DNA from: Vermamoeba vermiformis
Lineage: Eukaryota
Length of the DNA: 64,000 nt
Assembly: GCA_045837725.1 (NCBI GenBank)
Contig: JBEWZL010000030.1
Coordinates: 372,001-436,000 of the forward strand
Reading direction: 5' to 3'
In this document: one piece after another, positions 1-64,000 of the stretch
Layout of the letters: every line of letters begins with the position of its first letter
Position numbering within the stretch: the stretch's first letter is position 1
The notes under the pieces: model-generated
The model's input: only the letters and a program-made list of their open reading frames with translations
Databases searched by the model: none
Told to the model about the DNA's origin: nothing
Program-made: the position numbers and the translations under genes

Positions 1-3000
1 CACGAGGGTACTGACGGTGCCTTGGCTGTCAACCTCAAGGGTCAATTGTTGTCCGTTGCTGTCAACCCTGCCACTATCGTTCCTTACATTGTCAACACTT
101 TGCAAGACTTCGAGTTGGCAAAGGCTGTCGCTTCTCGCGGCAACTTCCCTGGTGGTGAAGATTTGTTCAGACGTCAATTTGAGGCTTTGTTCAGAGCTGG
201 CCAATACGATCAAGCCGTCGCTGTTGCCGTCGAAGCTCCCGCCCTCAGAACCAAGCAAACTATTCAAATGTTCCAATCTCTTCCCACCGTCCCTGGCAAA
301 CAACCCTTCATTATGCAATACTTCCTCATGTTGTTGGAGCGCGGCAAGTTGAACAAGACTGAAGCTGTCGAATTGGCTCGCCCTGTTTTGCAACAAGGCC
401 GAAAGGATCTCGTCGAGAAGTGGATCAACGAAGACAAGGTAATTTTTAAATTCTTTTGTTATTTGCATCTAATTATCCTAAGTCGTATGATGATACACTT
501 CTATGATCTCTATGATTATAACTTACCTCCTACTCGAACTGAGACTTGAATATTTGAATTTCACACGATTTGTCAATCACAGAACAATCGACTAATAATT
601 TGCACTAGTTCGAAGCCAGTGAAGAATTGGGAGATTTGTGCCGCACTGCTGATCCCAAGCTTGCTTTGAGCGTCTACGTTCGCGCTGGAGCTCAAGACAA
701 GGTTATTCTTTTGTTGGCCGAGACTGGTCAATTCGTTGCCCTCGTCAAGTACGCTCAACAAAAGAACTACACTCCCGACTACATGGCCCTCTTGACTGCT
801 CTTGTCGTCAGCAACCCTGCCGGTGCTGCTGAATTCGCCAAGGTTTTGATGCTCAATGAGGCTGGCTCTTTGGTCGACAAGTCTGCCGTTCTTGACTTGT
901 TCATCAACAAGGGCAAGATTCAAGAAATCAGCACTGTCATGTTGGACGTCATGACTGGTGACAAGCCCGAAGATGGTGCTTTGCAAACCAAATTGCTCGA
1001 AGTCAACTTGTCTTACAACCCTGCCGCTGCTGACTTCATTTTGGGCCGCGGAATTTTCACTCGCTTCAACACCAAGCGCATTGCCGAGTTGTGCGAGAGC
1101 AAGGCTCTTTACTTGCGCGCTCTTGAGCTCTTCGATGACGCTCGTGACGCCCGTCGTGTCATTCAACAACACGGTGACACCATTGACAACAGCCAATTCT
1201 GGGTTGATTACTTTGCTCGCTGGGCTACCAACCCCACTGAAATGCTTGACTTGTTGCGCGACTTGTTGAAGAACAACTTGACCAAGAACTTGACCAACGC
1301 CGTCTTGATTGCCCAAAAGTACACTGCTCCTGACAAGCTCAACCCCAACACTGTCATCAAGTTGTTCGAGGAAGTTAACAGCAACGAGGGCAAGTTCATG
1401 TACTTGCAAGGCATCGTCGCTTTCACTCAAGACCCCGAGATTGTTTACAACTACATCGAGTCTGCTGCCAAGTCCGGTCAAATCAAGGAAGTCGAACGTG
1501 TCGTCCACGAGAACAACAGCTACGACGGTGCTCGTGTTCGTGACTTCTTGATGGAAGCCAGATTGCCCGATCAAATGCCTCTCATTATTGTTTGCAACAA
1601 GTTCAACTTCGTCAACGAGTTGACCAACTACCTCTACCGCAACGGTATGAAACAATACATTGAAGCCTACGTTCAAAACTTCCCCGTCAACACACCCGCT
1701 GTCGTTGGTGCTCTTTTGGACAATGAGGCCAACGAAGACTTCATTCGTGGCTTGCTCCAAACTGTTGGTGGCTTGTGCTCCGTCGAATTGTTGGTTGATG
1801 AAGTCGAGAAGCGCAACAAGTTGAAGATTTTGCAAGGTTGGTTGGAGAAGAGAGTCTCTGAAAGCAACAAGGAACCCGCCACTCACAACGCTTTGGCCAA
1901 GATCTACATCGATACTCAACGTGACGCTGAGGCCTTCTTGACCACCAACATGTTCTACGACAGCAAGGTCGTCGGCAAATACTGCGAGAGCCGCAACCCT
2001 AAGTTGGCTGTTGTTGCCTACAAGAGAGGCTTCTGCCACACTGAACTCATTGAAGTTACCAACGCCAATGGCTACTACACTTTGCAAGCCAAGTACCTCG
2101 TCGAACTTCAAAACTTTGAGCTCTGGCAACAAGCTCTTTCCAACGACAACACTCACCGTGATGCCGTTGTCGACGCTGTTATCAACACTGTCATCCCTGA
2201 AACCAAGAACACCGATCAAATCAAGGCTACCCTCAAGGCCTTCGGTCACATCCCCGACAAGCTCTTGTTGTTGTTGGAGAAGATTGTCTTGGGCAACACT
2301 GAATTCGGCAAGTTCGCCAAGCTCCAAAACTTGCTCATCGTCACTGCCGTCCGCTCTGAGCCCACCAAGGTTATGGACTATATTACCCGTTTGGATGCTT
2401 ACGACGGCATTGAAATCGCCGATGTTGCTCTCGGTGCTGGTTTGAACGAAGAGGCTTTCTTCATCTACCGCAAGATGGGCGAGCACGTCAAGGCTATCAA
2501 TGTCTTGTTGACCAAGATTCAAGACATTGAGCGTGCCACTGACTTCGCCGAACAAACTAAGCAACCTGAAGTCTTCACTGAACTCGCCAAGGCTGAATTG
2601 GCTAGCGGCAAGATCAAGGAAAGTATTGACGCTTACATCAAGGCCCAAGAGCCCAACAACTACAACGCCGTCATTGAGGCCGCCAAGAAGGCTGATTTGT
2701 ACGACGATTTGGTCAGATACTTGCAAATGGCCAGAAAGAAGGCTCGTGAGTGGAAGATCGAAACTGAGTTGGCTTACTCATTGGCCAAGATCAACAAGTT
2801 GAACGAGCTCACTGACTTCATCAGCGGACCTAACTACGCTCGTATCCAAGACGTCGGTGATCGCTGCTTCGAAGAAGGTTTGTACGAAGCTGCTCGCATT
2901 TTGTTCAGCAACAACAACAACCACTCCCGCTTGGCTGCTACTTTGGTCAAGTTGAAGCAATATGCCGCTGCTGTTGAAGCCGCCCGCAAGGACGGTGCCA

Positions 3001-4374
3001 TCAGCACTTGGAAGAACGTCTGCAAGGCTTGCGTTGAAGCCAAGGAATTCAAATTGGCTCACCAAGCTGGTCTCCACGTTATTGTTCAAGCCGACGAATT
3101 GGAGGACCTCATCCGATTCTACGAGCGACGAGGCTACTTCAACGAAATGTTGGAGCTCCTCGAAGACGGTTTGCACCAAGAGAATGCCCACCCATCCTTG
3201 AAGACTGAGTTGGCCATCCTCTACTCCAAGTACAGCCCTCAAAAGTTGATGAAGCACATCCAAGCTTACCACGACACTATCACGATCCCCAAGGTCGCCT
3301 CTGTTGTTGACAAGAACCAACAATGGAGCGAGTTGTGCTTCTTGTACACCAAGTACGGCGAGTTCGACAAGGCCATTAACTGCATGATCAAGCACTCTGC
3401 TGATGCTTGGGACCACATTACCTTCAAAGAGACCATCCTCCGTGTTTCTAACATCGACCTCTACGATGAGGGTCTCAAATTCTATGCTAACGAACAGCCC
3501 ACTTTGGTCAACGACTACTTGAAGACTATTGCCAATGTCGTCGAGAACCGTCGTGTCGTTTCTACTGCCAAGAAGAACGGCTACCTCGCTTTGATCAAGT
3601 CTTACTTGGAGTTCGCTCAAGAGAAGAACGTCCAAGAGATCAACGATGCCCTCAACGATTTGTACATTGAAGAAGAGGACTACGAGGCTCTTCGCAAGTC
3701 CGTTGATCTTTTCGACAACTTTGACAGCTTGTCTTTGGCCAAGAAGCTCAAGACCAACGAGCTCCTCGAGTTCCGACGCATCTCTGCCCACTTGTACAGA
3801 GTAAGTACCTTAGAGGCCGTTCATCCTTACTATCACGTGCTAACGGCTTTGTTATTAGCGTAATGGCCACTGGGCTGAGGCTTTGGAAATCTCAAAGGCT
3901 GACAAGCTTGACGAGGAGTCCGTGAAGACTGCTGCCGAGTCCAACAACACCGAAGTTGCCGAGGACTTGTTGCGATACTTTGTCCAGACCAAGAACTCTC
4001 ACAGCTTCGCCGCTGCGTTGTTCACTTGCTACGACTTGGTCCGCCCCGACGTTGTTTTGGAGTTGGCTTGGGAGAGCAAGATGATCGACTTTGCTATGCC
4101 TTACATGATCCAATTTGTTCGCGAGTACACTACCAAGGTCGACAAGTTGGAGAAGGCTTTGCAGTTCCAACAACAGCCTATGATGGTTGTTCCTAACATG
4201 ACCAACGCTCCTTTCGCATCCAACCAAGGAGTGGCAATGCAACAATTGTTCGCCACGAACCCTAACCCTGGCGTCGTTCCTCCTCAAATGACCGGTCAAC
4301 CCATGCCTCCTCAAATGATGGGACAACAATTCGGTCAATTCCAAGGTGCTCCTCAACAGTTCTTCCACCAATAA
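1..4374 (+). CDS. CHC1: Clathrin heavy chain (5' end lies outside the window; exons ~1-438, 610-3800, 3859-4374)
   Basis: Clathrin motifs ELARPVLQQGRKDLVEKW, EPATHNALAKIYID, LQNLLIVTA, CYDLVRPDVVLELAW, DFAMPYMIQ; GT-AG introns; strong codon bias. Confidence 0.98.
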
Positions 4375-4845
4375 GCGAGATCTTGGAACAACACTTTTTT
4401 GCTGTATTAATCGATAAATAATATAAAAATCTATTTAAAATAGTTTAGTGTGAACTAGGATCGTGGTGCAGCGCTGTCGTACAAAAAAAGTTGGCAAATT
4501 TCAAAACTTAATTTTGGTTTTCATTGAGATCCAGCGGCACGCGAAGACTTGGCGCGACTTCTTGCACACCATTACGATATTATTGTTGTAACTAGACACC
4601 ACAAGTCTACTATTTATTTAGACTTAGAAGAAGACATAAAGAGCCGCATTAACTTGGTAGAGGCGAAATCGATCTGTCTGCGATCCACTTCTCAGTGTTT
4701 TGCTAAAAATCTAAAAAATACAATTTAGCACCGCCAAATACTATTTTTAAATAGTGTAGGTATTAAAATTCATTTCTAAATGGTGTAGTATTTATTCACT
4801 AACGTTTTGTAAATACTGACAGGATTTAAAAACAAGGTTCTGCAA

Positions 4846-6926
4846 ATGAGTAATTCAACTGAATCAAAGAACCAAAATACAGGTATGTTTTGTATAATTT
4901 ATATCTCTGGTTTAAACTCATTGACGTCTCCAAACTGTTTTATGAAATCCGTTCCTCCTTTTCGCCGCGTTTTCCTATTTACAAATCATAATTATAACTT
5001 GATCGGTCGTAAATTAGCACTTATATTTGGAGACTACAAATCATTGTTTACAGCAACGTTAAACGGATTTGCCATACTCATCATTCCTATTCTATATAAA
5101 TATTATAGCCTTAGAACTAGCCCGCAAGGCTTACGGAATATCAAATAATGCGAAAGAAATAGCAAACAAAATAACAGAGACCGAAACTTTTGATGCGATC
5201 TCTGGATCTCCCAGTGAACCGCTCAAAAGTTTTATATACGAACCATTAATATCCCCATTGATTGCATTGCTAAGTACCTTTAAAGTTGTAACTTTGCGTG
5301 CCTTCGATCATATTCTCGCGTCGGCTATTGGCGGTACACTGACGGCTTTGTCTGGTAAGTCTTATTTCCATCAGATCGCTCAGAAATTTACAAAATTAAT
5401 TATTTTATCGAATTACTAATAATAACATATTGCAAATAATGCCATTTCATAAAGGCGCCTTTCTACAATTCGAAAGTCGATCGCAAGTTAACGGAGAAGA
5501 AACCGGTCATTTTTCCGTTTCGCCGATTACTTAAATAATTATAATCGTATTAATTTAATTACCTTTGATTATCGACATTCGTCATAATCGGAGTTGACTC
5601 CGTTCATGAAACTATTATCAATCGGAAGTAGCGATCCTGGTTTATTTTCATCTGCGCAACAGCAAATATTAACGAGCTAATTATTAATATTTCCTTATTT
5701 AGTAACGCCACTCGATGTCGTTAAAGTCAGACTACAAGCACAAGTGGATCCGCGACATGCCAAACCACTGCCTGCTCAAACAGTTCCGCTGAGCACTGCT
5801 GCACATCCAGTGCGACTTAACGGCACTATTGTAAGTCAATAATGTTCTATACTTTATGCTAAAGAGTCATTTGGATCTTGGACTAACATTCGCGTTCTCA
5901 GGATGCGATTTTCAAAATAGCTCGACTTGAAGGAGTGACGTCATTGTGGCGTGGATTGGTGCCAACACTCGTCATGACAGTGCCAGGCGTGGCGCTCTAC
6001 TTCACCTCGTACGAGAAGTTCAAAGCGGAACTCAGCGGACTCGGTCACTTGACACCACTCGTGGCCGGAGCTGCAGCCAGAACTTTGACTGCGACCCTCA
6101 CGTCACCTTTAGAGCTGTTTAGAACAAACATTCAATCACATAATAGGAATATAAGTAAGTCTTATAATCTTGAAAAATATCGCTGAACTCACCCTCGAAC
6201 AATTTTTTCGTGGATCTGTTTTTGAATATCAATTGAAATGAAACGTTTCGTCGTTAAAAATTCAATACTTATACTCGTGCTATTTTTAGGTGCACTTACT
6301 TTGGCGAAACAGATCGTCTCACAAGGCAAATTTTCACATCTGTGGATCGGTCTCGGTCCTACATTGTTCAGAGATGTGCCATTCTCGAGCATATATTGGG
6401 GTCTATATGAATTCACTAAGCATCAATTAGTCACAAAAAGACACATAGAAAATCAAAATCAGATGAAGCATAGATTGAGCGACGGATCTGAACCAAAAGT
6501 CATTCGCACATTTTACGACACATTTTTGATTCCATTTATCTCTGGTGCCACTGCAGGCGCCATTGCGGCGACAGTCACAGTACCATTTGATGTTATTAAG
6601 ACACGCATGCAAATGGATGTTGATTTGCACGGTCGAGTAAGTCATGACCTTTGTCTGACCCGTACTTTGATACTAATTTTTTGCCTTAGAAAACACAATC
6701 GGCTTTGCAATTGTTCCGCCAAGTAGCGAAGAACGAGGGTATGCGCGGCCTAATGAAGGGCGCTGTGCCTCGTGCAACACGTGTCGCTCCAGCGTGTGCG
6801 ATAATGATCAGCTCGTACGAACTGTTTTCAAGATTTTTGTTGAAGAGGAAAAAAGCAGAAGAAGAAAAGAAGAGAAATATGAATAGTAGTGATAGTATCT
6901 CTAGTGTTAATAATACTCGGGCTTGA
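4846..6926 (+). CDS. Mitochondrial carrier, SLC25A39/40 (Mtm1)-like, multi-exon
   Basis: Three carrier repeats with PxDxxKxR-type motifs (TPLDVVKVRLQ, SPLELFRT, VPFDVIKTRMQ); LWRGLVPTLVMTVP, TLFRDVPFSSIYW, RVAPACAIMISSYE. Confidence 0.9.
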
Positions 6927-7084
6927 AAACATTGTTTGATACAAAAATAAAACTTGTAAATATTTACTGCGAAAACTAGTAATTTTAACAACAAGGGGCT
7001 CTTCTAAGATCTTCTTACGCAATTGAAGATCGGATTCAGCACGGGTTATGATACGAATTATTGGCCCTGTTAGGCCATTGCATA

Positions 7085-8646
7085 TCACTCGTAGTCCATT
7101 CGCAGATCTGTCTCAAGGTGCTCCGTAATAGGCTGAATAGCTTCCATCAAATCTCCGAACAGGTTGGCTGGTAAATTTTGCTTGAATCTAACACCGTTGA
7201 TTTGAATCTGAACTGTTCTTCGTCCTTGAAATTCTTCGTCTGAATCATTTTCTTCATCGTCATCTTCACTGCCACTTCTTTCTTCATTTTCAAGATCGGA
7301 CCCCAAGTTATCAGCGCTAGTCTCGTCTTCCATTTCCGACGATTTCTTTTGCATGAACTTAATCATTTCTTTTGATTTGAGGAATTTTTCAACCTCAACG
7401 AAGGTTTTATCGACAAATGAAGGAGTGAGTTGGAGCGACCGAATTTGTTGGTTCTTGCAAGACTTCAACGAATCTATCTCGAAAGAATATCCAATGAGGT
7501 GCCCTGTGCATTTTGCAATTAGTTTGTATTGCTATTGCGGTGGCCGCAAAGGTGCATTGAACAGTTACCTGAATCGTTGAAGGATAGATCAAAGCCTTCG
7601 CCATCTCTTGCTTCTCGGCGCTATTAATATTTCTATCGTAAGTCCAAACCCTAACCCTCGGAACTTCAAAAAACTACTTTACAGTAATAAGACTTACGTA
7701 TTCAATTTTAAATGATTTCTGTTGTTTGCTTTCCATAAAGGGTATTTCTTTGAAATAATCGCGTAGTTTGATGGCACATAAGGCATATTTAAGTCGTGTC
7801 ACCTGTCACCAAAAAAACGTCAATTTTGGAAGCTCTCAAAGCTACCAGTAATAATGAAATAAATCAGTGCATAGTATACCATTTCTTCCTCGAAAAATTT
7901 CCAGCTATTTTGGGGATCTGAATTCGTTGAGAGAAAGCTGCCGATCTGAGTGCTGTCTATTGGTCCCTTTGTTGAGTAGTATTTATCTTGATGATCAATT
8001 TCAATATAAAAGGAGACATTACTGTGTTGTAAGTCAAAGAACGGATCGTCTTTGTTTTGTTCAATTAATTCCGCAAACTTCGATGGTTCCTTCGTGTTCA
8101 TTATTCCTAACACTTCATTATAAACGTTGATAAATTTAAAGCGATCTTCGAACATTTTTTGAGCAGTTTCAGATTTTTCGTCGCTTGATCCCTTTGTCCT
8201 GCAACATTAATGTCAGAAATTCAAGCTCAAATTAATATTTGAAGAACGAAGTACCGAATAGCACGTTCAGATGATTTGACCGCAGTACCGTCACCTCTGA
8301 TCGTGTAAGTAACATGTCTCTCTCTGCCTTTTTCTTCCCCATGACCGTAGATAGCATAAGAGAGTTCTATTGCCTTATCAACTGTTTTAGCCACCTAAAA
8401 GTTATAGCTCGTTAATAAATTATCGGTTAGGAATTTTTTTCCGCTTACCAGCGCCTTGATCTGCTTACAAGTGCATGCAAGAGCTTGCATTACAATAGTA
8501 TTGGGGCACACTAATACGATATTTTCGATAATTTCTGGAGGGAGAACTTCCTAAGTAATAATGACATTATAAATATCGCGATTAAGAAATTAGGACGTCG
8601 TGATTACCTCAAAAATTTTCCTCTTCTTTGTCGCTCGTTCTTCCAT
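7085..8646 (-). CDS. F-box protein, tandem family copy 1
   Basis: Exon 1 MEERATKKRKIFE, exon 2 F-box-like EVLPPEIIENIVLVCPN..LACTCKQI; conserved RLKxALCA exon; acidic C-terminus shared with paralogs. Confidence 0.8.
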
Positions 8647-8881
8647 GGCATAAATACTGGCTGCCAATAAAAATACAACAATGAACTGCCGACAGCTTGT
8701 GCACCCAATCACAAAATCAAGCAATTTAGTATGGTAAATTTCTAGTTGGACAGTACGCGTGGACCATATACGGAACCGTCATATCATTATACGTCAAAAA
8801 TGAATGACTTGACCGTGGAAGTTCACTCTTTATTTTAAAGATTTTCGTTGGCGCGAAAAATCCAAGACGCGTGACACGTTG

Positions 8882-10756
8882 TCAGTACTCGAAATTAAGG
8901 CCGAGCGGCAGTGTCACGAGTGCCAAAGTGTCCATCAGTCCCGCGAGGTCTTTATTGGACATTTCTCTGTAGGTGTATTGCGTGCCATTCAACTCAATCT
9001 CCACTACTCGGCAACGCTTTTTTTTGTCGCTTTGTTCGTCTTTTTCATTACTATTCTCCTTGCCACACTCCTCTCTAGTACTCTTATCATTCAATTCTTC
9101 GTCTTGCTCGGTATTATTGGCTTTATTTTTGCTCTTACGATCATTCTCGTCCTCGCCACTGCTACTGGTCTTGTTGTAATTGTTCTCTTTTTCATCCTCA
9201 TTTTCACTCCTTGACGAGCTGCTGCTACCTGATTGGTCGACTGACAATTTCTTGACGATACATTTAGATTTTACTTTCGTGCGGATGTAGGCTCCAACGT
9301 TTTTCAACACGTGTTTCAATAACGAAGGTCTATACTGAATCGCTGCATATTCTGTGTCGTATCTAGCGTCCCAGTGACGATCGGTCCAATCGGTTTTTCG
9401 GCCATTTACGTAGCCTTGGAAAGTTTTAGTTCGGGAGACAGATCCACATCCGCACCAGACAGAATTTCGTACCTGTATCAAAGCAATATAATTCCCAACT
9501 ATCATGGCTGATCTCGTCGTTACCCTATAATACTGTTATTTCTTCTGTTGGCCGAGGAAAATAGAATTATATCTTTTTGCTCGATCGTGTTGAACTTACG
9601 CAACGAACGATGACTTTATCACCAAATTCTCGCTTTGTTCGAATTTTCTTGTAAAATTTCTTGACTAAAAGGGCACATAACGAACACTTAAGTCGCTTTG
9701 TCTGAAGATCCGACAAAAAAGTTGATTAGATTTTATCGTTAGTTCTACGAACTATCGTGTATGATGTATTTACCACCAATTCATCTAGATTCCACCAATT
9801 TTCTCGTCTTTTAGTATCAAGATCCGGATCTTCGTCTTCAGATTCGTCTTCCTCAGATGTGATAGTCTTTCCATTGCTTATATCTTCATTCTTATAAGTG
9901 TATCTTATTCGTTTAGTATCAACTTGAACGTCAAATAAGACTTTATCGAGCGTCACCGAGAATAGCAGATGCCATTTGAGTTTGTATTTCCCTTTCCACG
10001 CAATAATAGTTTCTAAGAAAAGTTCCTTTAATTTGGCTTTATCTGTCATATTCATAATATTCAATAGCTTAGAAATGAGTTTATCGACCTTGGCGCGATC
10101 CTCGAGCTTTTGTTGAATTGTTTGAATTTCTCGTAGTCGTCGTCTCGACATCCCCTCTCGCGAACTGCGTTTTTAAAAATTAGTAACATTTTACGTAACA
10201 ACGCGCTTGTTATAACATACTTTCGACTAAATTTTGTCTTTTTAATGGCGCATCCGTTCCCCTTAATGACGTACTCCGCGGTAGTTTTTTCTTTTGAATT
10301 TCCGCTTACTTTAAACAACTGAAAACGAACGATTATGCTTTTCTTGAGTATATTGGATACCTAAATAATTCAGATTAATATCAAAAACACTAAGGCATTA
10401 AGTTGTAATTACCAGCGCATTGATCTGCTTACATGTGCACGCTAAAGACTCCAACGTGATCGTATTCGTGCAATAAAGCAGAATATTTTCGATCATTTCT
10501 GCTGGAAGGAGCTCCTAGCATTAATAATTAATTAATAATCATGATTATTAAAATTAATTCCAACATATCATTTTTTTATTTTACGCAACAGTAATTATCC
10601 TTCGTATTGCAATCCTCGCTAATATTAAAATTGATTTATTTATTTTGGGTATTTTAGGATTAATTAATATCGCTTGTTCAGCAGCTTAGTTCAGATGTGC
10701 ACGCAGTTTACCTGGAACAGCTTCCGTTTCTTCGTGGGTCTAGTATCATCTTCCAT
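8882..10756 (-). CDS. F-box protein, tandem family copy 2
   Basis: MEDDTRPTKKRKLFQ, ELLPAEMIENILL..LACTCKQI, same exon layout as paralogs. Confidence 0.8.
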
Positions 10757-11156
10757 TTTCGAAACTAAAGGTTCGCATATTAAAATAAATTGTGGCTGTC
10801 ACCTTTATGACTAAAAAAAGTTCGATCGTGATCAAAAATCAATTTTATTGCAGGACTGTGGTCAATCAGGAGTTAATTATTATTGACAACTATTGTATCA
10901 TCTTCACACAGACTACGCCTAGAGGTTTGGTGATTGGCTCAAGAATCACCAAAGACTTTTCTGAACAAATTCTTTCAGATGCAATCGACTGAAATTCAGT
11001 CGCGCTTATCTGCAATGTCATAAACAGCTCTTCATGCACTTGTACTTCCATTTACCTTAGTAGGCATATTATGAATAAGTTGTGGTTGTTTTTGCGCGGT
11101 AAACGATAATTGGTGGAGATTCTCCTGACGGAAGTTTAAAGCGATGTTTTCCTTTA

Positions 11157-12991
11157 TTAGTAAGTGAAGTCAAGGCCAAGTGAGTGTGTAACGGGTACTA
11201 CAATGTTCATCAGACCCGCGAACTCATGTTCGGACAATTGTTTGCACGTGCTCTTCGTGCCGTTCAACACAACCTCCAAGGATCTGCGACGCTCATTTTC
11301 ATCTTGTTTGCTGCCAGAGCTACTGTTATCTTCATTATTACTATTGTCTTCGTTATTGCTATCTTCTCTATCATTTTCATCTTCGTCTTCATTACTATTG
11401 TCTTCTGTACTACAACCAGCGGATGCACCACCATTTTTATTTCTTTTTTCGGCCAGATCCGGGTTTATTTTTTTCTTAGTTTTGAGAGATTTCAAGGTAC
11501 TAATATACTTCTCAATCTCGTCGAATATAGGTTTCATTATGGACGGTCTATATTGAATTGTTTCAATGTGTCGATCATCTACAAAATTCCATTGCCGATC
11601 ACTCCAATCAACGTGCATACCAGTTACATAGCCTTAAATGGACATTAGTTTATTGCTATGCGTAATAATAGCGTCATATAATTAAATTGTCAGATGCGAT
11701 CCACTTTTTGACTCGTACCTGTATCGCTGCAATGGAGTTCCCAACCTTCGTTATCAACATCGTCGTTACCCTGTAATATATTTAAGCGTTATTGTTTGCG
11801 CAAAACGAATTTGAAGAGGCACTAGCATTGACTTAAGAAATCGGATGGGGTTTTGAAGGCTGATCTGTCGCACTTACGTATCGAATACTAATAGAATTAT
11901 TTCCTTCGACTCCAAACTCAATTTTTTTGAAAAATTTCTTCACTTTAAGCGCACACAACGCACATTTTAGTCGCTTGATCTGCGATCGGCAAAAAAAGTC
12001 GATTAGAAAGTTATATTCGTCGTATTTAATATCAAATAGATCTTTCATACCAATATATCATCTAGATGGTCCCAATCTTCGCGGGTTTCAGTGTCAAGAT
12101 CCCGATCTTCATCGATTATGTCCTCCGCATCCTTCTTTTTGTGTTTTTTTTTGTTCGAACCGCTGTCCGTATCTTCATTCTTATATAAGTATCCTAATTG
12201 GTGATTATTGACTTTAATTTCGAATAAGGCTTTGTCCAACGCAAACCCGAATAGCTTATCATTTTCATATTTCTTTATAATTTCTTCGAATTTGGCTTTA
12301 TCTGTCATATTCATTATATTTAATAGCCTAGCAACGAGTTTATCGAACTTTGCGCGGTCGTTGAGCTTTTTTTGAATTGTTTGAATTTTTTCTTTAGAGC
12401 TGCCTGGTGAACTGCTGAAAAGTTAGTCGCGTTTATGATTAGTATATATATTTATAACGTGCCTCCACGTATATTTGGAGTTTTTGATGGCATCGCCGTT
12501 GCCTTTAATTGTATACTTTACTGAGGTTTTTTCTTTTACGTGATTCAGATCAAACAACTGAAAACGAACGATTATGCTTTTCTCGAACATATTCGATACC
12601 TAAATAATTTATATAAATAGTTGTAAGCAATAAATCATTTGTTATTGATTACCAGCGCATTGATCTGTTTGCACGTGCACGCCAAGGATTCAAGCGTCGT
12701 GTTAGGGCACTGCAATATTATATTTTCAATAATTTCAGCCGGGAGAACGTCCTTTTAGTAAATACAAATAATTTAATTAGTACAGTCATCTAAAAATTAT
12801 CTAAAATCCCAAATAAATTTGGGTCAATTTTTACAGGCACAATAATTATGCATTCGTTTATAAATGCACGATTTAATTAATTCGGCGCAAAAAGGAATTT
12901 TTCTGGTGCATTCCGGATGTGACAGGTCGAAAGGCCCTTCAATTACCTGGAACAGCTTTCGCTTTTTTGCCGATCTAGTATCTTCTTCCAT
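11157..12991 (-). CDS. F-box protein, tandem family copy 3
   Basis: MEEDTRSAKKRKLFQ, DVLPAEIIENIIL..LACTCKQI, IKRLKCALCA. Confidence 0.8.
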
Positions 12992-13996
12992 AAAGTAATG
13001 TTTAACAAAAATGTCCTTGTGCTGTGGTGCGTTTTTAAACAAAATCAACTTTTGTTGTCTTAACTAGTTAAAGAAGTCTCATGCATGTTGGGAGTATCTA
13101 CAAAGACTGATCACTGTGCCACAGATCCTTGAGGAGACTTCTCAGTGCTTTCAAGTCGTGTACACACCACTCACTTGAGCCTCTAATTGACACAGGTGTA
13201 TGATTGACAGCTGTCACAGGAGAGGCATTGACATGTGATTTTGGTTCAGCAACATTGGTGCCAATTGACTTGGCCAGGTGTTGCTCTGATTTGACAGGTG
13301 TCACACTGTTTCTGTTTACTCCATTTTCATACTTGATGGGCTTGTCTTTGACACGTGTCTTTTTGTTGACATACAATTGCATGCTTACTCAGACTGGAGT
13401 GCTGAGACGATTGATTTTCACTGAATATGACCACCAATTGACATGTCACATCACACACTTCAGTTTGACACCGCTGATGACCCTGGTAGAGTGTGGCTAT
13501 TGGGGCAATGACAAAGGTAATTTTGTATCACGACCAAATTTGGCAACAACTCTTAACTGAACACAAAGGCCACCCCAATGACCTTCTATTCACTTTCCTA
13601 ATAGGAGAGGCAAGTCACCTGATGAGCTGCCAAACCCTGCTCTTCAATAGCAAATTACTCACTTTGGACAAATGAAGTTCACCATGAAGAACTTCCCGTA
13701 CAGCTATCAGTCGAGTGCAGGCAGTGACACTTTGACATGTGTCACTGAATACGACAGCATGCAGTGTTATGACCCACTGATGACACTTGTCATTTTCGGA
13801 TATCTGATGGATCAGTTTGTGACAAGCGTCAAAACCAATCAAGCACTCAAGGCTGCAACTGATCATGTGACTGACCAGGAAGAGTATTATTTGGTCATCA
13901 CTGCATTCCAATATGCCACCAATACAACTCCAACATGCAACCCCCCTGTGAAGTATCACCAACATGGAGACCCACTACCAATCTTATTGATGTAAG

Positions 13997-14835
13997 TTAT
14001 ATTAAAAATGTAAAGTTTACAGTTATCAGGAAAGGTTTGTTTCTATTGGCCAGCTCACTTCCCAGTGCCGAGTCAAAATAGACAGGTTCAAGAATATCCA
14101 GCAACTGATCCAAATGTTCATCAGACAATTCTTTGTACACATATTCACCATTGTTTAAAACAATCCTAAGTGTTCTATCAGGATATCTGTCATTATTTCC
14201 GGAATATTCTTCTTCATCATTGCTGTGATAGTCATCAGACCTATTCGCCACAAAGTTAAAATCAGAACTAATTCTTTTAAAAGAATATTGTTGCAGTTGC
14301 TACCAGCTTATATCCAACTTACTTAGGTCTATTATTCAGTTGTGTCAACTTCAGTTGTGCAAACTTAAGTTGTGCCAACTTCAAAGTTTGATTCCATCCA
14401 GTGACTTCATTGAAGATATGTTCAATCAGTGCAGATTGAAATTGCTGCTGATTATGATATTTTAAAGAATTTCGATGAATATCATCTTGAAAGAATTCAC
14501 AACGAGTGATCACAAGCCCTTAAATATCATATTAGACAAATCAAATATCATTATTTTAATATACCTGAATCATGGCACTCAATTTCCCAACCATTTCCCT
14601 CACTGGAGTACTGGTAATGTAATGTGTTATAACAGTCTAAACATTACTATTAGAAGCAAATCATGCTTACGTTTTTGATAACTATGCTTTTCTTTGCATT
14701 GGGAAGCGGTGGTATGTTCTCGAAGAACTTTTTTATCTCAAAGGCACATAAAATACATTTTGCTCGCTTGATCTACAAGTAAAAATTAGAGTGGTATCGA
14801 AATATTTGAGTATTTGTACCATATTGTCGTTCATT
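13997..14835 (-). pseudogene. F-box family copy 4, 3' half (separated from its 5' half by the CACTA element)
   Basis: IKRAKCILCAFEIKKFF exon and family C-terminus; removing the element restores AWRK-MNDNM across the ATT duplication. Confidence 0.8.
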
Positions 14836-14871
14836 CACTACCAATTTTTATCTCGCAAATCTCGTTTGAGA
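14836..14871 (+). repeat. Left TIR CACTACCAATTTTTATCTCGCAAATCTCGTTTGAGA
   Basis: Matches the reverse complement of 28541-28576 at 33/36 positions. Confidence 0.95.
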
Positions 14872-14926
14872 AATAATCGCTAGTGAAGCGAGTCTCTTGA
14901 GAATGTCATCTCAATTTGAATGTGAT

Positions 14927-15085
14927 TATTCACAGCATCTCGGTTGGTAAAAATTCTCAAACTGAATATGAGTATTCCCAACATCTCAGTTGGGAAAAAT
15001 TGTCAATCACTATATGAGTATTCACCACATCTCTGTTGGCAATAAATCTCAAACTCTATGCGATTATTCACAAAATCTCAGATGA
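14927..15085 (+). repeat. Subterminal tandem repeat, 46-bp period, ~3.4 copies
   Basis: TATTC...ATCTC-G-TTGG units start at 14927, 14973, 15019 and 15065. Confidence 0.9.
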
Positions 15086-15145
15086 ATGAACTCATTGTAT
15101 CTCAGTAACAAATAATAATTGTAGCGTTTATTTTAATTGAATGAT

Positions 15146-16200
15146 CTAATAAAGGGAGTTATTGTCTACTTCAGTTGTTGATTGAAAGAAGTTGATGTGT
15201 GGCTGCGATGATCCAATTTTCTGTTTCTTTGTTGGAGGTTCCTCCTGCAATAATCCAATTTTGTGTTTCTTTGTTGGAGGTTCCTCCTGTTTACAGTTCA
15301 AAAGCTTGTATGACTATCATAAACTTACTTGTTGAATTTTAGGCTTCGACGGACTCTTTCGCTTTTGAAATTCACCCTTTTTAATTTGTTATTATAGTAC
15401 GAACTAAGTTGTATACATACGTATTCAGACAGTTCGAGCACTCGTTTCCTGATCTGTTGTATTATTAGCATTGTACTTTCAAACTCATAAATACCATTAT
15501 TTCAGCAAGTTCGATATCAGACTCAGTTGGGTTGGTCTTTGTCCAATTTCGTACTTGAAGGATCTTTTGAATATGGCCATCTTCTTCGCCTTCCTCTATT
15601 TGGTCATTATCTGCGAAGTATTGTTGCACAGCCAAGTCTATTCTGTCATTAAAAGCCTTTTGCTTCGATGTTCGAATGTATTCTTTTAGCTAATCTTAAA
15701 TGAGCCAAATAATAACACTTATTGCATATTACCAATACTGCTGCAGCTTCTAATTTGCCTTGATCAGGGGAGTCGAGCGACATCACTGGCGTTTCAATAT
15801 TTAAAGCAGTTGCAGCCAGCTCCTCCAATTCATCCTCGGTAAATTTCTTTTTATTTTTCCATGCCTCAGTTGCAGCATTATGCAGTTTTTTCTAGCATAA
15901 AGTTATTTACGTAACTAAATAAAGGAATATTCCTACCACATCCTCAGCGCTCAAGCTCTTTTTAGCTTGGTTGGGACTTTGGATTTTGCCAGATATTTTT
16001 AATAATAAAGTAGTGTTTGTGGACACTCCTTTTTTAAGTGTATCCAAGTCTTTAACAAAGTTTTGTTGCATTTGCTTGAATTCAAGGATGTGTTTCATTA
16101 CGTCCACTTGTGGTGAAGTGGGTTTTTGGGAAGTGCTACCACCTGTACTGCGAGCTCCAGAACTTGCGCTATTAGGCTTTTGTTTATTTGTGTTGCTCAT
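15146..16200 (-). CDS. CACTA accessory gene: coiled-coil protein with a duplicated NLS-like motif (EEPPTKKxKIG x2); possible TnpA-like role
   Basis: Exons join in frame via GT-AG introns from ATG 16200 to TAG 15146; 42-bp internal duplication; no clear family. Confidence 0.65.
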
Positions 16201-16210
16201 ACTTTAATGT

Positions 16211-19200
16211 CTACAAAATAATGTTGTCGTTTCGCAAAAAACTTAAGTCGTGCTCTAAGTGCCCAACATAGGTTTTGCACCACATACAATACTGCTGGTT
16301 ACAACTGCGGCAATGCCATGCATACATATAGAATCGTCGAGTGCATACGCAGCAATTGGGACGTAAATCAGTTGGCTCTCCATCGGCAAGAGTTTGGCAC
16401 TTGTCTGCCATTCTAACCATTACATTTTTGACCCAGTCAAACCATTTAACTCCACGATAATCTGCTTCATTTTGCAAATCATGCAACATTTCTTCAAGTG
16501 AGTATTCAACATTTTTGGCATCAGCGTACCGTACGAACAGCTCTGGTAAACGGAATTTTGGCAAGTAGTTGCAGGATAGCACTACTTGATTGCCAACAGC
16601 TTGAAGCTCAACAGCTCCTTGTGTAGCTACTATAGCAAGCTGCCCTGGACGTAAAGTGCTGGTTGGAACTGTTGATGCAGATTGACTTCCTCCGGTAACA
16701 TTGAATTCGGAGATGAAGAGATGTACACTGCCCCATTCGCATTGTTGCTTATGTTTAAAAAGTATTTGTAAGCGCATGGTTGCTAGAAAATCTTATTAGA
16801 ACAAGTGCAAGTAAAACCGATGAAACTTACGGTCACCATTTCATACAAGCGATCGCCATTAACAATTGAGTATACACAGTACTTGCGTTGATACAGTGGC
16901 AATTTGTACAGCAAGTCATCTTTGAGTTTAAACCATTTTGGCAGTATATCGTCTAAAGATTGCCAATCGAACTCAAATTGCTGCCGCCCTGAAGCAGTTA
17001 AGTACTTATCTGGATGTAAGTAACCATACAGCCTGTACATCGTTTAGTTTAAAATATGCATATTACTAGTTAGAACACTTACTGACAGGCAAGCAATGCC
17101 ACCGTTCTCGATGAATCAATAATTGCAATTCCATTAGTGTTGCATATATCAGATAGATCATTTTCGAATGATGTACTGTTGGGGTTTAGCAAAGTGCCGT
17201 ATTGTTGAAGAGGCAATGCAATGTGAGTCCTTGTATTTAGCCACAATTCCCAAAGCAACTCAGGATATATGGTTTTATCAGCGTTTGGCAAGACGACTTT
17301 GTAGCCGTGGGTGCACAGCTTGACGGCAAACTTCTTGCGTTTTCCAGACATGAGATGAACAACGATTGTTCGTTCTAATTCCAGATCAGTAGGACTTTCT
17401 AATAAGAAGAAGCTCACCTTTTGTTAACCGGGATAATAAAAAGCAAACGATGTCACCAGCCGATTCAATTACTTGTTGTCCGGTGGTGTACATTGACAGA
17501 AACAGTTTGATGTTGTTGTCATGTAGTGCAAGCACAGCTGCATCAAGATTATGAATATATAGTGAAATCTTTCGACCCATCATGAAATCCCACGTTTGAA
17601 GTGCTCCATCATAGTCAGCGAAATTAATTTCTGTAAAATTGTTATCGCATTGAATTGAATTATTATAATATTACCGAACAGAGGTTGTTTGATCCATGGT
17701 AGCACAGTTGCACGATTATCCTTAAAGTTAAGAATTTCTAGTGCGTTAATAAAGAATGCAGCCGTTGGGTTCGAGTATTCAGTTATCAGCTTGGGTGTCA
17801 ATACTGAGCTATCAAGCAAGCACCTTTGTTGTAGCTGGCCAATTCCGGTTATAAAATTGCTTTTTGAGGTATTAATCTCTTTGGTATGTTCCTCGTACAA
17901 TTTTTCTTCAACCTTTTGGTAATTAATAATAATTATCGTATGACTTCGAAACTTACCGATACCTGTTTTGTAGCTGTAATAACACCGACAGGCTTGGCTG
18001 CATTATTGGAATATGCTTGTTGAGCATTCAATAAATCTGCGGTATTATCGTCATATTGACCTAATTGAGAGTCGAACAAGTCAAAGCTTAATGGGCTTGG
18101 ATTCTCCCCGGGTGATGCATCGAGCGCACTATTATGATTGACACCAATTTCATTCGGAGATGTCAGCGAGACACCAAATTGAGGCACAGAGTTGAGGGTG
18201 GGTTGAACTACCTCGATGTGCCCTCCAGAATTGACAAGAAATTGTCCCAAGCCTTGTTGTTTTGGCTTTTCTGAGTCATTCTTTGGTTGCTTGTCAGTTG
18301 ACTGATCGCTCAAGGCGATCTCTTCTATTTCGTCAACTTTGCGCTTCCTGTTAGAGCGCACCAGAGTCGAAGGAGTACGGAGACTTTTCTCTTTCGGTGT
18401 TTCATTATTGTGGTTTGCACCAAAGGTCACTTTGATCTCATTCTCTAACTCGGTTGTGAGTAATTTTGCCCTCGTGATAAATTGGTCTTCACCATTGTCC
18501 AAAGCTCGAATGGATTCCAGGCATCGTGTCAAAGCAATCTCCAATTGATTCAACTTTTCCGCTGTGATCTTGCCGAAGGAAATATTGAACAGGCGATACG
18601 AAAAGGGATCGCTTTCACCCATTAGGTATTCTAACTCATCAACGCCTTTCTGCACCAAGTCCGAACAAATTTTGTTCCATACAGAGGTAACACGTAAAAA
18701 ATATTCTAATTAACTTGTATCAGAAAATGTAAAATACGGACAGTAAACTTACTCTCATTGCTAATTATCTGATCACCGAACTGATCTTTAAAATCTTGCC
18801 ACAGCTTTTGTTTAGACCTTACTTTCTGTTGACGGTACCTAAATTAAGGTAAATATAAAGCGTACAACAATTGTGGATCCAAACTTACTTTTGCCTCTGT
18901 GAAAAGTGAAGTATCATGTTGCATTTGTCCACGAAGGTCATTTTCGTAATTGTGGTGCTCAGCTGCGTGCACTTGAATGCTAGTAGTTGCACGTCTTCAA
19001 GCGTGTCCTCTGGCTTGTGCACAACGAACGCTTGCCAATTATCATAGACAGGATTATTAAGATCCTTCGCTGCATAGTAGCGTTGAATTCCGTCGACCAA
19101 GTATAATTTTTCAACACTAAGCGCAAATTGAACTGAATCCCGAACAGCACTCTTTGAAGGCCTATTAATTTGTTAATATGCGTACGAGTAAGCTAGGTAT

Positions 19201-19525
19201 TCATACTTCCATAGCAAAAGAGGACATATATTCACCACTCCGTCTCGCTGTAATGAGTTTTGAATTGTTGTAACGGCAGCGAGCTTTTTCCCCCGTGTAT
19301 AGCAATGTGGTGGCAAAAGCTGTAATTCTGAGATACTGACTAATTTATTTTCGATATCAGTGTACCCTAAACGCCTACAAATTATTATAAGATTAAAATT
19401 ACCGTAATTAATTAATTAAATAATTAGTCATACTGTAAAAAACCTGGAGCATTATCCACAGCAGCAGTGTTGTCTTTGATTGTACTTTTTTTCTCGTTGG
19501 TATTATTCGAATTACGCCCGCTCAT
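16211..19525 (-). CDS. CACTA cargo gene: N-terminal ParB/Srx-like domain, low-complexity linker, degenerate JmjC/cupin-like segment, C-terminal ZZ-like zinc finger
   Basis: Spliced ORF gives LVSISELQL..IQNSLQRDG..PLLL..YLVDGIQRYYAAKDL (ParB-N pattern); TLRPGQLAIV..VGNQVVLSCNYLP; CCVC..WHCRSC..YCMWC..H..H. One frame junction near 16.7-16.8 kb is unresolved. Confidence 0.6.
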
Positions 19526-19625
19526 TGTGGTTCAAAGTGCAACGGTTTCCAATAATTGGGGGTAACACTATTGGTGCTCAGACAAGATGATAAATGTGAA
19601 TTAACGGTAATCGTGCTAATCAAAC

Positions 19626-19666
19626 GAAATCTCAAAATCGGCACGGCGTGCCGATTTTGAGATTTC
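19626..19666. promoter_or_regulatory. Perfect 41-bp palindrome (20-bp arms, 1-nt spacer) in the element's divergent promoter region
   Basis: GAAATCTCAAAATCGGCACG-G-CGTGCCGATTTTGAGATTTC, about 100 bp upstream of ATG 19525. Confidence 0.85.
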
Positions 19667-19799
19667 ATGTCACGTGCTTTTAACCTCGTCCAATTTTATT
19701 AATAAGTCTAGTTTACACGCGATATCTTGACCACCAATGGTCGGGGTATAATATCTCTATGCAATTCATACGTGACGTGCATTGGCCTGCTTGCATGTC

Positions 19800-22700
19800 G
19801 CTCATGGACAAGGCTCAACTTGATGGCGCGATCGGATGTGCCAAACGCTTCTAATTTCCTGGTAAGTGTTATTATTTTATTACAATTAAATAATTTAACC
19901 AGTGGAAAATATCGTTTCAACACTCAAGTTGGAAAAAATTAAATTAAAGTTTTTTAAAATGGATTGAGGTTTGTGTTCGCTTGTAGATCAAATTGATGTA
20001 TATTATTGCCTTAATAATATTTTACCGTAATTTTTATTAAATAAACAGATAATAATCAAGCGATCGTGAAGCCAAGCGATGAAAGACGAAGGACAAATCA
20101 GAGGTAAGTCCTTTCATATTGTTAAATTGAATTAAAATAATGTTTTAAAACTGTTCAATTAGATATTACAAGCTAGCGAAGATACATCCGGTTCGTCTAC
20201 GTGCTGCGTTGAGCCTGCTTCAGCAATTAATGCGCGGATCGATCGCGCTTAAAGTAAGTCAATCAAGTGTGTATTTATTAATATAACATTGTTTATTTTA
20301 TAGTACACCCAAATTAGCGAATTGGTGACACGATCTATCGCGTTATTACTCGCTGCTTAATTGTTGTTGATTGTGCGTCGACCGCGCTAAAAGTAAGTAT
20401 AATATGATTAATTTTAATATTCTATTTTTTTCTAATGGATTGATAGTCAGCTCGTTCGCGCTCATTGACGCGACGCAAGAATTGTTAACTTCAGTGTTGC
20501 TGTTCACCTGGTAAAATACATTCATTACTATTATTACACTGTACTAATACAAGTTTTATACAGGTATGTCGTTGCTCGCAAACGGATGTGGCACGCGATC
20601 GATCAGACGTGTAGCGAACAGCGTTTAAAAAGATCAAACAATCACGTAAGTAAAGCAATTATTGATTATTAATTTATAATTTTTTGTACAGTTGTTAACT
20701 TTGTTGACGCAGGGAACCCTGCAATAAAATACGTCAGTTTCGATCGGGCATTGTACGTTAATAAAACGCATCGATTGCGTTAATGGTAACTACACCTTAT
20801 TTAATGCATCATTTTAAACGTACTGATATTATTATTTTAATAGTTTTAAACTGTCCTAGTGAATTCACGAATCTGGTGCACGAGATCTGACAGCGTGAAA
20901 ATTTGGGTAAGAGACGAATTACCTAGTACGTAAGTAACATAACGTAGTTTGCGAACCCAAATACTAATATTTTATTACGACAGATTGGCTGAAATAGCCA
21001 ATAGTACGAAGAAATGCGATCCGCAACATGAGCGGTTCGCACGCATCAGTTTTCATTTAAACGCAACAGATCGACCACAAGGGTCGAAATATTTATTATC
21101 CGTTGAACATAAGCTGATAGTGACGCGCCACGGTTGCAACGGCCGTTCAGCGCGAGTTATTTGGGTGAGTTAATCTTCGGTCCATGAGCAGATGCAGTCA
21201 AGTTGGATTATCGACCACAAGGGTCGATTTATTGTTCATTGATAAATAAGTACGCGCCAAACGACACCCAGCGTCGTTCCAGCACGAGACTCAGCGCGCC
21301 GATCTAACCTCATCTGAATCTCGGTGCAGTGACCGAGATTGTTCAAGGTAATATTTTTTATATTATAGTTCAACAAATTAAAATACATTTATATTTATTA
21401 TATGGCGAAACTTAGCCATTAGTTTTAAATTTTATAACTAAATTTACTGGTCGAGCTTAGTGCTCGAGTCAAATTAAACTATTTATTATTATTTATACAA
21501 TATTTTAATTCTAATTTTAAAGTCTACGGCGTTAATGGATCAAGGCCTGGATCCGTTGGATGTCGCGATATAAAGTCTGCTCGGCTTTATTTTGGACCCC
21601 AGTAAGTACGCAAATCCGTTTATGACATCTACTAACGCTTATTGAAATCAGAAAAGAACGATCCGCAACTTGAGCGGATTCATGTCTCAAAATTCTTTTG
21701 AAGTACTTCGGTAAGTCCATTTATTATCAATAGGTATATACCTATAGAATAACGCATAGACAATCAGTGCCCCCGTACATTGCGTTTAATCGCCGATCTA
21801 CGAGCCGCACTGATCCAAGTTGTACTCCAGGCTACTGTACGTATCGCGATTTATTATAGCTCAAACGGAGTAATTTAACGTAATTTAAAACTCTAATTTA
21901 GGTGAGCTTGATGGTACGGTAGACGCGCGCCAGGCTCACATGATTGCTGCAATGGGTCCGAGCAATCACGGCAACTTTCAGGGCCCGCTTTACATGTACC
22001 AGACCTACAGCACCATCAACGCGAAGCGTCTCTCGCTCGTCAGTACGTAATAATTAATTCGTGTGTAGGGAGTGCTGATCTTTTGTCGATAGATGAGCTG
22101 GCAGGTGGCACGCGTCCGCACACCTCTGGGCCACTTAATCTGAACAAATCTCGGCTTAACATCACCGAGGACCGCATTGTGTTCATGTTCAGTGCCTTCA
22201 ATGTCAAGTACCGTACGTATCGCACTGACAATATTGTCGCTGACTCGCTGCTCCAAAGCGATGCAGAACAGCGCCGAGCTGTCTCTCTCCACCAACGATC
22301 TCATGGAAGAGGACTACGTGGCGTAGCCTGCACGTCGCATCACAGCCCAACTACCAGCACTGGCCTGTCATTCGTCCGCGGCTGTGCCGTCACTTCACCG
22401 CAGTCCCTCAACAACTCGCGCTCCAGCAGTGCCGTCACTTCACCTGAGCCTCGCGCCTGGGCAGTGTCATCGACAGCACCACTGCCCTTTGTGCAGTTTC
22501 ATTAATTCGCTCACGGTCCACGCATGCTCTGTGGGCTCACCATCACTGTCCTTGCTGTCACTGCTGTTCGGAGTGTTGCTGTTCGATTGAACACTTCGTG
22601 CAATCCAATAACATGCAGCACACAGACCCGTCATCACCACAGTCAGTGCCGAGAGTTGCTCGTCATACCCAATTACAAAATTTCTCATTGAGTCATTGAT

Positions 22701-23580
22701 CGCGCTGTAACTAAGTATAGACCAACTTAAATTATATGCACAATATATTGATTCATGTTTTGTTCATAGGAAAAGTGTCTGTGTGGACTTAGCGGATCTG
22801 CAACTACGGATGTAGCGCGCGTTAACTGTCATCAGCAGTAACGCTGTTTAACAGGGTAAGCAAATAATTCGCGAATGCGTGCTAACTAATAACTGTTTAA
22901 TATATTAGCATCGTTAAAAGAGTGTTTGTTATGCAGTGGAGCCGGATCGAGCGCAACGCATCTCGATCCCTAAAATTTTACATTGCGCACCGATCGCTAT
23001 AAAAGTAAGTAAAATGCGACGCATCTTCAATGGACAATATCCTGATACTATTTTTACTAGGAACAGTGTCAACCGTGACGACAACAGATCTGATCGAGCG
23101 ACTGTTTCCCCACTCTATCACGTGAGTAAGCTCATTCAGCAGTTACGCCACGTTATTGATTAGGGCACTGCGGTTTACTCTCAGTTGCAACACTGGCACG
23201 TCATTCACGTGGCCTGTTGTTAAATCCGGATCACACACTGGCAAACCAGGTGCATGAACAATAAAGTAGGTCATGAGCTCAAAGAGTACACCATGCTTGT
23301 AACAAAAATAAATAAAGAGGTTTGAGAACAGTAATTTTGCGTCGGCGGACTAAATTTTATGTAAATTTTTGAAAGATCGACCACAACTGGTCAATTTATT
23401 ATTTTTTTTTTCAATTACTATTTCAACAACTATTTACAGCTGGTTGTAGCACGTTACGGCCTCAAACCGCGAGTTATTGTGGATTTACTTGATCAACCGA
23501 TTGCACGTGTAAATTGCTGCAGCTAATCAACAATTCGACCACAGCGTTCACTCACTCACACGTGTGTTAGTTATTTTACT
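19800..23580 (+). other. Multi-exon-like, mostly non-coding region inside the CACTA (long spliced leader/lncRNA or decayed captured exons)
   Basis: About a dozen GTAAG-type donors with AT-rich introns; CpG-rich exons; exon 20304-20392 has stops in all three frames. Confidence 0.5.
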
Positions 23581-25725
23581 ATGGACAACTTAATTGCTGC
23601 AAGCATTCAACTTGGTAAGGAGCGGATGCGTTGGTTTATATCGTATTAATTTTAATTTCAAGCAACAAAAAATGCAAACCAAGAGTCGGACTGGTATCGA
23701 TATATTTACGATACTGATTCACAGCCATCTGAAACAAATCCAAATCCAAGCCAAACACCCGAAATTACTTTAACCCGTAAGTACCTCAATTAATTTAATA
23801 ATTAATAAATAATAATATTGATTTTGAGCAGGAAAGGACACAATCACGGTGCTAGATGATTTTGCTTGGAAGATTGAGCACTTTTTACGCTTAAAATTTG
23901 CTCTATGGCTCGATGATGTAATACTTTTCACTTTCACAAGGTAAGTCAAAGTCTTTGCAAATAATACGTATATTAAATTGCTCATTCAGGCAATGCTTTG
24001 TTTTAAATTCATTACGCACTCACTAAAAATTATTATCAGTGCTTACAACAACAAAGCGGGCTGAAGTGCAACGCTTGTTGGATTCGTGGAAGGTTTCTTA
24101 TCCATTTGAAGAATTGACACTGCGAGCTCAGACCAACGCAGTCGACTGCGGCTTGCACGTAATTTCATTTATTCGTGCAGCTGTTCAGTCCGAAGCCACA
24201 CTTCCTTCCTTTGATACTGTTTGTAAACGTGATGAATTATTCGACTTGGCGGTTAATTCAGTTTCTACAGTAAGTAGAATAATCATTTTAATACACGAGC
24301 TAATTGTTTAATAAAGCAATTAAAAAATCAAGTGCAAGGAATAGTCAATCGATTTGCACAAAGCGACTTCAAAATTTTACTGTGCGTGACAAAGAAAGAA
24401 GAGCTGCGCAGCATGTCCCTGCAACTAGGTACTCTAAAGAATTATTACAACCATTTATGCGAAAAATTCAACGTTGAGTTGCGAAAAAACTATAAACGCA
24501 TTGATCATCTGCTTGACGCTATAGTTCTGCTTCATCAGAAACATGGCGCTGACTGTACTGACGAATTTTTATAATAAATAGTCAATACTGAATGCATACC
24601 ACTCAATAATATTCGAACAATGACAACGTCACACAATTTGCTCGTTATTCAACGTCTTTCGCAACAATACAAGACAGAATTTTTCAACAACATATACAAG
24701 AAGAGCATCAAATGGAAGCAGTCTTATAACGATTTTCATGGAGGAGGCTTTCCGCAACCCAAGCTTTACGCAGCCTTTTCCAAAGATGTTACAAACTTGG
24801 AATATTATGTTCCCCACACAAAGCACGGCAAGCCACTATTAGTATATGAAGCACAGCCGTATACTGATCTACCAGTTTTACAAATCTTTGAGCAACTGCT
24901 AAACTCAATGGGCTATAGTGGCTTCAATTATGTTACGATTCTATTGTATGCTGGAGATCGCTCGCATATCAATGCTCACCGTGATGAAGAACAAATTAAT
25001 GGCTTCGAAACTTTTGATGATGTAATAGCTACTTTTGTTTTTGGAGTAGAGAGGTAACTACTATGATAATACACCGAGCCATGCAATGATACCGTTATAG
25101 GGAACTTAAGCTGTACTATGATTTAAAGGATGGCAAATTTATTCGCATTCATAACGGAGATAACTCATTGTATATTATGCAAGGAATTCAACGCATAACA
25201 GAGCACGAGAAGGCAGCTGCTACTGGTATAAGTTACAGCGTGATATTTCGCTGCTTACAGCCCTTTGCTGGCAATGTCGAGGACCCCAACAGATTTAACG
25301 AACAAGTTTTTATTGATTGGTCCAATCTCCTGATTCCAATGGCTTGGACCTTATTGCCCGATATGACCGACCTGCACGTAGGTTCTATCATCAATCTTAG
25401 AGAGTTCAACAAGCGCCGGTTACACCCAACTCAGATGTCTTCTCTGTCACTGCGGCGAGGTCAAGCTTCATCCATCGTCCTCTATTCAGACCAAAATATT
25501 GTTAGTCCGTGTGGCAACAAAATATGGTTCATTGGCTACGATACTGTTGATAAAAGAAACAAAGCATTGAATAATTGCCTTTTGGCCGTAAACAAAGGTT
25601 CGTTATCAATTCCTGTCTACAAAAGAATTGAAAAAAAAGGCCGAATGTTTTTAGGCAATTTTTATGTTCATAGTGCTATCGAATTAGCACAAAAGATGTA
25701 TTTTTTATTGGTTAAAAATGAATAA
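23581..25725 (+). CDS. CACTA cargo gene: degenerate Ulp1/C48-like segment + AlkB-family 2OG-Fe(II) dioxygenase + SRA/YDG-like domain
   Basis: WLDDVILF and QTNAVDCGLHV (Ulp1); FNYVTILLY..HRDEE..IATFVFGVER..SLYIMQG..EH..YSVIFR (ALKBH2/3 pattern; intron 25054-25100 joins in frame); VG..R..LH..SIVL..G..NKAL..C..PV..GNFYV (SRA). The link between the Ulp1 exons and AlkB is inferred. Confidence 0.75.
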
Positions 25726-28420
25726 AGACAAGTATTACTGTTCTACATGCCGCCGAGGCTTTCCGTTTCCAGGAGAGCTGCAGCGACATCTCAATACTTC
25801 CATTCACGAGACAGAAGAAGGCAAAAATACCCCCGAAAATACATACAACTGCACTGAACACAAATGAAATGCACTAGAAGACACGATCGGTAAGATACTT
25901 TGAAAATTATTTAATAAATAATAATTTTATTTGTAGAAATGGAATATCAAAGTGGTACACCCACAACTGGTATGAAAAAAAAGGTTGCATCCTTCATTTT
26001 ATAATTTTCTGCAGATTTGAGTTTCGTTGACGAAGAAATTGCTGAACCGACCTCCATCATCACAGATAATCTCTCACCTTGGGCTCTTATTCATTGGTTT
26101 TGCATTCAAAAAAGTATTCCTGCTTCAGACGAGCTACAGCTGCTTAGGCTACTATCCAAACCTGTGTTTCACCTGAATTCAGCTCCACCGTCAATTGCTG
26201 ATATACGAAGTGAGCTACAACGCTCAATTCCTCAAATATCGTACAAGTCCATTGTTTGCCGAAAGAAAGGGAAGAAAGAAAGCAACGTCAAACCTTTGAA
26301 CATTTTAAACAATACTGGATACCAAGTTGTGAATGTTTACAGTATTCGAGACCACCTTGAACTATACCTAAAAGATCCAGTTCTTAGTGGCAGCTTGATC
26401 TTTAAGCCAGTTAGCAATGCAGTTGGATACTCTTCGTTTGTTTCGGGACAGTACTTTCACAATATCGTAGAGCTGATCCCTATTGGTGCACTGCCGCTAT
26501 GCCGTAAGTATCGTAAACACATACAAATTGCTAAAGACATCAGTTGAATTGTACTGGGATGACACCGGCATCTCAAGCAAGAAGAAGTGTGGACCAATAT
26601 GGCTCGGGATCAGCAACAGTGATTCATCAATAAAGCGAACTCCTGAATCAAGAATGCTCATTGCTGTCATGCCGCCAGAAACAGATCTTAGTCCCGTTTT
26701 AGAAGAACTAGTTTCACAAATTCAACAATTGACGGAAGTCGATTTTTTTTGCGCAAGTATGAATTCTGTGGTCCGATTTCATTGCTTGCTTTCGTTATTG
26801 CTAGGTGATTCTCCTGCTAGCAATTATGTGATAGGTATGAGCAATGGCATTTCAAAACTATTCCTAACAAGATTGCAGGTTTACGTGCACCAACGTGTAA
26901 TCAACCATGTCGCATTTGCCACACAGAGGCTACACAACTTGGATTGATTCCTGAGGTTGACCTTCATACAGTTGAAGGCGATCTATCAGAACAAGTAAAA
27001 TGGCCTCAAAGGACGAAAAGAGCAATGATGGATCTGATTAACGAAGCTCACATTGGTATTTTACCAAATATGGAAGCAGAGCTCAAAGCCAAAGGTTTAG
27101 CTTACTATACGGTAAAGTCGTATTCATTGGTTCTCATTTTGCATAACGTAATTCTATTTACAGAGCCCTTTGTGGGAAGTCGATTTCATCAATTTGTTTA
27201 CGCAGTCACCGTACTGTTTACTTCATAACGAATTTCTTGGATTGGTTCCCATCCACATGGACTTGACCTTTGCCGCTATTAAGAGTAAAGAAAATGGCAT
27301 CACTATTATGAAAGAACTTGGAGAACGAGTTGCCAAATTCCCTGCTTTTAGTCCGCTACCAAAGCTAAACGATGATATTGAACTTCGAAAAGGATGGGAT
27401 GGCAAATCGTATACCTCATTTTATCGAATGGCAGTAATTGTATTTCGAGACTTTCTTAAAAATGAAGAGCTGCGATGTTGGTAAGTAAGCCAATTTATTA
27501 TTTTACTATCATTAGCTCACAAAACCAGGCTGTTACATTGCCGATACCTGAGATACTTACATAAATCTCTGCTATCTGAAAGACAGTTGCAAAACCTGAT
27601 GGCAACGTACTGGGAATGGAAGAAATTGTTCATACAATGCTATAAATCACCAGAGCCTTCAAAACAAAAGATAAGTATTAAAAATATGCAATTCTTGAAT
27701 TTGCATGTCGGCGAACATTGGTATTCTACGATCAAAATGTTCGGTGTCCCAGCAGAGTACAGCACGCAACACTGGGAAGCCTTACACCAATCCGTCAAAA
27801 GAAAAGAAAAGAAGTCTAACCATCTTCAGCCCTCACTAGACATCTCCCGTATGATAATAGAAGAGACTTCAATGCAAAGAGCGTTGGGAACAATTGAAGT
27901 ACGTAATTGTCTTTGATTAAACCTTTCATCAATTGCTTTAGGATTTTTGTGCATTAAATACCACAATCAATCGAACGGTAATTGGGTCAATTACAGTTTA
28001 CAATAAGCAAAAGAACAAAGCGGAAGATATTCGGCAATTTCTTCAGGAACAACTTTTGCAAGGTACCTATGCCTAAATGATTACTTAAATTACTAATAAG
28101 ATTCAGATGACGTACAGTTTCAATTGTACAATTCGGCGCAGATAGGTTCGACAAAGTTAAGCAAAGGGGACTACTTCAGCACTGGACACAAAGAAAACAA
28201 AAGATTTGGGGAGGTAAACGCCATCGTCTCTGTTGCCAATGTAGTTTATATTATTGGATATCTTTACAAGCACGACTATCGTTCTCTTGATGCAAAAAGT
28301 GAGATGTACACTGTCAGCAAAACTGACTCGTGGGCATTATTTACTGCTAATGAAGCCAATCCAGAACAATTTGTATCAATCGATGACAACCTAACTCTAG
28401 TAAACTTTTTTTTCCGTTGA
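25718..28420 (+). CDS. CACTA/Plavaka-like DDE transposase with N-terminal C2H2 zinc finger
   Basis: YYCSTCRRGFPFPGELQRHLNTSIH; LYWDD..GPIWLGISN; LLGDSPA; PCRIC; PYCLLHNEFLG; NLH..H..IKMFG..YSTQHWEALHQ. Confidence 0.88.
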
Positions 28421-28540
28421 TTCGAAATGTCTCTACAAATTTATCGAGATTTATCTCTTGTGATCGCAATCAATAGAGGCGAAACGAGATTAATCTCAGT
28501 TGTGAGCTACTATTGTTAGTTTCACTGATTGAGACTTCAG

Positions 28541-28576
28541 TCACAACCGAGATTTGCGAGATTAAAATTGGTAGTG
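28541..28576 (-). repeat. Right TIR of the CACTA element
   Basis: TCACAACCGAGATTTGCGAGATTAAAATTGGTAGTG followed by ATT. Confidence 0.95.
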
Positions 28577-29477
28577 ATTTTGCGCCAAGCAAGTTTTTGA
28601 TTTTGTTCATGGTGTACATCAGTAGTAAAATAATCTGGTTCTTCAGTTGTAAATGTGTATGCCAAAAACTGATCATCAACATGGACTTTGATTGAAAAGT
28701 CCTCAAATGAAAACTTGACTAGTGGATCAGACCAATTTTCGACCATTTTTTTCGTTAATTCTGCTGTATCTGTCATTTGCAATATTCCTAATAATTTCTT
28801 GGAAACTTCATCGAATTCATAGGTGTTCTCAAGCTTTCCAAAGATATTGTTACTTTGCTCATTGCGTGTACGCCGGGTCCTTAAATTACATTATATTTAG
28901 TTGTTACTTCATAGATAAATAATATTATTATTTTGCGTACGAGTCTTTATTGCAGCAACCTGAACTTGTTTCTCCTTTTCGAAAGGCCTTGAACCACCAT
29001 TTATAGCTTTCGCGCTCATCGTTCCAAGACTCCTTGCTCCATTCGATCATAATGTAAATTTTCCTATCAAACGGCTTCCACGCCTAATTTAATTGTTACG
29101 GACCATTCCAAAGTAATCTGTATTGTTATATAATATTTTTTGATTTTTAAATAATTCAATTTCAACGGAATAAATTTTACAACAAGCGACCTTCTTACGT
29201 ACTAACATGTTGATTATTTTACATGTGCTTGCCAAAGATTCGAGGGTCCGCGTATCGTGGCATAATTCATAGATTTTGTCAAAAATCGCTAATGGGAACA
29301 TCTCCTAAATTAATAAAATATTATTAGAATAATCATCATATTTTCTTATTATTTTAATTGTTTAATTGGGCTCTTTCGAGATGACAGGATCTGCCGTCTT
29401 ACCTGAACGGGAATTTCGTCTGATTCATTAGTGATAATTTTGTCTGATTCATTAGTGATAATTTCGTCTTTCTCCAT
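28577..29477 (-). pseudogene. F-box family copy 4, 5' half
   Basis: MEKDEII..., EMFPLAIFDKIYELC..LESLASTCKII (F-box); MTDTAEL exon runs into the TIR. Confidence 0.8.
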
Positions 29478-29711
29478 CAGTATTATATAATTTAATGGCA
29501 GCTTCGTTCTTCCAACGTTTTTGGCAAGCCTCAAATTTTTTTGCCGCCAAGCCGTTGCATTGCGTAGGGATCCTTTCTTAAGGACAGGTCATAAAAACGG
29601 TACACAAAGCCTTGGTCTAAAGTCTGGTTTGCAACCTGCCCCGCCGATCTGATTGATCTGTCAACGGAACAATAAAATGGCTGGCAGGAATAGATTAAAT
29701 TGTATTATTAA

Positions 29712-32700
29712 TTAATTATACGACAAATCAATCGTCTCGCTAAGTGATGTCATTACAGGCGCAAGAATTTTCATCAATTTTGCGAATTGTTCTTTAGACA
29801 GCTGGCCGTACTTGTGTTTACGGCCTTTCAATACTATAGTCATATTCCGGACCTGTTCGTCCTTGTCTTCATGCTCGCTATTATTATCTTCACTATCATT
29901 ACTACTGTCAGCGTTTTCTTCGTCTTCGATCCGTTCGTTGTTGCCAATTTTTTTGGGATCCAGTTTTTTCGTATTGTTGTTAGCCTTAGAGGCCATAAGT
30001 GTACTATAATAGTGTTCTAAGGCTATAAATATTTCTTTCACTTGCGAAGGTTTAAATTGACGCGAGGCCTTGTACTGATTATCTTGCGAGCCCCAATGTT
30101 TGTCTATAATTTCAATTTGCGTAGCTTTTACATAGCCTTAAATAGTATAATAGTATAGTTAGTGTTCAGTATTGATTTATAGGTCTTAGGATAGTGCTTT
30201 ATATGCGTACCTGATTCATCGCATTCGAGATCCCAGCCTGCATGTTCGTATTCATCCTCGCGCTGATGAAATAATCATTAATAAATTAAAAGTATTATAT
30301 AATGTAGTGGCGTATATAATAAACGTAAAGTTTTGGTTAGTTTGGCAATCAACGAGATTTAGCATAGGCACACGTAAACAAATCTGAATCTGATCTGGTT
30401 CGATCATTGAAAATGCTTCTCGATAACTTACGTATTTAATACTAATGCTATTAGATACTTCATTGTAGTAATTGATGTTAAAGAAGAAAGGCTTGATTTG
30501 AAAGGCACATAAAGCGCACTTCAATCGCTTGATCTGCGGAAAAAAAGTCAGTCTAATTGCTTAATTTTGAACTCGCTCCAGTACTATTAACTATCATATA
30601 TAATAAAATACCATTTTTTCATCGAGACGGTCCCAATCGAGCTCTTCATCTGGTTTTTCAACGTGCAGATCTTCTTGATCACATCCGTGAAGTAAAGTTA
30701 TTGGCAATGTTACGTTTCTGGTACACATCTTACTATTATAGTATGATATCAAAATACAATCATAGTAGCTTTTAGCAATAATATACAGATTAAGACCGAT
30801 ATCGACCTACAGTTCGATCTAAATTTTATTTGCCAGCCTCCTGGATGCGATCCATACACAGCTGAAGGCATGCTACCGCTCATACCTTTAGGACAATGTA
30901 CTCGTGAGAATCAGTATGCCGCGGCAATCGATGGTACGTCGATCTCACGCCAGTAAATTCAGATTGCACTCCAAATTTGGAAAAATCCGGAAATCAAAGA
31001 AACTTCTTTGTTCGACAATACGAATATTTAATAATAAATACCGCTATCACTAACGTATTTCTAATATAGCTGGAGCAGCTGCAGTACTTTTCTGCGATTT
31101 CGATGCACCCGAAATTCATGGTAGAAGATCTCGCATTCCTCTCAGTCAATCTCCGCTTGAGATTCCTGTTGTCTTGGTAAGTGTCCAACACTAATATTTG
31201 AAGTATGACACCTGTCACGCTAACTCTACCTTCTAAGGTGTCAAAACCGGATTACTTTAGGCTCAAGGATCTTCTCGCCCACTCACCGTACTTGACGTTG
31301 GAAATTACTCCTGGTGCGTAGAAATTCTGCTAAATAATAATATAATTTTTAAAAGCTACGTACCGAGATTGTTTTTAATGACAATTATTACAGGCGTCAG
31401 TTTGTGGCATCAAAATATCGCGTACACATGGTGGTTCATCGCATTGAACGCTGTATTCTTTGTATTTTATCTCTTGCTTCTCGCGCTCGTGATCTACAAG
31501 TTCGTTCGAAAAGTCAAAGCGACTGGCTTTATCTGGAACATCAGCTTTGTTTATTTGTTCTTTCAAGCGGTATTTTGCATTTGTACGTCTATGTAACCTT
31601 TATTATGTATTTAGTTTTGGTCTAACGTTTCACTCGATTTCATTTCAGTGATGATCGTTCGATGGATAGATCCGCTTTTGACTTGGGGAATATATAGCAC
31701 TGTTATCGACGTATTTATTGACACGTGGCCCGCTAGGTGGTCGTGTATCCATTTCATACGTTGCGCTTATCCGTGTTTAATCCACGTTTAATATTTTAAC
31801 TTTTCCTTTACTTTTGTTATTAGTCGTAGCGCTGATGCTGATGGCGTTCTTCTGGTTCGAAGTCATCAATCAGTTCGCGGACACAAAAGTACAAGCGTTC
31901 TTGTCCAAAAAGTAAGTATTTCATAAAACTTGTTCGCGTACTGACTTTTTGATCAGAATGCAGATTCCGTTCTGGATACTCGGTGGTATTATTATAGTAC
32001 TACCATCGATTAATGCCATACTATTGATCTACATTACAATTCTACCGCTTTTCGTTGCGCTGGGAGCCGTTTCGTTGGCTACTGGCATGACCGTCGCTTG
32101 TTTCTACATCATTGTCGGTACGTTGTTCTACTGTATATTAATATTAACATTTGTATTAATGAACGGTATAATTGATAGCCGTAAAAGCGTTGGAGATTAT
32201 TAATCGATCCGAGCAAATGAACGCCGATAGTAAACCTCGATTAGATAGTCTCACGAAGGTATTAAAATACCACAGTCGTATATATATTAATATTAGAGTA
32301 TTTAGAGCCGAATATCGATCATTATCTCGACAATTATTGCATGTATTTATCCTCCCTGCGCTTTCATCTTGCGTTATTACATTATCTACAAGAGCTCGAT
32401 CTTCGCGCTAGCAGATATATATGTAGAGTCCGTATTATTAGGTCTTATTACCTTCATTCAAGTCTGGTTCATGCCGGATAAACTTCCATCCGGATCTGGT
32501 AACCATTTGTAATACTACGAGAATTATTGACAATGGCACAATGGAGTAAATTAATTACGATTATTTTAATAACGGCCGCAAGGAAGACAAATAGAATACG
32601 AGCTAATGACAGTTTCGCGCTCTAAATAATTACAAGATTATTTTAAAAATCTCCAGTATGTGATGAATCGTGGGTCGCGATTCAGTCGCTAATTAATAAT

Positions 32701-33980
32701 GACCAATTTTAATGTTTTACCTTTTATGTATTATTTGATATAAACAACACCGTTCATTACAAGTAAATAACTATCCTGGAGCAGCTGCCTCTAATGTACT
32801 ATTTTTGACTGTCAATTATAAGCAAATTTCCGATAATTTAATTAAAGCCTAATAAGGCTGTTTAGTTTCAGTTTAGGCTAAAATAGTAGCAGTTAATAAA
32901 TGACCACTAGGCCGTGTTATTTATTACATATGTGAGATGCAGAATCACCATAGTCTATTGTTTTCGACTGTCGTAGTGCTAGTTGCTGTCACATCCGCAA
33001 GCCGTATCATTTTTCCAATCGTACCGTAAGTGAAATATAGAATAACATACGTAATATTTACTCATATATTCATTGTACAGCGATCCTGAGTTCAATACGC
33101 CCGCTCTAACAAATGGATTTGTCGGTGGACCATCCGTATTATCTTCACTATTATATCTTCTATATTTATAACTGATTTTTTGCTCATTTACTGTAATATC
33201 AATTGAAAGTTCGTCCGTAGCCAAGCTGAAAATTGGTTCGCCTCGGCAGATGCAAAGAATTTCTTGGAATCTTTTTGGCTTCGTCATATTCATATAATTT
33301 ATAAGTGATTGGCACATTCTATCAAATCGATCGCGATCGCTAAGCTTTGTTTTGCTGGATTCAGTTTTTTCTCGCGAATAAGCTGGCGAACTAAATTAAA
33401 AAATTCTGGTTAGCAATTTCAATAGGTCCTATACATAATAATATTACAACGTACTATTTTGACTTCTTATACTGTTTAGTGGCGTCACCATTGCCTTTGA
33501 TGGTGTATTCAGCCTCGCAGGTGGTTTTATCTTCTCGCCAATTAAATTTAACGCTAATTTTCTTTTCAAATATTCTAGATACCTAATTACATATTAACAT
33601 TAATACGAATATATTGTTATTACGGGCCCTGTAATTTAATCGTTCGTGTTTTTTTGCTTACCAAAGCATTGAACTGTTTACACGAGCACGCTAATGATTC
33701 GAGTGTTGTCGTATTAGTGCAATAAGACAGAATATTCTCAATCATTTCTGCGGGAAGTGATTCCTAGTATCAAAATAATTAAGAATATTTAATAATAGTT
33801 CATTATTTTGTTTTATAATAAATATCACATCGTTCTGTAAATATTAAGTAGATTTATGTCGTTATTAGTGACGTTTATTTTTAATAATTGGTTGGTGCAG
33901 ATTTGGATGCGGACAAACTGAGGCACAGTTACCTGAAATAGCTTTCGTTTTTTCGAAGCTCGAACATCATTTTCTTCCAT
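29712..33980 (-). pseudogene. F-box family copy 5, interrupted by a 2.45-kb insertion (30689-33130)
   Basis: MEENDVRASKKRKLFQ, ESLPAEMIENILS..LACSCKQF at 33.98-33.66 kb; EDLHVEKPDEELDWDRLDEKM and IKRLKCALCAF resume at 30.68 kb. Confidence 0.8.
30689..33130 (+). pseudogene. Circularly permuted copy of the PA-domain membrane receptor gene (3' part 30689-~32510, then promoter, then 5' part from ATG 32937 to 33130)
   Basis: Colinear with the 42574-44694 paralog but split at GFVGG|KVIGNVT; flanked by CATCCGT at 30682-30688 and 33131-33137. Confidence 0.85.
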
Positions 33981-33996
33981 CGTATAAAATACAAAC

Positions 33997-34557
33997 GTGT
34001 TGGTACAGTTGGTGCGGTCAGAGAATAGCACCAATTTTGTCACACGTGTTTTTGTTGCTGGTTCTTTTACCGAACAAATCAGAGCTGTATTAAAGGAAGA
34101 ATTGCAGCTCATTAAAGTTCAGCTCTCTACTCTCAACGAAAAGGTCGATAAAATCGAACTCCAGCAAAAAATAATGTAGGATTCGGATTTATTAATTATT
34201 CTTTATTAATTTTAAAATTCAAGGATGGCCAAACTGAGCAATAGTTTGAAGGGTAAAAACGAGCCGCTTGAAAAAGTCCCCATCGTTGATGCAGATGGCA
34301 AAGAACGGATCGTTGATATGGAGTATCCGACAATTGCGATGCTGATCGTCGCTGAGAACGAGCAAATACCAGGCACGGAAATGACTAATAACTGGAATGC
34401 AACAAAAAGCTTGAACTTGATCAGAGAGTATGACCCTGGCTATGCTACGGATGAAGAAACTAAAGTAATGTCCGCAAAACGTAGGCTTAAGCTAGTTCAA
34501 TGCTTAGGGGTATCTCCTTCTCAAATTAATTTAGCAGCAACTACCTATTATAACTGA
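33997..34557 (+). CDS. Small coiled-coil protein with a Mug135-C-like domain (start uncertain)
   Basis: Coiled coil IRAVLKEEL..LNEKVDKIE, intron, then PLEKVP..YPTI..LI..YDP..RRLKLVQCLGV. Confidence 0.45.
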
Positions 34558-34712
34558 GGTAGCCGCCATTTTACTACTTACAAATTTCTAGATTTGTTTA
34601 AAACATAAATTCGAATAGATCGACAACGAGCAATGCAACCAATATTCGATCAGGTCTATGAAACATCGCATGCTAGATTCGAACGATATCCGAACGGATA
34701 CAACACAACGTA

Positions 34713-34913
34713 TTGCCAAACAACCCGATAGTATGGGCAACGGACGGATCCAAACGAGGTGAAGTTGCAACCACGGCAGTGGTGTCAGATCAAGCCACGT
34801 ACAAACCCCGAATACCCGAACAACAGTCAATTGCAAGAGCAGAGGCATACGAAATCCAAATAAACTTAGTCAACAATAGGAACATCAATATAATATCTGA
34901 CTCTACAAATTAA
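34713..34913 (+). mobile_element. RNase HI fragment of a non-LTR retrotransposon (remnant)
   Basis: WATDGSK...QSIARAE...NIISDS matches the RNase H D-E-D motif order; truncated. Confidence 0.65.
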
Positions 34914-35163
34914 ACATAAGTTGACACGTGTCAAGGTGACATTCGACGGACGAGTGCTCGATCGGATCGGATTGTGCGCATTGGAACTGCTTCCCGAACT
35001 TTCGAATTGAGGGTTGACAAAGGCAGGAGTGGCAACGAGTCCTAGAAGTACCGTGCAGTTAGTAACCGTATGTAAGCTTCGTAACAATTGGTAATAACAT
35101 AAAACAGTGACGGTGAATCTTAAACTTTTGAAATTTCAGGTTTAAACGTACCATTAATTAGCA

Positions 35164-36788
35164 CTAATCGTGAGCAAAGCTTAGTCCATGAATCTGACTC
35201 GTTAAAGGTTTCAAAATGGTCATCAATCCTTTGAGATTTTTCTTCGAAAAAGTGTACGTTGGTTTGCTCTCGAGAGCGAATCTGAGCTGGATCTCGCTCT
35301 GAGCATCGCATCCAGCGGTTATTGTAACTTTCCTAGTCGCCGAGCTATGCGGGGTAGATGTATTCTGCTTAATAGGCGCGATATATTTTTCAATATCGGC
35401 GAATAAGGCTCGTACAAGGGATGGTCGAAGTTGAACTGAAGCGGATCGACGAATACTTTTTGGGTTGTACAAGTTTTCATTGATATCGTACCAAAGAGCT
35501 TTAACAATACCTATTGATATTTAATTAGCATTATAATCAAATATAAATTAGTTTTTGTACCAGATGTGCTGCACTGAAAATCCCATCCGCGATCTCGAAA
35601 CAGTTCTCGGCCTCGTGGACAAACAGTCGACTATAAATATGATTAAACAATTATTATTTACCAATAATTAACTTACGTATTCGATTGAGAGCTCTTTATC
35701 AGCTTGTTTTTTATATTCTGCCGCAGTCAGATAAAAATTTGTAACTTCCGCAACTATGACAGTACATTTTAATCGTCGAATCTGCTAATATATATAACAT
35801 CGTTATTATACGTTCATACATACAGTGTTATTTACAATAACGCACCGAGTCATCGAGATTACTGCTCAAGTCTGGGACTGCAACAGTATTATGCTGATCT
35901 GCTTCATCGGTTACTTTTTTCACTTTTTTCTCCTTCTTCTTATTTTTGCAATAATTATATTCTATTTTTAGGTCATCAATTTGGACGTCAAAGCGTGTAA
36001 CATCGGCATCCGCGGTAAACTCGGACAAATGTTCGTTATCATACTCGTTGAGTAATTCTTCTAATTGAGCCTTGTTGGTCATATTAAACACTTGTAGTAC
36101 TCTTTTGTGCAGCTTAATAAACTCTTTGTTATTTTCAAACTTTTTTTGCTCATTTTTTAAATTTTCTTCTCGCAGTTCTCTGTCATTCCTGTACGTACAA
36201 TATATTTTAATAATACTATAATCATACTTATTATTATTATATATTGCGTACTTGCGAAGATATAGTTTGTGTTTTGTAGCGCTGCCATTGCCTGTTATCG
36301 TGCAACGGAATGAAGTTTCGGTTTCGTTATCGAATTCGCTTTCATACGTAACCGACGAGGTGCATTGAACGCTTATTCTTTTGCTAAATACACTATTCAC
36401 CTTTGCAATACGATGTGTGAGTTTAACGAGTTATAATTTCAAGTTGATCCTTCGTACCAAAGATCGGATCTGTTTGCACGTGCACGCGAGAGATTCTAGC
36501 GTCGTATTCGAGCACATAAAAATTACATTTTCGATCATTTCTATCGGAAGTGTTTCCTAGAATTAAGCAAATGAGCTGGTTTGTATTAACAATCGATTTT
36601 TAAGAGGAAATTTTAAAAAAATATTAGACGGCTTTAAAAATTCCCGCTAAACACTCGAGCGCTATCTATAACTATTTTTCAATAATTTAATAATTATTTC
36701 AGTAATTCTTGGTGGCTAGCCACGCAGATGTGCCAACGGGACTGACCTGGAACAACTTCCTTCTCTTAGGTGGCCTCTCTTCTTCCAT
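35164..36788 (-). CDS. F-box protein, tandem family copy 6
   Basis: MEEERPPKRRKLFQ, ETLPIEMIENVIF..LACTCKQI, IRRLKCTVIV. Confidence 0.8.
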
Positions 36789-36926
36789 TTTCTGGTTTTT
36801 TTTCTTCTTCACTAAATGAAAAGGCTTTCTGCGTGTGGTATTGCGGTCACCAGAAGACAGAAATGTGTGAGATCCTAATTTTTCAGTTTTCGTTGATTTG
36901 AAAGGTTTTTTTATTTCATAAGCCCA

Positions 36927-38508
36927 TTATACAAAATCATCAGTATTGTTACTATCATTTTGGATACTAGGCTGAAAGGTACTTTGTGGTTGGCTCTTAT
37001 GCATGTCTTCTACGAGTGCCATAGCCTCACCAATGCTCATGTCGCTGTTTAAGTTCACCGAAGAGTTATCGTGGATAATAATAGGCTCACTAGTCTCTAT
37101 AGGCTTTGAACTTTCGTCTTCGAACTCGATCACATCCGCGTTAGTCGTTACATTTGTATCATTTTTCTTATCGTTCTCTTCCTTATTTTCATTTTCATCA
37201 TGTATCTCCATATTATCGCCGTTAGTAACAAGCTCTTCATTATTATTAGCATTGTTAGCGTTATTTTCAAACTCCGCTAATTCGCTCTCCAAACACCACC
37301 TCGAATCGTTCGATTTGTCCGTCGTGTGATCTTTTTCGCGTAATTCAACGCGTGTTGTTTGATTGTCTGCTGTGTCCCACGTGACCAAGTGAATGTCATT
37401 CGGCTCAATATAGCTCACAACTTCACCACCAAAGTACAAACCAACGTCTTCGAACCAAACCTGGACAGTAAAATTAATAAAAGAATATCTAGTACCGCTT
37501 TTTTGTATCTTTGTGGGCCATAATTATTTCTCCCTTTCAATAAGACGAATAATTATCGAAAATTATTCGTTCAGCCATGAAGGGTTTACGACACGAAATT
37601 AAAGTTCTAAATAGAGTACGTACTTGAACTCGTTTGCCAACCAATGATCGAGCTCGTTCTCTATCTTCCTATAACATATTCATTGTTAGTATCGGTATTG
37701 TAACCGAGGATAATGTCGCAAAAGTGAGGTACCTCGGTCGGTCCCGACGGTCTTTGCGGCAATTTCTTGCCGGTGGCTGTGGGATAAGGATGTGTTTGCA
37801 ACAATTGTTTGACGCGTCCTTGATCGTCGTTGATGAGCATGCCTCCTTTCCAATGTCCCAACATTGTACCAATTTCTTTGTTTCGTTCAAACTCCATTTC
37901 AATATCTGCTTTAGTGCCCTAATTATGCAAAAATAAGTCACTATGCATCGGTAAATAAATAAAGTGTATTTTCAGACTTATAGGATGCCATTATTACCTT
38001 CCATTTTTCGGCGATGTATTCGACTAAACTTTGACGGCCTAATAATCGCTGTGTTTTAGCTCGTAACTCTGTAGGAGCCTAAATAATCCTTCGTAATTAA
38101 TATTGGAATAAAATAAGCACTAATTATCGTTTTTGGACTTGCCCACTGAGGTAAAAACTCTTTGACAATTTTATCCCATTCTCCGATGCCAAATTTTTCG
38201 ATACCGCGTGCTAAATAATCTCGTTCTAGTTCTCCCCATTTTCGCATCATTATTTTGTCTTTTTTGGGCTTGAAATAACTGAATAAATCAAATATTAATT
38301 TTTAAAAATTACCAAAAATACTGTAATAATTTCGTAGCGCATTATATTATCCCTATAATACGTACTCTTCATTTATAGCGCCATCTTCTTTAATCATATC
38401 TTTGGGACTGAACTTCAATCGCATCTGGCGGACCCATTCTTGCCGTTCCTCTTCGCTCCAATTTCTGGAGTCAGTTCCTTTAAATTTGCTTAGTGAACTT
38501 TGAGCCAT
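36927..38508 (-). CDS. Myb/homeodomain-like protein resembling the p2 subunit of the MTA1c/AMT1 DNA 6mA methyltransferase complex, with acidic C-terminal extension
   Basis: WVRQMRLKFSPKDMIKEDGAINEEYFKPKK..W..LARGIEKFGIGEWDKI..ELRAKTQRLLGRQSLVEY..NKEIG..WKGGML. Confidence 0.65.
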
Positions 38509-38678
38509 ATTAGTATAATATCAAATCTGCTGTGTTGATGTTCGAACAATAATTTAAAATTGCGCGGGAACGGGATCAGCACGTGGTTCGGTCAAAATTT
38601 GTCAGCCCAGTCATTTTATTTAATTAATAAGTATACATGAACACTATTATTAGAGGATTAGCTACACAGGTTAATAAA

Positions 38679-39245
38679 ATGGCTGATAAGGTTGAATGGG
38701 ATAAAACTCGCAAGACTTTCGTATTGAACTTGCCCAACAAAGGTACAATTATATTATATTAAAATATAATCATAATAGTATTTACAATGCGTATGATGTA
38801 ATTTAGAAGCTGCAATGATTACAGAAAATCTTAAAAAATATTTGAAATTAATTTTGACGTTTCTAGACGAGGCCCTTGTTGAATATGAAGATATCGATGC
38901 TAACACGTGGAATTTTGCGCACACTTTCGTAAGTAATTTCAAATATTTTTTTATTGGTGCAGCGCTTAATTTAATGCTCGGGTTTTTAGGTGCCTGAATC
39001 CGCTCGCGGAGGTGGTGTTGCAGCTAAAGTCGTCAAGGTGCGTAATTAGCAGTACTAAAATTGTTTAATTTGTCGTGCGAGCGGAGTTTGAAGGAGATCT
39101 GATCGGGCTGACTTTTGTTCAGGGCGCTTTTGACTATGCCGTCGAGAATAACAAAAAAGTAATCCCTTCATGTTGGTACGTTAAAGACGTATTTTTGCCT
39201 AAACATCCTGAATACGCGAAGAACGTGGTCAATGCCAAGATCTAG
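38679..39245 (+). CDS. Small GNAT acetyltransferase (YjdJ/NATD1-like)
   Basis: Spliced product ..FAHTFVPESARGGGVAAKVVKGAFDYA..KVIPSCWYV..KHPEY. Confidence 0.85.
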
Positions 39246-39329
39246 AACGAGTTCCGATCAAAAACCATTTTTTTGTACAAAGACGCTATTGTTTATAAAT
39301 TGACAAATATTATTTACAAGGTGCTTATT

Positions 39330-40948
39330 TTATTGTTTGTATTTTTCGATCAAGGCCATCACTTCCTCTTCAGATGCGTTCACTGCTTCGGACTTTGTTT
39401 GTAGCGCTGACAATTGCGTCAATTCGTCGGGCATTACCTTATTAGGAAACTCGCCTAAGCTTTCAGTAACAACTTTAGCAAACTTTGCAGGGTGAGCGGT
39501 GCCTAAGCAGACTAAAGGAGTAAGATGAAGTTTTGAAACTACATCCGATCCGGCTTTAACTCCGACAGCAGTATGCGGGTCCAAAACATATTGATACTTC
39601 TCATAATACTCCTTAATAGTCTTCTTAATATCTTCTTCGGACACACGCGATGATTTGAAGGTTTGTTGTGCTCGATCCAGAACAGATCCATCGACGGTCA
39701 GTTTTCCGGTAGTCTTGAAGACATTCATCCAATCAGATATGGTGCTCGCACTCGAGTTGGATAGGTAATATAAATATCGTTCGAAATTAGAAGAAATTTG
39801 AATGTCCATTGACGGCGTTGAGGTTTCTTTGACACCTTCTTGATGGTACTCTCCACGCTTGAAAAATCGATCCAAAATGTCATTTTCATTTGTAGCGACT
39901 ATTAATTGATCGATTGGCAGGCCCATTGCACGTGCATAGTATCCTAAAAAGGAAATAAAGTTAGCCTATTCCAAAACATAAAAATAACTAATCTTCAACT
40001 GCTCAATTTTGCAGATACAATGTCTATATTGGACTATATGACTATTATACGATATATTTACCTGCTAAAATGTCGCCAAAATTGCCAGTTGGAACGGAAA
40101 AATTGACTTTTTGACCAAGCGTGATCCGATTGTCGCGTGCAAGTTGATAATAGGCATGGAAATAATATACTATTTGTGCCAATATACGAGCCCAGTTGAT
40201 CGAGTTGACAGCTGAGATATTGTGACGTTGTTTGAACTCTTGTCGGCCGAAAACGGATTTGACAATATTTTGAGCGTCATCAAAAGTGCTGTTTTTGACT
40301 GCCAGACAGTGTACATTAGGATCCAATATCGATGTCATTTGCAGTTCTTGAATAGGACTGACTTTGCCTTGCGGGAATAAGATGAAAACTTGAATATTTT
40401 TTTTTCCGCGCATCCCGTGAATTGCTGCGCTGCCAGTATCTAACTTTGTATTAGTATCATATAATTAATCGATGAATATCCTATAATTGGTATTTACCTC
40501 CAGAAGTTGCACCTAAGATCGTAATGTGTTGATTTTGGTTGGCTCCATCTGGCTTTGTCAAAAAATATTCAAATAAATTGCCCAAAAATTGGAGAGCGAC
40601 GTCTTTGAATGAATAGGTAGGTCCATGAAACAGTTCCAATATCCAAACTGGTCCAACCGATCGGCAAGGAGCAATAAGTTGGTCTCTGAAATTATTACGA
40701 TACGAAGCGGTTATAATTCGTTGAAGATCCGCGTCTGAAACTTCTTTCGGGTCAATATACAATCGCAAGATATTATAGCAAAGCGATTTGTAATCCAAAT
40801 TGCTCCACTCGCTGATCTTTGACTGAATCTGCGGGATGTTCTCTGGAATGAACAATCCGCCATCAGGAGCGAGTCCACCCATTACTACTTGCTCGAACGA
40901 CCATCCTGAGACCTGTCCTCGAGTGCTTTTATATGTGTATGTTGACAT
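39330..40948 (-). CDS. THR4: Threonine synthase
   Basis: YKSTRG, GLAPDGGLF, LELFHGPTYSFKD, GATSGDTGSAA, NSINWARILAQ, VPTGNFGD, TAHPAKF. Confidence 0.97.
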
Positions 40949-41016
40949 CTCGAGAAAATAATAAATGAAAATGTTCCGCTATCAAATTTAATTCTGATCT
41001 GCCTCGTGTGAACACA

Positions 41017-42486
41017 ATGGCAAACACCTCAACTAATGAATGGCACTTTAATATGCCTTGTTCCAGCGCTAATGTAGGTCCAGGGTTTGATGTACTTGGA
41101 ATGGCGCTAGATCTTTACATGAGGTAAGATAAAACTCGCTCCTAAATTTTTTAAACAGTCTGAAATTAATGTAAATAATAATATTGTGTCCATATATGTC
41201 AATTCAAAGTTGTTTAAGCGAGCAGATATTTTTTGTAGATTTTTTTCAAAATACTTTTCAAGATCTGGTTGCATATGCAATAGCGACTGTCTTTAAGATT
41301 AACCGGTAATTAATTTTTGTATCATTTTAGGGTTACAGTACGCAAAAGCATGCAATCAGATGACACGTTGACTTTCAAAGGCCGAGGCAGCGACGTTATC
41401 CCTTCAAACAAGACCAATCTCATCTATCAAGCATTTATGCACGTAATTAACGAGCTTAAAGTCGAACGAAAGTTCTTCATCGATATTGAAATTAACAACG
41501 ACATTCCTGTTGGAAAAGGCAAGCATTAGATTTCTAGAGCGTGGCTCAAATTCGCAAATTTGGAAATATTAGTATTTAACAAGCTATATTTCCGCTATAA
41601 TAGTTTTAAATAGCTAATTAGAAGTTGCCTTTAAATTTTTCTGACGAGAGCTTTAAGGACTTGGAAGCTCCGGTGTAGCAGTAGCAGCAGGTGTTATTAT
41701 AGCCAACAGCTGTTACGATCTAAAATTAGCTACACAACAAATACTACAACAATGTTTGAAAATCGAAAAGCATCCGGACAACTTTACGCCTACAATCGTC
41801 GGAGGCTTTACAGCGTGCATGACCTCAGAACATGACGATAAGATTGTATATAATAAGATACCCGTTAATAGCAAGGTAATAATAGCACTTTTAAATCGTC
41901 GCGTACTGGTTTTATTTGGCTGAAATTTTTTCTCCGAAGAAATTTGGCCCAAAATGTTTTGATAGAGGTCTCACGTATTATTTGTAGATTAAAGCAGTCA
42001 TTGTAGTACCTAATTTCGAACTGCCGACTTCTCAAGCTCGTCAAGTACTGCCACAACAATATTCGAGAGCAGATCTCGTTTTCAATCTCCAACGAGCCGT
42101 TACACTCATTTCAGCGTTACAAGGTACCTTATTCTTCGATATATACTGTGTTAATACCGTATACCAGGCGATGTTACGTCTGAATCAGTTCAATTTGCTA
42201 TTCGTGAAGCGATGAAGGATCGCATCCACCAGCCTTACAGATCTAAGCTCGTCCCTGGGCTAACTGAATGGTAACAAATCACATATTTAATCTCTTAATA
42301 CTAATACTGTACTTAGTATCCAATTAACTATGCCTGCTTGGAGTTTGTTTGAGTGGCGCGGGTCCCAGTATTTGTGCCCTCGCGATTGACAACTTTAATG
42401 ACATCGGCAACAGGATCAAAAGCATTCTGAAAGACAAACAAATCGACGCAGAGCACTTTGTATTGAATATTGTCAAGACAGAGTAA
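41017..42486 (+). CDS. THR1: Homoserine kinase (apparent frameshift in last exon)
   Basis: PCSSANVGPGFDVLG, IPVGKGLGSSG, EKHPDN, MKDRIHQPYR, LSGAGPS. Confidence 0.93.
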
Positions 42487-42573
42487 ACAGTAGTTTATCA
42501 GATCTGCGAACCACTATTGGTTCAATAACAAAAAAGAACATACTAATGTACATCGTTTATTTTGACGTCTTGT

Positions 42574-44694
42574 TCATGCGCTTTGATTAACAGTACCCGC
42601 TGTATTATCGGCATTCTCGGGCCTGCGCTGCGTATTACCAGATCCGGATGGACTTTTATCGGGCATGAACCAGACTTGAATGAAGGTAATAAGACCTAAT
42701 AATACCGACTCTACATATATTGCTACTAGCCCAAAAATGATGCTCTTGTAGACAATGCAATACCGCAGGATGAAAGCGCAGGGAGGATAAATACAGGCAA
42801 AAATTGCCGAGATAATAATCGATACGCGGCTCTAAATACACTAATCTTAATATATATGTACTATTGTGGTATTTTAACATTTTGATTTACCTTCATAAGG
42901 CTATCTAATCGAGATTTACTATCGGCATTCATTTTCTCGGATCGATTAATAATCTCCAACGCTTTAACGGCTATCAATCATTTAGTAATATATTAATATT
43001 AAGATAGTAGAACAACGTACCGACAATGATGTAGAAACAAGCGACGATCATGCCAGTAGCCAACGAAATTGCTGCCAGCCCGACGAAAAGCGGTAGAATA
43101 GTAATGTAGATCAATAATAAGGCATTGATTGCTGGTAGTACTATAATAATAGCAACGAGGATCCAGAATGGTATCTGCATTCTGATCAAAAAGTCAGTAC
43201 GCGAACTTTTATGAATTTCCAAATAAGGCAATACTCACTTTTTGGACAAGAACGCTTGTACTTTTGTGTCTGCGAACTGATTGATGACTTCGAACCAGAA
43301 GAATGCCATCAGCACCAACGCTGCGACTGAGAAACAGAAAGTTAAGGAATAAATATGAAAGAGTGAAGTTGACATCAGTGGGCAATGTATGAATATTATA
43401 TGAAAGGATACATGACCACGTAGCAGGCCAAGTGTCAATAAATGCATCTATAGCAGCACTATATATTCCCCAAGTCAAGAGCGGATCTATCCATCGCACG
43501 ATCATCACTGAAATGAAATCGAGTGAAACGTTAGACCAAAACTAAATACATAATAAAGGTTACATAGACGTACAAATGCAAAATACCGCTTGAAAGAACA
43601 AATAAACAAAGCTGATGTTCCAGATAAAGCCAGTCTCTTTCACTTTTCGGACAAACTTGTAGATCACGAGCGCGAGTAGCAAGAGATAAAATACAAAGAA
43701 TACAGCGTTCAATGCGATGAACCACCATGTGTATGCGATTTTTTTATGCCACATACTGACGCCTGTAATAATTGTCGTCAATATTGACCAGTCTGTAATT
43801 ATTTAAAATTGGAGATCTTTGGCAAAACAGTGTAGCTTATAAGTAGGATAGCCAATCTACGTACCAGGGGTAATTTCCAACGTCACGTACGGTGAGTGGG
43901 CGAGAAGATCTGTTAAACTTAGGTAATCCGGTTTTGACACCTTAGAAAGTAGAGTTAGTTTTGCAGCTGTCATATTTACGATATAAACACTAATGCTTAC
44001 CAATACAGCGGGAATCTCAAGTGGAGATCGGCTGAGCGGAATACGAGATCTTCTACCATTAAATTCGGGTGGATTCAAATCGCTAATAAGTACTGCAGCT
44101 GCTCCAGCTATATCATAAATACGTTAGTGATGCCGGAATTAATTTATATTGTCTAAATTCTGAGAGGAAAGAAATTCTGAGAGGAAAGAAATTCTGAGCG
44201 AAATTTTCCTAATTTGAAGCGCAGCCTGAATTATGAGCGCGAGCGACGTACCATTGACTGCTGCGGCATATTGATTCACAGGAGTGCAAGGTGCTATTGG
44301 TATAAAAGCAATCATGCCTTCAGCTGAGTACGGAACGCATCCAGGATACTGGAAAATAAAAATTTGTTAGATCGAACTGTAGGTCTTAGATTATAGCTAA
44401 ACTCTACCACTATCTTATCTTTTGTGCATAATACAATTGTAATATTTGTACCTGAAACGTAACATTGCCAATAACTTTGAAATCAGTGGGTCCACCGACA
44501 AATCCGTTTGTTAGAGCGGGCGTATTGAACTCAGGATTGCTGTACAATGAATACATTAGCAAAAAATGCATATTTGATATTTAAAAATGCTATTTGACTT
44601 ACAGTACGATTGGAAAAATGATGCGGCTTGCGGATGTGAAAGCAATTATTAGCAATACGACAGCAAAATGCAATAGACCATGGTGTTTGTACAT
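42574..44694 (-). CDS. Signal peptide + PA (protease-associated) domain + ~7 TM receptor-like protein
   Basis: GCVPYS..C..AGAAAVLI..IPAVLVS..L..VTLEI (PA-like) followed by repeated hydrophobic helices; multi-exon. Confidence 0.75.
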
Positions 44695-44927
44695 CTCTGT
44701 GTCACACCGTGACATTTGTTATAAATAACTCGGTCTAGTGTCAAGCGTCGTTTGCAAGCTGAAAGGGTGCTCTTTTTTGGCTAAAACTTAAAAAGGGCAA
44801 GCCGGATTAGGTTCAAGTTTTGTCTATTTATATTATCATAAATTTGCTCATAATTGGAACTCAAAATTATTTGTGTTCGTAATGTAAAATTTACTAGTGT
44901 GTAGATTTTTAATTTAAAAATCTGTTA

Positions 44928-45588
44928 CAGTCGGATTTAGTTATAATGGGTGCAATGTTTAAAAAAAAAAAGCTCTGCACCACGACGCAGGCGTCCTTAT
45001 GAAGGGATACTTCTGTTGTGGACAGAAGACCTATCATACTTTATTGTCCGTGGGGTATGGACCTGGTCGATAAGCTTCATAGACCACGGATCAATGCTGA
45101 AATCGGATCGGTACTCCCATTAAGGGCATTGAAGCGTACAATGCCCTCTATAATTTATTTCTATTCATCACTCAAGCACCTGAGCAAGGCCACTCCTCAC
45201 GTTTAATTTAGTGGCGGTGGAAGAGATTTTAAATATATTTATGTATATGTTGAGACCAGTGCAGTGAACCTATGCTCTTGCCCAGTAATTTTAAATAATT
45301 AGAGAGAACGCCGCAATGACTTTCGCGCGTCAATCGGTCAAACTAATTCTCTATTTGCCTTCAAAGGCGATCTTTTGATATGGAAAATTGTGCTTCGTAT
45401 TCATAAATTTGTCCGACTGACAATGTGCTCGTCATTTTCGCGGGCAGTTTTGATTCGCAAGACTTATTGCAGTGAGAAGTTTTCATTTAAACGAAAAATT
45501 CTCGAAAGAGCGATTGAAAACGAAATATTTAGAGATTTCAAAAGCTTGAAAAGATTTCAATTTTGCCCATTATAATTAAATCCGACTG
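44928..45588. mobile_element. Non-autonomous Tc1/mariner(pogo)-type MITE, 661 bp
   Basis: 23-bp TIR CAGTCGGATTTA(G/A)TTATAATGGG; TA TSD at 44926-44927 and 45589-45590; element absent at the homologous position (~32630) of the permuted paralog. Confidence 0.9.
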
Positions 45589-46252
45589 TAATATTTGAGC
45601 GCGAAGATAATTACCTCGTATTCTCTATGCCTTCCTTGCCAACCATTATTTAACTAATCGTTATTAATTTACTCTATTGTTAGACCATAGTTTAATTCGT
45701 GCAACGGCCTCGTGGTGTGGTGTATTTGTCTGTAATCGAAATGATAAAAACAAAGTAATTTGTTTGCTTACGAATGAAAGCACAATGCTATCGGCTTCTA
45801 TCATGATAGAGTAAATTATGTTGTTCGCTGTTTAATACGCTTAAAATAATGGTGAAGGCGAATCAGATCGAGTTTCTCGAGCAAATCTAGGTAACTATCA
45901 ATTAAGTAATTGTTTTTCTATTTACCCGACAAAATTATATAATTTATGTTCAAAATTTTAACGTGGAGCGTTTGGAAAACACGAAGCGCACAGATTAAAA
46001 GGGATGGCGAAAATACCTTCCTTGTTCAATGCCTGTTGCGTTTTTGATATCATTACACTCGTGCCCTCAAGGAGAAACGGACATTTACAATTGAGCCGAG
46101 CGCTTCTCGAATGAAAATAATCAATGTCCGGCCAAACGGAGAAATATAATTGACGCGAGCGAAGGATCCAAGGCCAAATACAAAAAGAAAAACAGATTAG
46201 TAGTCTATCATCAACAACTTAATAGCAACAACAAATACTACCACTGCAAATC

Positions 46253-47180
46253 ATGTCTTCTGCTACTGAATCAAGAGTTTGGCTCATTACCGGCTGCTCA
46301 TCTGGATTTGGCTTTGAACTCGTTCGTGCAGCTCTTGCTCGTGGCGAAAAAGTTATTGCTACTGCTCGTTCAATCGACAAGATCGAGGAATTGAAGGCCG
46401 CCGGCGCTGCTACTCTGAGCTTGGATGTGACAAGTCCTCTTTCTGAACTCAAAGCTGTAGCCGAGAGAGCGATTGCCATTTATGGAAAAGTTGATGTATT
46501 AATCAACAACGCTGCATTCATCTTGCAAGGTGCCATCGAAGAGAATACGTAAGTAGCGAGCAAAAATTCGGTTTAGATCTAACTTTGACTTTTCTAGACC
46601 TGAAGAGACCTTCCAACAATTCAACACTAACGTATTTGGATTACTCAACGTCACTCGCGCATTTTTACCTCACATGCGTGCTCGCAAATCCGGGGTTATC
46701 GTAAACATTGGAAGTATCGGCGGATGGGGTGGCGCCGCAGGAGCAGGACTCTATTGCTCGACTAAATTCGCGTTAGAAGGCATTACTGAAGCATTACGCA
46801 GTGAAGTAGCACATCTGGGCATCAAAGTCACAGTCATTGAACCAGGCTACTTTCGTACTCAATTGCTCAAGCCAGGCAACACGCAAGCCTCTAGTACTAT
46901 CCAGGACTATGAAGCCAGTGTCGGCCCCGTGAGAAAAATGCTCGAAGCTTATAATGGAAAACAACCTGGAGACCCCAAAAAGGCCGCCGAACGCATCGTG
47001 GACATTGTAACGCAATCTGGCACCGCGCAAGGCCGAGAAATTCCAGTACGCGTTGCATTAGGCACGGATGCTTATGCCTATATTAAAGGCGCCATCGAAC
47101 AGTCGTTGAAGGACTTGGAAGCATGGAAAGATGTTACAATTACAACGGATCACGATGACGTTAAACAAGCAGCTCATTAA
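46253..47180 (+). CDS. Short-chain dehydrogenase/reductase
   Basis: WLITGCSSGFG, DVLINNA, YCSTKFALEG, QPGDPKKAA; one intron. Confidence 0.95.
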
Positions 47181-47223
47181 TTATTAATTCCTCTTATATA
47201 TTAAATAAATCGCTAATTTTACA

Positions 47224-49375
47224 TTATACTTCAACCGTTGAATTGGCAGTCGTAGTCGTATTTTCTTTGTCTCTCACTGAGTTCAGACTTTGAGATCCTT
47301 TACTCGTGGAAGACATTCCAGGAGTTTTCTCGGGCATGAACCAAACTTGAATGAAGGTAATAAGACCTAGCAACGTTGATTCTTCATATAGAACTGCAAG
47401 GCCGAAGAACAGATTGCCACCGACGATGTAGTAGCGCAAGATGAAATTGCAAGGCGGATAAATACAAGCGATGATTGTCGAGATAATGATCGATATCCGG
47501 CTCTAATAATATCATTAATAAATATATTTGGTTTAGATGCAATTAATTACGTACTCTCATTAAGCCTCTGACGCGAGATTTCTTGTCGACGTTCAATCGT
47601 TCGGATCTCTTTATGACTTGTAACGCTTTGACAGCTAAACAATAAATTATTATCACAAATATTATTCCTGGTAATATACAGCTCTATTCATACCAACGAT
47701 AATGTAGAAACAGGCGACGATCATTCCTGCAGCGAATTCAATGCCCAACAGGGCGACGAACAAAGTGCGAATGGTGAGAAAGCTCAATAGGATGGCATTA
47801 AGAGCGGGCAGCAAGATAATAACTCCGACGAGGATCCAGAACGGGATCTGCATTCTGATCGAAAAAAAGTCAGTACACGAACAATTTTCAATTTCCAAAT
47901 AAGGCAATGCTTACTTCTTGGACAAGAACGCTTGTACTTTTGTGTCTGCGAACTGATTGATGACTTCGAACCAGAAGAATGCCATCAGCACCAGTGCTGC
48001 GACTGAGAAACATAAAGTTAAGGAATAAATATGAAAAAGCAAGTTGAATCAGTGGGCAATGTATGAATGTTATATGAAGGATACATGACCACGTAGCAGG
48101 CCACGTGTCGATAAATGCATCAGCCATTGAGCTAATGATGCCCCAAGTCAAGAGCGGATCGATCCAACGAACGATCATCACTTTGAATCAGTTAGTAATG
48201 CTCGTAATCATGATATGAAGGTACTTACATATACAAAATACTGCTTGCAAGCCTAAGTAGACGAAGCTAATGTTCAAAATGAATCCGGTCGCTCGAACTT
48301 TTCGGACGAACTTGTAGATCACGAGTGCCAATAACGCCAAGTAGAATAGGCCGTATAGGATATTCAACGTGATGAACCAACCTGTGAAGCCAATATTTTT
48401 GTGCCATTCGCTTACGCCTATGCATGTCATCGAGATTAGTATCTTCTATAAATTTAAATCGCCAAGTTTACGAATAAAAGTTTATATCGCTCGATAAAAG
48501 AGCAATTACCTGGAGTAATATTAATTGTCACATACGGCTCAGTTTTGTTAACAATCATGTCTCTGAGCTTGTAATAATCTGGACCCGACAAGAAAAGTCG
48601 TCAGATTAGCAGCTGCATTCAATATTGTCGAGTACTATGACTTACGATGACTACAGGGATATCGAGTGGCATATTGCTCAACGGAATGCGGGATCTGCGT
48701 CCAACAACTCCGGGCACATCGTAATCACTGAAAATAACGCCGGCAGCTCCCGCTACACATAAAAACAAGTCAATCGTTAATATTACATACGTTCATATAA
48801 AATTGTTATTGTATCAATTAAACGAAATAAAGGCCCGGAGTTAGAAACGCCGATTCTAAGTTTCCCTTTTAAAGAATAAATTGCCAAAAATACGAACCTT
48901 CTTTCGCCAATTCAAATTGATGCTCACGACCGCAATGTCCGATAGGAATAACTACTATCATGCCCGCAGCGGAAAAAGATTCGCAGCCAGGGATCTAGAT
49001 CAGACGATAAACTTAGTTTAAAATTTTAAAGATGACAACCTTTCGAAATCAATCGATTCAACATTGTAATGCAAAAATTTGATATGAAAGTCGATCTATA
49101 TGCCATTTACCGTACCTGCAACGATACATTGGCAGTGACAGAAAAGTCAGTAACACCACCGACAAATCCGTTCGTCATGACAGGCGTATTCATTTCCGGC
49201 CTTATTGTTATACGATTAGTAACCATATGATATCATAATCAAATCAAGTTTGTCTCGATAATTCTTCGACTTACATTCCAGGCGGAAAAACATACTGGCT
49301 GGCAGATGCGACATTGAACAGAACCAACGTTACAAAAAATAATAGAACAGAATGACCTACACGCATTTTGCTCAT
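47224..49375 (-). CDS. PA-domain ~7 TM receptor-like paralog
   Basis: Same exons as the 42574-44694 gene (TPVMTNGFVGG, WIDPLLTWG, FFWFEVINQFADTKVQAFLSKK, TFIQVWFMP). Confidence 0.75.
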
Positions 49376-50956
49376 TTGTGGTCGTTACTTGGAGCTTGTA
49401 TTAAATTAAACGGCACCGCCGGGCATAATTTTTTATGATTTCTTCGCTGCATAGAAATTTGGCTAATTGGGGCAGTAATTTCAGATTGTGATCGACCGAT
49501 AAACCCAACGGCAAGGCTATATTAAGCAGCGTTTAACTATAATGTGATCAGTATCTCTATGACTATCTTGTCGCTTACAACAACCTGGTCTTACTTGGTA
49601 TTTGAGCTCTTTTAGCGTGCTGTTGGTAACTTTTCATCGCTCTTCTGTAAAATTCAAGTTTGAGAACAAACTCCGCGCCAACACAAGTTTAAACTTGATC
49701 CTTGATATACATGAAAATTGCTGTTCATACACAAATACGTGCGTTGAGGGATTTCTAGCAAACTTCGGCAAAATAAATAATTAATTCAAAAATTTAATAT
49801 TGAATGACCACTGCCAAAATGGTAGCACAAATGTTTGAAAAGTAATCTACGATATTTTGTTTATTAGAAAAAAATTGGGGGAAGGATCAAACGCGAATTA
49901 ATACACAAATCAATTACCTGATTCTATATTATATAATTACTTCTTTGTCTAAATCCAGCATTTTAATGCTTGAAGACGCGCAAAAATTTTCGTCGTGTGG
50001 TTTGCTCTCGACGGATTTAAAAAAAGAGCGAAATATTTTACTAGGCGCCAAATTAACTATATTACATGATGTACTATTAGACTATATCCTGATTCGAGTT
50101 GGTTACAATCTCATGCACCGAATTGGCCGTTATCGTGTCTTTGGGTCGGATAGCTGATCTATGATCCGTCGCCGATAAACCAGTGCTCTTATCAGGCATG
50201 AACCAGACTTGAATGAAGGTAATAATGCCGAGAAACACTGACTCTTCATATAGAACTGCAAGACCAAAGTATATGCTATCGTAGAGAATGTTGTAACGTA
50301 ACGCAAAATTGCAGGGCGGATAGATGCAGGCAACGATTGTTGAAATGATGATCGATACGCGGCTCTACATAGAATATTATTAATGTAAGTGCCATTATTT
50401 AAGGTTACATACTCTCATTAAGCCTCTGATGCGAGATTTCTTGTCTACGTTCAGTCGTTCGGATCTCTTGAGTACTTGCAACATTTTGACAGCTAAACGA
50501 TATAATTAGTCTATTATGACACTTGATCAACATTGCTATGCATACCAACGATAATGTAGAAGCAGGCCACTATCATTCCGGTCGCGAACGAAATACCCAG
50601 GAGCGCAACATCCAGATGAAGACTTCCAAGCACGTTCAATAGAATCGAATTGATAGCAGGCAGCAAGATAATTATAGCAACAAGAAGCCAGAAAGGAATT
50701 TGCATTCTTTTACGCAGAATTAATTAATCTCCTGACCCAGATCGGTTTCCTTTTTAGGTTAAATAACTAAAAATACTTACTTTTTGGACAAGAACGCCTG
50801 TACTTTTGTATCAGCGAACTGATTGATGACTTCGAACCAGAAGAATGCCATCAGTACCAACGCTGCGACTGAAAATACGAGGTTAAGGAATTTGTATGAA
50901 AAACGTTCTGATTAGAATGGAAAAACTGAATCGTTGTCAGAAGGATACACGACCAC

Positions 50957-52294
50957 TGTAACAAAACTCGTGTTTATTGCCACGTAGGCAATAAATCACG
51001 TGACTCAGCGCACAAAACCGATTCGAACGCTGTTTTATTCGTTCTTTTATTATTTTACTACAATAAACACGTATTTTACCCCTTAACCAAACTCTTGGTT
51101 TTGTTACATTGGTTCCGATAACCGGATCGAATGCTAACGAGCAGCTCTTCAAACTAAATGGCTTACGGTTTGGACTTGCGCCTTTTAGATATTCTGCACA
51201 ACGCCCTTCAACAGTGCCGCTCCCTCTTGGAAACGGATCTCTTATTTTTGGCCCGAGATGCGAATCCAAAAACGCGAAAAGTTTACTCCAACGCTCTCAA
51301 CGAGGTAAACTTTTTGGCCGCTGATTTAAGCAACTTGCAGAGTCTTGAGTACGAGGATTTTAAGCACCTCATTCTCATGATCCACTGCGAAGTTTTTTGG
51401 ATCAACGAAATTTATCGTCTCTCTTTTGGCAAACGCTCTAGCCTTGCTCTACCATCCATGGCTTATTTATTGGACTTAACTTGGACCTCAGATCCAGCGG
51501 AACACGAAAGTGAACTCACTCCTGCATCTGATGACGTCACCATCAAGAACGCGGATTCAGGAGAATCCTCTTCTCTCGTAGAGGAGGAAGAGAGTTGCTT
51601 GTTGCCTTCGACGTTGCCTTCCATCGACAACAGCCCGGATCTTGGATCAAAACAAATCCGCACCTCACTTCAATTTTCCTTGGGTTCCAGCCATTCCGCC
51701 ACCGCCACGAACTCCTCAAGTCCCGTCATACCTTCGCAGGTATATGCCCTCGATTGCTCTGCACATGGAGATAGAAACGGATTTGGATCTTCGACAAATG
51801 CACTTCTTGCTGACTACGATCTCGTCACAACTCCGCGAAATAGGCCTCCAGCTCCCCAGAGCCATTCTTTGTCAACAACCAAACAGGTGTTCAACGTCTG
51901 GTCGCCTCACAGCTTACGAAATGGTGCTCCGATCCAAAGCGGAACAGATCCACCGCCCGCAACCCCGCATAAAGAGTCATTATATCGCTCCTGCTACTCC
52001 CTGCTCTCCTGTAATCAGCACACGACCCTGGTTGCTGACACTGCTCTACATCGCCTTCTAGCGACGATCGAGCCTCCCGAACCGCCAGATATCCTGCAAT
52101 GTTATGAGTCAGGAGACTCATCTTCTCATTAGGGGGAAGATATGTAACAAAACTCGTGTTTATTGCCACGTAGGCAATAAATCACGTGACTCAGCGCACA
52201 AAACCGATTCGAACGCTGTTTTATTCGTTCTTTTATTATTTTACTACAATAAACACGTATTTTACCCCTTAACCAAACTCTTGGTTTTGTTACA
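50957..52294 (+). mobile_element. Small non-autonomous LTR retroelement (TRIM/TR-GAG-like), 1,338 bp
   Basis: Identical 152-bp LTRs (50957-51108, 52143-52294) with TGTAACAAAAC...GTTTTGTTACA ends; 5-bp TSD ACCAC; PBS TGGTTCCGATA; PPT AGGGGGAAGA. Confidence 0.95.
51158..52132 (+). CDS. Single intronless ORF of the LTR element (324 aa; possibly Gag-like, no pol motifs)
   Basis: Fills the space between PBS and PPT; helical N-terminus, S/P-rich remainder. Confidence 0.7.
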   Translation: MAYGLDLRLLDILHNALQQCRSLLETDLLFLARDANPKTRKVYSNALNEVNFLAADLSNLQSLEYEDFKHLILMIHCEVFWINEIYRLSFGKRSSLALPSMAYLLDLTWTSDPAEHESELTPASDDVTIKNADSGESSSLVEEEESCLLPSTLPSIDNSPDLGSKQIRTSLQFSLGSSHSATATNSSSPVIPSQVYALDCSAHGDRNGFGSSTNALLADYDLVTTPRNRPPAPQSHSLSTTKQVFNVWSPHSLRNGAPIQSGTDPPPATPHKESLYRSCYSLLSCNQHTTLVADTALHRLLATIEPPEPPDILQCYESGDSSSH

Positions 52295-53779
52295 ACCACG
52301 TAGCAGGCCAGATGTCAATAAACGAATCGATCACTGCGCTGTACATTCCCCACGTCAAAAGCGGATCGATCCAACGAACGATCATCACTAATTGAATCAG
52401 TTAGTTATTACTATTACTATGAAACTTCTACGTACATGCACAAAAGATGCCCTGGAAGATAAGATAGACGAAGCTAATGTTCAAAATGAATCCAGTTGCT
52501 AGAACTTTTCGGATGAACTTGTAGATCACGAGTGCCAATAATGCCACGTAGAATAGGCCGAATATGATATTCAATGCAATGAACCAGCCTGTTATTCCAA
52601 CGTTCTTGTGCCATGCGCTAACACCTGCGTGTCATTCGAGATTAGTAATCTCGCAACCATTAAAAAACTTTAATTTTGCCAAGTCTATAATTAGGACAAA
52701 TCGCTACCTGGAGTAAGCTCCACTGTTACGTATGTAGCGTTTTTCATTATTTCAAGCAACATGTAGTAATCTGGAGCCGAGATCTGACAGAAAAAAAGTT
52801 GTAGATATCATGCTATGCTGCGTTGGATCTAGATCAGCACTTACAGTGACCACAGGGACCCCGAGTGGCGTACTGCTAATTGGGATGCGTGATCGTCGGC
52901 CATTAGTCTCAGGTGTTTCAAAATCGCTAAAAATAACACCAGCCACTCTCGCTATTGATGACATTAATTAATACTATGATATTCAATTTGTTAGATCTAC
53001 TTCTAATTTTCTTCTTCCGAAGAGGAGATTAAAATTTTGCCTTAGCAAGAGCGGACTGAATTCTTAATTTGCCTTTTTAAGGTTTTAACAGCGAAATTAA
53101 TACTAACCGTCCAGTGCCAATTGGTATTGGTATTCACGCGTGCAAGGTCCCATTGACATAATAGCGATCATGCCTTCAGCTGAGAATGAAGCACACACCT
53201 GCATGATTAAAAATTAATTTGACACGTGCAGAGCTTAATTAAATCGATCATTTGCATAAGACGATAATACGGTTGACGGTATATTGTTGCATACCTGAGT
53301 CGTAACGTTTCCAATGAGAGAAAACTCCGTCAGACCGCCAACAAAGCCGTTTGTATTCGCAGGAGTATTTATTTCGTTCCTGTAATCTTTTAATTAGCAA
53401 CTAATAGTATAATATTGTTGCAAGGTAGGTACTTACGGCACTGGAGGAAAAAGTATGTGGCTGGCAGATGCAGCACCGATCAGCACTACGAGCACTATAA
53501 AGAATCTCCACGTGCTAAATCTGCAAGCCTGGCCGCTCATTTGTGGTCGTTTGTTCGTTCGTGTAATTTAGAATGACAGCCGCCACGTTAATAAAATTTG
53601 GCAGGTCTACTTTGGCAAACAAACATTTAAGTTTGTGATTCGACCGAAACAGATTCAGCGCTAATCATCGCTATTACTCAAAGCCTACTGCCCTAACAAC
53701 AAATTAATCTCCGTTGTTGCTTAAAGGTCCTAACCTACGCCTCTAACTCGGCCCTGAGAGTACGTAATTTGAGAGTACA

Positions 53780-54800
53780 GTATTGACTAGGCCCCAAGTC
53801 AAGACCGGATCCATCCACCGCGCGATCATCACTAATAGTCAATTAATCGCGATTAGTTATGATCGACCATATTTCATCTCGCTTACGTATGCAAACTGCA
53901 GCTTGAAAGTACAGATAAACAAAGCTAATATTCAGCAGTACGCCAGTTGCTCTGGCTTTTCGAACAAATTTGTAGATCACGAGCGCGAACAGTGCGATAT
54001 AAAATAGACCGAACATAATATTGAATGTTATGAACCAGCCTGTGATTGCAATATTCGTACGCCACACGCTAACTCCTTTTCGTCGAAAAGATTAGAAATC
54101 TCGACTCTTTTCGTTTGCTATTTTAAGCCTCGTACCTGGTCTAATCTCAACCAATACATTATTATTGCTGAGTTCAATGAGCATCTTAAAATCAAGAGCC
54201 GAGATCTATCAAATTAAAGATTTGAAATTGACAGCTATCAAAATCACAGAAAATCACTCCGACGGCTCCCGCTATATTAAGAAGTCAATATGTTGCAGCA
54301 CTTTCTATTTGTGTTATTATGGACATATTAAGTGGTACATGTTATAGTAATGGCCAATTTCTTTGTCTCAGCAAGCTACTGTCCGGATGCGCTTGGTACG
54401 ATAAAAGCTTGAAACGACATACATTCTAAAGCCAAGGAATATTGTCGTTCGCTACTACAAGGTCCTACTGTTACTAAAGCTATCATGCCTTGCGCTGTAT
54501 AAGCTGCGCATCCAAGCTCCTACGTTAAAAGTTCGTTTCATGAGCATCTTTGGTACGCGATCCGATGAATAATAATCCGATGATTATTCTAATTACCTGA
54601 TTTGATAATTAGCAGTCACAGAAAAGTCAGTCAGCCCTCCAACAAATCCATTGGTCATTGCTGGCGTATTAAAATTGGGGTTCCTAAATAAAACAAATCA
54701 GCGCAATGCTTAATCAATCGACTGGCAAATGAGGCGCCGATCAGCACTGAAACACCAACCAAAATGATCAAGTAATAATGAACCATCGTCAATTGTTCAT
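53780..54800 (-). pseudogene. Truncated, degenerate PA-domain receptor paralog
   Basis: TPAMTNGFVGG and GWFITFNI..YKFVRK exons present; internal deletions; similarity ends after WMDPVLTWG. Confidence 0.7.
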
Positions 54801-55134
54801 TTGGTGGTTATATCCTTTTTTTGAAATAACAAATGGCTCAAGAGAGTAGAAAAGGCGGCAATTTTCAGAATTAATTATTTTAAAAATAGTATTTTAGTCC
54901 AAATAAAGTGAATTTGGTATTCGAGGGTATAATTTGCTAGAATTCGCAATAATAAACGTTATATTAGTAAATATAAAATACCTCACAGTTTTTGTCGCAG
55001 ATGCGCCTTGTTACTCTTGCTGTCTCTCGCTCCGTTACTTGGTTCAGTAACAGCAAATGATGGCCTAAGATGGTCATAAATAAAAACAAGTCGTTCAACA
55101 TTTAATTCAATACTGGTGTTGATGTCTGTCAAGG

Positions 55135-56945
55135 TTAAAAACTCAAAAGAGAAACAACAACGAATGCCAATAACGGCAAGACAGGCAGCAAAATCGAACT
55201 ATCAGAAGCCTTCTTGCAGCCAGAATCGTCCTTGGTAATTGTGACCGTGACTGCTTCAGGTTCATTGTTCTGAGTGGTTTTCAGCACCACGCACGACTGC
55301 ACTGGATCGAGAATGATTGTCAGAATCGATGCACGTATGATCATACGAGACGCTACTTACGATTACTGTTGACAGTAATAGAACCAAAGTTGAGGTTGTC
55401 AGTGCCGCAGTAGGAGTTGAAAGTGAAGATCGTGTGCTCAATTGAACTTGAAGAACTCAATTCTTTGACTTCATCTTCGGTCAATGTAAACGACAACGAA
55501 GGGGTTCCTGTAGTAATGACTGTTAATACTTTTGAACTTCCCTTATGGCGTTATTCTTACCCTTGACTGTCGCACAGCCGTACACGATAAGATCGCCCTC
55601 GGTGAGAGTAAGAGCTCCCGAAATAGTAAGGTTTCCAACGATGACAAGATCTCCAATTTCTGCGCCTGATGCAAGCTCGTAGGAGCCATAGATGGCCCAT
55701 ACAGGCTCTCTGTTAACATTGACTTGACAAACGGCGTTGCTATTAGGCGCAGGTTGAGGGCACGACTTCACACCTGCCAATAAGAAGTTGATACGCGTAC
55801 GATAAAATAATCAAAAGCTAACTTACAGTCGATTTTTGTAGTGTTGCACTTGGGATTGGTTGGAATACAGCACAAGTTGGTGCCAGAAACATCGCACGTA
55901 TTAACTGTTGGAAGACTCACGTTGTAGCAGCCAGCGAGAGGATTGTTGGAAATGTTGAGCCCGCCAAGGTTCGGGAGGTCTGACAATCCAGGGGAGATCA
56001 AGCCCGTCAACAAGTTGTTGCTCACATCAAACCCTACCAAAGTAGTGCACAATGCCAAGTCAGCTGGAATCATGCCGCTCAATTGATTTGAAGAGAGCTG
56101 GAGGGTAGTCAGTTTCGGCAGGTGACCAAGTTGCCAAGGTATAGTGCCAGTGAGCTGATTGCTATCTAAATACAGAGATTTCAGCGACGATAACTGCTGA
56201 AGCTCGCCAGGTATGGTGCCCGTCAGTTGATTGTTAGACGCGTCAAAATTAATGAGTTGATTAAGCTGCTTCAATTCGGGAGGGATGGTGCCAGTGAGTC
56301 TATTTTTGTTGATGAGTAGATTTTGGAGCTGTTGCATTCCGCCAATGTATGCAGGAATAGTACCAGTAACGCGAGTTTTGTACAGGGCGAAACCAGTGAG
56401 GTTTACGAAGGGTCGCAGATCCGGAAAGTCGCCAGTCAGGTCTGAGTCAAGGATTTGGTATTCGCTTAACGGGGAGCGAGCACTTTCGAGAAAGGTCGGA
56501 AGTTGCAGATTCGTCGTCCACCACAGATTCAAAGTTTGAAGATTTGGGAGAGAACCAATTTCGATTGGTAAAGGCCTCGATAAGGTCACATTATTGATCG
56601 TAATCGTCTTTAAGTAAGGCCAGTCTTTGATCCAATCCCCGATCTCAACCGCAGTTTGCTCTCGAACGTAGCTACAATTTACTGGTTAATATTTTGCTTT
56701 ATGGATTGCGAAAGAAGAACTTACAGCTCTGTTATGTGCAAAGCGCCGTCCACCGTTTCGCAAGAAACAAAAGAAGGAGTGCTGATCCCGCATGGGTCTC
56801 CGGGAGTAATTACTTCAATTGGAGGAACCAACGACGCGTTAAATAATTTATACGCATCTATCTCCGTCTTCGGAAGCTCCTGTGCTGAGCTGCAGACGAT
56901 GAGAACAAAAATATGCAAAATCATAAAACAAATAAACCGCCACAT
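55135..56945 (-). CDS. Secreted/surface leucine-rich-repeat protein (plant-type LxxNxLTGxIP repeats), probable GPI or TM anchor
   Basis: Signal peptide MWRFICF..., repeated NQLTGTIP, hydrophobic C-terminus. Confidence 0.88.
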
Positions 56946-57539
56946 TGTGGTTGTGGTGTTTAGGATAAACAAAAAATAATAAGAAAGTGGAAACAATACC
57001 AAAAAAAAATTTGTTGTTCACAAATTTCAATTTCCTTTTTCGGTAATTCGTTGACATTAAAGTTGTTGCTTCCGTTTAGAATCATGATTCCTTTGCACAC
57101 CGCGTACATACTAATTAGGAGCATTGTTAAGGCTAAAAAAGGTTTTTACAAAAAGAATCGAAGGTTTAGGTAAACGTATCAGAAGTCTCAAATTAAGCCC
57201 CTTTGCATAAGTTATAAATTAATGTTGTCAATTGACAACAAAGGTTCGGGCGGAGATAATTTCCGCAATCTCTAAATTTAGAACGTCAAACTAAAAAATT
57301 AATTAATGCACAGCCGAAATTTTTTGGCAGGTTGCCAATTTAGTAGATTTTAATCCGTCTTTATGGCCATAAATCGGAGTGAGATGCAATACATTTGAAT
57401 TAACTACGTACCAACATGGTGCCCGCCACTCGGAATTTTCCGCCACGTTCGCGAGATGGATCGACATGACCGACTTGGGACATGGCTCAACTGCGTTTTA
57501 AATATCGCCCTTCGAGTTTAATATTGTTCTAATTGTGAC

Positions 57540-58748
57540 TTACAAGCCTTCAAACAGTCCAAGTGCATACAAATGTGGTGCCGTGTGTCGACATTGAATG
57601 CCGTTCTCGTGCATGTATTCCAAGCAGTCTAGGCGAGACAGTTCAGTTGCCATGTCGCACGCTTTGTAGTCCCAATGCGCTCCATTCTCGTGCGCGTAAG
57701 TCAAGCACTCTAGTGATCCGTACGATGCTGCATTTTCGCACGTAGCTTCATCCCATCCAGCACCATTCTCGTGCGCGTAGATCAGGCACTCTAAATTGCC
57801 GGCTGCAGCTCTCGAACACACGCGATCGCTGAAAGGACAGCCGTTCTCGTGAGCATAGACCAACATGTCAAAGTGACCCAAGGAAGCGCTGAGGTCAGTC
57901 ACTACTTCGTGCCATTCAGCGCCGCTCTCGTGCACGTACTGCAACACTTTAAAATTGCCGGAAAGTACTGCCTCGCGACAGATGTAGACGCTGTTCCAGC
58001 CACATCCGTTTTCGTGCGCGTACTTTAAGCACTCGAAATGACCGTACTTGACTGCATTGAAGCACACATCTTCGTTCCACGGATGTCCGTGCTCGTGCAA
58101 GTACTGCAACACTGGCAAATGGCCGTGCTTGGCTGCGAGTGAGTAGGCAACATTGTCTAACGGACAACCGTTCTCTAGAGCGTACTTCAAGCAAGTAACA
58201 TGCCCGTTCATTGCCGCACGTGCTGTAGTATCGCTGCTCCATTGGCAGCCGTTCTCGTGAAGGTAGATCAAGACGTCGATTTGTCCGCCCATTGCTGCCA
58301 TAGCGCAAGTCTTCTCGTTCCATTTTGAGCCAGTCTCTCTTGCAAATTGAAGTCGCGAGAAGTAGCCATTGTACGCAGCGAAGTTGGCCCTGGTCCACAT
58401 TGAATTTTGGGTCAAGCAGAGATGCAACAGCTCGAGGTCTTCAACTCCTTTCAAATGTTCTTGCAATAAATCTCTACATATATTATTCAACTCTTTGCAT
58501 GATTGTGATAGCATGTCGCAATTATGAATTAATTGGACGTAATCGTTTTCTTCTTTCGGATTAAAATTCATATATCGCACAATAGCAAGAATTATCTCCA
58601 TGGGAAGTGCCAAAAAATCAATTCCTATATTTCCATCATTTTCTGCTAATTTTTGCTCGTTTGTAGACGCGCTGTCCAGAGATTGGTTGCAGATGCGCGC
58701 CTTTTTGGAGGGCTTCTCGCTATCCTCGTGCGCACTCTTTCTTTTCAT
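57540..58748 (-). CDS. Intronless F-box + ankyrin-repeat protein (LKYAHENGCxW type)
   Basis: LALPMEIILAIV F-box-like motif; many AAxxGHxxCLxYAHENGCxW repeats. Confidence 0.88.
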   Translation of the reverse strand: MKRKSAHEDSEKPSKKARICNQSLDSASTNEQKLAENDGNIGIDFLALPMEIILAIVRYMNFNPKEENDYVQLIHNCDMLSQSCKELNNICRDLLQEHLKGVEDLELLHLCLTQNSMWTRANFAAYNGYFSRLQFARETGSKWNEKTCAMAAMGGQIDVLIYLHENGCQWSSDTTARAAMNGHVTCLKYALENGCPLDNVAYSLAAKHGHLPVLQYLHEHGHPWNEDVCFNAVKYGHFECLKYAHENGCGWNSVYICREAVLSGNFKVLQYVHESGAEWHEVVTDLSASLGHFDMLVYAHENGCPFSDRVCSRAAAGNLECLIYAHENGAGWDEATCENAASYGSLECLTYAHENGAHWDYKACDMATELSRLDCLEYMHENGIQCRHTAPHLYALGLFEGL

Positions 58749-59168
58749 TATAAAATTGTAATGAAGTTGCGAGTGACGTTGATTGAGCTCGGCTTTTGAA
58801 CCAATCAAGTCCTTATAAGGCTTCTCGAGCAATCTTGCGCTTGCTGGTTAATAATACTTTAATTATGCCATTGTGTTGATTTTTTGTTGTGTTTGTGCGT
58901 TCTCATTGCTTTATCTCTGACTTTTCCGTCGCGAGGCAATAAAAATTATCTCAAGTCTTCAGTCACGAGTTAGTTCAGATCCTCGACCTAAGATTTCAAG
59001 ATTCGTGTTCGAATCTCCGCAGCTGTGATTTAACAGATATTATTTTAAATTCTTCCCGTATTTTTAGTTACTATTCGGCTTCCTATTCTTTTGGGAGACC
59101 GGAGATAAATTGGGTGATAACTATAGGTCATTAAATAACCAAAACTACGAACTCCACACTCCAACAGT

Positions 59169-60209
59169 ATGGGCAATTCAAAGAGTCAAAGACCTGAAGC
59201 GAACAGGGAGGTGGTGGCAGAGCAGATCGAACCACCTGAGTAAGTCTCCGTAAACACCCTTACAAAGCCAGTCAATTTTAATACTCGTCGTAGAGTCACC
59301 ATTAATATTGCAATTATTGGAAACAGTGGTGCGTATTTAAATCTTGATCTAAGTTTGTACTGACCTCAATCGCGAAAGGCGTTGGAAAAACAGCAATACC
59401 GCTTCGCTTCAAGGTAATTCAAAAAATTTTAAGCACCACTCGTTGTCCAGCCTTTATCGCTACGAATTATATTAACAGAATTATTTTCAGCAAGGAACAT
59501 TTGTGGAGCCTCCGCTTACAATAGGCATGGATTGGATAGAGATACATTATCGAATCGATGGCAAGCGAGTTAGATTTAGGCTCGTAAGTTGATTAAAAAG
59601 GCTTAGATCTAGAGGTCGCTAATCTAATCATAAATGTAGCGCGACACTCATGGCATGGAGCGTTTCCGCAGCCTTAATTGGTCATTTTTCCATCAATTAG
59701 ATGTCATTTTAATCACGTTTGATGTGTCAAATCAAGAAAGCTTCAATCATATTGTGAGTATTTGGTACAAGCAAGGCAGCAAATCTTCAAATCCCAGAAC
59801 ATGCATTGCCTTCGTTGGGAATAAGACAGTAAGTAATACGTTATTATATTAATATAAAGCATAAGTAGACTCCGAGTTCGAGCTGTGGCTCTTTTTTAAT
59901 CTTTTTTTTTTTGATGAGATCTAGTCAGCTCTTACTGACGTTAAATTTGATAGGATTTACCTCACATGGTTACGAGTGACGAACTCGAGGTAAGTTTAGC
60001 TTTAAAGTTCATTATCAGCTCGAGCTCGAATTGAACTGAACTCTATTTTGCAGGCTACAGCAGCTCCATTAGGCTGCGCAAGCATTATGTGCTCGGCAAA
60101 AGATGGAACGAACATTGAAGAGCTGTTCAAGCTCTGTTATGTAAAGGGTTTAGAAAAACAGGAAGCGGATCGGCTGTGCTACGCCACGAACAATAACGGG
60201 ACCGCGTAA
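59169..60209 (+). CDS. Atypical Rab/Ras-family small GTPase
   Basis: Spliced product has GNSGVGKT, TIG, DTHGMERF, GNKTD and SAK motifs. Confidence 0.88.
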
Positions 60210-60575
60210 AATATTGCCGAATAATTATTATTTATAATGTAAAATAAAATGCCCTGAGCATGGTGTATCAGTAAATTAATAAATTTCATTAGTGAATGCT
60301 GGCGCTAGAATTCCAAAGTTGATTGTGCCAATATTAAGACAATATATAACATGTTCGCAGTCGGTAATTAACTAAATTAGATTTTACCTTCAAGGAATCA
60401 AAACTGACGACGATCAGATCGTTTCATGACGCTCGTGGAATCAGAGCTAGTTCTGGACTTATTTCCGCTTAAATTCTATTCATTTACATGCAACAAGCTT
60501 AGTAAGCCTGAGTTGTGTTGCGGTACTGGTCCGCTATTCGAAAAAGAACAAATTTTATTTTTGTTATCTGATCCA

Positions 60576-62410
60576 ATGAGGCGACTACGGTTCTCGCAAG
60601 TGCCTATATTGCGAAATAGGCGGCTACAATTCGCCGTAGTGGTCACTTTCTTATTTATCTTCTTTTATATGCGACCGTCTGATCACACATTAGAAATAGT
60701 TACGGATGTCGCTAAACAGTTGTATAATGGCACAATAATACCTGACGATGTTCCTTTTAGCTTAGATAAATACCCAGGCAAGTATTTGCAAATTTGAAAT
60801 AATTCCAACGGATCGACAATGAAATGGATGACGTTGATAGTTAGTTACATTAAACAATAATAAATTATTTTGAATATTTTAAAATACGTCATAATTATTT
60901 TGAGTTATTACATCGTTGATTTCCGCCAAAATACTAATAATTTATTTAAAATTAGAGTGGGCCAAAAATGCGGTTGATTTAGGCTTTGTCCTGCCTGTAT
61001 ATATATGGGACGCAGTATTATGGAATAACTCGAATTCTATCGCATTTCTCGCGCCAACGGCAACAAGAAAGTGGGTGGATCGACATCCAAAGCCTAAGAT
61101 TACTTATCCAGAGGCTTACTTCAAAATGAAATGCATATTTGGAGATAGTGCGTCATATACAGGTAAGACTTTGCCTAATATATTACTCAATGACAGTACG
61201 CGATCGAAATCCACTTTGCTTGTTAACCAAATTTTTTGCCTTGGCGACAAAATTCCGGCATCAAATTAATGTTTCCTAATATTATTTATAGATGTTACCG
61301 TCATACCTGATGAGCATCATAATATTTGGATTTTAAGCTGCGATCTCTCGACAAAAGAACAAGACTTCCTGCAGAAGAACCAAGAAGTACGAGTCTCGTT
61401 GCTGGATCTGAACTTGGGTGTCCAATCCAAGAACTACATGGTCAAGTCATTCGTAAAGACAGAGAAGAAGCATAAAATAGCAGCATGTACGATGATCATG
61501 AACGAAGAGAAATACATTGCCGAATGGATCGAGTACATGCAGCTAATGAAAGTGACTAAATTCTATTTTTACGACAACGGAAGTACTGATAAGACGTAAG
61601 TACCAAACAAGACCTCAATAAGTGAGATCCGAATAACAAAAAACGACATCCAAATTCAATTTCGTTCGTTTGCCTCCTTTTTACTACATAATATATTAAC
61701 TTGCCTATTATAGATTGAAAGTATTGCAGCCCTATGTAGATCAAGGCTTAGTAACAGTCGTGGATTGGTCCATGTACCCGTACAAGACGAGCAAGTTCAA
61801 CTCGCAGATTATGGCCTTCAACGACTGCGTGTACAGATTTAAAGACTACAGCGAGTTTCAATTGCAATTCGATGTGGATGAGTACCCTTTCTCAAAGAGT
61901 GAAGACATTGAGGATCTCGATCAGCTGATCGAAAAGTACAAAGAAGAGGAACCTGAGTTTGGGCAGCTCCTATTGACTGTAAGTACATATGTTATCATAA
62001 TATAGTCATGAGTAATTCTTTAGATTGCAAACTAATCGTGAGCGCATCCGTTACAAATTGATTCAATACTAACTCTTCAATTATAGTTCATGTACTTCGG
62101 CACCAATGAATGGGATGACTCAAAACTAGTCACAGAGGCATATTGGAGATCGTTACATTGGCCTGGACACCCTGGCAACGCTCTCGGGTATCACCGCAAG
62201 CCTATTCTGTGGCTTCAGCACCTCAAAGCCGTCTCTATTCATACTTTGACTACTGGTGGTCATAGTGTCTACGTTAACGGAGAAAACGAAATGAGAATTA
62301 ATCACTACTGGCACGGATCTCGTGGCGCTGCAAAAGGCTTGAACGAGAAATTCGATGACTCCATGAAGAGCTTCGTGGAAATGCTCAAACAACGTCTAGA
62401 TAGAGAGTAG
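60576..62410 (+). CDS. Glycosyltransferase family 92 (DUF23)-like type II membrane protein
   Basis: N-terminal TM; ACTMIMNEEKYIAEWIEY, FYDNGSTD, QIMAFNDC, FDVDEY, RINHY. Confidence 0.88.
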
Positions 62411-62652
62411 GACCTACATTGTTTCGCATTACGACCTGGCAATGTTTACACGTGTAAATAAATTTGTATTCTTTGTTTTCGTCGATCGGCTCGTTCGCAA
62501 CATTGCCATTAATCTAGATGCGAATAATTCATATTTAGTTCGCGGCAAACTGTGTATCGAGACCGTCGTACATACCTCCGAGCTTCAAAGTTCCTTTGCG
62601 TCGCATAAAAAAATATTAAATATTGCGAGTCATTTTACCAAATTTTTCAAGA

Positions 62653-64000
62653 ATGGAACCCATGCAAGACATAAATGATGAAGGACCAGGTTCTTACAGG
62701 TTCTTTGATATACTCTCAGACGAGCTAGCCCTGAATATATTCAAGTTCTTGGATCTCCGCTCTTTATTCGTCTGTTTGGGCGTAAACCACAATTTTCGTC
62801 GCTTAATATGTGACCCTAGTGTTGGCGTGGTAAGTGAATCATATATCATCGTAATACCTCTTTTGAAATTCTGTCGTTAATTTCGGTTTCAAAAAATATT
62901 TGTAAAATTACATCCAGCTAAAACAACCCGAAACTCTTTTCAAAATATTGAAGATATATAGAATAATCATTGGTCAAAGTATTAATAATTTTCCGTTTCA
63001 GAAAGAAGGAATGATAGATGCAGCTTTCGAATACATTGACAGGCATCAATATATAAAATCAGTAGTAAGTAAAATTAATACGAGTACTCACGAACATATT
63101 ATTTATTTACTTATTATTGAATTAGAATGTTTTAAATACGCTGTTACAAGTGTTTCCGCAGTCTTACGAAGCTTGGAAAGAAAGAAGCGTTTGTTGGGTG
63201 GATCTAAATGAAACAGAAAAGGCATTACCTGACTTATATACAGCACTTAAAGTAAGTACTTCTATGGTGGCAATTACAAATTTTTTTCGTTGCAGTAATT
63301 TTGATTCATGAAACAATTTAGTGTTGTACGGATCCAGCTTATGCTCACATGATCAAATCGCATATTTATTGGCTTAAAGACGATCTAGAAAAGGCGTTGG
63401 AAGAGATGCACAAAGCAGTCGAGCTAAATCCGAAAGAACCACGATTTTATCATTTCAGAGGTACGCTTTTTAAGCTCTATATCTTTCTAGATCCGTTGTT
63501 ATTGAAAAAAGACGAAACGTCGATTCATATTAATCTGTAGATGAAATTTCTCCGCGAGCAATCAATACTCCGGATCTGCTCACAAAATTCCCAAACACAA
63601 TTGAATTGAATAGCTATCGTAGTATATTGATATACTACGGATTACATTGCATTACAATATAATATACTAATAGAGATTTCGATATATTTTGTTCGGAGAT
63701 GTTCCTGTTAGAACTATTGCGTTTTAAATGTTTTCCGATGACGTGAGATTGCAAATCGTTAATCTGGGCTTTTCGTATAGTAATTTACTCGTTCAATATC
63801 TATCATTTGAATAATAAAGTGATCTATACGTAATTTACATCTTTTTTTCGGTCACAAATCTTCGTTTAATTAGCGACTAACCGCTAGCTATATGATGAAA
63901 AGTAGCTTGACTAACGAACCTATATTTAGCTTATATAAGATCACTTATGGCGCGAAGTAACAACAAGGTGCTGTCCGAGAGCGAGATTGGCGACTACGAA
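62653..64000 (+). CDS. F-box + TPR protein (3' end probably outside the window)
   Basis: FDILSDELALNIFKFLD..VNHNFRRL; TPR-like ALEEMHKAVELNPKEPRFYHFR. Confidence 0.75.

Follow-up and report, generated by a model that had tools for sequence, protein, structure and literature searches.

What would a protein with a ParB/Srx-like N-terminus be doing inside a eukaryotic DNA transposon? The question is raised by an intron-containing gene in a stretch of 64,000 nucleotides from Vermamoeba vermiformis (the window below; all coordinates refer to it), for which a preliminary description had read three spliced exons as a domesticated prokaryote-type domain that possibly clamps or spreads on element DNA. 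Its placement of the gene in a DNA transposon held up, and the gene (here called the accessory gene) lies between the CACTA ends of the following element.

14836–28576, no strand: intact CACTA/EnSpm DNA transposon of 13,741 bp, with CACTA ends and an ATT target duplication
14836–15135, no strand: left end, with terminal repeat, subterminal ATCTC/GAGAT repeats and a 46-bp tandem repeat (14909–15092)
28277–28576, no strand: right end, with terminal repeat and subterminal ATCTC/GAGAT repeats
15330–16200, minus strand: second small intron-containing gene, directly downstream of the accessory gene; similar frames (by eye) lie at the same place in C235 and C83
16211–19525, minus strand: accessory gene, 10 predicted exons, 949 aa, its sole stop terminal in the spliced model
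19700–23600, plus strand: non-coding middle region, partly captured host DNA, with 87% identity to G000:C239 and 70–75% to many contig-end repeats
24027–24571, plus strand: Ulp1-like (C48) protease-like exons (Pfam Peptidase_C48, E 0.053, below cut-off)
24578–25725, plus strand: AlkB-like 2OG-Fe(II) dioxygenase-like exons with an HxD motif, recognized by eye and conserved in C235
25750–28420, plus strand: intron-containing transposase (start approximate), probably of EnSpm/CMC type, with a CxxC motif and 5 other loci in the genome

The terminal inverted repeats are identical at 19 of 20 nt, begin with CACTA (CACTA..TAGTG) and have ATT on both flanks, and excision of 14836–28576 in silico restores the reading frame of the host tandem-family gene that the element interrupts. 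EnSpm elements are recognized by CAC..GTG termini with a 3-bp target duplication, and fungal PlavakaA/B elements by termini of the form TGT..ACA or CATCA..TGATG (PMC12730594); the element at 14836–28576 has the former termini and duplication, and the Plavaka-type termini are absent from it, its ends being CACTA..TAGTG. The element around the accessory gene is thus intact: its ends match, and its duplicated target lies within a host gene. The accessory gene is therefore mobile cargo, and the earlier suggestion of a domesticated domain is not supported. Counts of the subterminal 5-mer ATCTC/GAGAT are 9 in the left 300 bp and 7 in the right 300 bp, whereas a 300-bp length of the interior has 0.62 on average. 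The host DNA captured in the middle region includes a subtelomeric repeat (about 21060–21390) and a host gene fragment (21905–22493). Neither the small gene at 15330–16200 nor the AlkB-like exons have a Pfam match, the C235 counterpart of the Ulp1-like exons reaches Peptidase_C48 at E 0.14 (below cut-off), and one of the five other transposase loci matches Pfam Transposase_21 weakly (E 0.067).

The segments of the accessory gene on which the argument turns are these.

19434–19525, minus strand: exon 1, start codon (ATG at 19525) and basic/polar leader
19207–19374, minus strand: exon 2, which encodes the N-terminal half of the ParB fold, with Arg58 and the Box I residues Ser71 and Gly76 (plasmid ParB alignment)
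18889–19161, minus strand: exon 3, Box II GxxR (Gly111, Arg114) and a degenerate Box III with Ser155 replacing Asn (plasmid ParB alignment)
16211–17032, minus strand: exons 9–10, a JmjC-like segment without the HxD/E and distal His ligands, then a B-box-like zinc finger

Along the 949-aa protein, the order is a ParB-fold domain, a helical region, a low-complexity linker, a conserved alpha/beta segment, the ligand-less JmjC-like segment and the Cys/His zinc finger. The in-frame joining of the first three predicted exons was confirmed: introns 1 and 2 are GT-AG introns of 59 and 45 nt (69–85% A+T) that keep the frame, and all of the motifs quoted earlier are present, in exons 2 and 3. Seven further exons lead from exon 3 to the stop at 16211 with no internal stop; the C-terminal 770 aa of the product lie outside the earlier three-exon description. 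Predicted intron length is 43–59 nt in eight of nine cases. The last is exceptional: joining to the nearer acceptor at 16783 would break the frame, which is kept only with an intron of 83 nt (acceptor 16748), and this junction is therefore uncertain.

Exons 2–3, read across intron 2, were compared with 1.84 billion proteins at a cut-off of E ≤ 0.001, which gave four matches. Three are short unnamed homologues of 43–49% identity, and the fourth, P0005, was discarded as an artefact, being a repetitive Sec16 protein. One database homologue reads through intron 2 and two others begin in its A+T-rich tail. A scan of metagenome contigs gave 293 pattern matches, one of which was confirmed; this homologue, L036, is 39.6% identical to the window protein over 285 aa, and its introns 1–4 agree with those of the window gene in position and phase (2,2,2,1) but not in length (52, 67, 46 and 48 nt). 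Introns 1 and 2 are also common to two paralogous families of the same genome (C235 and C83). The positions and phases conserved in L036, the introns shared with the paralogues and the traces of intron 2 in database proteins make the predicted introns more than a chance pattern. Word-index protein searches gave no match, and hence no full-length annotated homologue; the searches found no close viral or phage relative of the gene, and no Rfam family was matched. From three raw RNA runs, 24, 23 and 17 reads aligned within 20 kb, almost all of them only in part and none across a junction; with no positive control, the runs are uninformative on expression.

At C235 and at C83/C11 (the last two are 99.5% identical), the transposase is accompanied by divergent genes with a like architecture (989 and 994 aa); none was detected around the transposase loci C126 and C78. 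The window protein and its C83 paralogue share 21% identity over about 1050 columns (E 1e-16), and the domain order is the same in the three CACTA-type families of the genome (window, C235 and C83). A fourth and much more distant gene, C260, was found through a JmjC search; it has a ParB-like exon (PHROG ParB, E 0.0022), a zinc finger and an intact JmjC domain with HxD and distal His present, one of its exons matching Pfam JmjC at E 2.3e-4. By weaker evidence, it appears to share the domain order of the three CACTA families. Neither element ends nor a transposase was found at the C260 locus; some 4 kb away from the gene is a TET/JBP-like frame.

Comparison with C260 is what gives the C-terminal part of the window protein a tentative identity. 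Residues about 690–860 are colinear with the intact C260 JmjC domain (hhalign P 0.0038, 133 columns), and the C260 sequence ranks 2 of 1002 by HMM, one shuffle of 1000 having scored as high. The HxD/E...H iron ligands are absent from all three CACTA-family proteins and present in the C260 gene. The window segment has no Pfam or PDB match, and hhalign gave no match between it and the host's JmjC domains (P 0.15). The Cys/His finger behind it is B-box-like, a paralogue's finger matching Pfam zf-B_box at E 0.023. The C-terminus thus looks like a metal-less JmjC domain plus a zinc finger, on weak statistics. A methyltransferase (N6/N4) identity for residues about 500–650 was considered from a by-eye likeness and set aside when Pfam, PHROG, NCBIfam and a local HMM gave it no support.

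The N-terminus can be placed more firmly, mainly through its relatives. A Pfam search of 26 frames found no ParB family for the window protein alone, exons 2–3 read across intron 2 matched no ParB profile, and the PF02195 profile gave no candidates in the whole genome; by hhalign, the window sequence alone meets a plasmid ParB profile at E 0.03. For the C235 frame, the one Pfam family found is PF02195 (E 0.0083; 16.6 bits against a curated cut-off of 26.3); the frame also matches TIGR00180 (E 2.1e-4; 21.1 bits against a curated cut-off of 58.45), and its matches to SerK and Noc profiles, like its five PHROG matches, all of them ParB-like, lie below curated cut-offs. L036, the closest relative of the window gene, matches a ParB PHROG at E 0.011. 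Language-model features gave C235 a score of 0.97, 27 of its 30 matches falling in the ParB_N set (12% of the top cluster carries this family); P0002 scored 0.94. The window-like subfamily, which had no role in choosing the plasmid ParB set, scored 28.1 against that set, where 60 column shuffles gave 12.6 ± 2.5 with a maximum of 21.4. The window-like and C235-type subfamilies align to each other at hhalign E 3.4e-9, and all seven family sequences together match ParB with a probability of 94% (E 1.5e-7), a figure to which the sequence that guided the choice of the ParB set contributes.

With an alignment of eight rows, all of them eukaryote-type, AlphaFold2 gave a model for the C235 frame (pLDDT 74.4), which represents the paralogue and not the window N-terminus; an earlier model from three sequences (pLDDT 35) was useless. 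Foldseek with the C235 model gave 10 matches at E ≤ 0.001, all ParB-N, ParB, PadC or Noc. Against 48,161 chains, the top eight were all ParB/Srx (sulfiredoxin, PadC, pNOB8 ParB, KorB, SerK, Atu1540 and SbnI), with Z 11.0–7.9 and rmsd 2.6–3.8 Å over 79–93 residues, and the next row had Z 5.0. We regard the predicted ParB/Srx fold as supported at the family level by profiles, alignment and the C235 model, with the window protein tied in by alignment; the preliminary description had assigned the domain from the window protein, which by itself has no profile match.

Does such a fold still work as ParB does? MxParB is described as using R54, R95, N127, S68 and G73 for binding and Q52 and E93 for hydrolysis (PMC13229309), and we carried these roles over by motif through the plasmid ParB alignment, a correspondence that we infer. 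On that mapping, the window protein keeps Arg58, Ser71, Gly76 and Arg114 at positions of binding residues, while the hydrolysis positions (Gln and Glu) are occupied by Tyr56 and Ile112. Box II GxxR is present in 7/7 family members and the Box I Gly in 5/5 members that cover the position, and the residue preceding Box I is Arg in three and Lys in two of the five members that cover it. The Box III Asn is kept in six of the seven and is Ser155 in the window protein, the Glu/Arg of Box III are missing from all seven, and ENxxR is found in none. A preprint on orphan ParB folds describes a degenerate Box III as usual and nucleotide preference as unpredictable, and reports a screen of 28 purified ParB-fold proteins in which NTP binding was seen for 11, with ATP or GTP as the ligand of some (10.1101/2025.10.10.680097). 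Residues 180–300 of the window protein form a conserved region after the ParB fold with no family match in Pfam; no helix-turn-helix was recognized.

DNA sites that such a protein could use were sought in the element, and one candidate lies just upstream of the gene.

19626–19666, no strand: perfect inverted repeat of 20 bp, lying about 100 nt before the start codon and a candidate for an operator or a promoter hairpin

A hairpin lies 60–150 nt upstream of the start in all three families (z -4.9, -3.6 and -3.5); each hairpin carries a motif of GAAATYTC type, of which its element has just two copies. No private array was found, in that no palindrome family exceeds 2–3 copies in the four regions analyzed (the window element and three others). 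A 17-bp gapped palindrome (at 21071 and 21211) was rejected as a parS since it is part of the contig-end subtelomeric repeat: it has 69 exact copies in the genome (reversed control, 0), one contig with the repeat begins with telomere repeats, no ParB gene is present in any of twenty 10-kb regions at or beside its clusters, and the C235 and C83 loci lack it.

These observations bear directly on the idea that the protein is a CTP-gated sliding clamp of the ParB/KorB kind, which would load at the element palindrome, spread, and carry the JmjC-like module along. Its fold is indeed closest to PadC, ParB, KorB and Noc, the four residues mapped onto MxParB binding positions are in place (PMC13229309), and one strong palindrome stands upstream in 3/3 families; but with the CTP-hydrolysis residues and Box III lost and no parS-like array, a ParB-type sliding clamp is unlikely, and the absence of a recognized helix-turn-helix and the low proportion of NTP binders among purified ParB-fold proteins (11/28; 10.1101/2025.10.10.680097) weigh further against it. 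We hold it to be improbable, and the clamping or spreading suggested earlier is weakened by the same losses, including the Asn to Ser change and the want of a private palindrome array. A nucleotide-binding dimerization module is plausible from the residues retained, a cycling clamp less so. It is likewise improbable that the family as a whole is a eukaryotic nucleotide-gated DNA clamp fused to a JmjC histone demethylase, one that loads at the palindrome, spreads, and either removes repressive histone methylation (C260 type) or hides it (window type); if true, a spreading machine of the bacterial kind would have become an epigenetic eraser specific to its locus.

The same fold could instead serve transposition itself. 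A TnpA-like helper would bind the subterminal repeats and pair the element ends through nucleotide-dependent ParB-fold dimerization, with the C-terminal part as a chromatin tether only. The repeats at both ends are family-specific (ATCTC in the window element, ATCAC in C83), the 5-mer is also found inside the upstream palindrome, and plant En/Spm, which requires a second protein of TnpA-like kind, offers a precedent. Such a helper leaves the intact JmjC domain of the C260 gene unexplained, and it sits poorly with the spread of the accessory protein PAG3 across unrelated transposase families, as reported in a preprint on red-algal elements (10.1101/2025.02.11.637652). We consider this role unlikely, if worth keeping in mind.

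It might also be asked whether the window copy has any current role. One other copy of the gene was found in the genome, and it is degraded; together with the loss of the Box III Asn and of the JmjC ligands, and with the odd last intron, this could mark a decaying passenger. Against decay stand a 949-aa frame in 10 exons with no internal stop, introns conserved at 40% protein identity, and intact element ends, and we think it very improbable.

Our preferred reading, to which we give a probability of roughly 45%, is that the accessory protein is an anti-silencing or self-regulatory multidomain chromatin protein that acts on its own element. The ParB fold would bind nucleotide and dimerize without running a CTP-hydrolysis clamp cycle, and with the helical region it would bring the protein to element DNA, either at the upstream palindrome or at the subterminal repeats. 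Methylated histones would be the target of the JmjC-like module and zinc finger, which would act on them enzymatically in the C260-type gene and would read or shield them without catalysis in the window protein; with the AlkB-like and Ulp1-like cargo the element would be kept from silencing or have its expression tuned. Points for a chromatin role are the dioxygenase-like and SUMO-protease-like neighbors and the ParB plus 2OG-oxygenase plan of PAG3. The CpG observed/expected ratio is 1.05 in the intact element and 0.19 in an old copy, in which 8 of 13 aligned CpG are now TG/CA; with CpG intact in the one and depleted in the other, the host seems to methylate repeats. The C260 gene is CpG-depleted (0.33) despite its intact JmjC, which is a poor fit to effective self-protection.

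The neighboring dioxygenases suggest a further role for the ParB domain, as activator or scaffold of the element's dioxygenase cargo with nucleotide binding vestigial. Phage thymine dioxygenases need a ParB partner, and ParBs activate their cognate dioxygenases and tolerate mutation of NTP residues (PMC13229309). That precedent, the AlkB-like gene in the cassette and the TET/JBP-like frame near the C260 gene fit such a role; the dioxygenase family differs from the phage case and both dioxygenase names were given by eye only, and we find it rather improbable.

Among known systems, the closest parallel to the accessory protein is PAG3 of red-algal Plavaka (EnSpm/CACTA) elements, which the preprint describes as an N-terminal ParB-like domain plus a putative 2OG oxygenase (HHpred E 0.29 and 0.016, respectively), encoded beside inverted repeats, and for which its authors propose self-modification (10.1101/2025.02.11.637652). 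ParB, which the preliminary description called mainly prokaryotic or phage, is so in general (10.1101/2025.10.10.680097), but its occurrence as eukaryotic EnSpm/Plavaka cargo is thus already published, and the element table of the PAG3 study may hold closer cases. PAG3 and the window gene are both accessory genes of large EnSpm-type elements in which a ParB-like domain precedes a putative 2OG-oxygenase-type domain and which adjoin an inverted repeat. They differ in host, in the single upstream hairpin of the window gene where PAG3 has tandem arrays, in the ligand-less JmjC-like character of the window oxygenase part and its C-terminal zinc finger, and in cassette partners (Ulp1-like and AlkB-like here, N6-methylase/SET with PAG3). 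Compared by description, the ParB part of the PAG3 plan is present in the window protein and the oxygenase part is only suggestive. No ParB-JmjC fusion was found in the literature searched (most subscription papers fell outside its scope), and nothing relevant to ParB, JmjC and transposons together beyond the red-algal preprint. ParB-type HTH domains fused to methylases are described for chlorophytes and chytrids in another study (PMC4738411).

With the orphan ParB-CTPase-fold proteins of mobile elements (PF02195; PadC, pNOB8 ParB-N, KorB and Noc), the C235 model shares the fold at Z 9.6–10.3 and rmsd 2.6–2.8 Å over 89–93 residues, and the family shares Box I, GxxR, a degenerate Box III and fusion to unrelated domains (10.1101/2025.10.10.680097). 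Unlike them, the window gene is eukaryotic and intron-containing and lies in a cut-and-paste transposon, with no ParA partner seen and no parS array. Sulfiredoxin, SerK and SbnI also have the fold of the C235 model (Z 11.0, 9.1 and 7.9), and the window protein differs from them as a 949-aa multidomain transposon protein; at what we take to be the position of the Srx catalytic Cys, after the Box II Gly, it has Ile. The phage ParB activators resemble it in a ParB fold linked to a DNA-modifying 2OG dioxygenase with NTP residues possibly dispensable; they are separate small proteins (PMC13229309), whereas the window protein, encoded by a eukaryotic element, joins its ParB fold and a JmjC-like module in one chain.

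The evidence for a ParB fold in eukaryotic transposon cargo is here much firmer than the HHpred E 0.29 of PAG3, and it extends such cargo to another eukaryotic lineage, with a JmjC-type C-terminus in intact and ligand-less forms in one genome. VANC of the plant VANDAL transposons is an anti-silencing protein that binds its own element; it would be alike in the proposed role only, and no sequence relation is expected. If the anti-silencing model is true, the window protein would be a second, unrelated example beside VANC, and would offer a tractable test of a ParB fold in the nucleus.

The non-coding middle of the element contains two captured pieces of host DNA. The first is a subtelomeric repeat unit whose copies lie mostly within ~20 kb of contig ends and whose 17-bp gapped palindrome occurs in 69 exact copies genome-wide; the second is a host gene fragment.

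Features of the window and of a related locus (window positions unless stated)
609–4374: clathrin heavy chain, recognised by eye
7000–14835 and 28577–36800, minus strand: short host genes that form a tandem family
21060–21390: captured subtelomeric repeat unit
21905–22493: captured host gene fragment, 87% identical to G000:C239 596040–596656
30700–33100 and 42600–54700: multi-copy family of membrane-protein-like genes, with copies in both direct and inverted orientation
50957–51108 and 52143–52294: two identical 152-bp direct repeats flanking a 324-aa frame
55768–56685, minus strand: leucine-rich-repeat gene
57540–58847, minus strand: ankyrin-repeat-like gene
G000:C260 ~24500–28100 (L062, L063, L054): minus-strand gene, rich in introns, that combines a Cys/His finger, a ParB-like exon, a JmjC domain and a zinc finger

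On the plus strand, 19830–23400 consists of ~15 short blocks rich in GC and CpG, with intron-like spacers of 40–60 nt between them. Apart from the captured gene piece, no long spliced frame crosses this interval on that strand; it looks like a multi-exon non-coding transcript. Donor-like and acceptor-like sites are present within the subtelomeric unit.

The element is inserted within one copy of the tandem short-gene family. The stretch at 13000–14600 is CpG-depleted (observed/expected 0.26) and resembles an old deaminated repeat; it includes a CACTA-like 10-mer at 13973. The 152-bp repeats and the frame between them are possibly a small LTR-like element.

The related CACTA-type element on another contig (G000:C235 ~73600–102200) has long perfect inverted repeats on both sides and apparently sits nested within a larger one.

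At the C260 locus, a TET/JBP-like frame, recognised by eye, lies ~4 kb from the gene, and two long frames downstream (668 and 645 aa) are without assignment. The JmjC domain of the C260 gene is intact, with both HxD and the distal His, and this gene would be the best target for testing the activity of a ParB–JmjC fusion.

Follow-up and report, generated by a model that had tools for sequence, protein, structure and literature searches.

Within the window, that is, the whole 64,000-nucleotide stretch of Vermamoeba vermiformis DNA that was analysed, an exon of an F-box gene contains a 2.4-kb copy of a membrane-receptor-like gene in which the two halves have changed places. The host gene (minus strand, 29715–34118) was delineated by Pfam, exon-wise tblastn, open reading frame (ORF) maps and alignment with P0001, a homologue on a public contig. 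Its exon pieces before the insert are located at 33828–34118, 33623–33763 (the F-box), 33454–33582 and 33138–33395, and those after the insert at about 30607–30681, 30255–30560 and 29715–30137. The minus strand of 33623–33763 scored 26.8 bits for PF12937 (cut-off 24.3) and 25.6 bits for PF00646 (cut-off 20.5) in Pfam, and the host exons matched six paralogues in the window in exon-by-exon tblastn. The recipient site, an F-box exon, is unrelated to the insert.

P0001, which is a homologue of the host and not a proven allele, aligns to 33287–33132 and 30677–30564, its identity to the host being 88% upstream and 82% downstream of the insert. In P0001 the host exon is uninterrupted, and exactly 5 residues are present where the host carries the two flanks plus the insert, a spacing that fits to within 1 nt. 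Since the exon that was hit is uninterrupted in P0001, the insertion is derived. Beyond the insert the host exon continues on the minus strand; in agreement with the sequence-only reading, joining its two parts cleanly would leave the frame off by 1 nt. The downstream frame is real, because it aligns with both the window paralogue F1 and P0001.

The linear reference for the insert is paralog A (minus strand, 42574–45745), the nearest intact member of the gene family, which is located 11 kb from the insert and encodes 443 aa in 11 exons (44694–42574). The upstream region of A carries a MITE-like insertion (44925–45591) with 26-bp terminal inverted repeats and TA-type flanks. Hydropathy analysis indicated an N-terminal signal-like segment and about 6–7 membrane segments. 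Pfam assigned no named domain to the exon pieces, which yielded three to four weak DUF matches far below the cut-offs (E, 0.17–8.7). The PA domain of Pfam was not detected in single-exon or ORF translations even at E values of up to 10; the domain would span exons 3–5, which we take to resemble the PA pattern. The label “PA receptor” used in the sequence-only reading is thus not confirmed. The ESM Atlas provided no usable match for the family, and none of the 19 word-sharing candidates for exon 6 among longer proteins was significant. A profile of exon 11 built from the four window copies gave 5 matches at E ≤ 0.001 among 1.84 billion representatives, all of them fragments of 74–91 aa. The closest relative in the protein searches was P0002, the one protein matched by the exon-9 ORF (70% identity); it was rejected as the donor of the insert, being a relative from another genome. 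A gene-conversion tract and two arrayed gene families are also present in the window.

Architecture of the rotated insert

The sequence at 30694–33131 corresponds to one complete unit of the gene family, in which the order of the blocks is rotated relative to that of paralog A. In blastn of the region against the window, 30694–32502 matched A from 44478 to 42635 on the minus strand, with 80.4% identity over 1891 columns. The remaining blocks were defined by blastn and junction alignments: 32521/32538–32634 matches the upstream region of A from 45698 to 45587 (80.6% over 98), 32800–32844 matches A from 44869 to 44825, and 32901–33131 matches A from 44743 to 44489 (77.7%). Because of these blocks, the order in the insert is assigned as the 3′ part, the upstream region and the 5′ part; in detail, exons 2b to 11 come first, an upstream stretch of ~430 nt follows, and the unit ends with the start codon (ATG), exon 1, intron 1 and exon 2a. 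When the MITE-like insertion of A is excluded, the insert is colinear with the reference unit, with the 3′ block before the 5′ block on the same strand. The outer ends of the insert fall at A 44478 and 44489, and only 10 nt of A (44488–44479) are without a counterpart. For independently placed ends, the chance that both fall at most 10 nt apart on the 2449-nt unit is ~0.9% (21/2449). The order proposed in the sequence-only reading, running from the middle of exon 2 through the 3′ end, the upstream sequence and the ATG back to exon 2, is thus borne out by the blastn and junction alignments against A.

The 3′ part of the inserted gene (plus strand, 30694–32505) was modelled from blastn to A and from GT..AG boundaries. 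Its introns lie at 30721–30836, 30934–31069, 31177–31237, 31314–31393, 31583–31648, 31745–31823, 31912–31956, 32118–32178 and 32259–32305; every one is GT..AG, and the open frame comprises 375 aa. The upstream region, consisting of promoter and 5′UTR (plus strand, 32521–32936), was identified by homology and is colinear with the upstream region of A after removal of the 667-bp MITE-like insertion. The identity of 32495–32940 to A is 82.2% at 314 aligned pairs, over a span that includes the zone of the junction J1, described below, and the first bases of the ATG. The 5′ part (plus strand, 32937–33131) contains the ATG at 32937, exon 1 up to 33025, an intron at 33026–33080, and exon 2a at 33081–33131, which ends in ..GFVGG. 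All 10 introns are therefore kept as GT..AG introns, 9 in the 3′ part and 1 in the 5′ part, in agreement with the earlier statement that introns were retained, and the reading frame is intact.

The insert differs from A with a dS of 0.28 and a dN/dS of 0.32. The dS is 0.23 in the 5′ part and 0.29 in the 3′ part, and the two exon-2 pieces are 96.1% (exon 2a, 49/51) and 96.3% (exon 2b, 26/27) identical to A. No stop, frameshift or lost splice site was found across 1265 coding nt and 20 splice sites, and the divergence after insertion is bounded to about 1.2–3.4% under neutrality. The inserted copy thus looks young; as it is rotated, it is non-functional.

Junction J1 and the scars at the target site

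In the unit junction, J1 (plus strand, 32506–32520), the truncated coding end is joined to sequence ~430–470 nt upstream of the start codon. The coding homology to A ends at 32502–32505, and the upstream homology starts at 32521, possibly at 32506. The C-terminal tail encoded by the insert stops 18–33 residues short of the tails of A, B and C, and the stop at 32510–32512 is supplied by the joined sequence, not by the gene tail. Judged by the short tail, fused straight to upstream sequence, J1 is evidently not a natural gene end; it could be the point at which a circle closed, or a junction inherited from an earlier tandem duplication. Neither the insert nor J1 recurs elsewhere in the window, and the same holds for the tail and the far-upstream sequence of A.

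The heptamer CATCCGT was observed at both ends of the insert, where it had been reported before. The left copy (plus strand, 30682–30688) is host sequence and is followed by a 5-nt filler, GAAGT (plus strand, 30689–30693), which, according to the junction alignment and the P0001 spacing, has no counterpart in the gene family or in the host exon as reconstructed. The right copy occupies 33131–33137 (plus strand); for its first base and for the C before it, an origin in the gene is just as possible. Among 20,000 random pairs of window positions with the same spacing, 0.5% shared a word of at least 7 nt located within 13 nt of both junctions, a share that rose to 4.4% when flanks of 30 nt were allowed. 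A and B lack CATCCGT at the opening point in exon 2, despite the identity of 49/51 and 26/27 (to A) alongside. The heptamer, being absent from the gene family at this point, therefore comes from the host and was duplicated at the target. At the right junction, at most 1–2 nt (CC, 33130–33131) are common to gene and host. These comparisons indicate that the heptamer and the 5-nt filler constitute a micro-duplication scar, and not homology between a circle and its target.

The 7-bp target duplication (P about 0.005), accompanied by the 5-nt filler and the 1-nt discrepancy, also fits a staggered break that was filled in, or replicative repair. CATCCG occurs in addition at 32487 and 32992 inside the insert, neither of them at a junction. 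The latter lies within a 9-nt word shared with the left host flank, for which a rough 9-mer estimate gives a chance of ~7%; both occurrences were taken as coincidence. GTGAAG, formed by filler and neighbouring bases, matches the reverse complement of host sequence 6–12 nt to the right of the target, as would be seen if the filler had been templated by snap-back; a match of 6 nt is too short to carry this reading.

Routes to the rotated copy

The insert is wholly accounted for by homology to the gene and its upstream region. No terminal inverted or direct repeats, LTRs or Helitron-type ends were found on reading its end sequences, and Pfam detected no transposase, integrase, reverse transcriptase or recombinase domain when 118 of the 170 ORFs of at least 75 aa were scanned. 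These negatives agree with the earlier claim that no transposon was involved. Gene capture by Pack-MULEs, Helitrons or LTR elements resembles the present case in that a fragment of a host gene is relocated and flanked by a short duplication. The bona fide elements of the window are unlike the insert: copy C holds an LTR element with identical LTRs and a 5-bp duplication, and the MITE-like element has 26-bp inverted ends. Scans for other features gave no tRNA genes in the window and no Rfam families in 28000–36000. The yeast ARS consensus has 5 matches in the window, all of them outside the insert; this is a weak test, since the consensus is specific to Saccharomyces.

A circular RNA template can yield a rotated exon order, as in back-spliced, circRNA-derived pseudogenes. 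A retrocopy or any RNA intermediate is ruled out here by the 10 introns, the ~430 nt of upstream sequence, the ATG context and the lack of poly(A) at the insert. The insertion is a DNA-level event.

The most economical explanation, which we regard as probable, is that a one-unit DNA circle was opened in exon 2 and caught at a chromosomal break. A circular intermediate is the most parsimonious because the insert is rotated by one unit, keeps its introns and shows no transposon hallmarks, and because the host exon is continuous in P0001. The sequence-only reading had proposed a DNA circle integrated by microhomology-mediated repair; the circle stands at this strength, and the microhomology is not supported, CATCCGT being duplicated host sequence.

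We infer the free circle, its mode of closure and the repair pathway as follows. A segment of ~2.44 kb, which began ~430–470 nt ahead of the start codon and ended shortly before the stop codon, would have been closed into a one-unit circle, either by end-joining of an excised or copied fragment, creating J1 at about 32506–32520, or by homologous pop-out from a tandem duplication already bearing J1. The circle would have been broken once inside exon 2, with the loss of ~10 nt, and the linear molecule would have been captured by end-joining, in the opposite orientation, at a break in the acidic linker exon of the F-box gene. Repair would have left the 7-bp host duplication (8 bp with one ambiguous base), the 5-nt filler and the 1-nt discrepancy in the host frame. 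The outcome would be a dead F-box gene and a rotated gene copy. The donor would be a relative of paralog A, and not A itself.

Several points count against a circle, including the tandem partial duplication described below. Simple end-joining does not specifically predict a target duplication of 7–8 bp; the donor copy is not within the window; and the family array lies on the same chromosome as the insert, 10–24 kb away. According to the excerpted text of Takahashi and Innan (PMC7188851), proximity on the same chromosome is the setting in which nested rearrangements can mimic the pattern.

The best-surviving alternative, to which we give a distinctly smaller but real chance, dispenses with a free circle: a chromosomal tandem (copy, J1, copy) would have donated to the F-box gene a linear stretch from exon 2 of its first copy to exon 2 of its second, either through two breaks at one site or through template-switching repair (MMBIR or SDSA). 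Tandem partial duplications exist in the family, since a truncated copy, E′ (about 54760–53746, exons 1–7), lies ~250 nt upstream of copy C, and this arrangement, 20 kb off, makes a chromosomal template with the same linear order plausible. J1 itself is shaped like a segmental tandem-duplication junction, and micro-duplication with filler is also typical of replicative repair, as described in the excerpted text of PMC7450558. Against this, both ends of the donated stretch must fall within 10 nt of one position, the about 0.9% coincidence calculated above for independent ends, and no tandem donor was found within the window. Nor was a hairpin or unusual structure present at the exon-2 point or at J1 in paralog A, which served as a proxy: the DNA folds at these points gave z = +1.3 and +2.1, respectively, less stable than shuffles. 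The idea of a fragile site was rejected on the same folds.

Three further explanations appear highly improbable. The first assumes two or more independent events, with a 5′ fragment inserted first and a 3′ fragment later at its left edge, or a linear insertion followed by internal rearrangement. The region is rearrangement-prone, as seen from the LTR element, the MITE-like insertion, the gene-conversion tract and the two family arrays; this explanation nevertheless needs a second insertion exactly at the boundary of the first, with complementary donor breakpoints within 10 nt, odds that are argued to be extremely low in the excerpted text of PMC7188851. In addition, the two parts are similarly distant from A in both dS and exon-2 identity.

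The second, which we likewise consider very doubtful, is an assembly artefact, in which a chimeric join placed a piece of the tandem array inside the F-box gene. Arrayed multi-copy families are a classic source of misassembly. With an identity of only about 80% to the closest copy in the window, the insert is not a collapsed or mis-threaded A, B or C. Moreover, the host resumes at the same heptamer, the frame and spacing fit the uninterrupted homologue to within 1 nt, and a flanking micro-duplication is, in our judgement, not expected from a chimera.

Finally, it is scarcely likely that a circle joined the chromosome by one reciprocal crossover at a shared CATCCGT, through microhomology or a Crypton-type tyrosine recombinase acting in trans: an identical 7-bp word flanking a circle-derived insert is the product of such a crossover, and tyrosine recombinases usually have cores of 6–8 bp, but the donor would need the heptamer and the filler where A has 10–11 unrelated nt, producing a +1 frameshift and an in-frame stop in a constrained gene with an intact frame and adjoining exon-2 pieces 96% identical to A, and no recombinase domain was detected among the 118 ORFs scanned of the 170 with at least 75 aa.

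Comparison with known circle-derived insertions

The footprint of circle reintegration has already been described in cattle, yeast and human. In the excerpted text of PMC7188851, the block order “efghij-abcd” is given as diagnostic of duplication mediated by extrachromosomal circular DNA. The scars of the present insert (micro-duplication, small deletion, short filler and 0–2 nt of homology) resemble reported circle-derived insertions, comparable scars being described in the available portions of the reports on cattle and human (PMC7450558) and yeast (PMC3053389).

A wider reading, which we offer as speculation with little weight, is that a tandemly arrayed, lineage-restricted receptor-like family might be mobilised in the germline as unit-length circles that re-enter at staggered breaks, leaving duplications of 7–8 bp. 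Such mobilisation would represent a transposon-independent copy-and-paste route that makes family copies and knocks out other genes; the present locus would be its first base-pair-resolved single-gene example, and more rotated copies would be expected elsewhere in the genome. Germline re-integration of chromosome-derived circles is documented by a handful of cases, which come from cattle, from wine yeast and from a few segmental duplications in human and involve tens to hundreds of kb. If the circle is real, the present locus would add a gene-sized example, in which both integration junctions and the closure junction are readable to the base and which comes with an uninterrupted target homologue and a young, still-intact copy. 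It would also indicate that such events can both disperse copies from a tandem family and disable a gene unrelated to that family.

As far as the excerpted texts of PMC7188851 and PMC7450558 describe their cases, the present insert shares with them the rotated order (A-B/C-D to B-A/D-C), a non-homologous recipient, small indels and microhomology of 0–2 nt. Those cases involve segments of 20–130 kb or larger and no new coding copy, whereas a single 2.4-kb gene unit in an exon is found here, and they compare donor–recipient pairs directly, whereas the present comparison uses paralog A as a proxy. The 7-bp target duplication is a feature of the present insert, unlike the cases in these texts.

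For the colour-sidedness allele at cattle KIT (Durkin et al., 2012), the excerpted account in PMC7450558 describes serial translocation by way of a circle that was excised or copied in the germline, reopened at a different point and integrated elsewhere, with micro-duplications and micro-deletions as scars. In that account, hundreds of kb moved between chromosomes, with a phenotype caused via the carried gene; in contrast, the 2.4-kb unit would here have moved within about 11 kb or more of the family array, destroying both the copy and the host gene. For region B of wine yeast, the available text of Galeote et al. (2011, PMC3053389) reports integrated copies with a circularly permuted gene order, arising through non-homologous recombination with 2–3 nt of microhomology. 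Region B, a fungal precedent, is described there as a horizontally acquired segment of 17 kb that carries a functional ARS and integrated several times, whereas one integration is seen at the present locus.

Two minus-strand gene families in the window

The window is eukaryotic DNA with short GT..AG introns (45-144 nt), a GC content of ~34-49%, and Pfam matches to clathrin heavy chain, mitochondrial carrier, threonine synthase, short-chain dehydrogenase, and LRR and ankyrin proteins. Two multi-copy families, F-box proteins and multi-pass membrane proteins with a signal peptide, are each arrayed on the minus strand. The F-box family comprises the host gene of the insert (34118-29715) and the paralogues F1 (13060-11160), F2 (10753-8900), F3 (8652-7091), F4 (36914-35371), F5 (29304-28540), and F6 (14772-14000). 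These seven same-orientation members (7091-14772, 28540-29304, 29715-34118, 35371-36914) diverge fast, with at most 35% amino-acid identity to one another in the exon compared; the linker of each is acidic, and in each a ..W..LD.. motif is conserved ahead of an intron.

The membrane-protein family comprises copies A (44694-42574), B (~49375-47223), and C (53501-50110), and the truncated copy E' (~54760-53746), all on the minus strand. E' consists of exons 1-7 only and lies upstream of C, ~250 nt from its start; the two copies, ~70% identical with a period of 1261-1451 nt, represent an old partial duplication in tandem, so that a truncated copy followed by the next start does occur in this family. 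Paralog B has no AG at the intron-4 acceptor position used by A and the insert (~48590-48600, minus strand), and use of a later in-frame acceptor would make its exon 5 shorter; the gene may be in decay or spliced in another way. Copy C is divided between exons 7 and 8 by a 1338-bp LTR-type element (50957-52294, plus strand), which looks very recent; its two 152-bp LTRs are 100% identical with TGT..ACA ends, a primer-binding-like TGGTTCC.. follows the left LTR, a purine tract precedes the right LTR, and a 5-bp duplication, ACCAC, flanks the element. Its 324-aa ORF (51158-52129) had no Pfam match. An exon 11 profile built on the insert and copies A, B, and C, searched against 1.84 billion representatives, retrieved five short ORF fragments only and no annotated full-length relative, and the family seems lineage-restricted.

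Block order, internal junction, and age of the inserted copy

When the region was aligned to the window with blastn, insert positions 30694-32502 matched A 44478->42635 at 80.4% identity. Together with targeted alignments, the same search matched 32521-32634 to A 45698->45587, 32800-32844 to A 44869->44825, and 32901-33131 to A 44743->44489. These matches indicate that the insert is one unit that runs from exon 2b to exon 11 and continues through the upstream region, the ATG, exon 1, intron 1, and exon 2a, where 2a and 2b are the exon 2 pieces at its outer ends. These ends correspond to A 44489 and 44478, leaving only 10 nt of A without a counterpart. The gap in A coordinates (45591-44925) corresponds to 667 bp of MITE-like sequence that entered A and is missing from the homologous upstream sequence of the insert; with it excluded, 32495-32940 is colinear with the A upstream region (82.2% over 314 aligned pairs). 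The MITE-like sequence (44925-45591) has 26-bp terminal inverted repeats (25/26 matching) and TA-type flanks, and no second copy was found in the window. CATCCGT stands at 30682-30688 and 33131-33137, with five unrelated nucleotides (30689-30693) between the left heptamer and the gene. Every element of the sequence-only reading's description, a permuted gene flanked by CATCCGT, was correct.

At the internal junction J1 (~32506-32520), homology to the A coding sequence ends at 32502-32505, 8 nt short of the insert's stop codon, which comes from the joined sequence, and homology to the A upstream region begins at 32521, perhaps already at 32506. In the exon 11 alignment, the insert frame stops three residues past J1, whereas A, B, and C run on for a further 18-33 residues, indicating that J1 is a breakpoint junction and no natural intergenic region. 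It would mark the point where a circle closed or, alternatively, a segmental tandem-duplication junction at the donor.

The inserted copy has no stops, frameshifts, or splice-site losses. Its 3' part is modelled as an open 375-aa frame with nine canonical introns, and its 5' part is open from the ATG at 32937, across one intron, to 33131; A has the same 11 exons and encodes 443 aa. Identity to A is 88.8% in exons (1123/1265) and 81.3% over aligned intron positions, with 106 gap nucleotides. The dN/dS of 0.32 (dS = 0.278, dN = 0.088; 421 codons) indicates that most of this divergence arose while a functional donor lineage was under selection. Assuming neutrality from the insertion onward, the lack of stops, frameshifts, and splice-site losses bounds the age of the rotated copy at ~1.2-3.4% divergence, the range being set by the assumed indel rate. 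Set against this bound, the divergence from A indicates that A is not the donor; a surviving donor, if any, should be ~97% or more identical to the insert, and none was found in the window. Within a tract at ~31400-31680, positions 31521-31658 match A perfectly over 138 nt (end of exon 6, whole intron 6, and start of exon 7), while the alignment elsewhere is ~80% identical; this run probably reflects gene conversion between family members.

Host exon and the doubled heptamer

By Pfam, the exon split by the insert is part of an F-box gene; its downstream frame ..DQEDLHVEKPDEELDWDRLDEKM aligns with F1 and F2, indicating that the host's downstream continuation is real. The ORF that crosses the right junction, used as query, retrieved a single protein, P0001, which is 92 aa long and comes from a public contig of 27.9 kb. 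Its residues 1-52 match host 33287-33132 (88%) and residues 55-92 match host 30677-30564 (82%), indicating that the exon is uninterrupted in a close homologue. P0001 runs on into the counterpart of the next host intron and so was translated from genomic DNA; it could be an orthologue from a related genome or else a paralogue of recent origin. Five residues separate its conserved SEDN and EDLHV. Five codons from the host flanks need 8 nt on the right and 7 nt on the left, and a clean rejoin gives one nucleotide fewer. The target scar would most simply be read as 7-8 host nucleotides duplicated with one base lost, or as reflecting a 1-nt deletion that came later, or a homopolymer error.

The sequence-only reading inferred integration by microhomology-mediated repair, and a view of the heptamer as microhomology between circle and target does not hold. 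Neither A nor B reads CATCCGT at the opening point, while the exon 2 pieces that adjoin it match A at 49/51 and 26/27 positions, and a donor bearing the heptamer and filler there would be frameshifted, with an in-frame stop. For the same reason, a crossover at a donor-borne heptamer is highly improbable. CATCCGT is thus a doubled piece of host sequence. Among 20,000 random window pairs, a common word of at least 7 nt occurred within 13 nt of both junctions in 0.5%, and in 4.4% with 30-nt flanks allowed, which makes repair, rather than chance, the probable origin of the doubled heptamer. At the right junction, gene and host are ambiguous over 1-2 nt only (CC, 33130-33131). In the whole window, both strands, CATCCG occurs 32 times versus 19.3 expected, a count reached in 0/100 shuffles.

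Source of the insert

A circle cut once would yield a fragment whose two ends coincide. By our arithmetic, independently placed ends would fall within 10 nt on the 2449-nt unit with a chance of ~0.9%. All introns are present in the insert, no poly(A) was found at it, its end sequences as read contain no transposon ends, and the ORFs scanned (118/170 of at least 75 aa) encode no transposon enzyme domains. These results exclude both a transposable element and an RNA intermediate, in agreement with the earlier claim that no transposon was involved. The core of that interpretation, a circular DNA intermediate, is supported by the rotated unit and its coincident ends, and we regard it as moderately probable.

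In the main alternative, a chromosomal tandem donor could have been copied or cut at equivalent sites with no free circle. The E'/C duplication lies in the very array, and Takahashi and Innan (PMC7188851) warn that nearby multi-copy families may mimic the pattern; however, such a donor leaves the coincidence of the two ends unexplained, and DNA folds of the matching points in paralog A showed no structure-prone sequence at the breakpoints. We therefore consider it unlikely. The structure is real and well resolved, and misassembly, like insertion in multiple steps, has very little probability.

The circular intermediate has close precedents. As described in PMC7188851 and PMC7450558, the same rotated order serves to identify human duplications mediated by eccDNA, and the cattle KIT case, as relayed in both, is a further circle-type example. 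The scars of the insert (a small opening-point deletion, a short filler, and a micro-duplication) resemble those summarised in PMC7450558. PMC3053389 likewise reports for region B of wine yeasts a circularly permuted gene order, as in the insert, and integration with 2-3 nt microhomology. The insert thus adds a gene-sized case to an already described type of event.
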